Positions 1 to 64,000 of a stretch of 64,000 bases of DNA are shown in pieces. The stretch covers positions 310,001 through 374,000 of the forward strand of contig QPGO01000017.1 in assembly GCA_008632985.1 (NCBI GenBank), given 5' to 3'. The notes beneath the pieces are model-generated. The model saw only the letters and a list, made by a program, of their open reading frames with translations, had not been told where the DNA came from and did no database searches. Position numbers and translations under genes: made by a program. How positions within the stretch are numbered: the stretch's first letter is position 1; every line of letters starts with the position of its first letter. Origin of the DNA: Psammoneis japonica (lineage: Eukaryota).

Positions 1-7
1 ATCCACA

Positions 8-1955
8 GAGAAGACAGCAATTGCCCAGTGTTCTCAGCACTCTTCCTCAAGCAAGATGACACCAAGATTCTGCAAGCAAGACACACTTCCAACTCAGATT
101 GTTGAAACATGAAATCAAGTCACTCTGACAGGTGCTTGCACTTGTCTCTTGGTGCCAGAGAAGCTGGGGAGCTCTGACTTTCAACTGGGCTGCATTCTGT
201 GTGTCCTTCAACTGCCAACTGAAGCAGCTTTTGCTGACAGGTGCAATCAAAGGAAAGGTGGTGTGTGCACAATGAATGGATCCTTCAAAGATTCTTGAGC
301 AACAGCAGCAACTCCCTTCCCTTGGCCACCACACTCACAGATGCAAAAGGGGGAGGACCCAAACTCCAAGACAAAAGGTCAACCCAGCACCAGCACTGCA
401 CTGGGGAGAACTTGATGGCATTTTTGGTGCATTGCATCATCCAACCTTTCTGTGCCAATGTTGCCAGATCCAGAAAAGAAAACAGCAAACCTGGGATGCA
501 ATTGTTGTGTGACCCTCCAGGCATCATGATTTCAACAACCCCGCACAAAGAAGCCACACCCTCATCTTGCCAATTCAAACGTTGAACCGGCAAGTCAATG
601 TTGCCAAAAAGAAATCCTGTCAAGCTTCCTGTGTTGCTTGAAACACTTGCCTTGGTGGTCTGTGTGATGGCTGTGGGTTGTGGAAGGCATCAATGTAAAC
701 TGGTGAAGACTTGTGCGACAACATGCACATGCCAACGCCAAACAACAAATCATGCAATCCAAATGATTCACTCCAAAAAGTGAGATGAAATGACAAAGGC
801 AAGAAATTGGTTGATGGCAAAACTGGTCTTGCAATGAGTTGCCCAGCAGTGAGCCACGTCAAAAGTCAAGTGTCTTTTCTCCAACTTGCTGGGGGGGGGG
901 CTTGTGATCTCTGTTTTCTGGGTCTTCTGTGCTGCAGCTCCAACATCAATTGGTGTCATCTGAGCCACTCACCAGCTCATGTTGTCCCTTGAAAGTTCAA
1001 AGGACACAGAGGCAAAAAGAGGCTCTGTTGCATGAGGAACCCTTGGAAGTGCAGCAACAACTCAATGTCAAGATGGATTTTCTGGCAAAGGCATGCCAGA
1101 AATCACCAAATGTGGTGCTGAATGTGGGGCTTTGAATGCTCTGAACAAGAAAAGCACAGCACATTGGCCTTCAAGGTGCAGCTCTGAAGCATCTTAGGGC
1201 CAGTGTGCTGAAAATTCTGTGTGTGGCTGCAGGGTGCTGCTGCACCAACACAGGCAAATTTTCAAACAAGTTGAGCATGAGGGAAAGGTGCAACTGCACT
1301 GCAAACTTGGTCATTCATTGGGATGTTGAAGACAAATGCATTCATTGCCCAGTGCATGAGTTGCAGAGCTTGCACATGGAGCTCTGCAGGCCCATGTCAC
1401 ACAAAATCCCACCACCTGGCTGGGGGCTGGAGTGTGTGCGCAACACTGCAGACATGTTTGGAGAGATGAGGTGCACAGGACTCAGATGGCTGCCAGCCAC
1501 CAGATCTCATTCAGCAATTGCAGAACATTGCAAGAGACACACAGAGATGTTGAACATGTGTTGCTGACTCACCCACCACTCAGAACCTGTGCTTGCAGAG
1601 CAGCACTGTTGGACAATGCAGGAGGAGGTTTTGATTGAAGAGGAAGAAGGGGAGAGTGTGCATGCTCATCAGCACAAGAACCAGCATGCCGCCCATCTTC
1701 ACCATCTCATGAGACAGCATTCCAGATCCTTGGAGCTGGTCCAAGCCACAGATGTTGACTTCAACTGACAATGGCTCAAACAAGCCACATTTGCAGATGA
1801 GCACAAAGGCTGCACTTGGCCAAAATGCGGGTTGGCTGGCAAGCCAACTGTGTGACTGCATGTTGCCAATCTGCCCCAAACAACCAATCGCTCACAGCAT
1901 TGTGGTTGTGCATTTGCTTTGACACTCTGCACCCATCCATGATTGTCAGGACTGT
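8..1955 (+). repeat. Diverged direct repeat, copy A (paralogous to 4860-6605)
   Basis: Collinear blocks: 8-290 ~ 4860-5200; 507-575 ~ 5208-5275; 952-1640 ~ 5302-5995; 1645-1955 ~ 6280-6605. Shared strings include gcaagcaagacacacttccaact and gcattgtggttgtgcatttgctttga. Confidence 0.85.
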
Positions 1956-2399
1956 CAGGCAAGACGAGCCAAGAGGGATTGAAGAATTGAACATTGAGAA
2001 TGTTTTCATTCACCAGCTTTGCATGCCTGTTGTTCATCGTGATGTTTGCCCCATTCACCAGCAATTGTGTCTTCTCTTGCTTGCATTGCCTGACTTAGAT
2101 GGCAGGATGACAAGTGAACATTTGCACCCCGGGGCAGCAAAGCACCCTGCAGCCAATCACCGGGCAGGGTGCCAGACATCACAAAGATGTCAAGCACACA
2201 CATTGGCATCAATGCGCACTTGGCTCCCACCACCCGCCACTGCCTGTTGAGATGATGTGGCACTGACAACTGACAAACACTCATAAAATGAAAGCCACAA
2301 AACTGCTTTTTGTGAACAAGTGCTGTTGTGTCAAATGCAGGACCAACATGAAGTTCAGCAAGGGAGTGATCAAAGCCCTGATGAGGGAAGACTTGATGA

Positions 2400-2600
2400 T
2401 GACAATTTTGCAGAGATGGAGCACATCTTTGGGATGAACAAGCAACAAAGAAACAAAAATTGTTGGCTCCAGCAGCAGATGAAATGGGGCTGCAACAATC
2501 ATGTCAAAATGCTCTGCAACACCAATGAATTCCAGAACTGGCACCACATGAAGGGAGAGACATTCAACGCAAATTGTTCAAGTCAATTGCAGACACATCA
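2400..2600 (+). mobile_element. Degenerate PIF/Harbinger-like transposase N-terminal fragment
   Basis: Reads MKW..NHVKMLCNTNEFQNWHHMKGETFNA, resembling the W..HV..L....F..(R)YRM...F motif recalled for Harbinger transposase N-termini once CA/TG changes are reverted. The DDE core was not seen. Confidence 0.45.
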
Positions 2601-4859
2601 GCTGGAACATTTTTTTAAACAGCATGTTGTGGATTGGGCAACCAGTGACATGCAATGCAACCACTGCTGGTGTGCAGATTGCTCTCAGATGAACTCACTG
2701 TCCAATTGACACGACAATCATTTTAGATGATCTGCACTTGATTTTGACTTTGAGCATTGTTGTGCAGGTGATGCATCTGTGCAGCACACATTCTGATGGA
2801 CTGGTGGAACTGAATCTGCCAGTCTCCAACATGTGTGCTGCGACTGGCATTGCATCTGAGCCATGCTTTCTTGTCTTGAATCTCTTTGAGCTGGCAATTC
2901 AAATCTGTCCACTTCTCTTTTTTGTTTTCGATTTCTTTTTCCATCTCACAGATTTCTGGAAATGCAAACTTGTGCAAGTCAGGTTCATCACGCAAGCCAA
3001 CAGATTTGGTGTCAGGAGGCTTCGGGCAAAACACCACTCTCCTTCACCTTCTGGACCTTCAGAAACTTTTGGCACCACTGTTTGGCCTCTTTCTTGCCAT
3101 TGCTGCACTCAGCAGATGCATCTTTCCACAATTTCCTTTTGTGGGATGTTGGCACAATGATGTTGTCATTGACTTGATTGGAACAAGACTCCACAGCCAT
3201 GCCCAACTTGATTGCATCATTCTTGGAGCTCACAGACTCATTGAAGTCACTCCGTGGCTGCTCCATCCTTGGATGCCTTGTTTGATGCCTTTTGGGCTTC
3301 TTGGCATTGCCACCATTGTTGGCACTCGACTCAGGCGGCAATTTGCCTTTCAAGAATGAAACGAATGCTCAATTTGAGAGCACATGAATTCAGACAGAAC
3401 AATTGTGCTCACCAGCTCACCAGCCAGTTTCTCAAAGATGCCAGGAAACTGAAAAACAAACTTGTGAAAATGCAACAAGCAGTTGTTGTCATCAACAAAG
3501 TCAGCAAAAGGCTTTGTTGACTCCCTGCCTGCTTCATCATCTGGATCTTAAACCTCTCCATGCTTCACAGATGGCTTCCAGTTTTTGAGTGCATGCTTGT
3601 GTTCCTTCACACATGAAGCTGCCTTTGAGCTCAACAATCTTCTTGCATGGAGATTGTTTTGCAAGCTTTCAACCCTTTGGAATGTTGCAACAGGAAGCAA
3701 AGGCACACAGGCTGTCCTCAAGAAAGATGAGGTCCTGTGTTGCAACCCCCTTGACAGACACCAATTTGATGCAAGCCACTGATGCAGAGCTTTAGATTTT
3801 TTGGTGGGGGTTTCTTGATGGGGTTGGCAGCTGCTGCCAACACTTCAACATCTCCTGATGTGGCACCAGGTTGCCGCATTGTCTGCAAAGAGCAGATGAT
3901 GCAACCAAGGTGTTTTTTCAGCTGCAAACTCTGTTTGACTTGTTGAACATGCCAAGGACAAAAATTTGCTCCAATGGCACTCACCAAGAACTTTCAAAAG
4001 GTGTGTTTCAACTCTTGTGAAGAAATGCACTCAACAAGAGGTGGATGAACTCTGTGAAAATGAAGTGCCAGCACATGCCAGGCAAACTTGCTTGTGAAAA
4101 TGAAGTGCCAGTTTGTGCTGTTGTGATGCAACAACTCTGTTGTTCACAGATGGTCAAGACACATTGGCTGCTCCTCTAGGGTGCACCAGCCAAGCTGCTG
4201 CCAACACAAGGCTTGAGTGGCAGGAGGTGATGCCTTTTAGCTCTTTTTGACTGGCTTGAGTTGTCACACACACTGCTGCACTTGCACTGCTGCCTTTGGC
4301 AAGCATCGCAGCCCAGTGCAGTGCCAACACCTCAACCATTGGCACTGCTGCATCAACTGACAAGAAGTGCTGCATGATGAGCAGCTTGTGGGAGGTCTGG
4401 TTGACTTGCTGGAAAGCTCTGGCTTTTGCTCCATTGTTTGCACAAATTTGCTGCACCAACAGGAGGCCTGTCTCTGTCAGAACCACTGCCCAGAAGCACA
4501 GCTCCAGAAGCAAAAGGGGTGCACTGCCTGCAAAATGTGGCTTCAGAAGGAACCAGGAATTTCTCCTGTCTCACAACCTCAGGCAAGGTTGTTGTCATGG
4601 TTGACAACAGTGCAGGCACCATGATTCATTGTGGCTCAGCAACTGTTTCTTGTTTCTGAGGCCATTGTTGTGGATCAAAGCCCACTTGAAGACAGTCTCT
4701 TGGGTTTTCCTTCAGACTGGGGAGAAATGCAGTTGCATCAAATTGCTTGAGACCTTCCTGCCAGACATTCAACAAAGACTGAACTTTCAAGGCTTTGCAA
4801 GTGTTTGGTCAAAGCCAAAGTGCTTTGTCAGTCAGCATTGACAAGACTTCTAATCTTGT

Positions 4860-6605
4860 GAGAAGGCAGCAATTGTCAAGTGTTCTCAGCGCTCCTTTTC
4901 AAGCAACAACTCAGCACTCCTTTTCAAGCAAGAAAGAGAGAAAAGCAACTCAATTGCTGCACAAGCAGCACGCCATGATTTTGCAAGCAAGACACACTTC
5001 CAACTTAAATTGTTAAAACAAGAAATCAGGTTGCACTCTGCTGACTTGTGGCTGCTTGCACTTGTCTCCCACCAGAGGAGCTGAAAACATTTGACTTCAA
5101 TGCAGCTGCATTTTGTGTGACCTTCAATCATGACCAACTGAAGCAGCTGTTGCTGACAGGTGCAAGTGTGGGAAAGGTGCTGTGTGCACAATGGACAGTT
5201 CTCTCAAGGTGTGACCCTCAAGACATTGTCATTTCAATGACCCTGTGCAAAAGAGCCACATCCTCATCTTGCCCCCCCCCTCCCCCTCCCTCTTCAATGA
5301 GTGTCATCTGAGCCACCAGCTGCTGTCTTCCCTTGAGAGTTTAAAGGACACAGAGACAAGAAGAGATTCCATGGCATGAGGGAAGCTGTTGGAGAAATGC
5401 AACAACTCAATGTGTCAAGATGGTTTTTCTGGCAAAAGTGTGCAGGAAATCACCAAATGCAGGGCTGAATGTGTGGTGCTTTGAATGCTCAGAGCACAAG
5501 AGCAACATGGCTTGTCATCTGCCTTCAAGGTGCAGCTCTCAAGCATCTGGGGGCCAAAATGCTGAAGCTCATGTGAGGTGTGCCAACACAGGCAGACACA
5601 TTGTCAAAAAAGTTGAGCATGAGAATGAGGTGCAAATGTGCTGCAAACTTGGTCATGCACTTGGATGTTGAAGAAGACAAATGCACTCATCATCCAGTGC
5701 ATGAGCTGCAGAACTTTGACATGAAATTCTGTGGGCCCATGTGACACAGAGCCCTGCCTGGCCAGGGCTGGAGCAGTGTGCCAGACATGCAGGGACAGAG
5801 CAAGGAAGGAGCAGGTGTGCAGGAAGGATGCAGATGTGGCTGCCAGCTGCGAGGGGCTTCATTCAGCAATTGTTGTGGAACATTGCAAGGGACATGCAGA
5901 GATGTTGAAAATGTTTTGCTGACTCACCCACCTCTCAGAACCTGTGCTTGCAGAGAATTGTTGTCTGGATGATGCTGGGAGGCAGGATTTTTGACAGGAT
6001 TTGAACAAGATTTTAGTTTGTCACACACAATTGTGTGTGCTCTTGGTTCCACGCGCGCCGCGCAATGCAGTTTGCTTTCAAGCCGCTCGGCTCACAAGAA
6101 CAATGACAGCAGCACCGACATCATGACGCCAGTCTTTCGGCTCCTGCAATGGTCTCTGCATGGAGATTCATCTGCCATTTAGACAGCAGCAAGGAGTTGT
6201 TGTTTTCTTCCACCCAGTCATCTTCAATTTCTGTCAATTTCTGTCAATTTTGACAATTTTGACTCAAGAAGAGGAAAAGAAGGAGAGAGTGTGTTCTTGT
6301 GAACCCGCCCCATCAGGGAGCATTGACCAGCATGCCGCTCGTGTCTCTGCCATCTCATGAGATGGCACCCCAGATCCTTGGAACTGGCGCAAGAAGCTCC
6401 AGATGTTGATTTCATGTGACAATGGTTCAAAGCACACAGCATCTGCAGCACAAAGGCTGAACTTGGCGAAAATGCGGGTTGGCTGGAAAGCCAGCTGTGT
6501 GGCCACCTGTGTTGCTGAGCCTTCCAAGCCCCATACAGCAGATCTCTTTCCGCATTGTGGTTGTGCATTTGCTTTGATGCTCTGCACCCATCCATGATTG
6601 TTGGG
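4860..6605 (+). repeat. Diverged direct repeat, copy B (paralogous to 8-1955)
   Basis: Same collinear blocks as copy A; differences are frequently CA<->TG, TA<->CA/TG and CG<->CA/TG. Confidence 0.85.
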
Positions 6606-6869
6606 TTAAGGCCTGACTGAACCCAGATGATAGAGCAGGCGGCAGCTCTGATGAGGAGTCTGGCGGGCGCGTGCACGCTGTGCATGACACTTGCCCGACG
6701 CGACTACAAGTGCAGTATTTATTTGGGAGGTTGCGGGTTGCGGACCTCTCCAGAGCACACAGCACTCTGAAAAGACAGAAGACGGAAGGGGAAGAAGCGT
6801 CGGCATTAAGCAACTGGAGGTATTGCATTCCTCAAATACTAGTATGACTGTTTTTCTATTCCCAAGTCA

Positions 6870-7321
6870 GCTTCTTCACAGAACAACGGAAGCAAAATGG
6901 TTCCCACCGCAGACCGACGAATTTGAATCAAGGTGAGCGCGATAGTTGCTGAAAAATGATCCTTTGTTTTCATCATTGCAATGCTGACACTGGAGATACT
7001 CCCCCGAAATTGCCTTTGTCAAGTCTGGATGCACTCGAACGAGAAGAAGAGGCGTATGCAATGCGAATGCGTCGGATTGCACAAGCTTCTGCCCCCGACC
7101 CCATTGGTTTGGCATCCGCGAATAATGCCGGTGGATCACGTGGAGCAAATCAAGATGGTATCGACTCCACGGAACATTCGGTCGACGCTGCTACTCCCGT
7201 GAGTCTCCGACGGTTGTTATGGCATCAACGGCGTATGCAGAGCAATGAAAGTTCAGATGACGCAGACATTTCGAGCGAGACTGCCAGCAGAAGCCAACAA
7301 GAGTCACGTCGCTCGAGTTGA
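6870..7321 (+). CDS. Possible 3' exon(s) of an unknown gene abutting the mutated tract
   Basis: Open frame DTPPKLPLSSLDALEREEEAYAMRMRR...RRSS* preceded by a plausible gtgagc...ggag intron (6933-6995). No intact start identified. Confidence 0.3.
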
Positions 7322-8011
7322 GAACTTGAATAGTGTAGGCGTACTGTGTGCTTTGACTCGATTAATTTTTCTCAATTCCCAAGGCCTATGTACATACAAG
7401 TGCGGCCATCTCAATCGGTTCTTTTACTGTACTGTATGAGGAAGATCTGACTTGTTCTGAAGCAAACTGAAAACATTCTGTTTCTAATGTTGTACTGGCT
7501 GGAAGTTCAAAACATCCGACAAAGAAACAACTTTACAATGATAGACTGGTTATTTCTATAGTGTCGAATCTTTGGCTGACCGGAAATCCCAAGAAGAAAC
7601 ATTGTCTCTAGAGAGTATATTCATTGAAAAGGCCGTCCACTAAAGGCCGGATTTTGTTGGGAGGTACACGTAGTCCTTCCTAGCTCTTTTTTACTGCTAG
7701 TTGAAGCATTGCTAATTGAACGAGAAACATTTCACCAGTGCCGACTTTTTTAATTCCTGCAACATGAGATCAAAAATGGTAGGATTGTGCACAGCGAACG
7801 CAAGTAGGAACTAGGGAGGAATGCTCTAAAAAGAGCTTGTTCCGGTAGACTACAGAACGCAGTCTTAAGTCCCTACCACGAAAGCATCCCCGAGGTTCAG
7901 CTGTATCTGAAGCACCAACCAATTTACAGAGGTAAATACTGTGGTGCATTCACGAGGTAAGACTGAGCAACAGTGAGAAAGACGTTTCATCGTGATGTTT
8001 CATTATAGAGT

Positions 8012-8452
8012 TTAAGCACTGAGCAAGCAAGCGCCACCGGCTTCCTTAATCTTCTTTTCAGCCAACTTGGAGAAGTATTTGGCTTTGACAATAACAGGAA
8101 CATTGATTTGTCCATTTCCCAAAAGCTTGAAGTATCCGAGCGAAGTCAAGTCAATAACCGGAGCCTTTCCTCCTCCGTTCTTGGCAGCTTCGTAGACACC
8201 ATCACCGGCGGCATTGAATAGCTTGTCGATATTGAGAGTCGGGGTGTATTTTCTGTTTTTCAAGACATGAAAGTGGCGCATACCGACCTTACCAAAGTAA
8301 CCAGGGTGGTATTTATCCATGAGGATGCGGTGGTGGTGCTGTCCACCTGCATTACCGCGACCACCGGGATGCTTGCGGTGCTTCCCGACACGGCCATGAC
8401 CGCAGGAGACGTGGCCTCTCTTGTTCCTTGACTTGTGCAAACGGGTCGGCAT
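8012..8452 (-). CDS. RPL27A: 60S ribosomal protein L27a (uL15)
   Basis: [43 protein letters not shown]...[15 protein letters not shown]; 146 aa. Probable 5'-UTR intron at ~8464-8704 (gtaagc...tttcag). Confidence 0.97.
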
Positions 8453-9287
8453 TATGAAATAGTCTGAAAGGAACAACACAAATTGAAAACAACAAAGTGA
8501 GCACATTGCAAAAGAAACAACATGATCGTTACGGACAGACCGCGCAACATGAGACACCGCATGTATCGGCAGCCCTTTTGTCAATCATCCGTTTTTTCTG
8601 CAAGACGACGACTCTGAAGAGAGCATACATCAAAAGAGAGTCTCAACTACGATATTGTGTAAACTTGCGCCATTCTGCCGTCGCTTGACATCGCCATGGC
8701 TTACCTACCGCTAAACAGACAATACGGAGCTCACTGCTCACCGGTCACCGGCGTCGCGCTCACAAAACCAAGTAACCGGTAGCCGGTATGACGCTCCTTC
8801 CATCGTCCGTCGTCCCATGTCTTCCGTCCGTCGTCCAATCCACCGCTCCAACGCGTGTCAAAATACGTCAGAGAGGTCATCGCGGATTTGAAATCTATGT
8901 CCATTGTACGAAATTAATACAGGGATTCTATATTGGACAAAAAATAACCGCCATTCTAGTCGCGAGATGACTACGACTCCTTGTACGAAGAGTCACACAC
9001 GTTGAATTCTACGCAACCAACGGTATTGAAACATTCAAATCTATAGCTATGATGAAAATAGATGTGAGTCGAGGAGTTCGCGCCATGAGTCGCCTCCTAG
9101 TATTCGGAATTCGTAGAACGTACGTGGTTGCAAAGAAAGCTTTGGAAAAAGCTGCGTCCTCGGCGGCTGCAAGCTGTCATCGGCCGCAAACCCCAGCGCA
9201 AAGTTATCGCAAACAAAGAGCCTTCTTGTCGTCAACCAACACGGCAACACGCATCGAGCGACCACAAGTACCTTATTGACAACAACC

Positions 9288-10615
9288 ATGACCACGGCAA
9301 AGCTAGAACCAAAGATGGAGTCGACGGAGAAAGAGTCTTCTCTCTCCAAAGACATTCATCCCGATTGCCCGATCTTCCTACGGAGTGAGTCGAGCGATTC
9401 GATCCTGCTCGTGCTTTGTGTGTATCGGTTCGTGCCACACGCAATGTTGTGTGATCTAACCATGGCGTTTCTCCTTGTTATTATTGTTGCTCTACAGAGG
9501 CATACCACATGATTGACACGTGTGACCCCAGTATTGCGTGCTGGAGCGAAGACGGCAAAACGTTCATCGTGAAAGACACGAGCGTGTTTGAGAAAAAGAT
9601 CATCCCTCAGTTTTTCAAGCACTCCAAGTTTTCCTCCTTTGTAAGGCAACTCAACTTTTATTCCTTCCGCAAGATCAAGTATGCGGACACAATCAGGATT
9701 GATGCCAAGCTGGAGGCGGAGACGGCGAACTTTTGGAGGTTTCATCACGAGAAGTTTCAGCGTGACAAACCGGAGCTCTTGATTGGAATCAAGCGATCCA
9801 GTGGTCCTCAAAAGCAAGGAGCGACCACTGCGGCTGTTGCGACGCACAAGCAAGAAGACGTGGGGTCGCTCAAGACTGAGGTGTCAACCCTCAAGGAGAG
9901 AATTGAGCTTATGAACAAAAATATCGATGCGCTTACCACACTCGTCTCCAAGGTATCGCTCAAGCAGGAGCAGAGCGAGAAGGCAGAGCAAGTAGAGGCA
10001 GGAAACAAGCGCAAGAAGGTTGATACTGTTGTTGACAGCCAACTTCTACCGGTTCCAGACGATATCGGTAGCATTCACTTGGATGGGGACTTTGCTACCA
10101 TGTCGCCACCACATGGGATGAAGCGAGCAACCTCGGATACAAGCTCTACGTCTCAGATTAGCGACGACGCTTTTGTGGATGGGCTTTACACGGCGTTTGA
10201 AAATGATGTTGACATGACTTTGCTAGATGAAGATTCATCTGCTATCGAACCTGTCGTCTCCAATACAGCCTTGACAGATAGCAACCGGCCTGACCCAGAA
10301 CTGATGAACAAACTCTCCGACGCTCTCACGCTCGTACCAAAAGACATTCAAGTCCTGATTGTTGATCGATTAGTCACAGCAATCACAAGCTCGGATTCTC
10401 TGGCCAAGTCCCTGGAGACCGCATCGACTACGGATTCCTCAAGCACGTCTAACGTCGTGGAGAACGCTGACAGCGCGGAACAAACGGCACTCCCCGCTCA
10501 AGTGTCCTTGCCTGTGGCGGCTGCGGCGCTCGCTGCCATGATCTCGAGCTGCAGCTCGAATCTCAAGGACAAGGCCCATCTCCAAAAGAGTTTGCCCATC
10601 ATTCCGATTCACTAG
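9288..10615 (+). CDS. HSF: Heat shock transcription factor (HSF DNA-binding domain + coiled coil); intron 9385-9497
   Basis: Spliced PIFLRK-AYHMIDTCDPSIACWSEDGKTFIVKD...PQFFKHSKFSSFVRQLNFYSFRK, followed by a heptad region. Confidence 0.93.
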
Positions 10616-10880
10616 GCAATCATTTCAGCAATATATGCGCGCAAGTACAGCAAATCGAGCAAATTTTTTGTATTACACGTTGTGTATGGATGGGGACGAC
10701 CATGCCGCGTATCGAGCTTTTGGTGTTGGCACAATGATCTTACGGCATCCTTGGCCTCGATCGAGGATGTCGAAAGCGGTCTGTATGGTTAGGATAACTT
10801 TTATTTTACGTAAGCAGTTTTAGATACAATTTGATTCATTTCTACCAGTATTGCTTTATGCTTTATTATTACAGCTCTAG

Positions 10881-12464
10881 CTAGAGCGAGAAGCGACAAA
10901 GCTCTTGACATGAACCCTGTGCACACGATGTCACCTTTTCGTGACACCAACACAAGAGAGCTTGGTCTGCAGCCACATCAAAGTCAATCACCGCAAGCCT
11001 TTCGGACTCTCCAAGACAACGTTTCATTTGCGACTGAAGTCGTTTCATTGCTGGGCTGTTATTCAGCTTGCTTTGCACGCCTGTAAAGCATACTGTGGAC
11101 GTGTCTTTGTCGTCACACCAGCCGGTACTCTGACTTATCGCCTGGCTGGCACTCTCTGTCACCAAGAGACGTTTCCAGTGTTGTCCCGGTTCCGGCTCTA
11201 TGCTTTCAATCTGCAATCTTAAAATGTCTGCTATTGCGGACCGATCCAGAGGTGCAAACGGGATCACTGCATCAAACGACTATTACAGAAAGTTAGTAAG
11301 CATGGGCGTGTTGTGTACAATTAACAAAAGTGACGTCTGAAAACTCACCACTGTTGTGCCTTCCTTCTCGTATTGTCCAAAGAACGCGTTAACTTCGCGC
11401 TCAACAGATCCAAAATCTTGTGCAACAACGTCATTGCCAATATTGGTAGTAAAGATGAAAACAACCTTGTCTAGATCAAAGTTGGCCGTGCTTGGAGCTC
11501 TTGCCAACTGGCATAGCCACTGAACGAGAACCGGTGGCATCTTTTCAACGTGACGAACAATAATCACAGCTCCATTGCCTCTTTGTCTCTGTACATGATG
11601 GCCAATACTCTTTGAAATAGCATCAATAGTACCGCGTTGCTTGTCTGACTAAAGTCCCCGCCTTGCAGAACGAGGACGCGGTCGTTAATTTCGGCCGAGT
11701 CACCTTCATGGCATTGTTGAAATAGTAGAGAACTACTTGTCGTGCCATTTCCGTTTTACCACCGGAACCAGCAAAGAGAAGCATCAAGGAGAGTGACTGC
11801 TGTTGTCGGTGTTGTCCCGAGCATTTGTCATAGCAGAAGTAACCATTGACACCGCCTTTGGTTGCTGCACCATTCGTTCAGACAACCACTCCTCTATGAA
11901 ATCTGAAGATGACGGAATCATTAGAGGGCAAATATTTCGTCGCCGATCTATCCATCCCGCTTGCCACTGCCGAATAGTATCACTCCATCCCAAAACATCT
12001 TCTCGCAATCCAATCATGCACCACGACAAGGCGTACGACAAGGCATATGCAAAAGATTTTGTTGAAGATACGATCCCTTCTACCTCAGCAAGTATGAATT
12101 CAGACCATATTTGAGGTGTACCTTGTGGGTTTGGGGGAGGCGCCGGTGGCCCATACTGAGCAATCAAACCGGCGACAACCACGACAAGCATCGTCACGAA
12201 CCAGACATGAGTAGATTTGCTCCTTTGGGTAGTAGGATACGAAGCCTCTGAATAGATTTCATGATCCATGGGCGACTGCACCAAGTAAATCGAGCCAATG
12301 TTACTTCCATCATATGTAGTGAGGCGAGAGCTTTCAATCGCACCTTGCTGGAAAGAATTCAGACTTGCTGCAGCAGTACGCATCGTGCCACGAGATGCAT
12401 CAGTACTTTGCTCATCTTCGTCATCTTCTGCCAAATCAACCTCATCAACATGAAATCGTACCAT
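10881..12464 (-). CDS. Membrane-anchored torsin/ClpB-D2-like AAA+ fold protein with degenerate Walker motifs (several frameshifts, one intron near 11280-11350)
   Basis: Acidic N-terminus; TM segment WFVTMLVVVVAGLIAQY; LSERMVQQPKAV; (P)LMLLFAGSGGKTEMARQV; AVIIVRHVEKMPP; KVVFIFTTNIG; FDAVIPFAPL. Confidence 0.6.
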
Positions 12465-12803
12465 TCGTTCTTTCAGACTTTGCTTTAGATTGCAAGTTTT
12501 TAAAAGAGAGATTGACGTCGAAGCAGAGTAGGGCCTAGTGATTGTGTGTTGTGGGTTGCTCTTTTTGTGTTTTCAGTTTGGGTTTGGGGGTTGGTGTGCT
12601 CTGGCTGTCGGCACTCGGCACTCACGAGTCACGAGCTCGTCGCGAGGTCGAAGATCTTCGCGCCATTTTTCACTCGATCCCCCGTAGAATTCTACGTGAG
12701 TTTGCTACCACGGCGTAAGCTAGCCGACGCATCCCCAGCGCAAAACAAGAAAAACAAAGCAACACCATAGCCCTACCACATCAACAATCGACTGTTGTTA
12801 ACC

Positions 12804-15750
12804 ATGACGGAGCCGGAATACTCCTTTCCGACTGGAGACACAACTCCATTTCCATATGAGACTCCTTATCCACAGCAAGTGGATTTGATGGACAGTATTC
12901 TCAAAACTCTCAAGCAGCACTCTGAGAAAGGGCCACCTCCGAATCGGGCCGCAATTCTCATGTTGGAGTCGCCCACCGGCACGGGCAAATCTCTATCCTT
13001 GGCTTGTGCTGCCGTGGCGTGGTTGCGTCATGTCGAACAATGTGATCTTGCCTCGACCTCAACAATGAAAAGTCAACAAGAAACAAATAACTCACCAGCG
13101 ACTGGCTTGGATTGGCTGGATGATTTTGTAGCTCCTCAGCAACTGCAAGCAGAGCAAAAGATGCAAGAGGGACTCCAACGAGCCCAAGTGGCGCGACAGT
13201 CACTCGATAACGCTCTAACATCGATACATTCAAGGCTCAAATTAGATTTATGCGATGGACGATTGCGTGAGCGACGAGAGAACCTGGCGAGATCTGCCGT
13301 GACGGCGTCGAAAATGGAAGAACGAAAACGACGACGAAAACAAGGAAAAGTCACCTCAAGGCCAAAAGCAACCAGCGCGCTTTCGAATACCGACTTTTGC
13401 GTAGAGGAGTATCATTCTGATGATAACAATGCGGGGAACGATTCCGATTCTGATTCAGAGGAGCAAGAGAATATCCCGCTTCATGCAAACGGCATACAGT
13501 CACTGTTAGAAGGTGGCTTGCTAGATGGATCGGGTGTGTCCAAGCGGTGGTCTCGTCAAGACCGCAAAATATCCGAAACCCTGTTTTCTGTTGGCTCTGT
13601 GTATCCGGGTAGTGGAGTACGAAAAATCATTTATGCGGCAAGAACGCATTCACAACTCTCGCAGTTTGTCGGCGAACTGCGTCGCACCCAATGGGGATCC
13701 AACTTGAGATCGTGGCATTGGGAGGACGGCAATCATTATGCGGCAACCACAGTGTCAAGGAAGTGGGCGCTTTATCAATTCCGAGGCTACCATTTCTGAA
13801 TCATGCTTGGATATGCAAAAGGGCAAGTCCTCGGGAAACAAGAGATCGCAAGCAGACAAGCACAGCAAGGGGGGCTGTCCTTTGCTTTCTTCCAAGAGCG
13901 CCACTTCTACCTTGGCACTTCATCTGTTGTCACAACCGTCAGACATTGAGGATGCTGCGAGACTAGGCGAAGCTTCGCATACATGTGCTTACTACGCGTC
14001 AAGAGTGAGTGTGCCTTGGCTGTGCATCACGTGCTTCTTTCCGGCTACTTCGTTCTAACTTGCTTGTTTTTATTCTATAAAGGAATCACTCACCGCCGCG
14101 GAGGTTGTGGTGCTACCCTACTCCATGTTGCTTTCAAAACAGGCACGGGAGGCAGTTGGATTGTCCCTGAAGCAAAGCTTTGTTATTGTTGATGAGGCAC
14201 ACAACTTACCCGAGGCTCTTCGATCCCTTCATTTGTGTCGGCTCACTCTCCCCGTCGTTGAGTCCTCGCTAGCAGCCTTGGTGGCATACACCAACAAGTA
14301 TTCTTCCCGTCTTGCGGGTCGAAACCTCTATTATCTTGGACAAATCCGCAAGTGCCTGAATGCCTTCATTCGGCATCTTACCAAACAACCTTCCGACTCG
14401 GCTCCAAACGCAATGATGTCACCAACAGAGCTCCTTATTCAGCTTGGCTTGGATAATATCAATCTCTTCAAGATCCTGCGGTACTTGGAGCACTCCCGAC
14501 TTTCTCAGAAACTTCTTGGTTTTATACACATGACTGCTCAAGACTCTAACGATGAAAACGATACTCCCCCGAATGAATCAAATGACGCTCAGGCTCTCTC
14601 CAAACACGTTTCTCCCTTGTCAATTGTACAGACGTTCATGGAACGACTTACGTCAACCTCTTCTGATGGAAAGGTTGTGACAGATTGGCCACGCGATGGG
14701 AGTGACGTGCGGTCAAGTCATTCTGTGCGGCATCCCACGCTACGGTATGTGTTACTTCATCCAGCGGCTCACTTTGAAGACATTGTCAACGACGCCCACG
14801 CTGTGGCTCTTGTGGGCGGCACCCTCCGCCCGTTTGCCCATGTTGCGGCGGAACTACTGACTGCCTCTGACATTGTTCAAGACGCAGCTCAGGCCGATGC
14901 CAAGATGAAATCATTCACTACGACATCATCACTCTTTTCGTCATTGAACTTGACCGCCTTTAGTTGTGATCATGTTGTCCCTTCCAGTAATGTCAGGCTG
15001 GCATGTCTTGCTACAGGCCCTAACAACGTCAAATTGGACTTTCGACACCAGTCTCGCAAGAACCAAGCCGTATGTGACGAGATAGGACGTGCACTCGTCG
15101 AGATTTGCAAGGTCGTGCCTCATGGGATGGTTGTGTTTCTCCCAAGCTATACGTACGAAGCCCATCTGGTCTATCGATGGCGGACAACTGGACTGTTTGA
15201 GAAGCTCGATAAGGAAAAGAAGGTGCACCGGGAACCCAAAAGCTCACAACAAGTGGAAACTGCGTTGGGGTCCTATTCTCGAGATGCGCAGTCCTCTCGT
15301 GGAGCATTGTTGCTATCGGTTGTGGGGGGAAGATGAGCGAAGGCATCAACTTTGCAGACGATATGGCAAGATGCGTCATGGTGGTTGGACTGCCGTACCC
15401 GGATATTACCGATCCGGAACTCAAGGAGAAAATGTCCAACATGGACCAAAGAGCCAAATCTCAGGTGTCCAACCTAGGATCCAGCATGATTACTGGCAAC
15501 GCCTACTACCAAAACTTGTGCATGAGAGCTGTCAATCAAAGTATCGGCCGCGCCATTCGCCACGCAAATGATCATGCAGCGGTGATTTTGGCTGACTCGC
15601 GGTATGTGACAGATCGTAGGATCTGGCATGGACTGCCCGAATGGTTACGTCGAGGAGCAGGGAGGCAACGGGGCAAGCTGCGGAAGCCCAGCTTTTGAAC
15701 AAGTCCTCAACTCCCTCGGCGGTTTCTTTGAAGGTCGCAAGGAAACATGA
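12804..15750 (+). CDS. DDX11: ChlR1/DDX11 Fe-S DNA helicase (XPD family); intron ~14005-14082; frameshifts near 13707, 15330 and 15680
   Basis: FPYETPYPQQVDLM, LESPTGTGKSLSLAC, IIYAARTHSQLSQFVGEL, VIVDEAHNL, SEGINFADDMARCVMVVGLPYP, MRAVNQSIGRAIRH. Confidence 0.93.
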
Positions 15751-15868
15751 AAGCATGGGCCATTTCTACTTATCAAATGTTACTTTACAATCGCTACATA
15801 AACTTATGTCCTTGCTTGACAACTGACTACTCGTAGTAAGCGAGGTACCCCCAGAGAGAACACAAAAC

Positions 15869-17201
15869 TCATTCTGTCTTTGCCCGTGCAGTGGGTTTCG
15901 TATCTTCTTCCTCTGTTGGTCGCTTTGTGCCAGCCAACGTGGACACTGAAGCAACCGAGGCTTGATGCGTCGCAGGAGGTCTGAGTGTCTGCAGACTGTA
16001 AGCTGCGACCTGTGACAACGAATGCATCATGTCAGGCATGCGGGTTGATGTATGCGCATGAGCCATGCTGGTATGAGTATGAGCCATGCCGGCCACATTT
16101 CCGTTGGCAGCCAACATTTGCTGAACTAAAACCGCGAGCCTGTCGTAGTCGGCTGCGAGATTATTGATTCGCCGATCGTACTCCGCAGCCATATTAGTGA
16201 TGCATTCCTTGAGCTTGGCTTGTTCTGCACGAAGCGACTCAACTTCGTCTTTCGACTGCTGGTCCGCTTTGGTGGCCCGTTTAATGCTCGCAAGCAAATC
16301 AGGGCGGTCCTTTTGGAACTTCTCGTGGTAGAATCGTACGTAACAGGCAGTTCTCGCGTCAAAATCCGCTGTGAGAATCGGCTCGGCTTTGAGCTTTCGA
16401 AAACCTGTGATTCGTAAGATGCAACGTGCAAGAGTAAGTGAACCATGTGAAACGATTTGCACCAATTCAAAAAGTAGTATTCTAGATCCTACAGCAAAAA
16501 ACTCACCGTAAAAGTTGAGCTGTCTCGCAAAAGAGGAAAAGTTTGAATGCTTGAAATACTGAGGAAGAACGCAGCCAGAAAACTTTTCTACGTTCTTGAC
16601 AACGAAGTTGTCGCCCGTTGTCGACCAAGTTGCAATCTCTGGATCGCACCGGTCAATCATGTGATAAGTTTCTGCGCAAAAAGAAAAATGAGGAAAAGCA
16701 TGTTAGACTAGAGATTTAACGAATTTGCTTTATATTCCCAGCCGAGCTGAACCCGAAGTGTGCCATGAGATCCTCAACGCACATTCCTTGACCTTCGCAC
16801 GACACTGGTACACCCAAACGTAGAACACGGAATCCGGCTGCACACGAGCCAACAGAAACGAACGATGACAACCTTCGCTAGGCGGCACTTTACTTACTGG
16901 TGAGGAACATTGGGAGTTGGTGCTGCTTTGGACAGGCCTTGGCTTTTCTTCCTTTCTCATTTGTAGTAGAGGTGCTGGGAAGGCCATTTCCAGAACCAGA
17001 TGAGGAAGGTTGCAGAGAAGACGTCGTGCCCAAAGAACACAGAGCATCACACGTCACTTGATGCTCAATTCTTTCTGCCTGCTCCGTCATGGCACTTGGA
17101 ATGTTTGCAGGAGCTTGAGACATAATTGGAGGTTCTTTAGCTTTGCCTTCGTCCTCGGGTGGCATGGGGTCTCTTCGTTTCGCTTTCAAATGGGCCAACA
17201 T
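15869..17201 (-). CDS. HSF: Second heat shock transcription factor; introns ~16674-16896 and ~16406-16507
   Basis: LPMFLT-KTYHMIDRCDPEIATWSTTGDNFVVKN...[23 protein letters not shown]...FYHEKFQKDRPDLLASIKR, then a coiled coil. Confidence 0.92.
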
Positions 17202-17582
17202 GGGGGTCGTCGCAACCCCGTCACCAAGCGCTGTTGATCAAAACGAAGAAGACAAACTTGCAGCGAGAAGCTCTTCGACGTTCGTGCGTTCTTCCTGGTT
17301 GTTCCCAGGTTGTTCCACGGTTCGGTACATACTGAGTCCTACGTATTTCTACACATCAGGGACTCGAACAGCGCAGCGCATTCATGGCTTTTTCGCAGAA
17401 CTTATACCTTTTTCTCTTTTTCCACCTTTTTGATTTTTTCGTTGTTTGATCGATCGGATGACCACCAGGCCGATGACACGTAAGCGCTGCGTCATTCGGA
17501 GAAAGACCATAATTGAATTCGCAATGTTTGAGGTGACGTTGATTTCCTTCCGCGCGCTCCCAGCAATGCCAGCATACAGTAC
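17201..17582 (+). repeat. 382-bp segment repeated at 19083-19464 across the assembly gap (probable haplotype overlap)
   Basis: Near-identical; two substitutions seen (cccaggttg/cccagtttg and accataatt/accttaatt). The second copy starts exactly at the end of the N run. Confidence 0.9.
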
Positions 17583-18967
17583 TATCATAGGGCCCTACCG
17601 GCGGACTCAACCGGTCCCGCTGCCTCAACCGGTCCCGCCGGCTGACTGACGGACGCTCGCTAGAATTAGTACGTAGCCCTACGCACAAGCCGCCGCGATG
17701 GATGAGTTTGAGAGTGCCGCCACAACGCAATGATAACGCAAAGCGACTTCTTCTCGAAGGACATGCGATACAATCCTACCCTTGAAGAAAGCTAGAATAC
17801 TAGAAGCTATACAATCATATCTCTAAAGAACAACAAAATGCTATAAGTCTATAAGTCATTTCAATGGATTGCTTATCGTCGTCAACGGACAACGCCGAAG
17901 ATGCCGCGACGAGTCGAAAATCACAAAAAAATTGATCTCTTACCTTTTGCGCCAAGTTCTACTCTAGAGTGGCACTGTAGCACTCTAGAGAGTAGTAGCC
18001 CTAAATAGAGAGGCCATCCGCACGCACACCCACACTAACTAACTCTACCAGCGAGAAGAAACAGCACGTTCGCCCCAACTCCATCTGTGCCCTGGTCCAA
18101 ATTTCATCCATTGCACTTGTACCTCTCTACACCCGACTAGGAACTGAGTGCTCCAGGATCTGATTTCCCCATATGAGCAAAGAGTATCAAAAGATATCTG
18201 TCATGTAGAACATGGGCCTGGAAATGCCACTGCAAGCTTTAACGGTCAACGACAGTCACACTGGAAAATGACAGGCAAAATGAAAATATGAGTGGAACAA
18301 CGTACACAATAATAATCCATTGGGGTTACATGTCACAGTATACTCACTAGGGCACCTTTTAAATGTAGAGCTGAGTCGCCTTACTAATTTTTATGCCCCC
18401 AAGTAACATCAGCGGTTCGTGGCATCCGCGCATTCAAGAGGAGGCGATGAACCCGCCAACACAAGCCTCAACCTTCCCATTTTACCCATTGCAAAGCCTA
18501 GAGTCGTAGTTACACCACAAAGATCTCCCAAAATAACGTGGACAATATTGTGTCTTAGATAATGATGATAATGCGGTTGAAGGGTAGGTGGAAAGGGTCA
18601 AAAAGGACCAGACACCTGTGCGCATGATCGAGACGCACCAAAAAAGGCTCGTGAGGTATGCAAGTTTCGTCAAAACGAGTCCAAAACTCAATCAATCACA
18701 ACATGCTCACAGGGTTACCTTCTTTGGACTATGGAAAGGCTGTCTGACAAATGCCAATGTCGTGAGTATCCCCGAGACTCCATCGCATCGTTTTGTTCCC
18801 ACGGCATGCACTTTCAAGAAATTGTTATCGCCGAAAAACGACATGCTGTGATTGCGAGCCGACCAAGACCTTCAAAAACATATCAAGCTTGTCACAAGTC
18901 CAAATAAATAGTAAAAATAGATGTACCAAAAGATGTGGAGTGGGATGAAGCACAAGGCTCCCAAACG

Positions 18968-19082
18968 NNNNNNNNNNNNNNNNNNNNNNNNNNNNNNNNN
19001 NNNNNNNNNNNNNNNNNNNNNNNNNNNNNNNNNNNNNNNNNNNNNNNNNNNNNNNNNNNNNNNNNNNNNNNNNNNNNNNNNN
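18968..19082. other. Assembly gap (N run)
   Basis: 115 consecutive n characters. Confidence 1.
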
Positions 19083-19711
19083 TGGGGGTCGTCGCAACCC
19101 CGTCACCAAGCGCTGTTGATCAAAACGAAGAAGACAAACTTGCAGCGAGAAGCTCTTCGACGTTCGTGCGTTCTTCCTGGTTGTTCCCAGTTTGTTCCAC
19201 GGTTCGGTACATACTGAGTCCTACGTATTTCTACACATCAGGGACTCGAACAGCGCAGCGCATTCATGGCTTTTTCGCAGAACTTATACCTTTTTCTCTT
19301 TTTCCACCTTTTTGATTTTTTCGTTGTTTGATCGATCGGATGACCACCAGGCCGATGACACGTAAGCGCTGCGTCATTCGGAGAAAGACCTTAATTGAAT
19401 TCGCAATGTTTGAGGTGACGTTGATTTCCTTCCGCGCGCTCCCAGCAATGCCAGCATACAGTACAGCAAGGCGCCGCAACTACAGAAAACATGCTGACAT
19501 GTGGCGCGAGGACACCGCAGAGGTTGGAGTCACACCAAAAGAAGTGCGAAGCGAGTTGGAATGCTGTGTTCTGACGCAAACAGCCACACTGTGTGAAACG
19601 ACATTGTTCTGACGCAATCTACAAAACAACGACATTGTGTTAGACTAGGCAGGTACAACTCTGCTTTATTTATTATTAAAACGAAACCAACACCAGAGAC
19701 TGTCAAAGAAA

Positions 19712-22700
19712 ATGTGTTCAGAGAACGGAAGCGAACACAACGAGAAATCCTCATCATTGACTCAGAAGAAAACCGAAGACAGCGACTCAGACACGAAAGC
19801 GCTAGAGACGAGCTCCACTGAGCATTACGATGATCCTCTGGGAATTTGGGAATCATCTCTTGAAGACCGCGCCGGAATCGTGTCTCAATGGTTTCTCTTT
19901 TACTTGACGCCACTGCTGCGTTTCGGGGCAAACAAAGTTATTGAAGCCGAGGACGTTGGCGTTCCTAGTAATCAAGATTTGGCGGCAAATGCATTCGACG
20001 TTGCAAGTAAGGCATGGGACGTTGAGTCAGAAAGGTGCGAGGCCATTAACAAAAAGGCTCGATCGGATTACGAGGCAAAGCTCGCCAAGTGCACCACGGC
20101 AGAAGAGCGCGAGAAAGTGAAGGCACCAAAGCTTGCGGAACCAAGCATCGCAACAGCTCTACTTAAAGGCTTTGGCACGTGGAAGGTGGTGTTTGCAATC
20201 TTCATCTACGCGGTTTCGGCCGTTCTGAGCTTTGTCCCTGTGTTGATTTTGAATGACTTGGTCAAATACTTTCAATCAGACGGCAATACCGGCGAACACA
20301 CAGGAATTCGACACCCATGGGTCGAAGTTGTTGGACTTGGCGTCGTACCTCTCATCATATCGCTGCTCCAGACGCGTCACTCGGTGATTATGTCTCACTG
20401 TGCAACCTTTGTTAGAACAGCGGTATCCACCCTTTTGTATCGCAAGTCCCTCCGCGTGTCTGCCGCGGGCCGCGCCATGACCAGTACAGGACAGGTCGTG
20501 AATATGATGAGCAACGATACTGCGCAGCTTCAACGGTTTTTGCAGTTTGGTGGGATGACGCTAGTGGCACCTATATGGATCATCCTCAGTCTTGTTCTTA
20601 TTTATGAGCAGGTTGGAAACGCAACATGGGTAGGAGTCGGGCTTATGGTGGCCTTTGCGCCCATCAATGTCTTGGTTTTTTCTGTAGTTGGAAAGATGAG
20701 GCGCAAAGTGCTCAAGTACTCGGACCTGCGAGTCAAAATGATGAACGAGATTCTCTCGGGAATCAGAATCATCAAGTTTTACGCGTGGGAACGTGCATTT
20801 GGCAGAGAAGTATCGAAGCTTCGCGAAAAAGAGTTGGAGGCCCTAACCAGACTCGCCTATGTTTCTGCTGTGGGGTTCTCTCTCATACTACTCTCAATGC
20901 CCTTGATCCAACCAGTTTTGGTTTTCGTGACTTACATCAATATCCAAGACAAACCGCTTGACGCGGCAACTGCTTTCACTACAGTCGCCCTGTTCAACAT
21001 CATGCGCTTCCCGTTTGCGTTCCTACCAATGGGTTTGCTTCAATACATTCAGAGCAAAATATCACTTCGACGGCTCGAGCGTTATTTGCAGCTCCCCGAA
21101 CTTGGTGACTACGTCAACACTGGAGCACCACCTGGCTCAGATAATGAGTCTGTAGGTGCGCAGCATGGAAGCATCAGCATCGAGAACGGGAGCTTTTCTT
21201 GGGTAGATCCAGATGCTTCTCCCATCCGCCCCGTTCAAGAGGAGAAGAAGAAAAAGAAGCGTCGTCGAAGCTCAGCGGCATCAAAGGAACAGGAATCGGA
21301 CGCTCAGAGTATTAGTGCCAGTATGCATAGCGTCTTGAGCAGCATTGCCACTGATGACGAATCCAGGGCGGAAAATCCCATAACACTCCAAGACATAACG
21401 TGCAGCATCAGAGCTGGAAGTCTTGTGGCTGTTGTAGGCAAAGTAGGTTCCGGGAAATCCTCGTTTCTTTCTGCTATCTTAGGGGAAATGGAGAGTTTAA
21501 ACGATTCCAAAATATACGTTCCCCGTGCAGAATCTGAGTGGAAAAAGCCTGGGTACATGTCATACTGCTCCCAAACGCCTTGGGTGGTGAACGATACTCT
21601 ACGAGGGAACATTCTGTTTGGGCGGGAGTTTAATCAAGAGCGGTATGATAATGTTGTCGCCGCCTGTGCGCTTTCCGATGACCTCCGCGTTCTCCCTGCC
21701 TCTGACCTAACGAGTATCGGCGAGCGAGGAATTAATCTGTCTGGAGGACAGAAGGCCCGTGTGTCGCTTGCTAGAGCCCTCTACTCTCAAGATACCCGCG
21801 TGCTGCTCCTTGATGACCCTCTCTCTGCTGTGGACGCTCATGTTGGAGAACATCTGTTTGAGAATGCTATCTCCGGAAGTATTTCGGAAGGTTGCACGCG
21901 CGTTTTGGTCACCCACCACGTACATTTCCTTCCCCGTTGCGACGCAGTGATTATGTTGGAAGATGGGCGTATCAAATACCATGGAAGGTACGAGGACTTG
22001 GTGAAACAAGGAGTTGACTTTGCTGGAGCTGTAGAAGCCGCGAAAACGGCAAGTTCAGACAGATCCACAGAGAGCAACGAACAGAAAGCTTCAAGTAGCA
22101 GCGAGCAGAAAGAACCCGAGCCAAGAAAGAAGCTCGACGATGATACTGATGAGAAACAGAAAGCCGAAATGGAAGAGAGGGGGAAGTCTCTCATTAGTAA
22201 AGAGGAACGAGAGGAGGGAAGTGTTGCTGGATCTGCATATCTGAAATACGCAAGGGCTGGCGGTCTTTTTCTTGCCATTTTTGCGGTTCTCGTACAGGCT
22301 ATTGGGCGTGGTTTTGAGATCGTAGCTTCGTTTTGGCTATCCCTCTGGGCGGAAGAATCTGTGGACGCGGCTGTAGCTGGGGAACCTTTGTCAGATTCAA
22401 GGACCACCTTCTACATTTCTTTGTATGCCATGTGGTCTCTCCTTGGCATAGTTGGGCTCACCTTCCGCGCAATTCTCTTGGCGGTGCATCGGCTTCATGC
22501 TTCCAGAAAGATTCACGAAGACTTAACTCGCAGCATTTTGCGGGCTCCAGGTGCGTTTTCGTAGAAAACTCCAAATGGATGACGACTACAGCGATATCGT
22601 GTGCTGACAATTCTTTGCTTGGTGTTTTGAAGTTGCCTTCCATGATGTCACTCCTCTCGGTCGCATCCTGAATCGGTTTGCAGCTGACATGGACAAAATT

Positions 22701-24590
22701 GATCTCCAGTTAACACAAAGCTTAGGCCAAGGGTTCTCTACCATCTTTAGGTGAGAAGAGGAGGTGAATCGAAAACTGAGTTGTTCTCCTGATCTCACTA
22801 ACGAATATCTGTTAAACCTGCACTGTGCTTGCCCCACAATACTATCGCAAAAATCGCACTTTCGTCGTAACTTGCCCGGAAACGATCAATGCGTTCAGTG
22901 TACTCGGTGCTATTGGAGCGATTATTGCAGCTACAAGGGGTACATTCCTTGTCCCGTTGCTCCCTCTGGGCTATGTCTACTACACCATTCAGGTAATGCT
23001 CACTCCCAAACCCCGCCTCTATCTGTATATCTTTTTTCTTGGAAATCTTCTCACCTCTCACGCCTGTCAATTCATGTAGAAATGGTTCAGGAAGACTTCA
23101 ACAGAGCTACAGCGAGTCAACAGTATCGCAAACTCTCCCATTTTTTCTGACTTCTCTCAAACTCTGTCAGGTGAGTCCAATGGCAACGTACTATTATCAC
23201 TGCTGAACGTCGAACTTGAGGGTGGCAACAATCCGGAGCTGAAAAATTCCGAATGAAGCACATGAAGCAGATACACCTAATTGCTACCAGAACCTTCTGA
23301 ATCCGTTCCTAATAATTGTTTGTTGTCAATTAGGTACAACAACCATTAGAGCTTATGGAGAGGAAGAGAGATTCTTTAAGCAATGCCAGTCTTCGTTCGA
23401 TAAAATGAACGCATCATATCTGTTGGTTCAGCTTACGAATTTTTGGTTGGGACTACGGCTTGATGTTTTGGGTGGGCTCATCGGGGCCTTCATTGGTGGT
23501 ATTGCAGTTGCAACGTCGTCTGCAAACTTTATTCCCGCTGGCTGGCTCGGGCTGGCTCTTTCATATTCAATTGAAGTTACCGGATTCCTTAAGCATGGTG
23601 TCCGTATGATCGCGACGGTCGAGGCAGAGATGAATTCTGTAGAACGTGTCCTTTACTACACGGAAAATATAGAAGCCGAGGCTCCCGAAGTCGTCCCAGA
23701 CAAAGATCCAAGCCCGGGGACATGGCCTAGCAGGGGCGAAATTGAAATAAAGCATGCGAGTATGCGTTATCGGGATGGTCCTCTAGTGTTGAAAGATTTG
23801 TCTTTGACTATACACGGCGGAGAGAAAATCGGTGTTGTTGGCAGGTAAATAATATCTGCTGCCGTTCGTGTGCAATTCCATTGGAGACCGTTGGACAGAG
23901 ATTGCTTGTGCATCAGCCTCACATCTCCTTTGCGCCTTCGCATTGTTTCAACAGAACTGGAAGTGGTAAGAGCTCGTTGATGACGATTCTTTTTCGAATA
24001 TCTGAAATTGAAAATGACGGGGGCGGAATAGAAATCGACGGCGTGAACACGGCTGAGATAGGAACTTCGTCGCTCCGTTCAAATCTTTCCATTATTCCAC
24101 AAGATCCTGTCATGTTTTCAAATACAGTTCGATACAATATTGATCCGTTTGGCACTTCCTCAGAAGAGGAACTTTGGGACGTGCTACAAAAGGTCAAGCT
24201 TGCAGAAGTCATTGCTTTGCTCCCAGCTGGGCTAGACGAGCAGGTTGCAGAAGGAGGGGAGAATTTTTCTCAAGGTCAGCGACAACTGCTCTGTATCGCC
24301 AGGTCGCTGTTACGGAAACCGAAAATACTTGTCATGGACGAGGCAACTGCAAGTATTGACAACGCAACTGATGCTGCGATTCAGACCATGATTCGGGAGA
24401 ACTTTGTAGATGCCACGGTACTTACAATAGCTCACCGCCTGAATACGATCATGGACAGTGATCGAGTGTTGGTTCTCGATGATGGCAGAGTCGTCGAGTT
24501 TGATTCACCTCAGTGTTGCTCAACCTAGAGAATGGTCACTTTAGAGCCATGGTTGAGAAAAGCCGAGCTTCTCATAGTGAATTGGAATAG
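19712..24590 (+). CDS. ABCC: ABCC/MRP-type full ABC transporter (TMD-NBD-TMD-NBD), multi-exon, frameshift near 24515
   Basis: [45 protein letters not shown]; second [59 protein letters not shown]. Confidence 0.95.
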
Positions 24591-25579
24591 CTTGTAGATC
24601 TGAGTTTGGCAACTCTACTCTTTGGTGATGAGACAGACGTAAACGGTACTGATATGTCGATAAGAATTAAGACTTTTGATTCTCTGACAAAACTGTTGTC
24701 TGTCCCTCTTAGTAGAAAGCTATTATGATCGAGATGCAGAATTGTCTTTTAGAGTAGCTAGTAGGAACACAGAACTACTTCCTCTGCTAGCTAGGGAGCA
24801 TCATCTGTGTCAATCACGGTTACTTGATTCCGTAGATACAGTAGTAACGTCCATACATGCCAACGATACTCGCTCCACTCTAGGGCTAGCTCTACGGTAC
24901 TCTCTACTAGAGAGGAACCTCTAGCTAGGGCCCTCTCTACTACGGTAGCTAGAGAGGGCCCTCTTAGTAGAGTAGGGCCTACAGTAGAGTCAGCACAGCT
25001 GCCTCGCTCCCACGCACATGGAGGTCCGTAAGGTTACGGCCAATACCCAGTTAGTACGGTAGGTGGGGCCAACAGTCTCTACTGTAGTAGCCAGGCCCTA
25101 CCGCCATGCACATTACAGTACTGTGAAGTCAGTCTTTTCAGGCAATCTTGTCGTGCAATTTCGAATAATACTTCATAGGGCCTACCATTACTGTACCAGT
25201 TGATACTGCAGACGTGGTTTCTTGGTAGAATATATCAAGACTTGAATATATTATATATTTCAATTTTTGTCTAAAGTACCTTTTCTGATAGTAATATATT
25301 TATCAATATTTTTGTCTATGACACAAGAATGACAGAAAAATTGGATAAAAACAACTCTCGCGAATATTCGCAAATCGATTCAACGCACGGGGGTGAGAGC
25401 GTGAAAAGACCCAACGGCCGCCTGTGTGACTAACTCGCACGACGCTCTCACAAAACTTTTGCTCTTTTTCTCGTGTCACATAAACTGTTGCCATTTTCGC
25501 ACCTTTGGACTACACCCCGAGGTTCAAATTATAGCAACTGTTGCCCTTGAGAAAGAAACATCTGATTGTCGCGAGAAAG

Positions 25580-28500
25580 ATGAGAGTCGGTGTGTGTGCA
25601 GCACTAGTTTTCGCCTCCTTTGCCTGCGCACAAACAAATTCCGTAGACGAAAAAGGAGTAATCGGCGAACGAACACGTAAAGTGGACTCTCATCAGGCGT
25701 CACTTTTTAGTCTTGAGGGCGGGAATCTGGAAGAAGTGAAGGTAACAGAAAGTCACATCCTCGAAGATTTGACAAGTAAATCTGGACAGTCCGGTGAGGG
25801 TGAGACAAGAGACATAGTTACGTCTCTTGACCGAGACCTTGCGCGACGAGATCTTGGCGATCGTTATCGTCCTCGAGCAGAAGGAAAGCAGCGGAAACGG
25901 ATTCGACATCACATTCTAGGCGGAAGTGGAATCGACGCCCCTCCGGAATGCTCCTGTCCGTACCCTGGAAGCTCAAGGAAGGGTGGCAGGGCAACAAGTG
26001 TGAGAAAGAAAGGAAAAAGCAGTGGCGCAGAGGAAAGGGCAAGAAAAGCGGCCACAGAAACCGAGCTCTTCAACGATTTGATGAATTGAAGTCCATCTTC
26101 TCTCGAAACAGACAGCGCGAATCTCCAAGGGAGCGGAATGAACCTGGTAGATCGGACCTTTATGACAAGTATGAAGATGAAGAAGATAGGAAAGCTTATC
26201 CCATATGCAAGAATGTCATATGGCTCTGTCCTGGAGAGAAACCAGATGGTGGCGCCTTTTTGCGTTGCCCTTCCTCTAAAAGAATCAACCGGAAAGGCAG
26301 AAAACAAGGTAGCGGAAAAAGCGTATTGTACCCAAGCCCTTTACCCGTTGTGAGGTATCTTCCCAAGAACCATCCACAATGTCAATGTCCGGATGATTTT
26401 GGACCTCAACCGAATAAACGTCGACCAGTTTACCCAGCTCCAGCCCCGTACAGGTATGAGAAGGACAGAGGACAAGGGAAAGAAAGACGATACCATGCGA
26501 AGGGCGGAAAGAGATCCCACGGGAAATATCCAAAAAAGGGGAAAAAAGGCTATAGTAAGTCGAAGAGAAAGAAAGGATTCATGGGAAAAGGTTTCATCAA
26601 ACATAAACCATCACGGTGCCCAACCCCGCCCCCCAAAACATTTTCACCTACTGAGACACCGACTGAAACGCCGACTGAGTTTCCGACGGCAATGCCACCC
26701 TTACCACCTGGAGTTCCAACGCAAAGTCCAGCACCTCCATCACAGAGCCCGGCACCAAGTATGAGTCCCACGGAAATCCCACCATTGCCTCCGGTTTCGC
26801 CGCCCACACCTGCCCCGAGCTCCAGTCCCGTCCCCAGCAAATCACCAAGTGCTTCACCAAGTGCAAGTCCAGCACCAAGCGATTCTCCCAGTTCAGAGCC
26901 GAGCGTCAGTTTAGCTCCGTCAGAATCAATAATTTGCGAAGTTGAAGTGAGTACTGATACAGCAGCCAAAATTTATTTATCCTTCAAGCTACAACTCACG
27001 AACTCAAACTCGATCTCCAATTTCTTTTGCAAATTGTCAACAGGTCGAAATAACTTGCACGACCGGCGAAGGCGACCTCGAGCAAAACTGCACCGACATT
27101 ACAAGTCCAGATTCGCAGTGCGTAGGATACTCGAACTTGAAGTTCATTTTTGAACCACGCTCCTGCGCAGAAGCAACTAACTCACAAGGTCAGACCAGCG
27201 TTTGTGAGGAAGAAAACGGTGGTATCCCTGGAATGAATGACACAGTTCAAGTTGTCTGCATTGAGAAAGATACGAATAACACCCTTTTCAATGATCAGGT
27301 TGCAAAAGACGACATGGTCCAGTTCTCCGACGTTCCCAGCTCCGTTGAATGTGCCATTAGGAATGCCGCGAACCAGACCATACTTTATCAAAGGGTGACC
27401 TTCATGACTGACGAACCTTTCAACTTGCTCCTAAATGATGAATATGGAAGTCTGACTCTCAAGGGCTGCACAGATGAAAGTCAACCACCCCGACAGTGTT
27501 TGATCGACGTTGACTATTTGATTACAGTCGAAAACGTGGGAAGCGAGAACATGACGATAAAGCAAGCAGACCTGATACTGGACGACATGGAAACCATTGA
27601 TTTGCGCCCTGAGCTAGATACGGAACTGGCACCAGACCAAATCACAAATACCACAGAGACAGTGACTATCGACATTTGCGTTGAGGCCAACTACACAGCC
27701 AAGGCTGAGGTGGAAGCTAATCCGCCGTTCGGTCCGAATACCTGTGAAGACGAAGATGATTATGTCATTGAAACAGATCCCTTACCGACACCATCCCCGA
27801 CACCAGTGCCGTCACAGACGCCAAGCCAGTCTCCTACAGCGATACCACCCCTGCCCCCTCCACCACCCTCCGCATCACCCTCCCGTAGCCCGGCTCCAAG
27901 TGACTATCCAAGTGCAGTACCCAGCTCAAGCCCGGTGCCAAGTCAATCGCCGAGCGCCGAGCCAAGCGAAAGTCCAGCACCAAGCAATACGCCAAGCAAC
28001 AAGCCAAGTGCCAGTCCCGCCCCGAGTTCGCCCCCCAGTAACGCTCCGAGCTCGAGTCCGGCACCGACGACTCATGCTAGTAGTCCACCTAGCTCAAGTC
28101 CGGCTCCAAGTGATTCGCCAAGTGCAGCTCCTAGTTCAAGCCCAGCACCGAGTGATGCACCAAGCAACGTGCCAAGCGCGAGTCCTGCCCCCAGCAAAGC
28201 TCCAAGTAACATGCCAAGCGAAAGTCCTGCTCCTAGCAATGAGCCAAGCACCGAGCCAAGTGCAAGTCCTGCCCCGAGTTCGCCCCCCAGTAACGCTCCG
28301 AGCTCGAGTCCGGCACCGACGACTCATGCTAGTAGTCCCCCAAGCTCTAGTCCAGCGCCGAGCAATTCGCCCAGTGCAGCCCCTAGTTCAAGCCCAGCAC
28401 CAAGTGATTCCCCCAGTTCGGAGCCGAGCGTCAGTTTAGCTCCGTCGGAATCTATTGAATGTGACGTCGAGGTAAGTTTTGATATCCCAAACGAACCCAT

Positions 28501-31500
28501 CCTTGACGATGAAGCTTGTAACATAAACCTTTTTCTCCAATTTCGTTTGAAAATTAACAACAGGTCGAAATAACCTGCACGACGGGCGAAGGCGACCTCG
28601 AGCAAAACTGCACCGACATTACAAGTCCGGAATCGCAGGTAGCAGGTTTTTCGAACTTAACTTTCATCTACGACCCACGTTCTTGCGCGGAAGCAACGAA
28701 CTCACAAAGTCAGACTAGCATTTGCGAGGAAGATAACGGTGGTATCCCTGGAAACAATGACACAGTTCAAGTTGTCTGCACCGATGAAGATACAGACAAT
28801 ACTCTTTTTAACGATCAGGTTGACAAAGGCGACACGGTCGAACTCTCCAACGTTCCTAGCTCCGTTGAATGTACCATCAGAAATGCCACGAATCAGACCA
28901 TAGTTTATCAAAGGGTGACCTTCATGACTGATGAACCCTTCAACTTGCTTCTCAACGATGAATATGGGAGTCTGACGCTCAAGGGTGGCACGGATGCGGA
29001 TCAACCACCCCGAGAGTGTTTGATCGACGTTGACTACTTGATAACAGTCAAAAACGTGGGAACTGATAACATGACGATAGAGCAAGCAGACCTGATACTG
29101 GACGACATGGAAACCATTGATTTGCGCCCTGAGCTAGATACGGAACTGGCACCAGACCAAACCACTGATACCACAAAGACAGTGACTATCGATATTTGCG
29201 TTGAGGCCAACTATACAGCCAAGGCTGAGGTGGAAGCTAACCCGCCGTTCGGTCCAAATACCTGTGAAGACGAGGATGATTACGTCATTGAAACAGATCC
29301 GTTGCCCACACCACGCCCGACGCCGGCACCGTCACAGACGCCGAGCCTGACTCCAAGTGAATCGCCAAGTGCCAGTCCAGCCCCTAGTTCATCACCGAGT
29401 AACGCTCCGAGCACAAGTCCAGAACCTACAGTCCATGCGAGTAGTCCACCTAGCTCAAGTCCGGCTCCGAGTGATTCGCCAAGTGCAGCTCCTAGTTCAA
29501 GCCCAGCACCGAGTGATGCACCAAGCAACGTGCCAAGCGCGAGTCCTGCCCCCAGCAAAGAGCCAAGCGCCGAGCCAAGTGCCAGTCCAGCCCCAAGCAA
29601 TGCGCCAAGCACCGAGCCAAGTGAGAGTCCCGCCCCGAGTTCGGCACCCAGTAATGCTCCGAGCTCGAGTCCAGCACCGACGACTCATGGTAGTAGTCCA
29701 CCTAGCTCAAGTCCGGCTCCAAGTGAATCGCCAAGTGCAGCTCCTAGTTCAAGCCCAGCACCGAGTGATGCACCAAGCAACGTGCCAAGCGCGAGTCCTG
29801 CCCCCAGCAAAGAGCCAAGCGCCGAGCCAAGTGCCAGTCCAGCTCCAAGCAATGCGCCAAGTACCGAGCCAAGTACCAGTCCCGCCCCGAGTTCGGCACC
29901 CAGTAATGCTCCGAGCTCGAGTCCGGCACCGACGACTCATGGTAGTAGTCCACCTAGCTCAAGTCCGGCTCCAAGTGAATCGCCAAGTGCAGCTCCTAGT
30001 TCAAGCCCAGCACCGAGTGATGCACCAAGCAACGTGCCAAGCGCGAGTCCTGCCCCAGCAAAGAGCCAAGCGCCGAGCCAAGTGCCAGTCCAGCTCCAAG
30101 CAATGCGCCAAGTACCGAGCCAAGTACCAGTCCCGCCCCGAGTTCGGCACCCAGTAACGCCCCGAGCTCGAGTCCGGCACCGACAACTCATGGTAGTAGT
30201 CCACCTAGCTCGAGTCCGGCTCCGAGTGATTCTCCAAGTGCAGCTCCCGCGCCATCACAGGCCCCAAGCAGTTCTCCAACAGAAATGCCTTTGATCCCCC
30301 CTGCTATACCCACTCCCCCACCTTCTGTTAGCCCGGCTCCTAGTGACCACCCTAGCGCAGCACCCAGCTCAAGCCCGGTGCCAAGTCAAGAGCCAAGCGC
30401 CGAGCCAAGTGCCAGTCCAGCTCCAAGCAATGCGCCAAGCACCGAGCCAAGTACCAGTCCCGCCCCGAGTTCGGCACCCAGTAACGCTCCGAGCTCGAGT
30501 CCGGCACCGACGACTCATGGTAGTAGTCCACCTAGCTCAAGTCCGGCTCCGAGTGATTCGCCAAGTGCAGCTCCTAGTTCAAGCCCAGCCCCAAGTGATG
30601 CACCAAGCAACGTGCCAAGCGCGAGTCCTGTCCCCAGCAAAGAGCCAAGCGCCGAGCCAAGTGCCAGTCCAGCTCCAAGCAATGCGCCAAGCACCGAGCC
30701 AAGTACCAGTCCCGCCCCGAGTTCGGCACCCAGTAACGCTCCGAGCTCGAGTCCGGCACCGACGACTCATGGTAGTAGTCCACCTAGCTCAAGTCCGGCT
30801 CCGAGTGATTCGCCAAGTGCAGCTCCTAGTTCAAGCCCAGCACCGAGTGATGCACCAAGCAACGTGCCAAGCGCGAGTCCTGCCCCCAGCAAAGAGCCGA
30901 GCGCCGAGCCAAGTGCCAGTCCAGCTCCAAGCAATGCGCCAAGCACCGAGCCAAGTACCAGTCCCGCCCCGAGTTCGGCACCCAGTAATGCTCCGAGCTC
31001 GAGTCCGGCACCGACGACTCATGGTAGTAGTCCACCTAGCTCAAGTCCGGCTCCAAGTGAATCGCCAAGTGCAGCTCCTAGTTCAAGCCCAGCACCGAGT
31101 GATGCACCAAGCAACGTGCCAAGCGCGAGTCCTGCCCCCAGCAAAGAGCCAAGCGCCGAGCCAAGTGCCAGTCCAGCTCCAAGCAATGCGCCAAGTACCG
31201 AGCCAAGTACCAGTCCCGCCCCGAGTTCGGCACCCAGTAACGCCCCGAGCTCGAGTCCGGCACCGACAACTCATGGTAGTAGTCCACCTAGCTCGAGTCC
31301 GGCTCCGAGTGATTCTCCAAGTGCAGCTCCTAGTTTAAGCGCAGCACCAAGTGATTCTCCCAGTTCGGAGCCGAGCGTCAGTTTAGCTCCGTCGGAATCT
31401 ATTGAATGCGACGTCGAGGTAAGTTTTGATATCCCAAACGAACCCATCCTTGACGATGAAGCTTGTAACATAAACCTTTTTCTCCAATTTCGTTTGAAAA

Positions 31501-34500
31501 TCGACAACAGGTCGAAATAACCTGCACGACGGGCGAAGGCGACCTCGAGCAAAACTGCACCGACATTACAAGTCCGGAATCGCAGGTAGCAGGTTTTTCG
31601 AACTTAACTTTCATCTACGACCCACGTTCTTGCGCGGAAGCAACGAACTCACAAAGTCAGACTAGCATTTGCGAGGAAGATAACGGTGGTATCCCTGGAA
31701 ACAATGACACAGTTCAAGTTGTCTGCACCGATGAAGATACAGACAACACTCTTTTTAACGATCAGGTTGACAAAGGCGACACGGTCGAACTCTCCAACGT
31801 TCCTAGCTCCGTTGAATGTACCATCAGAAATGCCACGAATCAGACCATAGTTTATCAAAGGGTGACCTTCATGACTGATGAACCCTTCAACTTGCTTCTC
31901 AACGATGAATATGGGAGTCTGACGCTCAAGGGTGGCACGGATGCGGATCAACCACCCCGAGAGTGTTTGATCGACGTTGACTACTTGATAACAGTCAAAA
32001 ACGTGGGAACTGATAACATGACGATAGAGCAAGCAGACCTGATACTGGACGACATGGAAACCATTGATTTGCGCCCTGAGCTAGATACGGAACTGGCACC
32101 AGACCAAACCACTGATACCACAGAGACAGTGACTATCGATATTTGCATTGAGGCCAACTATACAGCCAAGGCTGAGGTGGAAGCTAACCCGCCGTTCGGT
32201 CCAAATACCTGTGAAGACGAGGATGATTACGTCATTGAAACAGATCCGTTGCCCACACCACGCCCGACGCCGGCACCGTCACAGACGCCAAGCCTGTCTC
32301 CAAGTGAATCACCAAGTGCAAGTCCAGCTCCTAGTTCATCGCCGAGTAACGCTCCGAGCACAAGTCCGGCACCCACAGTCCATGCGAGTGTCCCCTAGCT
32401 CCAGTCCGGCTCCGAGTGATTCGCCAAGTGCAGCACCTAGTTTAAGCCCGGCACCAAGTGATTCTCCTAGCCATGCACCAAGCTCAAGCCCGGCACCGAG
32501 TGAAGTTCCAAGCAACATGCCAAGCGCAAGTCCCGCCCCAAGCAATGCGCCAAGCACCGAGCCAAGTGAGAGTCCCGCCCCGAGTTCCGCGCCGAGTAAC
32601 GCTCCTAGCGCCAGTCCGGCGCCTACAGTTCATGATAGTGCTGCCCCAAGCTCAAGTCCGGCTCCAAGTGATTCTCCAAGTGCAGCACCTAGCAAAAGCC
32701 CCGTGCCGAGCGATTCTCCTAGTCAAACACCAAGTTCAAGTCCGGAACCGAGCAAAGCTCCAAGCAGCATGCCAAGCGCAAGTCCCGCACCGAGCAGCAC
32801 GCCAAGTGCCGAGCCAAGTGCCAGTCCAGCGCCGAGTTCGGCTCCGAGTAATGCTCCGAGCTCGAGTCCTGCACCTACAGTCCATGCGAGTGCTGTCCCG
32901 AGCTCCAGTCCGGCTCCAAGTGATTCACCAAGTGCAGCACCAAGTTCAAGCCCAGCGCCGAGCGATTCTCCTAGTCAAGCACCAAGTTCAAGTCCGGAAC
33001 CGAGCAAAGCTCCAAGCAGCATGCCAAGCGCAAGTCCCGCACCGAGCAGCACACCAAGTGCCGAGCCAAGTGCCAGTCCAGCGCCGAGTTTCGCTCCGAG
33101 TAATGCTCCGAGCTCGAGTCCTGCACCTACAGTCCATGCGAGTGCTGTCCCGAGCTCCAGTCCGGCTCCAAGTGATTCGCCAAGTGCGGCACCAAGTTCA
33201 AGCCCAGCACCGAGCGATTCTCCTAGTCAAGCACCAAGTTCAAGTCCGGAACCGAGCGAAGCTCCAAGTAACATGCCAAGCGCAAGTCCAGCCCCAAGCA
33301 GCACGCCAAGTGCCGAACCAAGTGAGAGTCCCGCTCCGAGTTCGACACCGAGTAACGCTCCTAGCGCCAGTCCGGCGCCTACAGTTCATGATAGTGCTGC
33401 CCCAAGCTCAAGCCCGGCTCCAAGTGATTCTCCAAGTGCAGCACCTAGCAGAAGCCCAGCACCGAGCGATTCTCCTAGTCAAACACCAAGTTCAAGTCCG
33501 GAACCGAGCAAAGCTCCAAGCAACTTGCCAAGCGCAAGTCCCGCACCGAGCAGCACGCCAAGTGCCGAGCCAAGTGCCAGTCCAGCGCCGAGTTCGGCTC
33601 CGAGTAATGCTCCGAGCTCGAGTCCGGCACCTACAGTCCATGCGAGTGATGCACCAAGCTCTAGTCCGGCTCCGAGTGATTCTCCAAGTGCAGCCCCTAG
33701 TTCAAGCCCGGCACCTAGTGATTCTCCTAGCGAAGCGCCCAGCTCCAGTCCGGCTCCCAGTGACAAACCAAGTGCGGCCCCTAGCTCAAGCCCGGCACCG
33801 AGCAATTCTCCTAGCCAAGCACCGAGTTCAAGCCCGGCACCAAGCGATGCTCCGAGCAACATACCAAGCGCAAGTCCTGCTCCAAGCAGCACGCCAAGTA
33901 CCGAGCCAAGTGCCAGTCCCGCCCCTAGCTCGGCGCCGAGTAACGCTCCGAGCTCCAGCCCGGCGCCTACGGTCCATGCCAGTAACGCACCAAGCTCTAG
34001 TCCGGCTCCGAGTGCCTCTCCAAGTGCAGCACCTAGTTCAAGCCCCGCACCGAGTGAAGCGCCAAGTCGAGCTCCGAGTGCAAGCCCAGCACCAAGTGAT
34101 ACGCCAAGCAACATTCCTAGTGCTAGTCCTGCTCCGAGCTCTAGTCCCAGCGAGAGTCCAAGTGCCAGCCCGGCTCCTAGTTCAGTACCTAGTTCGGCGC
34201 CAAGTTCCAGTCCGGCACCTAGTGATGTCCCAAGCGCATCACCCAGCTCCAGCCCTGCTCCCAGTGCATCTCCTAGTGCATTTCCAAGTGCGAGTCCTGC
34301 ACCCAGTTTCGTTCCAAGCTCGCGTCCCAGTGCTAGTCCCGAACCAAGTGCAATACCCAGCATGGCTCCTTCTGTACCTGCAGTTTGCGATGTCGATGTG
34401 AGTGTGATCAATGCATATAGTGAAAACCCATTTTTCATTTTTCGTTGCTCACCTCGTTTCACCCTTGTTGTGTTTCATTTACAGGTGAATCTAAACTGCA

Positions 34501-35525
34501 CTTACAACGACCAAGATTGTGAGGACATTGAACCTCCTGAGGACCCACAATGCGCGGGCTATTCCAACTTGACGTTTACGTTTGAACCTCGGAAATGTAT
34601 AGATCAGCAGAATTCCCAAGGCGACAAGTGCATATGCGTTGACTACAATGATTTTGATCCAAATCCATTGGCATTCTATCGCCTGAAATGCGTTGGTACT
34701 CCCGGAAGCTCGACGATCTTACCAACTCGCATGGTCCAACCCGGAGATGTGATTACACTAGTGGACGTCACAACTCACGTGTTTTGCACTTTTTCCGCAC
34801 CGAATACCAACAAGGTATTCCAGACGGTGGAGTTTGACACCGCGCCAGCATTCGAAAATGACATGCTCGACCTGCTCTTGAAAGATCAAGTAGGCAGTCT
34901 CACATTGGTCGGCTGTGAGGATGAAGGTGATGAAGCAGGAGACCCGAAGAGTTGCTTGATTGACATTGTATACGGTATCGCCATCATTAATATTGGCGAT
35001 ATTGAAATGGATATCACGACGGCGTGGCTGATCTTGACTACAATGACGGAAATGATGAATGTCACAGTGCCCGAAGATCTCCGTCCACTTCTGCCGAAGC
35101 TCAACCTTCAAATTGGCGATGTTGTAAGCACATCAGTGCCCAAGGAAATCGATATTTGCATTTATGCCAAACACACCGCCGAGGTCTTTGTTGAAGCGCT
35201 GCCTCCATACGGTGGTATCGAATGTCGGGCCAACGACACGATCGAATTCGAGACTGATCCATTGCCAACCCGAGCGCCCACGCCGGTCCCGAGTCTAAGC
35301 CCGTCCGAAGTTCCGTCTGCCAGTCCAGCTCCAAGTGAGACACCTAGTTCGATGCCAAGCTTAAGTTTGATGCCAACTGAGTGCCAGGGTATATCGCTTG
35401 AGTTGAGACAGTTTCTCATTGACAACAACGGCACGGACTTTCTTCTACGCCCCCCTTCTCGCGGTCGCTACCTGAGAGGATTGAACGACGAAAGGAAGTT
35501 GTTATGCGACAACGAAAACAACTAG
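25580..35525 (+). CDS. Very large secreted protein: signal peptide, Lys/Arg/Gly-rich N-region, four Cys-rich globular modules separated by Ser/Pro/Ala mucin-like repeats
   Basis: Signal MRVGVCAALVFASFACA. Modules at ~26935, 28460, 31407 and 34386, each opening with C(E/D)V(E/D)|V across an intron (26947-27043, 28472-28563, 31419-31510, 34398-34484). PSxSPAPS repeats. Frameshifts near 25990, 30052 and 32390. Confidence 0.85.
28430..32390 (+). repeat. Near-identical internal duplication of intron + module (28430-29440 vs 31377-32387, offset 2947 bp)
   Basis: Introns gtaagttttgatatcccaaacg...caacag are almost identical; modules differ by only a few codons. Confidence 0.92.
29420..31340 (+). repeat. 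Coding tandem repeat, 252-bp (84-aa) higher-order unit built from PSxxPSxSPA sub-units
   Basis: The anchor gactcatggtagtagtccacctagctc recurs at 252-bp spacing; ORF-track duplicates at 30574/30826/31078 and 29492/29744. Confidence 0.92.
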
Positions 35526-36338
35526 AAGACCCATAGAGGTTTCTATTGGTCAGAAAAGACTGATCGACATCTCCGACCAAGATCTTCATACTGAAGGTGG
35601 AATCCTCTGTTGTGCATGTATTGATAGGATTTCGCCCAGCCTCGGTGGTTTGTTTGTTTCAACCATCATGGTAATTACATATACATATTTTAGCAATTCA
35701 TATGATTTTGATCAACATTAGACAGTGTGTGCCTTTTGTCTGTACCCTCGGAAGTTTCTGTGGGAAAGCACCAATTGGTTTAACTCCCCCACAGAGCATC
35801 ATTTCCACGCGCGTGATTCTCCGACACTATAATTGTGAAAATCTGTCAGAGTGGTCGTTTCTCGTCACAGCATTTGAAGAAATAGAAAGTGGATAAGCAT
35901 TCACGACAATCGCTTTCAGGCGCTGCTCAAGAAGAAAACATCGTAAGTGTCTGTGGGAGGAAGAAGCAGTACGTAGGAGAAAACATCGTAAGTTCTGAAA
36001 AGGAGAATAGCTACAGTATAAGGCTGGGTTTTTCGAAAAAAATATTATAACCTATGTTTATGAATAACACATAAAATATTATCTTTAAGTTTTTTGTTTA
36101 TGTTATTGATCTTTGTATACCGTATATGTCACTAATAGTTGCTTCACATCTGTATGAAAATCAATACAACTGTGTTTTTTCGCGCCAAAACCGTTGGACT
36201 TGCGGTGCGAGAACAAAGAACAAACAAGAACGCATTCAACATTCAACATGCGGATGCCCTGCCGATAGCCGAACAACAACCGCAAGAACCGAGGACAAAG
36301 AGACCACTTTATCTACTAGATTGTGTATCTCAGACACA

Positions 36339-39136
36339 ATGAAGGCAGGCTTATTTGAGAACGGATCCGCTAGAGGAAAAGAAGAGGAGCGGAAGGACCT
36401 GGACGCTCAATCGTCCCATGAAAGTACCATCACGTCTGAGTTGCACAAACGACCTCCAAAGCCTGTCGCTTTTGGATCGTCGACGGCAACTTCTGGAAAT
36501 AGCAACAACAACGACGACGACGGGGATGATCGTGCTAACTCCGAGAGCTCTCGTCAGGGACTTCGTCGTGATGTCGCAAAGCGTCGGCATACTCTCACAC
36601 CACAGGAGCACGGGTTTCTCGAGATGCTGGCTGTTCACGGAGACGAAATTGAAGTTGCTCTAGCGCGAGAGAAGCTCATGGACGAGACAGTCTTTTTTGA
36701 TCATTCCGCAGACGAGACAGTCCTTTTTGATCATTCGCAGAAACGAGTGCGCGGGAGTGATTGAAACGATGATGGCAGATACAGCACTGCAGATGAGAGC
36801 AGCCCATTCGACTATCCGACATGATACCGGAGGATATCGGTCGACACCGACAGCTGAGCGAAGGAGATATTGCGTCTGTTTCGTCGACAAAACGGCTAGA
36901 GCATCTCGAGACACGGAAGAACACACAGCTTTATGAGAAAATGTGGAAAGCGCACGAGAGCGGTATTGCAGTTACAAGTGGTGCCTCCAGAAGAAGCGTG
37001 CTTCGCCGAGAGAAGAGCGCGTCTTCACGTAAGAAGCGAATAGAGCTGGTGCGCAACAGCAGTTTCTTGAGCGCTGCTACCCGAGAGCTATTATTGGAAG
37101 GTGGTCCTAGTGATCGTCCAGGTGAAAGTGACATCTTCCGCTCAAGCGTGAGCACCATAAAGAGTTCCTCAAGTCGGAATCGTAGTGTTAGTATGGGAAC
37201 GATGCCGCAACTCAAGTTACCAGCGAAGCTTTCGAAGATTAGTTTACGGCGTCTTCGATCGGAGGAAGCAAGCCGCAAATCTGTCACTTTCAAGGATGAT
37301 ACGAACATTGGTAGGATCAGTCGCGGTAGTGGACCAGGGAAAGTTCGTCGCATGTCGCAGCCAAACCTTGGGGAAAGTGACGGAACTTTTGTTCCCGCCA
37401 TCCCTCCTCCTGAAGGTGGTGCTGATCGCCGTATATCAGAAGTTACCATGGGCTCATTTGACGATGATTTGACGCAAAAGAAGAAAAGGACAGATCAGAT
37501 TCGGTGGCATCCTTTCCTTCACTGCATCACGCCCATCCCATCAGGTCAGATTCGATATCGTCTATTCCGTCGATCCATCACGCTCACCCAATCAGAGCTG
37601 ATTCGATATCTTCCATTCCATCGCTTCACCATGGGCGCCCAATCAGAGCTGATTCAATTTCGTCCATTCCATCGATTCATCACGGACGCCCAATAAGGTC
37701 AGACTCTGTTGTCTCGAATGTATCATCGGTTACAGGCGGACGTTTCGGAGCAAGCTCCAACTACTCTTGGGTTTCATCTCCACCCTCATCCGTGGCCAAC
37801 GAATGGCTGAACCAAGAGACAGAAACAGAAAAATCTAACGATGCTGCTTGGACTGCTCCCTCTCCGCAAAAAGTGGATGGTCCCGCCAGAGACCAGCTAC
37901 TGCGGCACCCGAATCAGTCACCACAACCAAAACCCGTCCTATTACGGAGGGCGTCAGTCAACGAATACGAAGGCGAAGGAATCGAAGCCAGTGATTGGCA
38001 AGACCAAGATTCGTCTTTTATAATCGATTCACTCGAAAATGCCCGCAACTACCGTAGCATGGTAAGCATGGGAAGCGTCTACGCAGCTTCGTCCTTTGAC
38101 GAGACAAAGAGTGCAAATCGAAGTCAGATCTTTCGCGGCATTGGCAGAACTATTTCAGATGATGATTTGTCATTCTTCTTCTTGGGGGGCACTAGTAAGT
38201 TTGGGAGCCCCTTCGCCTAAAAGCGTCCTTCTTTTGATTTCTCGCTCTAACTCGATTCGCTTCTCTCGTAATATTCTATAATACTGATCACTGAACAGCA
38301 TCCCCAACCCAGACAGGAAGCTCAGTCAACGAGTTTCAGAGCGGCGACGACGACGAAGAAGCCTCTTGGGATATGGATAAGGAAGTTAGTCACTATGATG
38401 CTTGGAACATTCTAAAGGACAAAGATACTGTCGTACATGACGTGAATGTTCTCCCGTTTCGAATTCTAGGGACATCCGCTGATGACGCTTCCTCTCATCC
38501 GCATGTGCTTTCCCCTCCGATTCTCGAATCTCTTCAGAACTTTCTCCCTTATGAGGTATCAGAATCAAACTTCTGGATGAAGTTCAGTTTGATTCGTGAC
38601 GGAGCCTCGCTTCACACCTTGCTACAAAACGTTCGTGGATCAAAACACACAATTTTGGCGCTGGAGACTGCAGACGGAGAAGTTTTTGGTGCCTTTACTT
38701 CCACAACGTGGCGCAAGAACTGGGGATACTTTGGAACTGGAGAATCGTTTCTTTGGAGGATGCGGCAGTCGCGTAGGACACCTTGTCGCTCTATTATCGA
38801 CCAAGCTCACCTCGAGAGTGAACTCGATGTCTACCCGTGGACGGGGGAGAATGATAGCGTTCAGCTTTGCACGCACAACAAGATTGCGTTTGGAAGTGGG
38901 TCGTCAACTGACGAAGTCGACAATGACTTTGGGTTTGGACTTGCCATTGACGCCGATCTTTTACACGGAACAACTTCACCGTGCGCCACATTCGGAAGTC
39001 CGTCGCTATCAAAAATTTGCGACAACGGAGACAGATTCGAAATTATGAACATTGAAATGTGGACTTGACGCCCTGCCAGTCCGTTGCCGAAGCCGAGAAG
39101 CTGGAGCTAGGAAAGCTATTTTTGGAGACAAGCTGA
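36339..39136 (+). CDS. TLDc-domain (OXR1/NCOA7-like) protein with a long low-complexity N-terminus; intron near 38194-38290; several frameshifts
   Basis: FWMKFSLIRDGASLHTLLQNV...GEVFGAFTSTTW...YFGTGESFLW...FGLAIDADLLHGTTSPCATFGSPSL...FEIMNIEMWT. Confidence 0.85.
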
Positions 39137-39269
39137 GGATAGTGCAATTTTCCCTCTCAAGACGTGCCTGTTGTAATTTATTATGATATCTAAACGGTTT
39201 AGTGAAAGTATTTTATAACGACATATAGTGCAATAGAGAACCTTCACAATATCGGATGATGAAAGCAAA

Positions 39270-41205
39270 CTAAAGCTCAGGTTCGATGTATTCACCACCC
39301 ACACTTTCCAGAAACTTGGTAACGACGTGGTCACGCCCAAGCATATTATGTGCGAGATAAAGAGCGGTTCCGCCTTCGCCCATGTGAGTTCGTTTGTTTA
39401 CTTCTGCACCATTCTCAAACAGATACTTGACGGCATCTTCGTGACCTGCTCGGACGGCCTCGTGGAAAGGAGTCCATCCGTTTTCGTCCACAGCGTTTAC
39501 AATGTGCTTGCCCTTCGATTCGACCGCCGACATGAGTCCATCCATATCTCCATGCTGCGCATACGAGTGAGCTTCAGTCGAGCCAGTTGTGAAACTACCA
39601 ATCGACCTCTTACTAGCTCTGTAGCCATGCGGGTGAGACTTGCGCCAATTGCGCTCTTCAGGAGTGCCCGGAACAATGTAAGGGGGCAGATCACCCGCAT
39701 CAACTTCATGCCCCCCGGCACGACGAGCCACAGTCTTCTTGTACTGTGTGTTCACGTCTTTCTTCTCGTCCATTTTGGCATTGTGACGCAGACTGTGTCC
39801 TTTTGGTTCAAAATGAACGAATATGTTGGCAAAATAGCGCCCCTTGAGTGGGTATGGTCGCCCTGAATACAAGTAAAATGAATCAATGAGTCAGTTAAAC
39901 AAAAACTGTGGGGGAAAAAGCATGGCGACAATTAATGCGCGATTTTTTCCTACCATGGAGGATGGCATGAGATTCGTATAGCACCATATCACCTTGTTAA
40001 CAAACGAGAAGTGGGGTGAGAAGCACTGTGAGAAGAAAGGCGCTGTCGGAATCCATTGGATCATATTACCTGGCTCCATTGTAACATTGTGCGCTTTGCC
40101 GTCGTGTCCAATCACCTCGAGGGGCCATGGCTCGTCGACATCCTGAAGTGGAGAAGCGTAACGAAACGGTTGAGCCGGAAAGACACTACCATATTTAGGG
40201 TGACGACAAAGCAACGCACCTGATCCACATTGATGATAGCTGAGCTAACAAGTGGGAGACGATCAACATGTGTCGAAAGAACAGCGCCTTCATTGTAAAC
40301 CCGGATCCCGTAGAGACTGCATTCAGTGAGTTCCTGTCCTGTCCATTCTTCAATTGTGTCACGAGCCGCATCCCAAATATGTTTCTTCAAATCAGAACCT
40401 CCTCCACGCAAGGACGTATCTTCCACGCTGACCATTTCTGAACAGATTTCAAGAATGAAGCAACAAAAGTGAGCGTGAAAAAGAAAACAGAATCTGTTTC
40501 TCATACAAAACTATCGATCGCACCTGTTGGACTTGCCCAGTGATTCGTATACCTGGAAGAAAAAGACAATGATTAGAACATCCATCCATGAGCAATCGCA
40601 ACACTCTATATAACAAGAAACAAATTACGTACGTGTTTCCCGCAGGCCAGCGTTCTTCTTTCCTTTTCTTTTTGTTCTTATCCCAGAACTTCTTGACATA
40701 GTCAAACACTTCCTTTGGAGCTTTTATTTTCTTAAATCCGACGTCCGTGTAGTTTGTCCTACGGTACACACAGGAGCGATGATAAACATGAGCAAGAAGG
40801 TCTCAACTTCTTGCAACAACATAAACGAACAACACTCTAGACTTGGGACCTCAGTTTCACTCACATACTCTGCGGCTGTCGAAGAGACATCGCTACGCGT
40901 TCCTCCTCGTTTGTTTCGCATCTGCGCCCGCCGTACCGGTCTCGACATCCCTGCATCATGTCGTCGTAGAATTTTTGTCGATCGCCGAGCGGCTGAATGG
41001 GCATGTCTTTGTAACGATCTGGAGTTGGAATAGATGGGTCGACATTGTGCGGAAGCCACGGGAAATTATCGCTTACTTTTGCATAGTGCATGGGGAAGCT
41101 AATGTCTGTGCCGTAAGAGACATCAGGTTCCTCCGCATTTGCAGTGATGGCGTTATGGCAAACTAAAGTGATACTTATCACAGCAGCAAATAAAACCTTC
41201 TTCAT
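39270..41205 (-). CDS. Secreted/ER 2OG-Fe(II) oxygenase-like protein with C-terminal ankyrin repeats, multi-exon
   Basis: Signal MKKVLFAAVISITLVCHNAITANA; SLYGIRVY...LSTHVDRLPLVSSAIINVDQ; GDMVLYESHAILHG|RPYPLKGRYFANIFVHF; ankyrin DENGWTPFHEAVRAGHEDAVKYL; ends EPEL. Confidence 0.8.
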
Positions 41206-41346
41206 GGCTGATCTTGTTAGAGACAAGTGCGGCCGGTATGATGTCATTGTGATGACCGCGGTTGTGGGGAGTGCTCAAAGATGAAAATCGATCGTGCGCC
41301 TCTTTTGTCTTTTGTCATTTTGTCATATTGCCCTATCTAATTTTAA

Positions 41347-41720
41347 TACTACGAATTGCTGAACAATTGCGCGATACACGTGCCCGAACGGTGATTGTTG
41401 CTTCGGGCACGAAATTCGAGCTTCGCGCACGTAGAGACCGTAGAATATGTACCAGCATTCGAGAATGTCCGATTTGTGTAGATCACGTAGCACCGTACCA
41501 CAGAGGTCATTTCATGAAATTCCCGCGACGACTCATACGACTCTAATGGTTTTTTCAATACCATATACTATGTAGAATGGACATCTGCGCGAAGGAAGAA
41601 TGTTGCTTCGGGCAACGATATTCGACCTTCGGGCACGTGTATCGCGCAATTGTTTTGCAATTTGTAGTATTCGAGCTTCGGGCACGTGTATCGCGCAATT
41701 GTTCAGCGCAATTCGTAGTA
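41347..41720. mobile_element. MITE-like element with ~42-bp terminal inverted repeats bounded by TA
   Basis: Left end tactacgaattgctgaacaattgcgcgatacacgtgcccgaa (41347-41388). Its reverse complement, with a 2-nt insert, is at 41677-41720, with a second diverged copy at 41628-41670. No coding capacity. Confidence 0.65.
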
Positions 41721-42089
41721 GACTAAGTATGACTGTTTTTCCTCATTATTTTTAAAAAGATGTTATTATCAAAACCCTACGTACATATAAGACTTTTATA
41801 TAGTCAACGCATCTATCTATATCAGACACTGAAGGGCTGTACAGTACCAAGTTGTCGCCATCATTCTCGGCAAACTCATGAAGTTGACAGTTGTTGGCAG
41901 TTGACAGTACTAAGTGAAGCTTGTTATTTTGATCGTCCTGATTGCTTTCATATTAATAGGATACTTGGCAGGCTTTGCGATGGCTTCGCGATGATAACAC
42001 TGTCATTGATCCATGGTGAGTCAAGCTTTTCTCATGTTGTTTCCCAAGATTGACTTCATTTTTCTTGCTCGATGTCGCACTTTGAACTT

Positions 42090-45000
42090 GCTGCCGGGTG
42101 TCTTGGATTCAATGCCGACACATCGGAGCCATGGCCTTGCTGTACCTTCCAGTTGAAACATTTGGTGACACTCCCCTGAAATGGGATGGCACGACTCCAA
42201 ACAACGCGCAACTATTCTTCCTTTACGAGAAACTGTTGAGAAATTTCAACCCGTTGAGTCTCTCCGTCACGGTCGAAAACTTCTGACATTTTGTAGGATC
42301 TTTCTGGTTAATCTTTTCCGCGATAAGTATCACACGAAGATCGACACTCGAGCTGTTGTGCCAAGTCAAAAGTGACAAATCTCGGACAAGTGCATAACAT
42401 TTTTGCAACAAGACGGGAACGTAGAGACAGGATGTGATGCGCTCTAAGCGTTGTTCAGTGGATAGAATGATTTTTGGGGCTCCAGTCGAGAAGTTCTTGC
42501 CTCAAGGGACACAAGAAGAGGAGGAGGAGGAAGAGCACACCCCTTTCCATCCATCACGTCAGCTTTTGGTAGGCTGGATCGATGCTGATAAGTCGACAGA
42601 AAGCCATAACCTATCGATGGCATGTGTTTCTCTGGAAGGGTGCAGATTGCTTTATGTTGGATCCACATATTTTGCCTGGAAGCTTCGACTGCGGTATCTT
42701 CATGACGGGTGATGAAACCCCCGCTGACCGCTCCAAATTGATCTAGATCGGCCTTCCAACAGTCAACGAAGACAGGTCTTTCCATGTTATCGACTAGTCT
42801 TCTGATGCGGATGTTTGGCTCATGTCGATCATCCTGGGGATAAATTCTCATTTAGGAGATATTGCGCGTGAGGGTCTACGGACGCTTGTACTTCGGATTA
42901 GAATTCATCCTCAGAATAATCGTGACGAAGAGCTCATGGCTGCTGCTCTTGAAATTGAGCGAGATCTCCTTATTGTACCGACACACGTAGGCGCAACGAC
43001 TATTGAAGACAAGCTACAATGTGGAGTAAGGGATCAAGTTATGGGTTCTTATTGGTGATAAGGGCGGAACTGCCAATGAGATTGGTAACTCGACTCATGC
43101 ACCCATTGAAAAGATGCACATCGCAGAAGTTGCTGATGGACCGGCAGATCAAGACTTAAATGGCGATGGAGTTCATTCGGGACGGCTCAAAGAATACCTA
43201 AAAGTCTGCAAAGCAACAAAACCAGTCCCTCTGCTCCTGTGCCGACCGACTGTTTGTTCTCGCCTGTGGCGGCTACCGGTATGAGTGAAACGTGCTACAC
43301 GGAAGATTTGCACGTTGTTCTGCTCTAGCTTCTTGGGAAGAGACAGTTCAGCAGCTAGACTCGAAATAATAAGGAGAAGCTTGAGGATACGGAAGATGTG
43401 AATCCAATTCTTCACCGAAAAGCTGTTCGGGAACTCCCTGACAAGATTATTCAGGATTATTTGAATTCTCCCGGATGGCACGTCGCTCTAGGTCCTAGTA
43501 ATCTGATGATGAACAGGATGTGGATGAGCTTTCCCTTGCCTCTGATGACCTGCCCGGCGTGTTTAGTCGTGCCTCTTTGGCGAGAGCAAATGCTGGACTT
43601 GCAGCGGACACACGGCCGACTAAGTGGCACTGATAAGCGAACCTTGTAACTTGCTAGTGTAATCAGTCAAGAATTGGGAAGCGGGGAAATTAGTCTGGTC
43701 GATGAGGACGTCCTTTCTCTGCAGAGCTTCTCTGTCGGAGAAAGCTGACGAAACTAGTGACTTTGACAGGAAAAGACGGACTTTACTGGAACGCATGTTT
43801 GCGGTCGACAGCGATGTGCGACACGGCAGGCTTGTCAAGCTCGTCAAGAGGGCAATGCTAATAGCGATACGGGAAGAAAAAGAATCCGGTGGCCACTCTA
43901 CGGAGGCGGAGAAAGTGCGAAATCAGAGGGGATGGGTCGTGCCGATTCTATCAGAACAAGAACTCTTATGATTGAAGGAGCCGCATTATTGCATTTGTTC
44001 GGGGATCCTCTATTGGAGGAGATACTCTTTTGTGCTGCAAGCAGCTGCAACGTCGAAATTGCCTGTCGTGTGAGTCCGAATCAGAAGGCGCTAGTGCGAC
44101 ATAATGTTTCGCCCAAGCCAATTGCCTTGGCCATTGGCGATGTAGCCAACGATGTCGGTATGATCCGAGAAGCCAACATGTGCGTGGGAGTGTCTGGTCT
44201 CGAGGGCAAGGAGGCTGTGAATGCGTCTGGTTTTGCGATTACCCAGTTCCGGTATGTCATGGAGCTACTCCTTATCCATGGGTGATGGAACTTTTTCCGG
44301 ATGGGCGCAGTCGTTCTTGTCGTTCTTTTCTCTTTCTATAAAAATGCTTTGAGTTCTCGGACTCTTTTCAGTGGCACCCCGCTGTTCGACGAGCGGGTTA
44401 TCGCTACTCTGAACTTTGTTGCAGGAACTCTGATTCTCAATCTGAGAATATCTGATGGATACTTAGAGAAAGATTTCGTCAGGAAGCATCCTGAGGCATA
44501 CGCTGCTGGACGCAACAACGGGCGCACGATATACCGTTGGTTGCTACTTATTCTGATTCATATTATTTGTACTCTCTACTTTCTGAGCATGCTACCTCAA
44601 AGCGGCGGTGGTGGAAAAATGAAGTCTGCGTTTGAAGGTCTGATATCGAACGAGGACAAGGACATTCCTGGAAATGGGGAGGCCGGCGATATGAAGAACG
44701 TTGGCTTTGTTGTGTTTATGAATCTTATCATTCTCCTTGTTTACAAGGTACATACGCTAATCCCGGACTATGTTGTTTGTGCCTATTTTCGATCTCATTG
44801 TGTTTGCTTAATTCTTTCTATTTTGTTGCGCAGGTTTTGTACGAGTCCAGGTCACTCTTCACGGGCGGTTTCACGCGTGGTGGTGCAAGAATAAGAACGA
44901 GGGTTCATTCGATAGACTGGTATATACAAGTATTGGTGTTACGTGGCTATCACTGTTCTTCATCTCTTCTTCCTCTACATCTACTCGGTACGCTATTATC

Positions 45001-45342
45001 TTCCTTAGCGTTTCGCGACGTTGCTCTGCGATCAATCCCATAGTTAGATTCGCCTAACTTCTCTGCACAGACAGCTGCTTGGAAGGACTTTAACACATGT
45101 GGCGTTTTCCTCATTCGTCGACGGACAACAATGACGTGGATGCTTATCTCTTTGTTTCTGTGGCCGGGATCGCTTTCGATGTGACAGGAAAGTTCTTCTC
45201 AAATACATTTCACCCTACACTAACTCAGATTCGCCTCGAAATTGCAAGCAAGGAAAGGACAGCGGCCAAGAAGCAAGGCCGGGCTCATCCGGAACATGTC
45301 CCTGCTGCTGTGGCTGCTACCAATGACCCTGAGGACGTTTGA
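42090..45342 (+). pseudogene. P4-type ATPase (phospholipid flippase) pseudogene, N-terminally truncated
   Basis: NPLSLSVTVE; NKTGT* in place of DKTGT; AREGLRTLV; GATTIEDKLQCGV; ACRVSPNQKA; LAIGDVANDVGMI...VGVSGLEGKEAVNASGFAITQFRY; FSFYKN. In-frame stops, large deletions and mutated catalytic residues. Confidence 0.85.
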
Positions 45343-46206
45343 GGGATCTCATGTTTCAAGAGGAATGGTGTACAACTTTTTGCACATTGCGTAAATCTCT
45401 CGCCTCGTCATAAATTCGCTAGAGGTCAAGCTACTAGGACTACTCTCTTCTGTAAACAAATATTCTACAGCAGTCATTATCCTGTTAACTCTATATTCCA
45501 ATCACTCGCTTGAACCGGGATTCCATCCATGCAAAGGCGAACTTGTTGAGTACTTGTAATTGGACCAGACAATGCGCTCCGCGGGTGCTAATCCAGTGCC
45601 GCGGTCCCCACTCGCCGCAAAACCAACTAATGCGCTTTAGATGTAACCGGTAACGAATGGAGCAAACAAGTCTATCGTAGCGCAGAAATGTGAGACTGCT
45701 TAAACGCCGCCGGGATTTGGAAGATACGCAGTAAAGGCCGTCAGTGTGACGAACTTTGAACTTTTGATATAACCTAGCAGGTTTTACAATACTGTAATGC
45801 GACAATCCTATCAAAATGACTCTACTGTATTGGCGACGATATTGCAATTATGAAGTTTTGCTACTTGTGCCGGAGGCATGGTGCTAAATTTCGTTCTCCT
45901 ACCGTAGTAGAGTGCACCGCGCGGTAGCCGGAGAAGTCTCCGAATTGCTCGGAATCGGTATTGGCGAAAATGGAGCAAAACCAATCAGCTATGGCATTTT
46001 GAATTTTGAAATTCGATCGTGAGCTTTTCCACGAAGATTCAACAAAGTTTCACCCGCGTTTTTGCCGCTACGTAGTTCTACGTAGAACCATACTGAGCGC
46101 CGTTGCCACGACGATCGGCAACAAACCACACGACGCTCTTACTTTTCCAACGTTCAACGTGGAGACGCTTACAACACAGACCATTCGTCTTGTTATCACA
46201 GTAACC

Positions 46207-48215
46207 ATGGACCTCTTCCTATTCATTTTCATCACTCTCTTTGCCACCGCCATCGTTATTAATGTTGTGGCTTTGATCTGCAAGCGTGCCGTCAACGCCA
46301 TGTTTGCCGTCTTGGTCGCGTTGAAGCGAAACTCGATGCTTTCCAAAGTCGCCAAAGTGGGCACGATTCAAGCCCGTCCATTCCAAGAGACCTTATTGCT
46401 GAATACGATTGACGACGACAAGCACACGCGCTTCTTTTCTCCCGAGGCATGGCTCGAAGAACACATCAAGAAACTCTGCAGCCTTGCCGCCAAAACCCGT
46501 AAAGACCATATCGCCAAGCTTCCAACGCTCGTGAACGAGTCATTCGCTCGAGGCCTCAAGAACTTCCACATCAAGGCCAAGAAGTTTGTCAAGTTGGATG
46601 CGCATATCAACAATGCTGTCATCACCAGAGCTGCGAGCTGTGCACCGACTGGGTTGCTCCCGGTTGTCGATGGCGTGGAGTTTGCAATCACGTTGACGAA
46701 AAACAAACACGTCCAAAAGATTCAGTCAGCCATTGTCAATGCCATAAAAGGCCTCTTCACGAAATGCAGCAACATCAAAGTGAGCGTCCTGTTTGAGCAC
46801 CGCGACAAACTTTGCTCTCTCTCGGTGGTGGTCGTGTTGAGATTGGCTCTCCAACGCAAGAATTCCTGGGCGCCAAGCAACTTGTCACGATACCTTCATG
46901 CTGTATCTGAGACGGGGCCTCAAGTTGTTGATCGCGCGCCATTGATTTCTCCTTCGACCGCATCCGCCGCTCAAGCCGTCGAAGAAACAAGCGCAACTCC
47001 TTCAAACATTGCAACTCCTTCGGATGAACCTGTGGCAGCTCCGCCAGAAACTGTAATCTCCTTGGGTGCACCTGCTGCGGCTCCGACGGAAAATGTTAGC
47101 CGTGTGACACCGACTCCTTCGTCTCATTTGTCGGATGCACCCAGTGTGGCTTCAGAAGAAGAAATTGATCAATCCGGTGATGAACCCAGCGCCGTTCCGT
47201 CAGAACCCGCGAATCCTTCAGACGAACCTGTGGATGCTCCGTCAGAAGCTGTTGATCATTTGTCATTGGCCCCTCTGCCACTGTTGTCGTCGGGGCCAAC
47301 TGGGCTAACACGAAAGCACTCGAAGAAAACAAAAGTGACCAAGAACGGTTGCAGAGTCAATCCAAAGACAGCCAATTCTTCCACGTTGCTAGCCCGGATC
47401 CGTGAGAACAAGGAGAAACAAGCAGCGAAGCGTCGATCCGAGTCGCGCGAAAGGAAAAGGAGCTAGACGGAAAGCAGTTGGGGCAGTCCCTTCGAAGACG
47501 CTGACTGTGATGCCAGAAGAACCGCGTGCTCCCGTCCCATTGAGGCCTCGTTCGACTCCGTGCACTGCTCTAGCTGGCGACGATCCAGGCAACGTTACAT
47601 TTGAAATGACGACTCCCTCGGATGCCCGATTGGTTGCGTCAGAAGTCATTGATGATCGAATTCCGTCCATGCCGTCGTTGACCGTGTCCGCAGATCTAGA
47701 CGGCGATGAGACAAGCGACGGTCCGTCAGAAACTGCAATCTCGTGGGAACACCTGCTGTGGCTCCGACAGAAAATGCAAGTCATGTGACACAGACTCCTT
47801 CGTCCGTTCCGTGGATGCACCCAGTGTGATTCCACAAGAAGAAATTAGTGCTGTCCCATCGACACCTCCTTCGACAGCACCCGCAGCTCGAGCTAGAACG
47901 CGCACCGTCAAGCGACGGACGGTTTTGAAAAAGGAGCTGCACCGTGAACAACGACGAGCTTTCAAATCCATCAAAAGATACCATCAAGCCGGATTGTTTG
48001 CCTCGCCAAAGAACATTCGCGGGGGATTCATTGATATGAGCAGGATGAAACCAAATATGAAATTTCGTCCTTCCAAGCTTTACTTGGAATCTGTTCATAC
48101 ATCTCACAAAACCAAACGATTCCAAGTCGTCCAACGAAGGAGAGAAAGAAAATGCGGGCGTCTTGTCAAGATCCACACATGTCTCCTAAGTCCAAGGCGT
48201 TCAAAAGCAACTTGA
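46207..48215 (+). CDS. Orphan protein: N-terminal hydrophobic segment, Pro/Ser/Ala-rich middle with internal duplication, basic C-terminus (frameshifted)
   Basis: Long ORF 46207-47466 continuing in shifted frames to 48215; 47040-47166 is repeated at 47723-47847. No family recognised. Confidence 0.5.
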
Positions 48216-48417
48216 CACTTTCGAGAAGAAACGCCAAAAGAGATTTGACACCCGCAAAACCCAACAAGATACCAAGCGCAGAATGAAAGTTGAATCCAAG
48301 CGACAACGCCAAGCCTGAGTGAAATCTTTCGATCTGAAAACACCACGTTGCTCCAAGCACCTGTGCTTGTATGGCAATACATCATATCCACGCACACACA
48401 ACACACACCACACACCA

Positions 48418-49540
48418 TGTCAGCAGCCCGAAGTAGAAAAAGAAACAAAGTCGTATTTAGAAGGATGTATGTTATAAGATATACGCAACAACACACTGAA
48501 AGCAGTTTTTTCATCACTAGACTTACCATTTTTGCTAACCTTTACTATGCTGTATGCAGTATATTCGAAAAGGAATCATACCGTACGAGGTTGACGACAA
48601 TGTATCGTCCTATGTGTATGCCGTGTTCTCTTCATGGCCATCGACCGCGCCACAACCTACCGGTAGGAACAGGGGGTATCCATCACACATTTCTCTTTTG
48701 CCCAATGGGAGAATGGCTTCTCAGTGGCTCCGTTACATTAAGCCGCCACAATGAGGCCAGATCGATTGACACATGCCGCACAAAGCACCACAATCATGCC
48801 GTCTGTCGTTTCTTGCACGCTGTCAGCTCTGAATGAATTGACACTTCCTCCAATGTCGTTTAAACAACATGGGATGCACAAAGTCGTCCCTCGCAATTGT
48901 TTCCTTGTAGACAATGCCAGCTTCTTGGTGTGATTCGGGTGCCAATCGCGATGCAAAGCGTTTCTCCTTGCCATTGGTCTTCTCCACATCATCACCATTG
49001 TCAGGATATCGCGAAAACAAAAAACAGATCCGCCTGGAACCGACAAGTGCGGCAGAACGCAACTTGTCATACCACGAGCTAAAATAATGGAAAGCCACCT
49101 TGTCGTGCATCACGCTTTTTTTTTTTTGAGGCCTCAACAGTGGCTCGAGCGTCTTGGGCAACCAGTGCAATTCGAGCTCTCGCAAACTGTCGATCTGAGC
49201 TCTCCCTTGATTCCTCATACGACGTTACGACAATCGCAATAAGCAAACAGGCTGTTGTTGTACGCCGCCAACGTTCTGCTCGTGATTTTCAGAAAGCCCA
49301 TTACTTTTCCCGTATGATACCGATTACGAGGCTTGAAAGGCAAAATAGGATGGCTGTGGGTTTGGGTTCGAGCCAAAGCCTTCCAGAAACTCCCAACTGG
49401 TTGTAACCATGACGGTGGACGATCCCGCCATCACTCCCGGCACTGCACTAAACGCTTTTGGGATGCAACAGCCATGACAACTGCAACTTTTTGGTCGAGA
49501 TGCAGAAGAAAAAATCATGCAATATCTCGGATTAGCATTG
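48418..49540 (+). pseudogene. Possible degenerate unknown gene
   Basis: Intron-like gtatgt...atgcag (48467-48559) and a protein-like frame with in-frame stops (FPYDTDYEA*KAK*DGCGFGFEP...QP*QLQLFGRDAEEKIMQYLG). Confidence 0.25.
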
Positions 49541-49824
49541 CTTTTGCAAAGTCTTGGGCGCCATCGTCACTGCGTCAGTTGGGCCGCACCCCGCACCGCC
49601 GAGCACCGAGCGAAGAATCATCTGTCAAGCTTCAATGGACAGATGGACGAACCTCAAAAGGCGAAAAGCGAAAACGGCACTCCGTTGACATTTCGTTGCT
49701 TTGGCTTACAGTATTGTTGCTTTGCTTTGTGGGTATCGAGAGTTGAGAGTCTCTTGAAAGTGTGGTCTGATATGAGCAGTGAGGTAGCCTATTTTGAGTT
49801 ATTGTTGCTCACTTGATTTTCAAA

Positions 49825-50457
49825 GAAACAGTAGATGTCGGGAATTTCGACAGTGGCGGCATGTTTGGTCCGAAGGACGAAGGCAAGCCGACTCCTCCGA
49901 GTTACCCGTTGACTTTTTCCAAAAGGAGTATTATATTTGCTTCACTATTGATCCTATTGGTTACAATGGTGATTGTAGCTGTTGCTAATTCGACGATGAA
50001 GCAAGACGTACAATTGGTGTTTCAAGGCAAAAACAAAGAGCAGTTACAGTCTGAAAGCACGGTCGACAGCACCAACCATGAACTTGACAAACGAGTGAGA
50101 TGGATCAAGAATATTATACTTAAACCTGTTCTTCTCGAAGTGGGAGGCGTCATGGTATTTCAGATACTGGGTATGCCACTGATCAGTCATGTATCCAACA
50201 TGTTACGACGTGTTCCCTTGAGTTTAGGATTGGTGAGAGGTGGAGGGGAACGGGGGATTCGTCATTTCTTGAGTGCATTCAAGAGACTCCTTCATGGCAG
50301 TAGAGCGGCGCCATCGAGGGCGATGGGCTTGCTTCGTCGACTGAAGCGGACTGTAGGGTCGATGTATCGCAAACGATCCAGACTTTCAGCTGCCAGCGAT
50401 TTTGCCAATTATGTCGGTATAGACGAGGGAGGAAGCCCTGACGAAGAAGATAGATAG
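49825..50457 (+). CDS. Unknown membrane protein (terminal exon; 5' structure uncertain)
   Basis: Open frame of ~210 codons with hydrophobic segments IIFASLLILLVTMVIVAVA and VLLEVGGVMVFQILGMPLI. Confidence 0.5.
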   Translation, partial: ETVDVGNFDSGGMFGPKDEGKPTPPSYPLTFSKRSIIFASLLILLVTMVIVAVANSTMKQDVQLVFQGKNKEQLQSESTVDSTNHELDKRVRWIKNIILKPVLLEVGGVMVFQILGMPLISHVSNMLRRVPLSLGLVRGGGERGIRHFLSAFKRLLHGSRAAPSRAMGLLRRLKRTVGSMYRKRSRLSAASDFANYVGIDEGGSPDEEDR

Positions 50458-50588
50458 AACAATCCCAAACGCAAACATGTCCTAGATTAATAGAAGCCAA
50501 TACTATTCTCTTCTCTAAAGGCTTGCACTACATACGCGTACGCTTGGCTCTACCGCTTCTGCGCAGGATTGCAGGGCGGGAACAACGT

Positions 50589-51409
50589 TTAACTCTCGGC
50601 GTCGTCCTTTCCATTTCCATCCTTTGGAGGATTGCGGTGCTTTAAGACTTCATCGATAACTCCAAAGTCAATAGCCTCGTTCACGTCAAAGAACGTGTCG
50701 CGATCCATGACTCTTTCGATCTCCGGCAGCGGTTGGCCCGTATGATGCATGTACAACTGATTAAGATTCGCACGTGTCCTTAGTATTTCCTTCGCTTGAA
50801 TGTCAATATCTGCAGCCATGCCCTGCGCACCACCCCTTGGCTGATGAAGCATAATACGAGAGTTTGGTCTGTAAAGGAAACGACATGAAAGTGCGACATC
50901 AGCATGTGCGAGTGAACCAACGTTCCTGGCGTGGAAAGAGGTGAATGAACACATATAGAAAGCAGAAAAAGACTTGATACTCACAGCGCATATCGGCACC
51001 CGGGGGCACCACCGGCCAGAAGCAGACTACCCATACTTGCGGCTTGCCCCATGCATATGGTATGGACTTTTGGACCGACATACTGCATTGTATCATACAT
51101 GGCCATACCTGCCGTCACGAGACCCCCTGGAGAGTTAATGTACATGTATAAATCTTTCTCTGGAGCCTCTGCTTCAAGGAACAGCAACTGAGCTGTCACA
51201 ACGGATGCCATTTGATCAGTAACTTCGCCATGCACGCAAATGATCCGCTCTCGTAAAAGACGCGAGTAAATGTCAAAAGATCGCTCTCCGAAACTAGACT
51301 GTTCCAAGACGACAGGAATTGTGTAGCTGCGACTTCGTGTTAGGAAAGCGCCAGCTAAACGGGCTTTACTTTGACGCAAAAGTCTCGAAGAAACAGTGCA
51401 CATCGCCAT
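50589..51409 (-). CDS. clpP: ATP-dependent Clp protease proteolytic subunit, probably mitochondrial; one intron ~50870-50984
   Basis: [68 protein letters not shown]; Arg/Ser-rich presequence. Confidence 0.96.
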
Positions 51410-51694
51410 TGCTCCCTTCTTGGCTTGGCCTTTCAGCCTAAACTTCCGATGTTCGATCGACAAGTTCGATAATATTTTGTTGGTTGTTGCATGCGGTTGT
51501 CGTGAGAAGCGCGTGCCTCCCTTTTTCGGGGCGGGTCAAAAATTGCAATTTTGGACCCAATTGGGTTCAAAATCCAAATTTGAAACCCAAGTTGGTTAAA
51601 ATTGAAAGTTTGAACCCGAAAAAGGAATCTGAGCGACAAACTTCCGATTTTTGAATTTGGGGAACTCACAAAATCCAAAACAAACGTCGATGAG

Positions 51695-53303
51695 ATGAGA
51701 CTGTCAGTGGGGGTCATGGCGTTGTCTGCTCCACTACCTGCTTCCTGTTTCTTGTCCATCCGCTTTGTTTATAATAATGTTAAAATTGTCTCTTGGACCC
51801 GAACAAGGTTTTTTTCAGCTGCAGCGGACGTGAATCTCGCTCCGCGGCTTGACGGGTTGGATAAGCCGACAGTATGGCAAGAATTCTCGCCTCTCGCAGT
51901 CGAGCATGGCGCAGTCAATCTGGGCCAAGGATTTCCAGATTGGGATCCACCGACTTTTGCTGTCGAAGCTATGATGAAAGCTACAGATCCAAAGTACAAT
52001 CGTCATGCGAACCAATATGCGAGATCATATGCTCACTTGCCATTGGCGAACATTTTGATTGAGGACTACAAAGAGCGGCTACCCGACGTTTCACTCGACC
52101 CAGAAACGAATGTGGCAACAGCCGTTGGTTGTACGAACGCCTTGTATTGCGCGTTACAGGGCCTTATATCGAATGGTGACGAAGTTCTACTGATGGAGCC
52201 TGCTTTCGATATCTACACGGCGCAAGTCAAAATCGCCGGCGGTCAACCCGTCTTTGTTCCGTTGCGACCAATCATGCATGGCGACACAGAAAGTGGTGCT
52301 AGTGCCGTCTTTCAATTAGATTTGGTCGAGCTGGAAGCGTCCATCACTCCTCAAACTAAAGTACTGTTGCTCAATACACCCCACAATCCGACGGGCAAGG
52401 TGTTTTCACGCGAGGAGATGGAGGGTATTGCTGACATTGTTCGTCGCCACCCGCAGGTGACAGTCATCACAGATGAGGTGTATGAGCATATTATCTTTGA
52501 TCCTGATGAGGAACCACACATTTCGTTCGCGTCGCTACCGGGTATGTTTGAGCGAACCTTGACTCTGTCTTCTTCTGGAAAAACATTCAGGTAAGGAGAA
52601 AGGGTACGGTACAGAGGCGCCAGGGCAGTATTATGTTGGCGAACTCCATTTTCATGGAATGTTGTTATCTCATACAACGCAATGCTCCTGTCTTGGTCAG
52701 TTGTACAGGCTGGAAAGTGGGTTGGGCGGTCGGTCCGCCGCATTTGGTGAGAGCTGTCACGTCTGTCCAGCAATGGTAAGACCAGAAGACCAACTTTTAC
52801 GTCGACATTCTGTTCCACTGATGCATCTCGTTTTCCTTTCTCGCAGGGTCAACTTCTCTGCTCCGACTCCCAACCAGGACGCAATCGCGCAGTGTCTGGA
52901 ACAAGCAAGAGAACCGTACGAAGGACACATCACATACTACGATTACGTCGCTGCTGAATACAAGAGGAAACGTGGTTTGCTGGTGAAGGCTCTTGAGAGC
53001 GCAGGCTTGAAACCCATTGTTCCCAATGGCGGCTTCTTCATCATGGCAGACACTTCCTCAATTGATTTTCCTCAGCACTATCTTGATGACAAGACAGATG
53101 CCATGCCAGCGACTCCAATGCCTCGCGATTGGGCAATGTCGCGTTGGATGACACAAGAGGTTGGTGTTACCGCTATTCCACCGTCAGCATTCTATGCAAA
53201 AGAAACGCTTCATCTCGCGAAAGACTTGCTACGCTTTGCCTTTTGCAAAGGTGATGATACTATCTTGGAAGCCCACAAACGATTGAAAAAATATTTCAGC
53301 TAA
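51695..53303 (+). CDS. Class I/II PLP aminotransferase, kynurenine-oxoglutarate/glutamine transaminase type; introns 52591-52700 and ~52776-52847
   Basis: AVNLGQGFPD, LLNTPHNPTGKVFS, ITDEVYE, SSSGKTFS-CTGWKVGW, VTAIPPSAFY, RFAFCK. Confidence 0.93.
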
Positions 53304-53364
53304 TACAAAATAATGAAGAACTCTATCGGGTCTCGTCATTGTGTCCCCAGCACGAAGCTTTTTT

Positions 53365-54455
53365 TTAGTTGTTGGGGATGGTCTTTAGTGCTGGTGCTTC
53401 TTCCACACTTTTTGTGACGTCCTCCTTCGCGTGGTCCTTCTTCTTTTTGTGGTGCACGTGTCCCTCCTTTACATCGGCGTCGTGTGCCTTCTGGATCTCC
53501 TCCTGCTGGGCATGTTTCAATTTCTTTTCAAGAGCTAGTCTAGCCATCAAGTCCTGGCGAACGACATGCATCTCTTGCACGCGCTCTTCAGCCTCCCGTT
53601 CCGTGATATAGCGACCATTTTTATCCATGTACTCCTTGAATCCCATCAAAGAAAGAAGCAGAGTGATAACGGCGAACTGCCCCATGACCCTAGTGTGCAT
53701 AACCTTCATCTGAAGCTGCAAGTGTTCCTGTCCGCTGCGTCCCCAGAAAATGTATCCAACCGTCGGCACTGAAGGAAATCATTCAGAAAAAAGGATATGC
53801 AAAGGGTGAGAATGCCATGTTATCTATAATATGAAAATGAGCGATCACAGGGTAAAAAGCAGCACCAGAACTCACCTCCAATCATGGCCAACATTCTAAA
53901 GGGGTTTTCCTGAAAATAATTGCAAAATTGGTGACGCAAGCTCAAGCTATCGCCCGGAACAATGCGAACTCCCGAGTCTTCGACGCTTTTACGGTACAAC
54001 TCGGTCAACTGCATTTCGGTATCGGAGGTAGGTGCGTTCTTGGTTCTTTCCCTGGCGAGTTCCTCGGCCCACTGAACCGACGCATGAGAGTGCTGTGTCT
54101 CTTGCGCCACTTCTTCCATCCTGTGAGTAAGCTTCGACTCGGCAGCAAAGGCATACATGAAGAGAGAGGGCATGACGACCAGGGCGGTGCGGCTCTGCCA
54201 GTTTGTAGCCTGCAAGAGATGAGTGAAGCGTGAGTAAGACACCGATATCAGCATAAAGCGCTTTCATGCTAGCACCAGCATCAGATCATCTCTACGACGC
54301 AATCAACTCATTACCTTGACGAATTTCTGGTTCTTCATCGCGAGCCACAAGGCACCAGTCGAAGGGACTAGCGCCATGGCTCCGCCGATGAGCCCGTCGC
54401 GAGTAGCGGACCAGGTGACTTCATCGGAACGGTGTTGAGGAGTAAGCGACGGCAT
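53365..54455 (-). CDS. HIG1-domain (Rcf2-like) mitochondrial inner-membrane protein, two introns
   Basis: GLIGGAMALVPSTGALWLAMKNQKFVK|ATNWQSRTALVVMP; ENPFRMLAMIG|VPTVGYIF; QMKVMHTRVMGQFAVI. Confidence 0.85.
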
Positions 54456-54884
54456 GATGTCTTTGTGTTTAGAGTTGGTAAGTAAAACAAGCTGTTTCTA
54501 ATTTTGTGAGTGTCTTTTCGCTCGCAGGAACAAGTCGGATGTTCCGAAGGCCTTTCATCGGCTGATGAGATTGCACGTGCATCATCATCGCGATGTTGTT
54601 TCTCCGGCCGTTGTTTCCCCGAGAAGGAATGCTGTGACGTGTGGCGCAGCTGCTCAGTACCATCTTTCCGTACATTTCTACGTGTGATGTGGCGATAGGG
54701 CGGGGGTTCGCATTTTGCGCAAGGCCTTTCATTCACGCACTACCTACCCGGGCGGGCAGAAAAAAATGCGTCCGACAAAACTACCAGGACAACTCGTAGA
54801 AAATTAGTGGTATGTCGAAGTTGGTACTTTTTCTACCCAAGAGATCATCCGAGAGGAACGAATGACAGACAACGAATGACATTG

Positions 54885-55083
54885 GATCAACGTACGACTG
54901 AGGAGGCCTTTTCCCTTTTCATCCTGCTAGCTTCTGTGGTCCTGAGTCAGCTACTCTATTACTAGCTCTACTAGAGCACAATCCAAATCCACAACAACGA
55001 TGGTCAACGACTGAGAAGGCCTTTTCCTACTGCTAGCTTCTGTAGTACTGAATCAGCTAGCACAATCCAATTCACAACCATGA
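54885..55083 (+). repeat. Imperfect tandem duplication in the HIG1/AOX divergent promoter
   Basis: cgactgagGaggccttttcc...ctgctagcttctgtGgtCctgaGtcagcta...gcacaatccaa (54895-54990) versus cgactgagAaggccttttcc.ctgctagcttctgtAgtActgaAtcagcta.gcacaatccaa (55008-55072). Confidence 0.75.
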
Positions 55084-55168
55084 CTTTCTTTTTAACGTTC
55101 ATTATTTTCGTCTGTGAAAATATTAGCTATAAAACAAGGTTCCTCTCATCTACCTCCCCTCCAACAAC

Positions 55169-56639
55169 ATGATAGCTTTCAATATGCAACGCGTGGCCAA
55201 GTCCGCACTGGCTCCAAAGGGCCAACTATCCGTCGTTCTCCAGCGGAGGCTCCTCTCCAAAACTAGCAAGACCGCCGTTGCTAACTCGCTCACAAGTCCT
55301 AGTCTGGAGCACACCGTCTTTTCTCACAAGATCAACAACTCGCTCGGGGCGCCTACTTCTACCTTGATGCCAATCCAACCTTGGCAAGCTCCGCATCGCA
55401 ACTTTTCTACCATTACTCCAGAGAAGAAAGCCAATCTTGAGCAAGAACTAAATGCTCTCGATATGTCCATCGTTCCACAAATAAAGGCGGAACTCATGGA
55501 AGTAGACGCCAACTTTGACGGGAGGATCCAGCCGGAAGAACTTAAGGAACTACTCAAGAAGCACAATGCGTCCTTCACCGATGAGGAGGTTCTCGAAATC
55601 ACGGATCTCTACTACGCCGCCAAGGCGGGAGGAAGCGTTTCGTTTGAGAATTTTATCAGTGCCATTGATCACGTCGTGGCCAATGAGAAAAAGGACGAGG
55701 ACGCCAAACTCGAGGCGGAGCATTTCAAGGAGAGCAAGAGACACCCGCTGGGAGCTGGCAAATGCGCCGTCGAGTACATGTACGCGGGCAAGTCTCACGG
55801 ACACTACACCGAAGAAGAGCTTGATGTCAAGTTGACGCACGTCGAGCCAAAGGGCATTCGCGACAAGCTTGCTTACAACGCCGTCAAGGGAGTACGCTTT
55901 GTGTTTGACACGGCGACCGGCTGGAACAACAATGAAATCACGCAAAAGCAGATCTTGTTCCGAACGATTTATCTTGAGACCATTGCAGCTGGTAAGCAAA
56001 CATCTGGATGATCTCTTTGGAGGATTTTTTGAATCTCGTATTCTCACATGCGAATCGTCTTGCATAGTGCCTGGCATGGTTGCCGCTATTGTTCGCCACT
56101 TCAAGAGTCTTCGCTCCATGGAACGGGACGGTGGCATGCTTCAGATGTTTTTGGAGGAAGCAAACAATGAGCGCATGCATCTTCTAACTTTTGTTGGAAT
56201 GAAAGACCCTGGACCGCTTTTTCGCCTCGCTGTTTTGGGAGGACAGATTGGGTTTGGGTCGCTCTTTCTTTTGGCATACATGGTTAGCCCAAACTTTTGC
56301 CATCGCTTCGTTGGCTATGTAGAAGAGGAAGCGTGCTCAACCTACACCAAGATTATCGATGCCATCGAGGCTGCGCCGGAGGGGTCGGAATTGGCAGAAT
56401 GGAGAACTCAACGAGCTCCGAAGATTGCGATTGCATACTGGAAGCTTGGCGAAAACGGTACCGTGCTTGACCTCATGCGAGCGGTTCGTAGCGACGAAGC
56501 AGAGCATCGGGATGTCAACCATTTAGTCTGCGGTATGAAACCAGGACAAGTCAACCCGCTCTATGATCCACAAGCCAAGCTTGACATGATGCTTCTGAAG
56601 TACGCCAAGGACATGATGAAGGCCAGTCCAGCTAGCTAG
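55169..56639 (+). CDS. AOX: Mitochondrial alternative oxidase with N-terminal EF-hand pair; intron ~55992-56067
   Basis: Diiron motifs LETIAA|VPGMV, LEEANNERMHL, HRFVGYVEEEA, VRSDEAEHRDVNH; EF loop DANFDGRIQPEE; mitochondrial-like presequence. Confidence 0.95.
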
Positions 56640-56904
56640 TATTTTGAGACTGCTCTTCGTAGGCAAGGAAATACCGGAGCCCCGTTCTTCGATATAAGAG
56701 ATATTGTAAGCTTCATTGCGGGCAGCGAATGCGCAAGTCTGAGTCCAACAATGTCATTGTCGTAGATGCTGCTCGTATGCCCGAGTTGTTGTAGACATGC
56801 GAAAAGACGGGGATGTACGGTGTACGGTACGGTAGCAATCACGTACGCTTCTTCTCTTCAGGATGGAATATTTCAAGATACCGGTATTGCTTCTCGAGGT
56901 ACCT

Positions 56905-57830
56905 TTAAGAGGAACGAATGAATTGCAGCACTCGCATTAGCTTGATAATCGTCATTGCCGAATTCGCCCAATAGAGTGATCTGGTGTATTCATATGCCAG
57001 AACCACACATCTTGTTTCTACCATTGCTAGCATAGAAATACCCCGTCATGTAGGCATCGACCAAGATTTCTTCAACGCATCGTCTCGCACCTCCTTCAAG
57101 ACTGTGAGTGTTTCCAAGCATCGTCAGGATCGGAAAGAACAGCAAAAGTCGCACGAGTTGCAGTGCGGACGGCATAATATGAACCTCTGCACTAGTTCCA
57201 GCGGTGACGCCAGGGCTCATGGTAACCATACGTACATGGGGATACTGGCGAGCAGCGGATCCCATCCACAGCGCGGTGAGATATTTTGTGTACGTGTATA
57301 TGGCGCTAGTCTCGTTCTTCTTTGCTCCAAAGAAGGATCCGTTGCAGATCGACTTGAACCCCGACTTTACCTTGGGCACGTGTTATCCCATTTTGGGAAG
57401 GCCAAAGTCGTCCCCAATCCTGCGTAGATTTTATTCATTGTAAGCTTGTTTGCGTCGATTAAGGCGTCCAACAGAGCAACATGACCAAGAACATTCATTT
57501 GTAGAAATAACACATAACACCATGTTTCTCGACCTTCCCGGGATTTTAGATTAGAGATAAAAGGCACAACAAATTGGGATATCATCTCTTGAGTATACAG
57601 AGATTCGATTGATTCATTCTTGCTTCGGATCAAAATCACCAGTCTTATTCCGAACGCACCTTAGCTCCCGCCTACTAGAGTTCAGAGCTACGTCCTTGCA
57701 GCGACACCCAAGAAAAACTGAACAACCCGCTTCACGTGGGGAAGAAGCGAGAGTTGACGGGCACACTCTTTTGCGACACGCGACACCCGAGTTAGTTGGC
57801 ATCAGTGATTAGGACGCTTTCGACCACAGC
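56905..57830 (-). pseudogene. Short-chain dehydrogenase/reductase pseudogene
   Basis: VLITDAN* (decayed TGxxxGxG), VFLGCR, MNVLGHVALL, YTYTK (YxxxK), VTMSPGVTAGT, GYFYAS; broken by stops and frameshifts. Confidence 0.7.
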
Positions 57831-58144
57831 AGGCAGGCTAAATATCAACCGCATAAGATACTTTTCAGACCTTCGAGCAGAACGATGGGTAATAATAATA
57901 ATTGTGCTTCGGATCACGGAGTATGGAAGTATACCGGTAGTCTGCCCATCTTCGCCATCGCTTTCAAGAGAAGCGAATAAAAAATAGCGCGAGTTCTTCA
58001 TTCGGACGTTAAAACAACGTTTGGACCGAACTCCCTCCAACCGCTACAAGAAGAACGCGAGAGGCTTCAAGGCACAAGGGGGAGCGAGGAGCGAGTTCGA
58101 GCAGAGCGCATTGAACATTGACGGTTGCTTTTATTGAAAAGAAA

Positions 58145-58980
58145 ATGTCGAAGCAGTCCAAATTATTGCTCGCTTTTGCGCTATCTGCTGTTACGGTACA
58201 ATGGTGTCATGGGTTTGGATCTCCTGCGTTTGCAGTGCGGTCGTGGACGACAATCTCCGCCGCCAACCCAACGTTTCCACGTGGTGCTTCGTTGATAAGA
58301 AACCTCGCTGCTGAAGACGAAACTCCGTCCTTTGATAACAACGAAGAACCAATCAGTGCTTCGACTTCTGGAGAGACAGACACCCAAACGGTAAAGGACC
58401 AGAGTGTGGCTGTAGTCAAGTCAATTTTTCAACGTATAGATGATGGGGGACAAAAGTTGAAACCCATGGCGCTGACTGCGAAAGACAAGGCGGACACGGA
58501 CGACCGGAAAAAGAGTGTCATGTATACAATCAAGTCATGCTTTCTGTTTTCGCTTTTTATTCTATATCGGGCATACCGTGGATTCTTTGTGATTCTGCCA
58601 GCGGTCTTTCGCGAAGTCTCCAACAAAATGGGCTCAACCTTGGTGAATCCCTTTGATGAGAGCTTGGATCAAGAGGGTGCAGCCCTTGAAAACGATATTA
58701 ATCCAAAAACGGGAAAAGTAAGACTTCGAACGAGGGTAACTGTATCGGTCTTTGCAGGGTTTGTGACCATCTGGTACGTGGTCGGAGGTGCTCTGCGTGT
58801 TTGTAGACGATTCGTGAAGTCTGTTTCAGCAGCAATAGCAAGAACGTGGTATCATCCTTTGAAGCAGCGGCGGAGGAAATTGAAGGGAACGAGGTGAAGT
58901 TTCTTCGGCTTGCAAAAAAGGATAGCGAAATTAACGACGGTAACATCAACGGGGAGGGTTTGACGAATCTCGCGCCATGA
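58145..58980 (+). CDS. Unknown membrane protein with diatom-type bipartite plastid targeting signal (frameshift near 58835)
   Basis: Signal peptide ending CHG/FGSP (ASAFAP-like Phe at +1), Ser/Thr/Arg transit region, and TM segments FLFSLFILYRAYRGFFVILPAVF and VSVFAGFVTIWYVVGG. Confidence 0.65.
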
Positions 58981-59107
58981 GCATGTTTGCAGACTGCGGG
59001 CTTGAGAAGGCAGAAAGATGACAATCCAAGCACAGCGGCAAGTGGAGAATGTATGTCACGGGTATTAGATAGACAGAGGTCTTTTCATAAATAAATTTTC
59101 AGGCAAT

Positions 59108-60788
59108 CTACATGCCACCGTCACCGACGGATTTGCCTTGTCTCTGTAATTCTGCGGCTCTTGCGAGGGCCGCACCTAAAGTGGTTCCATCCAAATGGAC
59201 GTTGGTCCTTCGTTGGTTCTTTCGAATGTAGTAGCGTTGTTTCTTGGGTTTTCCATCATTGTCAACATTAGGTTGCTTTGCAAGACGTGCTCGCCGCATC
59301 TTTTCTCCAGGATCAAGCAAGCTGTGATCCAACATGACCTTGTGCAACTCCACTTCAGACTCAGGCACTTCCTTGCGAGTTCCTAGATACATTTCTCTCA
59401 CGTCTTTGGTGCACCCGTGACGACGGGCGTGTGAGTAGAGAGCCAATGCCGGGTCAGACGCTGCTTCTTTCAACAAGGCGGCGTCTTTCTGTGCTTGTGC
59501 TGCATGAGCGCCAGATTGACCATGGAGAGGTCCTCTGTGATGCTGCGCCGCAATTCGCCTCCGAACTGCACCGGCACCACCGTGTTGACCACCAATAGAT
59601 GTCGCAAGTGTCGTAGGGTTTGCCGAGTGCGCTAACGAAGACAGTAACTGTGCGGTAGCGCCTCCAGAAATGCCGCGACCTCCAGCAACCTTGTGGAGTT
59701 TCTCCCGAGCTTGCTTGGCATTCTTCAAATTTTCAATTGCTCCGGGTAAAAGTGGGGAATCCACCGGTAATTCCTTTTCTGAAAATGGGCGGATGTAGCC
59801 ATCTACCTCGTTTCTCGTGGACAGGTCAGTGAGCGACGTAACCGAAAGCGGAGCCTGGGCTCTTATGGGCTGCTCCGATAGAGGTCCGTCTTGAACCGCG
59901 CTCGAGATTCTGAACCACTGGCCACCCACCTGCACCGCTTCACCACGCCGAGCTTGCTTTCTCGGATCAATATCTGTTTCAAGAACACAGCAAGCTTGCT
60001 TTCTTTTTTGCAGAGCGCTGTCTCTGTTCTTCAGGGCTTCAGCTCGGGCCCTCTCAATTGCGGCGTTGACGACATCATCATCCGTAGGTGGTTTTTGATC
60101 AGCCATTTTCTTCTCTTCAGAGAGGCCCTTGGTTAGAGCCGTGCTGAGTAGTCCAGGTAAGGGCTTTAAATCTGGCAAATTTATGATTCCGTCCAACTCA
60201 ACAAGAAAGTGTTCGCCACGGGGAAACAATACCTTGTCCTTGTCTTCGGGATTTCTCAGCGCCAGCACATCTCCAGCAGTAATGAGAGCCGCCAAATCCT
60301 CTTCAACCCCGTCGTACGCATCAATCAAGTCCCGCATGGCCACTCCATTCTTACATCGATTAATCTGTGCCAACAGAGTTGTCCGATCCCTAACGTGGTT
60401 GTATTTCGCCTGATAGGCATAGGTAGAAATCATAATGGATGGATCTTCCGGTCGGGACCTGTTCTATTCGTATCTTTTTGTTGTGTTCTAACATTTTTGC
60501 AACGCTTTCGTCAGCTTCAGATAAATCGATTCCCGTCGCTTTGTAGATAACAGAGGGCGCAAGATACCCAGACGATCGATGCTCCTGGAGGAAGTGAATC
60601 ACATCAAACTGCTTTTCCAAGTCAGGCTTGTTTGCGACTGCAGCAGCAATATCTGGTGGTGGAGCATAGTCTACCAAGCCGTCAGCAGTCCCACTCCCTG
60701 AAATCACTCCATTACCCGCAGCATCACCATCCAAATGCTCCGACCTTAAAAAGTCAAACCCGTAAGCGTTGGCGGCACCGCCAGACAT
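59108..60788 (-). CDS. GTF2E2: Transcription initiation factor IIE beta subunit-like (frameshift near 60455)
   Basis: VIHFLQEH...TGIDL...LEHNKKI; YAYQAKYNHVRDRTTLLAQI...GVAMRDLIDAYDGVEEDL..L...G; VLFPR; C-terminal KPKKQR...RRTNVHL. Confidence 0.75.
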
Positions 60789-60904
60789 TTTTGAGGGGCA
60801 GCAACCAGCAACCACCAGTGGGACTTTCCCTCCCTTCTTTCAATTCCTTTCTTCCACACCGAATACTCCACAAACACTCTGCTCCCTGTTACGACTGCAG
60901 ATTA

Positions 60905-62670
60905 CGGAGTTTCAATTCAAGCCATCGTCAGCTGATGCATGCGCTCGTTGCTTGCTTTGGTTTTTTTTTTTGTGGAGGCATCCAGTCTGTGCCACGTCCG
61001 TGGTTCATGTCTTCTGGCTTCTGATCGTGTTGAAGAATCCACAGCCGCACACCAACCGCATGCATCAGCATGAAAAGTGGGACGGCTCTTTGTTGAGGTC
61101 ACCTTGCTGGTCCAACAAGATGTGCACAGCCGCCATTTTTTGTTTGGCTTTGAGCTTTGAGCACGTTGGCGATGACTCACACGCTCATCTGGAGGAGCTG
61201 CTTTGAAAACTCTGTGCTGTGTGCCAACTGCAGTCTGACAATTTGCGACAATTAGCAGGACAATGCAGAGTGCAATGCTGTGCATGCACACACTGTGACA
61301 AAACAAGCTGCAACTTTGGCTCGCCACAGCTGTGCTGCGCAGCAATGCTGCTGTGCTGGGGGAACAAAAGGCAAATGACCATGGCTTGAACTTTTGACTC
61401 ACAACCAAAGAATGATTGCCACAATTGATGCCATTAAAGTGACAGATGATTTGAAGGTCAAAAGTTTTGTCCGGTCTTCACCACCATGGAGCTCAACTGA
61501 AGTTGTTTCAGCCACCTGCACATCGTGAGACACAAATCCTCAGCTTTGCCCTGAGGACACATCAAAGTTGTGGCTTCTGTGGAACTTCCAAAGTCACATG
61601 TTCAACACACTGGATGTTTCAAATCCCTGGCCACACTCTGCTTTGCAAACATTGCCAAAAAGGGCTTTTGAGAAGGGGAGAAATGTTTGTTGACATCACA
61701 CAGAGGATCACGGAAGAGGGGAGGACAAAAGAACAGCTCAAAGAGTTTGATGCAGCAAAAAGAGCTGCCCCAAGCTAAAACAACACTGATGAGCAACAAA
61801 GATGCATGCCCACAAATGCGCTGGCCGGAGCTCCATGGGGCAAGCAAGCTTCTCTGCACACCCATGTGACCCCACTCCCACTGATTTCAGCTGACCTGTG
61901 GCTCTGGCAGAGCTCACAAAATGCCATGAAAACACAACAGAACATTCTGTCTTTGTCCAATGGCAAAGTGTCAACAGCTGTGTTCACTGCCAGCCACAGG
62001 AAAGTGAGAACACTGAGACAAATTTGGCGTGCCAACATTTGTGCAGGAAATCAACATGATGTTGCTGCTCTCTCTTTCATCATGGATGACAGCACATCAT
62101 GTCCTGGTCTTGCCACAAAATGCAGCATGTGTCATCTCTCTCAACTCACAATTGTGAATGGGAATGTCAGCCATTGCCAGTGAGAAAAAGTGATGAAAGC
62201 TTGTTGGCGGTGGGAAAGAAGAGCCGGTGCAAAAGAAGCCAAGAGACGAGGCACAAAACAATGTGCTTTTTCAGAGAGAGGCAGAATGTCTTGATGTGGT
62301 CTTTCAACAGACTGCACAGTTGCTGAGAGCTTCAAATGCATTGTTGGAAGCTGTTGCTGGTCACGGGTGTTGCCACGTTCTCTTGGCAGATTTTGGGGTG
62401 TGAAAGTTTTGTGAGTTGCTGAAGTGCCTTTGCAAAGTCAAAACCCAAAACTGTTGCAGCAGCTCACATGTGGCAGCCAGAAGCACTGGGGTGAGCATTG
62501 GTTGCTTCTCAACACGGCCAAGGTTTTGTGCAGCTGCCATGAAAAAATCACGGCAGCAGGTGATCAAATCGTGGCATGCTTTGTGTGGTTGTTCTGAGAA
62601 CTGACATTGTTGAATGAAAACTGCTCTCTTTGAATTGACTGCTTTTGCAGGGAAGAAACCACTGGAGAGT
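60905..62670. other. Second TpA-depleted, partly CpG-depleted hypermutated tract
   Basis: Only three TpA seen in ~1.77 kb (ttag ~61253, ttaa ~61435, ctaa ~61776), and none between ~61780 and 62670. Confidence 0.9.
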
Positions 62671-62995
62671 GTAGAGGAACTGCCACTGGGGGCCTCAGCA
62701 AGATTGTTGGGAGGTCCTCGACAACAACCGAAGAGGGGGTGGTCACCGGTCATCATAGTCCCGCAAAAATTGCAAATTTTCAAAACCATGTAGAGATTTA
62801 CACATCGTCGTAGTAGGACACATCAATCTATTTATGCCCAAAAACACACGATACTGTACTTCATGACATCTATCCCGAATTGCAATCGGAGATTTTGGGT
62901 CGGGAGGCGTTGTTAAAGACATCACACAACCAAACAACTCAGAGAACAGCGCTGCGGGTCAGTACTCCGTCAAACATTTTTCTAATCTAGAAAGT

Positions 62996-63448
62996 ATGCG
63001 TTGCGAAACAAACCAAACCGTGATTGCCGATTTTCGTGCAGCGTTCCTTTCTGATGAAGATTCATCTATGTCTGATATCTCTGAGAGTTGGATTTGCGAA
63101 ATGTGTTCCTATGATAACGCAGATCCAACCAATTCAATGTGCTCTGTCTGTGGCGTATTGCAAGAATACACCTTGACGACCACCTTGTGTGAAGACGTCC
63201 CGTCTTACGGCGATGGTGACATTTCCACTATGACCGGCATCTCGACAACCAAGTCAAACCGAGAAAAGACCAACGACGCGATTTCAAAGATTCTGTCGAC
63301 GTCCTTCAACGGTAGACGTAGGGAAGAGGACGCAGTTAATGATATGCTCCGCAAAATGTCGAAAAAGAGGCTTCGATCGATCCATCGGAAAAAGGAAAGA
63401 AAAGGACAGCTCCCCCAACACGGCGACGTCAGGCCCCAACAGAACTGA
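62996..63448 (+). CDS. RanBP2-type zinc-finger protein fragment (may continue, degenerate, past 63448)
   Basis: WICEMCSYDNADPTNSMCSVCG fits W-x-C-x2-C-x3-N-x6/7-C-x2-C; downstream frames are interrupted. Confidence 0.5.
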   Translation: MRCETNQTVIADFRAAFLSDEDSSMSDISESWICEMCSYDNADPTNSMCSVCGVLQEYTLTTTLCEDVPSYGDGDISTMTGISTTKSNREKTNDAISKILSTSFNGRRREEDAVNDMLRKMSKKRLRSIHRKKERKGQLPQHGDVRPQQN

Positions 63449-64000
63449 TGGATCCGAGTCTGATACAAGCATCAAGAGCGAATTGTCGCATTCTTTTTCA
63501 TTCATAAGTTGGCTTATCATCTGTAATTCATGACAAAGGAAGGATATGATTTTCATAAGAGACCAGGTTTTATCAATCATCGTAGAAGAAAACAACGAGT
63601 TCAGAACCAGCATACCATAGTACGATACATTGAAACTGCCTTATCCATCACAACGAGGGTGACCTGAACGAATGAAAAAAAGCGCGAATGCGAGATCCAT
63701 AAGACTAGTATCGATCTGTCAAGAGAAATGGGTGAGAACCAAGGCGATGGACGCAAAGGCGAATTGGAACGCGATTCTCGCCCACACGTACATCGTATCT
63801 CATCCCACATATCGCAGGTGCAGTCTCTTTCAACCAGCCGGCCCTCGGGAGGCCAACGAAGCTCAAAAAGCTCAGGAAAGAAATCTTCATCTATATTTGC
63901 GGGTGACCACCCCACTTCACTTGCCAATCCGGTACCCAATGCCCCGATTTTCTGAGCCTCTCTCACTGCATCGCGGATTTCACTTCTAGTCATTTTTTGT

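Follow-up and report, generated by a model that had tools for sequence, protein, structure and literature searches.

Two tracts of DNA in the window (the whole 64-kb stretch of Psammoneis japonica analyzed here) consist, with a probability that we put near 0.7, of genuine diatom nuclear DNA: old, diverged repeats that two local transition processes have rewritten. The first would be a TpA-directed A:T->G:C hypermutation, changing TA to TG, or to CA when it acts on the other strand, near completion here and of the same kind as the de novo process of Bigelowiella natans. The second would turn CpG into TG or CA with no clear flank rule, as expected from 5-methylcytosine deamination in CG-methylated repeats.

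The signature is a matter of simple dinucleotide counts. Positions 1-6530 hold only 16 TA (observed/expected, O/E, 0.04) and 47 CG (O/E 0.13) together with 761 CA (O/E 1.81) and 742 TG (O/E 1.88), at a GC content of 0.478; over the rest of the window the O/E values are 0.57 for TA, 0.96 for CG, 1.16 for CA and 1.17 for TG, with a GC content of 0.490. The first-pass annotation had counted about 16 TpA and few CpG, with an excess of CpA and TpG, in the first 6.5 kb and had described both dinucleotides as ordinary in the genes past ~6.6 kb; these counts bear it out on both points. Genic densities predict 249 TA and 385 CG in positions 1-6530 (binomial P 7.6e-86 and 1.5e-109), an expectation that, like the model background used below, comes from the window's own genic DNA and not from ancestors of these repeats. 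The depletion is uniform: in each of the six successive 1-kb bins of 1-6000, TA O/E is 0.01-0.05 and CA and TG O/E each lie at 1.64-2.05; CpG O/E within the cores is 0.05-0.19, matched by the gain of CA and TG. The longest run free of TA reaches 901 bases in the tracts versus 284 bases outside them, a figure that includes an N gap. Deficits in 1-6530 are restricted to CG and TA: TC (O/E 0.94) and CC (O/E 0.82) offer nothing to an APOBEC-type C->T change in TpC or CpC, which we rejected.

Tract 1 has a core at 1..6020, where both dinucleotides are almost gone (TA 15 versus 230 expected, p=5.7e-79; CG 31 versus 355, p=1.7e-113), and a right edge at 6021..6600, where TpA is lost (2 versus 22, p=4.5e-8) and CpG only halved (17 versus 34). 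Its right limit falls at ~6530-6600, short of 6734, where the next gene's spliced transcript contig begins, and its left limit lies beyond the window, whose start falls inside the tract. A second tract, missing from the first-pass annotation, spans ~60906-62740; its part 60991-62740 contains 4 TA versus 67 expected and 29 CG versus 103 expected, and three of these four residual TA are YTAR (Y, pyrimidine; R, purine). Tract 2 is built in the same way, with a left edge at 60906..61260 where TpA is lost (1 versus 13.6 expected, p=1.5e-5) and CpG stays close to normal (14 versus 20.9, p=0.07), and a core at 61261..62740 with the signature of tract 1 (TA 3 versus 56.5, p=3e-21; CG 18 versus 87, p=4e-20). 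No blastn match joins tract 2 to tract 1, so that the sequences are unrelated. A low-TA stretch at 46-48 kb was considered as a further tract and rejected: its CpG is normal, its TA flanks are unbiased, and it is an ordinary coding region.

Several lines of sequence evidence point to a mutational origin of the pattern: (i), TA, CG, CA and TG together make up 24.06% of dinucleotides in the tracts versus 23.95% in the genic background; (ii), the GC content predicted from the background once lost CG is subtracted and lost TA added (0.4771) is close to that observed (0.4790); (iii), CA<->TG is the commonest class of adjacent double difference between the two repeat copies of tract 1 described below (23 of 77), the next double-transition class reaching 4; and (iv), among the 14 multi-copy differences listed inside the tract, other copies carry CG (5) or TA (2) where the window has CA or TG, with one of the remaining rows in the reverse direction and six unrelated. 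Polarity is judged here from these few read-table rows and from composition; direct evidence for A->G or T->C change at TpA is sparse, coming from the two listed sites that are TA in other copies and CA or TG here, and from two CTAG<->CTGG allele differences. In the mechanism proposed by the first-pass annotation, the draining of both self-complementary YpR steps into CA/TG by transitions is supported by the conserved sum, the GC content, the prevalence of CA<->TG among double differences and the other copies; its description as an undescribed process falls to the precedent of B. natans.

These observations also weigh on the idea that the repeats arrived already poor in TA and CG, as they might from a virus or element whose dinucleotides are under selection. 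At least two unrelated sequences show the pattern, other copies have CG or TA at 7 of the 14 listed sites, the CA<->TG discordance between copies points to change after they split, and the mutated domain stops ~70 bases inside one of them. An O/E of 0.04 also goes far beyond any dinucleotide suppression known to us. We thus regard native composition as very improbable, even if CpG and UpA are suppressed in many RNA viruses (PMC3829696, from its accessible text) and domain searches assign the repeats to no source.

The tract DNA itself is repetitive, and a transposon or foreign origin is only putative. Copy A (8..1946, + strand) is a direct repeat of copy B (4860..6601, + strand), the two being joined by five collinear blastn pieces of 74-85% identity, and the mutated domain stops short of the last ~70 bases of copy B; the copies agree at 1003 of 1224 aligned bases, a divergence that is real, as are the indels. 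Related sequence occurs on 1237 contigs, one piece at ~1000-fold depth. The edge of tract 1 also contains a short, CpG-rich repeat of very high copy number (5992..6236), delineated by contig depth (summed to ~74,000 in the bin 6001-6400 versus ~60 for single-copy DNA) and by loose contig ends clustered at 5992, 6216 and 6236; it retains just two TpA, both YTAR. Pfam searches of 22 tract ORFs gave no family above the cut-off and two sub-threshold matches, and those of 12 six-frame read-throughs (X at stops) a single sub-threshold match to DUF6510. The ORF at 3012-3368 (- strand) had no protein relatives in a word-index homology search, the ORF at 2287-2709 (+ strand) had none in an exhaustive HMMER search, Rfam returned no match over 1-7000, high-copy repeat included, and an inverted-repeat scan found no convincing terminal repeats. 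Three metagenome loci sharing a 21-base pattern of the high-copy piece have ordinary composition and no wider similarity, and were set aside as chance matches.

An assembly or polishing artefact is ruled out because contigs built from the reads of a public run (X1) give the same tract sequence, matching 1-2353 exactly and 3263-6018 with 2 differences, at a depth of 63-65 versus 58.6 over the flanking genes, that is, at single-copy depth; X1 is flagged as possible source data of the assembly and does not count as an independent sample. Another conceivable artefact is systematic miscalling of modified bases, namely 5mC in CG and some modification of A or T in TA; the fact that the library type of X1 is not on record and that X1 may be the assembly's own data gives it some room. 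Nevertheless, the tract is recovered in exact-word contigs at depth ~60, copies A and B truly differ in sequence and by indels, and a second run (X2), cDNA-like with GT..AG splicing over genes, yields a contig with a match to part of the tract family (2801-3336), cDNA carrying no DNA base modifications; miscalling is therefore the least probable of the alternatives that we weighed. X2 leaves most tract bins uncovered and supports no conclusion on expression. Inside the tract, the assembly departs from the single-copy read contigs at two sites (4178 and 4253), each a CTAG<->CTGG difference.

The loss of TpA follows a flank rule. Among the 20 residual TA of both tracts, 17 are YTAR and 3 RTAR, with no YTAY or RTAY, although YTAR makes up 19% of background TA (p=3.5e-10) and the supply of new TA from CA and TG is even over the four flank classes (465-481 each). 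With the strands pooled, residual TA are followed by A 24 times, by G 13 times, by C twice and by T once, versus 825, 1032, 1199 and 1152 in the background. The products are skewed as well: CA outnumbers TG by 308 to 173 in R..R flanks, and TG outnumbers CA by 303 to 173 in Y..Y flanks, so that a model with no flank rule is rejected (p=3.7e-6 and 3.2e-7) and a T-A-Y model fits (p=0.18 and 0.22). Together, the YTAR excess among survivors and the flank-dependent CA:TG ratio argue that the changed A sits in T-A-Y, equal to a changed T in R-T-A, a rule that is new here. Under such a rule RTAR would become RCAR, YTAY would become YTGY, RTAY could go either way, and YTAR, which reads T-A-R on both strands, would be the slow class that survives. 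The CA<->TG sites discordant between copies A and B are not confined to R..Y flanks (Y..Y 7, R..Y 7, R..R 6), so that most may stem from CpG, or the rule may be a preference rather than absolute; copy A has CA and copy B TG at 18 of these sites versus 5 of the opposite kind, a skew that weighs against the main reading.

CpG loss behaves differently. What CpG remains in the cores is unbiased as to context (p=0.24), with no sign of a T-C-G rule of the kind known for amphioxus ADAT2; with the edges included a weak signal appears (p=0.007), but CCGC and GCGC then hold 20 of the 76 residual CpG. At the edges, 60906-61260 and 6021-6600, TA is lost and much CpG kept. The TA and CG footprints are thus partly uncoupled, and the claim of the first-pass annotation that TpA loss is distinct from CpG loss gains from both the edges and the strict flank rule of the former, with none for the latter. 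The same facts make it unlikely that one bifunctional ADAT2-like deaminase or complex acts on A in TpA and on C or 5mC in CpG across one silenced domain, all the more so as CpG decay requires no special enzyme where CG is methylated. Such an enzyme would account for the common cores and the common sharp outer limits of the two losses, and it has a model in amphioxus ADAT2, which deaminates both A and C in DNA, its C motif TCG being a CpG context (PMC10354150, accessible text). Methylation-driven decay, as in vertebrates and plants, shares with the tracts a CpG deficit, a gain of CA/TG, the lack of a clear flank preference, and the 5 listed sites where other copies are CG and the window TG or CA. 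It cannot remove TpA, and CG methylation of these tracts is only putative; diatoms do methylate transposons at CG via DNMT5a, transposon methylation being known from P. tricornutum (PMC9998398, accessible text).

For the TpA process we hypothesize a TadA/ADAT-like zinc deaminase that deaminates adenine in DNA; silenced chromatin may be the signal that marks its targets, and the process may act as genome defence. Amphioxus ADAT2 can deaminate A and C in DNA, but its preference there for GAA (A) and TCG (C), not TA (PMC10354150), counts against this reading. Among known enzymes, eukaryotic ADAT2/3 has tRNA substrates with mostly a purine after A34, and ADAR, a metazoan enzyme with an RNA substrate, prefers G as 3' neighbor, the opposite of the T-A-Y rule here. 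The hyper-editing by ADAR of dsRNA from repeats and viruses nevertheless resembles the tracts in its clusters of A->G changes and its 5' U preference (Mettrop et al., 2026, accessible text). In bacterial TadA, the core editing motif, UACG in the accessible text of PMC11472039, has the A preceded by T(U) and is a T-A-Y context, as inferred here at footprint level, where the enzyme is putative. Alternatively, oxidation or another modification of T in R-T-A (of the 5hmU or 5fU type) could lead to pairing with G and hence to T->C; sequence alone cannot separate A->G from T->C on the opposite strand, and R-T-A mirrors T-A-Y. Dinoflagellates have 5-hydroxymethyluracil, preferentially at TpA and TpC, but we know of no thymine-modifying system in diatoms. 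The sole study of this signature favors, in its accessible text, adenine deamination (Mettrop et al., 2026), and we consider the thymine route quite unlikely, a shade more so than the bifunctional deaminase.

Hypermutation at TpA is not unprecedented, although the first-pass annotation knew of no described system with this signature: in B. natans, integrated viral DNA is hypermutated de novo from TpA to TpG/CpA (Mettrop et al., bioRxiv 10.64898/2026.01.13.699255, 2026). According to the accessible text of that preprint, the targets are integrated viral DNA (NCLDV and virophage) and transposon-like DNA. Two viral inserts gathered 231 de novo mutations, of which 230 are A->G or T->C, every one of these at TpA, at ~6e-7 per site per generation; the genome also contains 124 TpA-poor, CpA+TpG-rich clusters, and an ADAT2-type adenine deaminase is proposed (Mettrop et al., 2026). 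The tracts described here share an apparent change of TpA to TpG/CpA on both strands, the confinement to discrete regions beside normally evolving genes and the several-kb TpA-poor, CpA+TpG-rich footprint, but there are a number of differences: (i), the host is a diatom (Stramenopila) and not a chlorarachniophyte rhizarian; (ii), the loss is near saturation (O/E 0.04), versus a Rho of 0.45 in an active NCLDV insert of B. natans; (iii), the targets are repeats that defy classification, no viral or transposon domain having been detected in them; (iv), CpG is also lost and a T-A-Y rule is found, the accessible preprint text being silent on CpG, flanking bases and diatoms; and (v), a de novo rate was measured in B. 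natans, where here the footprint alone is read from the sequence. A literature search in a limited collection returned no account of such TpA loss or hypermutation in diatoms. The comparison with fungal RIP is one of form: both make local, near-saturating transitions in repeats beside intact genes, but RIP changes CpA to TpA and enriches TpA, the opposite of the TpA (O/E 0.04) and CpA/TpG (1.8-1.9) values found here, and was rejected as an explanation.

It is tempting to go further, and we do so tentatively: diatoms and chlorarachniophytes could share an old, SAR-wide DNA-editing defence in which a T-A-Y TadA-like deaminase is drawn to silenced DNA of repeat or foreign origin and, beside CG methylation, drives both palindromic YpR steps into CA/TG. 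It would amount to an AT->GC equivalent of RIP, reaching a few hundred bases beyond the methylated core and still active at the slow YTAR sites, a point that the CTAG<->CTGG differences at 4178 and 4253 would fit.

Targeted DNA hypermutation is established as genome defence for fungal RIP and the vertebrate APOBECs. For the TpA-directed A:T->G:C version there is so far one report, the 2026 preprint on one rhizarian alga; its end-state footprint in a diatom would mean that more than one species has the process, and would place it in a group that ranks among the main primary producers of the ocean. The TpA process is set apart from methylation-driven CpG decay by the T-A-Y rule and by edges that have lost TA and kept CpG, and these also predict a substrate preference of the enzyme, which can be checked on the published de novo mutations.

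Two segments of this diatom DNA have lost nearly all TpA together with much of their CpG. The host is placed among diatoms by a 950-residue ABC-transporter ORF, whose best relatives, up to 64% identical, lie in diatom-named records. In tract 1 (1-6530), a dinucleotide count gives 16 TpA (observed/expected, O/E, 0.04) and 47 CpG (O/E 0.13) with CpA and TpG in excess (O/E 1.81 and 1.88; GC 0.478), whereas the other 57 kb of the window have O/E values of 0.57 for TpA, 0.96 for CpG, 1.16 for CpA and 1.17 for TpG (GC 0.490). With the densities of the window's own genic part as expectation, tract 1 should hold 249 TpA and 385 CpG (binomial P 7.6e-86 and 1.5e-109); its longest TA-free run is 901 bases. 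The contrast drawn by the first-pass annotation, between an eroded repeat and ordinary DNA beyond it, is therefore real, and extreme. The tract ends between ~6530 and 6607, and the window start falls inside it. Tract 2 (~60906-62740), which the annotation did not list, is similarly erased: from 60991 to 62740 it has 4 TpA where 67 would be expected, and 29 CpG where 103 would be. It shares no sequence similarity with tract 1. Both occupy intergenic space amid expressed genes, tract 2 lying between a minus-strand TFIIE-beta-like gene and the next plus-strand gene. A further candidate, the TpA-poor region at 46-48 kb, was rejected: its CpG is normal, its TpA show no flank bias, and it is ordinary coding DNA.

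The sequence itself appears sound. The public sequencing run X1, which is possibly the source of the assembly (its library type is unrecorded) and hence no independent sample, contains 97% of sampled words from 1-8000, and its read contigs match 1-2353 exactly and 3263-6018 apart from two differences, at a depth of 63-65 over tract 1 versus 58.6 over neighbouring genes. Since these contigs reproduce the tract at single-copy depth, an assembly or polishing artefact is excluded. A second run from the same sample, X2, yields GT..AG-spliced contigs over genes and so looks like cDNA; one X2 contig, from a related repeat copy, matches 2801-3336, which speaks weakly against a miscall of modified bases, an origin we regard as scarcely credible. 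Other X2 contigs, spanning 6734-7662, 9286-10781 and 10845-11618, omit 6928-7018, 9385-9497 (GT..AG) and 11280-11348; these gaps fit cDNA-like behaviour and support introns in the genes adjoining tract 1. The assembly has one gap of 115 N, at 18968-19082.

Could such a composition simply be native to the repeats? Five agreeing lines point instead to mutation, and we consider native composition very improbable. In particular, TA, CG, CA and TG together take nearly the same share of dinucleotides in the tracts (24.06%) as in the background (23.95%), so TA and CG were swapped one-for-one for CA/TG by transitions; when the background GC is raised by the TA loss and lowered by the CG loss, the predicted value is 0.4771, against 0.4790 observed. 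Tract 1 also holds two diverged direct repeats, copy A (8-1946, plus strand) and copy B (4860-6601, plus strand), 74-85% identical. Their alignment (1003/1224 bases identical) contains 77 adjacent double differences where 38.7 are expected under site independence; CA<->TG supplies 23 of them and no other double-transition class more than 4, as expected if ancestral TA or CG had resolved independently to CA or TG. Between 938-1946 and 5286-6601, copy A has CA and copy B TG at 18 discordant sites and the opposite at 5, a skew that may reflect a per-copy strand bias of the process. The 23 sites occur in Y..Y, R..Y and R..R flanks (Y pyrimidine, R purine), so many are probably CpG-derived. In addition, the best-supported rows of the read table, which has 42 further rows, include 14 multi-copy differences in tract 1: at seven the window has CA or TG where other copies have CG (3293, 6051, 6064, 6150, 6161) or TA (3305, 6045), at 6128 the relation is reversed, and the other six show no such relation. 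The constant sum, the GC fit, the CA<->TG excess and the state of other copies largely bear out the mechanism put forward in the first-pass annotation, a localised conversion of TpA to CpA/TpG.

The few surviving TpA reveal a flank preference. Of 20 in both tracts, 17 are YTAR and 3 RTAR, with none in YTAY or RTAY, while YTAR makes up 19% of background TpA (p=3.5e-10). With strands pooled, the base 3' of the A is A 24, G 13, C 2 and T 1 times, compared with A 825, G 1032, C 1199 and T 1152 in the background. Because YTAR is the only class that reads T-A-R on both strands, the simplest rule would be that the mutated A is one in T-A-Y context, equivalent to a mutated T in R-T-A. This rule makes an independent prediction, that RTAR becomes RCAR and YTAY becomes YTGY; CA indeed outnumbers TG in R..R flanks (CA:TG 308:173), TG outnumbers CA in Y..Y (173:303), and the two are about even in R..Y (231:242) and Y..R (238:227). 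With genic DNA as background, which may differ from the repeats' ancestors, a conversion model lacking the flank rule is rejected (p=3.7e-6 and 3.2e-7) and one with T-A-Y agrees with the counts (p=0.18 and 0.22). The four flank classes are equally supplied with new TpA from CA/TG (465-481 each), so supply does not account for the survivors. From background densities, the surviving fraction is ~28% for YTAR (17/~60), ~2% for RTAR plus YTAY (3/~159) and 0/~97 for RTAY, and by our calculation each strand mutates at least ~5 times faster at T-A-Y than at T-A-R. As the fifth line for mutation, the assembly departs from the single-copy X1 contig at just two positions of tract 1 (4178 and 4253), each time by CTAG<->CTGG but in opposite directions, which could represent allelic variation or very recent TpA<->TpG change at slow YTAR sites. 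A route through modified thymine, with T->C at R-T-A, leaves the same sequence trace as A->G on the other strand; we nonetheless think it quite unlikely.

TpA loss and CpG loss are two processes, not one. At one edge of each tract TpA is lost and CpG kept (60906-61260: TA 1 versus 13.6 expected, CG 14 versus 20.9; 6021-6600: TA 2 versus 22, CG 17 versus 34), and the TpA footprint extends past the CpG-depleted core. Residual CpG in the cores, unlike TpA, has no flank bias (p=0.24). Uncoupled edges and differing flank behaviour both count against a single bifunctional deaminase behind the two losses, which we judge unlikely. The CpG loss would be what CG methylation of repeats produces; in the available part of one study, transposon methylation in diatoms goes through DNMT5a, and many diatoms have a RID-related DNMT4 as well (PMC9998398).

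The tracts are repetitive: 1237 related X1 contigs were placed on 1-12000, and a ~245-base piece at 5992-6236, in the right-hand edge of tract 1 and, in keeping with separate processes, CpG-rich yet nearly TA-free, reaches a summed X1 contig depth of ~74,000 versus ~60 for single-copy DNA (~1000x). No Pfam family scored above cut-off in 22 tract ORFs or 12 read-through frames, searches with two tract ORFs (3012-3368, minus strand; 2287-2709, plus strand) gave no protein relatives, tract 1, including the 5992-6236 piece, matches nothing in Rfam, and a scan for terminal inverted repeats showed none that were clear. As TGA is the sole possible stop in TA-free DNA, frames that stay open for 140-165 codons do not speak for coding. 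Elsewhere in the window, two genes for HSF-type DNA-binding proteins lie 5 kb apart (9509-10615, plus strand; 15869-16660, minus strand), in line with the expansion of the HSF family in diatoms. A GC-rich island at 27137-35525 (GC 0.57-0.62 versus 0.48 elsewhere) contains long, partly overlapping ORFs, two with weak DUF7467 matches, and a raised YTAR share among its TpA (0.30-0.43).

We hypothesize, with a probability of about 70%, that a TpA-directed A:T->G:C hypermutation preferring T-A-Y would remove TA from silenced repeat domains, within which methylated CpG would also decay. Fungal RIP is likewise a local, saturating mutation of repeats, but the tracts do not belong to it, their dinucleotide signature being opposite. 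The chemistry could be adenine deamination by a TadA/ADAT-like enzyme, though we hold this to be less likely than not. ADAR prefers a 3' G, the opposite of the T-A-Y rule. As far as the available parts of the sources go, the bacterial TadA editing core, UACG (PMC11472039), matches T-A-Y, whereas the DNA sites of amphioxus ADAT2, GAA and TCG (PMC10354150), do not.

No comparable signature was found described for diatoms in the literature searched; the first-pass annotation was aware of no system with this signature, but a 2026 preprint reports one in a different lineage. According to its available part, two integrated viral regions in Bigelowiella natans mutation-accumulation lines mutate at ~6e-7/site/generation, 230/231 changes being A->G or T->C, each of the 230 on TpA; the genome has 124 clusters of TpA-poor, CpA+TpG-rich 1-kb windows, transposon domains are over-represented in low-TpA genes, and an ADAT2-type adenine deaminase is proposed (10.64898/2026.01.13.699255). 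Tract 1 would qualify as such a cluster six times over and looks like an end-state of the B. natans process. CpG, flanking or trinucleotide context and diatoms are unmentioned in the available preprint text. We propose that the diatom tracts join B. natans-type TpA hypermutation, to which they would add a nearly saturated state, the T-A-Y flank rule and TpA loss that reaches past the CpG-depleted core.

Follow-up and report, generated by a model that had tools for sequence, protein, structure and literature searches.

RIP of ascomycetes is a premeiotic, RID/DNMT4-dependent process that is set off by duplication, whatever the sequence, and turns CpA into TpA by transitions, and deamination of 5-methylcytosine at CpG turns CG into TG or CA. 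In the chlorarachniophyte Bigelowiella natans, hypermutation of TpA to TpG or CpA was described from mutation-accumulation lines, where it affects two integrated viral regions (Mettrop et al., bioRxiv 10.64898/2026.01.13.699255). According to the available parts of this preprint, the process is ongoing at a rate raised ~1000-fold and is active in only some lines; Rho for TpA in the viral regions is still 0.45, transposon domains are only hinted at, adenine deamination is proposed with an ADAT2-like enzyme as an unproven candidate, and the words "diatom" and "CpG" are absent from the main text in that available form (bioRxiv 10.64898/2026.01.13.699255). Diatoms have an RID-related DNMT4 without known function, and transposon methylation in Phaeodactylum is DNMT5-dependent; TpA goes unmentioned in the accessible sections of the paper concerned (PMC9998398). 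In the literature searched, outside of which lie most subscription papers, no paper on diatoms losing TpA was found. A TA-erasing mutation is described in that literature only from one unrelated alga, in the B. natans preprint.

The DNA analyzed here, referred to as the window, is a 64-kb stretch (positions 310001-374000) within the 91.4-Mb assembly of Psammoneis japonica. Its first bases belong to a TA/CG-depleted block ~25 kb long, which starts ~18.5 kb upstream of the window and has a sharp right edge near 6600-6700, beyond which the neighboring genes have normal TA.

1–6600, no strand: right-hand end of the TA/CG-depleted transposon debris, as defined by TA and CG counts and by the position of the edge

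In bases 1-6600, TA occurs 17 times and CG 48 times, where 450 and 377 would be expected. Observed/expected ratios (o/e) in bases 1-6000 are 0.02-0.05 for TA and 0.03-0.15 for CG, while the later 2-kb bins have 0.27-0.82 and 0.54-1.17, respectively. Of the 17 TA counted above, 13 stand in a TTAA or CTAA/TTAG context, and one part of the depleted block has plentiful CG with TA nearly absent.

The likeness to B. natans, as far as the preprint is available, lies in an A:T>G:C change that is restricted to TpA, consists of transitions only, affects both strands and falls in regions of foreign or mobile DNA, leaving clusters poor in TpA and rich in CpA+TpG. There, the change was measured directly and in viral inserts, whereas here it is read from the sequence of a diatom, in LTR and DNA transposons; the diatom case also differs in the near-complete erasure (o/e 0.02-0.05), in being joined to CpG decay and in a flanking-base preference. 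What we found in common is the TpA restriction, the transitions with both outcomes and the confinement to mobile DNA. RIP and the diatom process both hypermutate mobile DNA by transitions, which in each case depend on a dinucleotide context and affect the two strands; however, RIP creates TpA from CpA and the diatom process removes TpA, i.e., instead of C:G>T:A at CpA with a gain of TpA, TpA is lost and conserved codons for His, Gln, Trp, and Cys have stayed intact. Decay of 5-methyl-CpG accounts for the other half of the signature, CG>TG/CA, and its excess is seen as 19% CG loss in young copies, as Arg changed to His or Cys, and as ~31x the background in the duplicated copies described below, but it cannot remove TA. 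Our main reading, to which we assign a probability of roughly 0.8, is that two context-specific processes operate in presumably silenced transposon domains, 5-methyl-CpG decay and a faster change of TA to TG or CA. The TA process runs in one direction, is restricted to TA, yields transitions only, acts on both strands and in LTR as well as DNA transposons, and stops at sharp domain limits.

Judged from the sequences, the direction from TA to TG/CA is plain. Between young pairs of copies, TA opposite CA/TG is one-sided (29:0 and 39:2), and differences at CG run in both directions (20:15 and 38:45). A three-copy comparison has 28/40 TA sites of one copy lost in both others, with discordant outcomes at 9/28 doubly lost TA sites versus 24/288 CA/TG sites (p 0.0008). 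For the protein level, 30 genomic Copia copies (of 40 listed, 90-94% identity) were compared with an outside reference, the best 120 of 574 homologous proteins. Tyr is present in at least 85% of these 120 homologues at 21 columns, one of which is Phe in this Copia family. The 451 conserved-Tyr cases in the 30 copies are Tyr 110 times, Cys 215 times, His 100 times and another residue 26 times, i.e., Cys or His at 315; please note that these are states and not independent events, since the copies share ancestry. Other conserved residues are kept, His at 409/409, Gln at 364/364, Trp at 348/349 and Cys at 52/53 (1173/1175 in total), and Arg is kept at 647/725, with conserved Arg changing to His or Cys. 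No conserved His or Gln codon has become TA in the 30 Copia copies compared with the 120 homologues, and TG>TA amounts to 2/958, lower than the other G>A rates.

The specificity was counted in four partly overlapping alignments, with TA>TG at 85/131, AA>AG at 14/651, GA>GG at 15/793 and transversions at TA at 2/131; A>G at AT not preceded by T (32/496) mixes in CG decay and is left out of the argument. On average, the 30 copies have lost 74% of TA at 125 TA-origin columns and 19% of CG at 399 CG columns, and the two losses correlate over the copies (rho 0.49, p 0.006). A CG o/e of at least 0.6 is kept in 81 of 272 TA-poor bins, which is not a genome share, as the bins (up to 527) come from the window and from 20 selected stretches, mostly picked by repeat similarity. 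The affected elements are Copia (LTR) and a miniature DNA transposon. TA is retained at 64/86 in the window's tandem repeats of genic type, and two other duplications keep it too; being duplicated may therefore not suffice as a trigger, with coding selection confounding this control.

TA is kept most in TTAA (0.54) and in CTAA/TTAG (0.27), and at 0.01-0.11 in the other eight contexts. The majority outcome obeys a 3' rank of Y>G>A in 45/64 columns (p 0.0016), i.e., the change usually hits the strand that has a pyrimidine 3' of the A. The ranking varies in detail between data sets; for example, the kept fraction of CTAC/GTAG is 0.06 by the end-state count and 0.33-0.40 in a young family, and the GTAA/TTAC direction is 6:25 in one data set and 100:98 in another. 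No strand-coordinated (processive) hits were detected in the 30 Copia copies, either for TA (p 0.07-0.36) or for CG.

As for the chemistry, we give about even odds to a TadA/ADAT-like enzyme that would be recruited to silenced chromatin and deaminate the A of TA to hypoxanthine, read as G. Such a candidate deaminase would prefer an A that is followed by a pyrimidine (TAC, TAT > TAG > TAA) and would hit sites singly, without strand-coordinated runs; silencing would guide the TA process to transposon domains, and its likely role would be the permanent inactivation of mobile DNA, chiefly through destruction of tyrosine codons. The TadA-type deaminase family has five matches in the genome, of which the four checked look like housekeeping members, and no expansion. 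The C5 DNA methyltransferase family has 27 genome matches (e.g., L093-L102), five of them near full length and several broken, seemingly many for a diatom. A search of the genome for Tet/JBP gave no match, the control being equally silent. The main rival for the chemistry is the same process with the lesion on thymine, e.g., oxidation to 5-formyluracil, which mispairs with G, favored in purine-T-A. T>C and A>G are one event seen on two strands and the context is equally readable as a 5' purine before T, such that a lesion on A and a lesion on the paired T would look identical in sequence. However, the strict transitions and the TA restriction suit deamination, and we rate a thymine lesion as unlikely, though a serious contender. 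The B. natans authors, in the available parts of their preprint, also prefer adenine deamination, as a hypothesis and not as a result (bioRxiv 10.64898/2026.01.13.699255).

The depleted block contains an old direct duplication, which had been singled out in the preliminary description for reciprocal CA/TG differences between its copies.

8–1974, plus strand: copy A of the old direct duplication, aligned with copy B in five blocks of 73-90% identity
4860–6627, plus strand: copy B, the duplication partner, with 25 CA/TG swaps relative to A in the aligned blocks
3905–4454, plus strand: upstream part of the duplicated unit, matching the DNA just before the window start in blocks of 73% and 85% identity
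5991–6236, no strand: small element of high copy number, present only in copy B, with 10 CG and 2 TA kept

Copy A's unit reaches ~213 bases upstream of the window start, and the 3905-4454 part is broken by ~350 bases. Just 1 CG and 1 TA occur in the 705 bases that precede the small element. The A/B alignment comprises 1351 columns in five blocks, with 149 transitions and 110 transversions. CA<->TG swaps make up 25/257 doublets versus 13/842 double transitions in the other three classes (Fisher p 1.7e-8), which bears out the expectation that they outnumber other double transitions when counted by dinucleotide context. The excess persists when columns near gaps are removed (19/193 pyrimidine-purine doublets versus 11/630, and 14/155 versus 8/489). 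Single-step differences are few, three of TA versus CA/TG and three of CG versus CA/TG; single transitions inside pyrimidine-purine steps thus number 6, compared with 47-74 for every other class. CA is on the copy A side at 18/25 swaps (p 0.04).

All 12 strings that the preliminary description quoted for the A/B differences were found at or near the positions given, the pairs (B versus A) being 5000/89, 5338/994, 4885/33, 6573/1918, 6359/1711, and 5234/532. Its range of 4995-5360 holds the copy B members of three of these six pairs, and the copy B members at 4885, 6359, and 6573 lie outside. Inside the range are six swaps and three TA sites.

5006–5007, no strand: TA in copy B, CA in copy A, TTAA context
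5014–5015, no strand: TA in copy B, TG in copy A, TTAA context
5342–5343, no strand: TA in copy B, CA in copy A, TTAA context

These three TTAA sites may be survivors or new arrivals, which cannot be told apart. Short-read contigs match the window over 1-2353 with 0 differences and over 3263-6018 with 2, in a run that may be the source DNA and hence non-independent, the three sequencing runs listed all deriving from a single sample; the A/B differences are no assembly artefact. The two differing sites are as follows.

4177–4253, no strand: two sites in short-read contig versus window, TA versus TG (4178) and TG versus TA (4253)

They are a weak hint of ongoing activity, and weak because there are two events only and the genic part shows similar numbers of other full-depth differences.

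Two genome searches gave no third close copy beyond A and B, and relatives elsewhere exist only for a ~200-bp transposon-related piece of the unit. The unit was also considered as a coding element; 15 reading frames gave nothing significant against Pfam, and a whole-library protein search gave three matches to repetitive proteins, which we judged to be chance. Between the copies, at 2380-2650, is a degraded reading frame without a Pfam match, which bears some resemblance to a Harbinger-type transposase.

The origin of the swaps was modeled with four states (CA, TG, CG, and TA), assuming constant and site-homogeneous rates and taking as background the 65 transitions at about 546-563 sites outside pyrimidine-purine steps. 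Without hypermutation, 1.9 swaps are expected. A model with CG loss only and a free ancestor predicts 31 TA-versus-CA/TG differences, of which 3 are seen, and the model with CG and TA loss fits (LRT 48.6) at ~31x (CG) and ~96x (TA) the background. The swaps thus need rapid loss of both CG and TA, in agreement with the preliminary description, and CpG decay alone is rejected by the model as their source. According to the fitted model, CA and TG would be the sole stable pyrimidine-purine steps in an exhausted domain; an ordinary transition would produce a new TA or CG that is erased again, about half of the time into the opposite state, and recurrent cycling through such short-lived TA/CG would generate the CA/TG swaps between the old copies. 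Cycling leads to an expectation of about 25-28.5 swaps, i.e., 26.6 from an ancestor without CG/TA and 28.5 in the stationary state, against the 25 seen. Starting from an unmutated ancestor, the model predicts 67 and fits worse by 23 log units, and the deficit stays at 10 log units or more in all variants tried. The symmetric model does not predict the CA bias of copy A at the swaps.

A piece of each copy is related to a dispersed 390-bp family of miniature DNA transposons, which supplies some of the ancestral states.

1224–1432, minus strand: piece of copy A related to the 390-bp element, ~70-75% identity
5578–5784, minus strand: piece of copy B related to the 390-bp element, ~70-75% identity

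The family, which may be Sola-like, has 37 copies, often inside other elements, with terminal inverted repeats, GAC...GTC-type ends and 4-bp target duplications; one example is L048:2396-2787, in addition to 36 other places. Both outcomes, TG and CA, occur at 13/15 TA columns of the 390-bp element. Within the related piece, in small numbers and judged against distant relatives, A and B differ at 3/10 family-CG columns, at 2/11 likely TA-origin columns and at 1/17 single-state columns, and family-CG columns underlie 3/6 swaps.

These results bear on the dating in the preliminary description, according to which most A/B swaps descend from CG or TA that existed when the unit was duplicated and was later mutated on opposite strands in the two copies. 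The opposite-strand route from one ancestral TA or CG is indeed at work in young families, as the 9/28 discordant sites above indicate, half of the swaps in the transposon-related piece fall on family-CG columns, and with the background scaled to 0.7 or 0.5 the best-fitting ancestral share is 5-15% (10-15% when halved), with up to about half of the swaps then possibly coming from CG/TA present at the split. On the other hand, at the measured background, cycling alone would yield the 25 swaps, the best fit has no CG/TA left at the split, and A equals B at 9/11 likely TA-origin columns, although this comparison with further copies covers one piece only. As a date for A and B, the proposal of hits after duplication therefore does not hold in the fitted model, whose ancestor is already largely without TpA, the very state that the preliminary description had named as counting against itself; we consider it improbable that most swaps arose this way. 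Some CG and little TA may have outlived the duplication. Recurrent cycling, our preferred origin of the swaps, implies under the model that they require TA erasure and yet give no post-duplication date, and a CA/TG swap between old copies is alone no proof of an ancestral CG or TA.

Other sources of TA loss fare worse. Error-prone gap filling by a polymerase-eta-like enzyme during repair of deaminated 5-methylcytosine could spread A>G around CpG lesions, polymerase eta having a WA motif; the correlated TA and CG losses and the many C5 methyltransferase matches would fit, but AA>AG is at background level, TA transversions are 2/131, and TA loss is ~4x CG loss and near complete where CG is largely intact, which leaves this explanation with little credit. 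A-to-I editing of transposon RNA, fixed through reverse transcription, could account for Tyr>Cys (A>G) being twice Tyr>His on the Copia sense strand (215 versus 100), an excess that is also expected from the TAY preference. Editing of the RNA is very hard to reconcile with the His outcomes, which demand A>G on the other strand, with the mixed-debris domains affected in their entirety up to a sharp edge, and with the inverted-repeat DNA transposon with its 4-bp target duplications, whose two outcomes point to DNA, not RNA, as the substrate. CpG decay only (with elements TA-poor from the start or by selection), or fungal-type RIP with B's TA made by CA>TA, can cite the CG depletion and the three sites with TA in B opposite CA/TG in A, but is practically dismissed by the 31 TA differences predicted against 3 seen, by outside homologues having Tyr where the copies have Cys or His, by the conserved His and Gln codons that never become TA and by the low TG>TA rate.

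A wider hypothesis, which we put forward tentatively and with more doubt than confidence, is that diatoms possess a chromatin-guided DNA adenine editor as a defense, acting on T-A-pyrimidine in silenced domains, outpacing methyl-CpG decay, active in culture and sharing common descent with the chlorarachniophyte system. If true, stramenopiles and Rhizaria would share an ancient counterpart of RIP with reversed polarity, and nature would have its own adenine base editor for DNA; hardly any case is documented in which adenines of genomic DNA are naturally deaminated for defense. TpA hypermutation, so far tied to two viral inserts of a single alga, would be widened to transposon defense in a tractable, intron-poor diatom, whose genome lets the end state (o/e ~0.03), the flanking preference and the relation to CpG methylation be read. 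In such domains, the process would also distort the ages assigned to diatom transposons, the annotation of repeats and Cys/His-rich "genes".

Several further features of the window were observed. A second small depleted block at 61001-62500 has 3 TA and 22 CG per 1500 bases. TA is low (5-6 per 500 bases) with normal CG at 46501-48000, where there is overlap with an open frame of 487 aa and with a short duplication; an early stage of TA erasure or codon usage could explain this TA-poor stretch. Positions 25800-35500 are a long genic region of Pro/Ser tandem repeats, in which globular domains are duplicated and TA and CG are normal. Beside the block edge, at 6734-7662, a contig of run X2 (a run labeled "DNA?") omits 91 bases with GT..AG ends, which suggests a spliced gene adjoining the mutated domain; the same run has zero cover over 1-6538, which was not taken as evidence. 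Two-allele differences in short-read contigs are dense at 11533-11871, and the depleted block is almost without any. Among the window's proteins, uL15 is of eukaryotic type, another has full-length homologues named Thalassiosira exigua and Attheya sp., and a further one has nearest Atlas clusters that are mostly Bacillariophyta, the last two indicating a diatom. One of the outside Copia homologues, from a metagenome record (P0096), has 0.9% Tyr and 4.0% Cys, whereas the other homologues have 3.9% and ~1%; a second genome may thus have undergone the same loss of TA.
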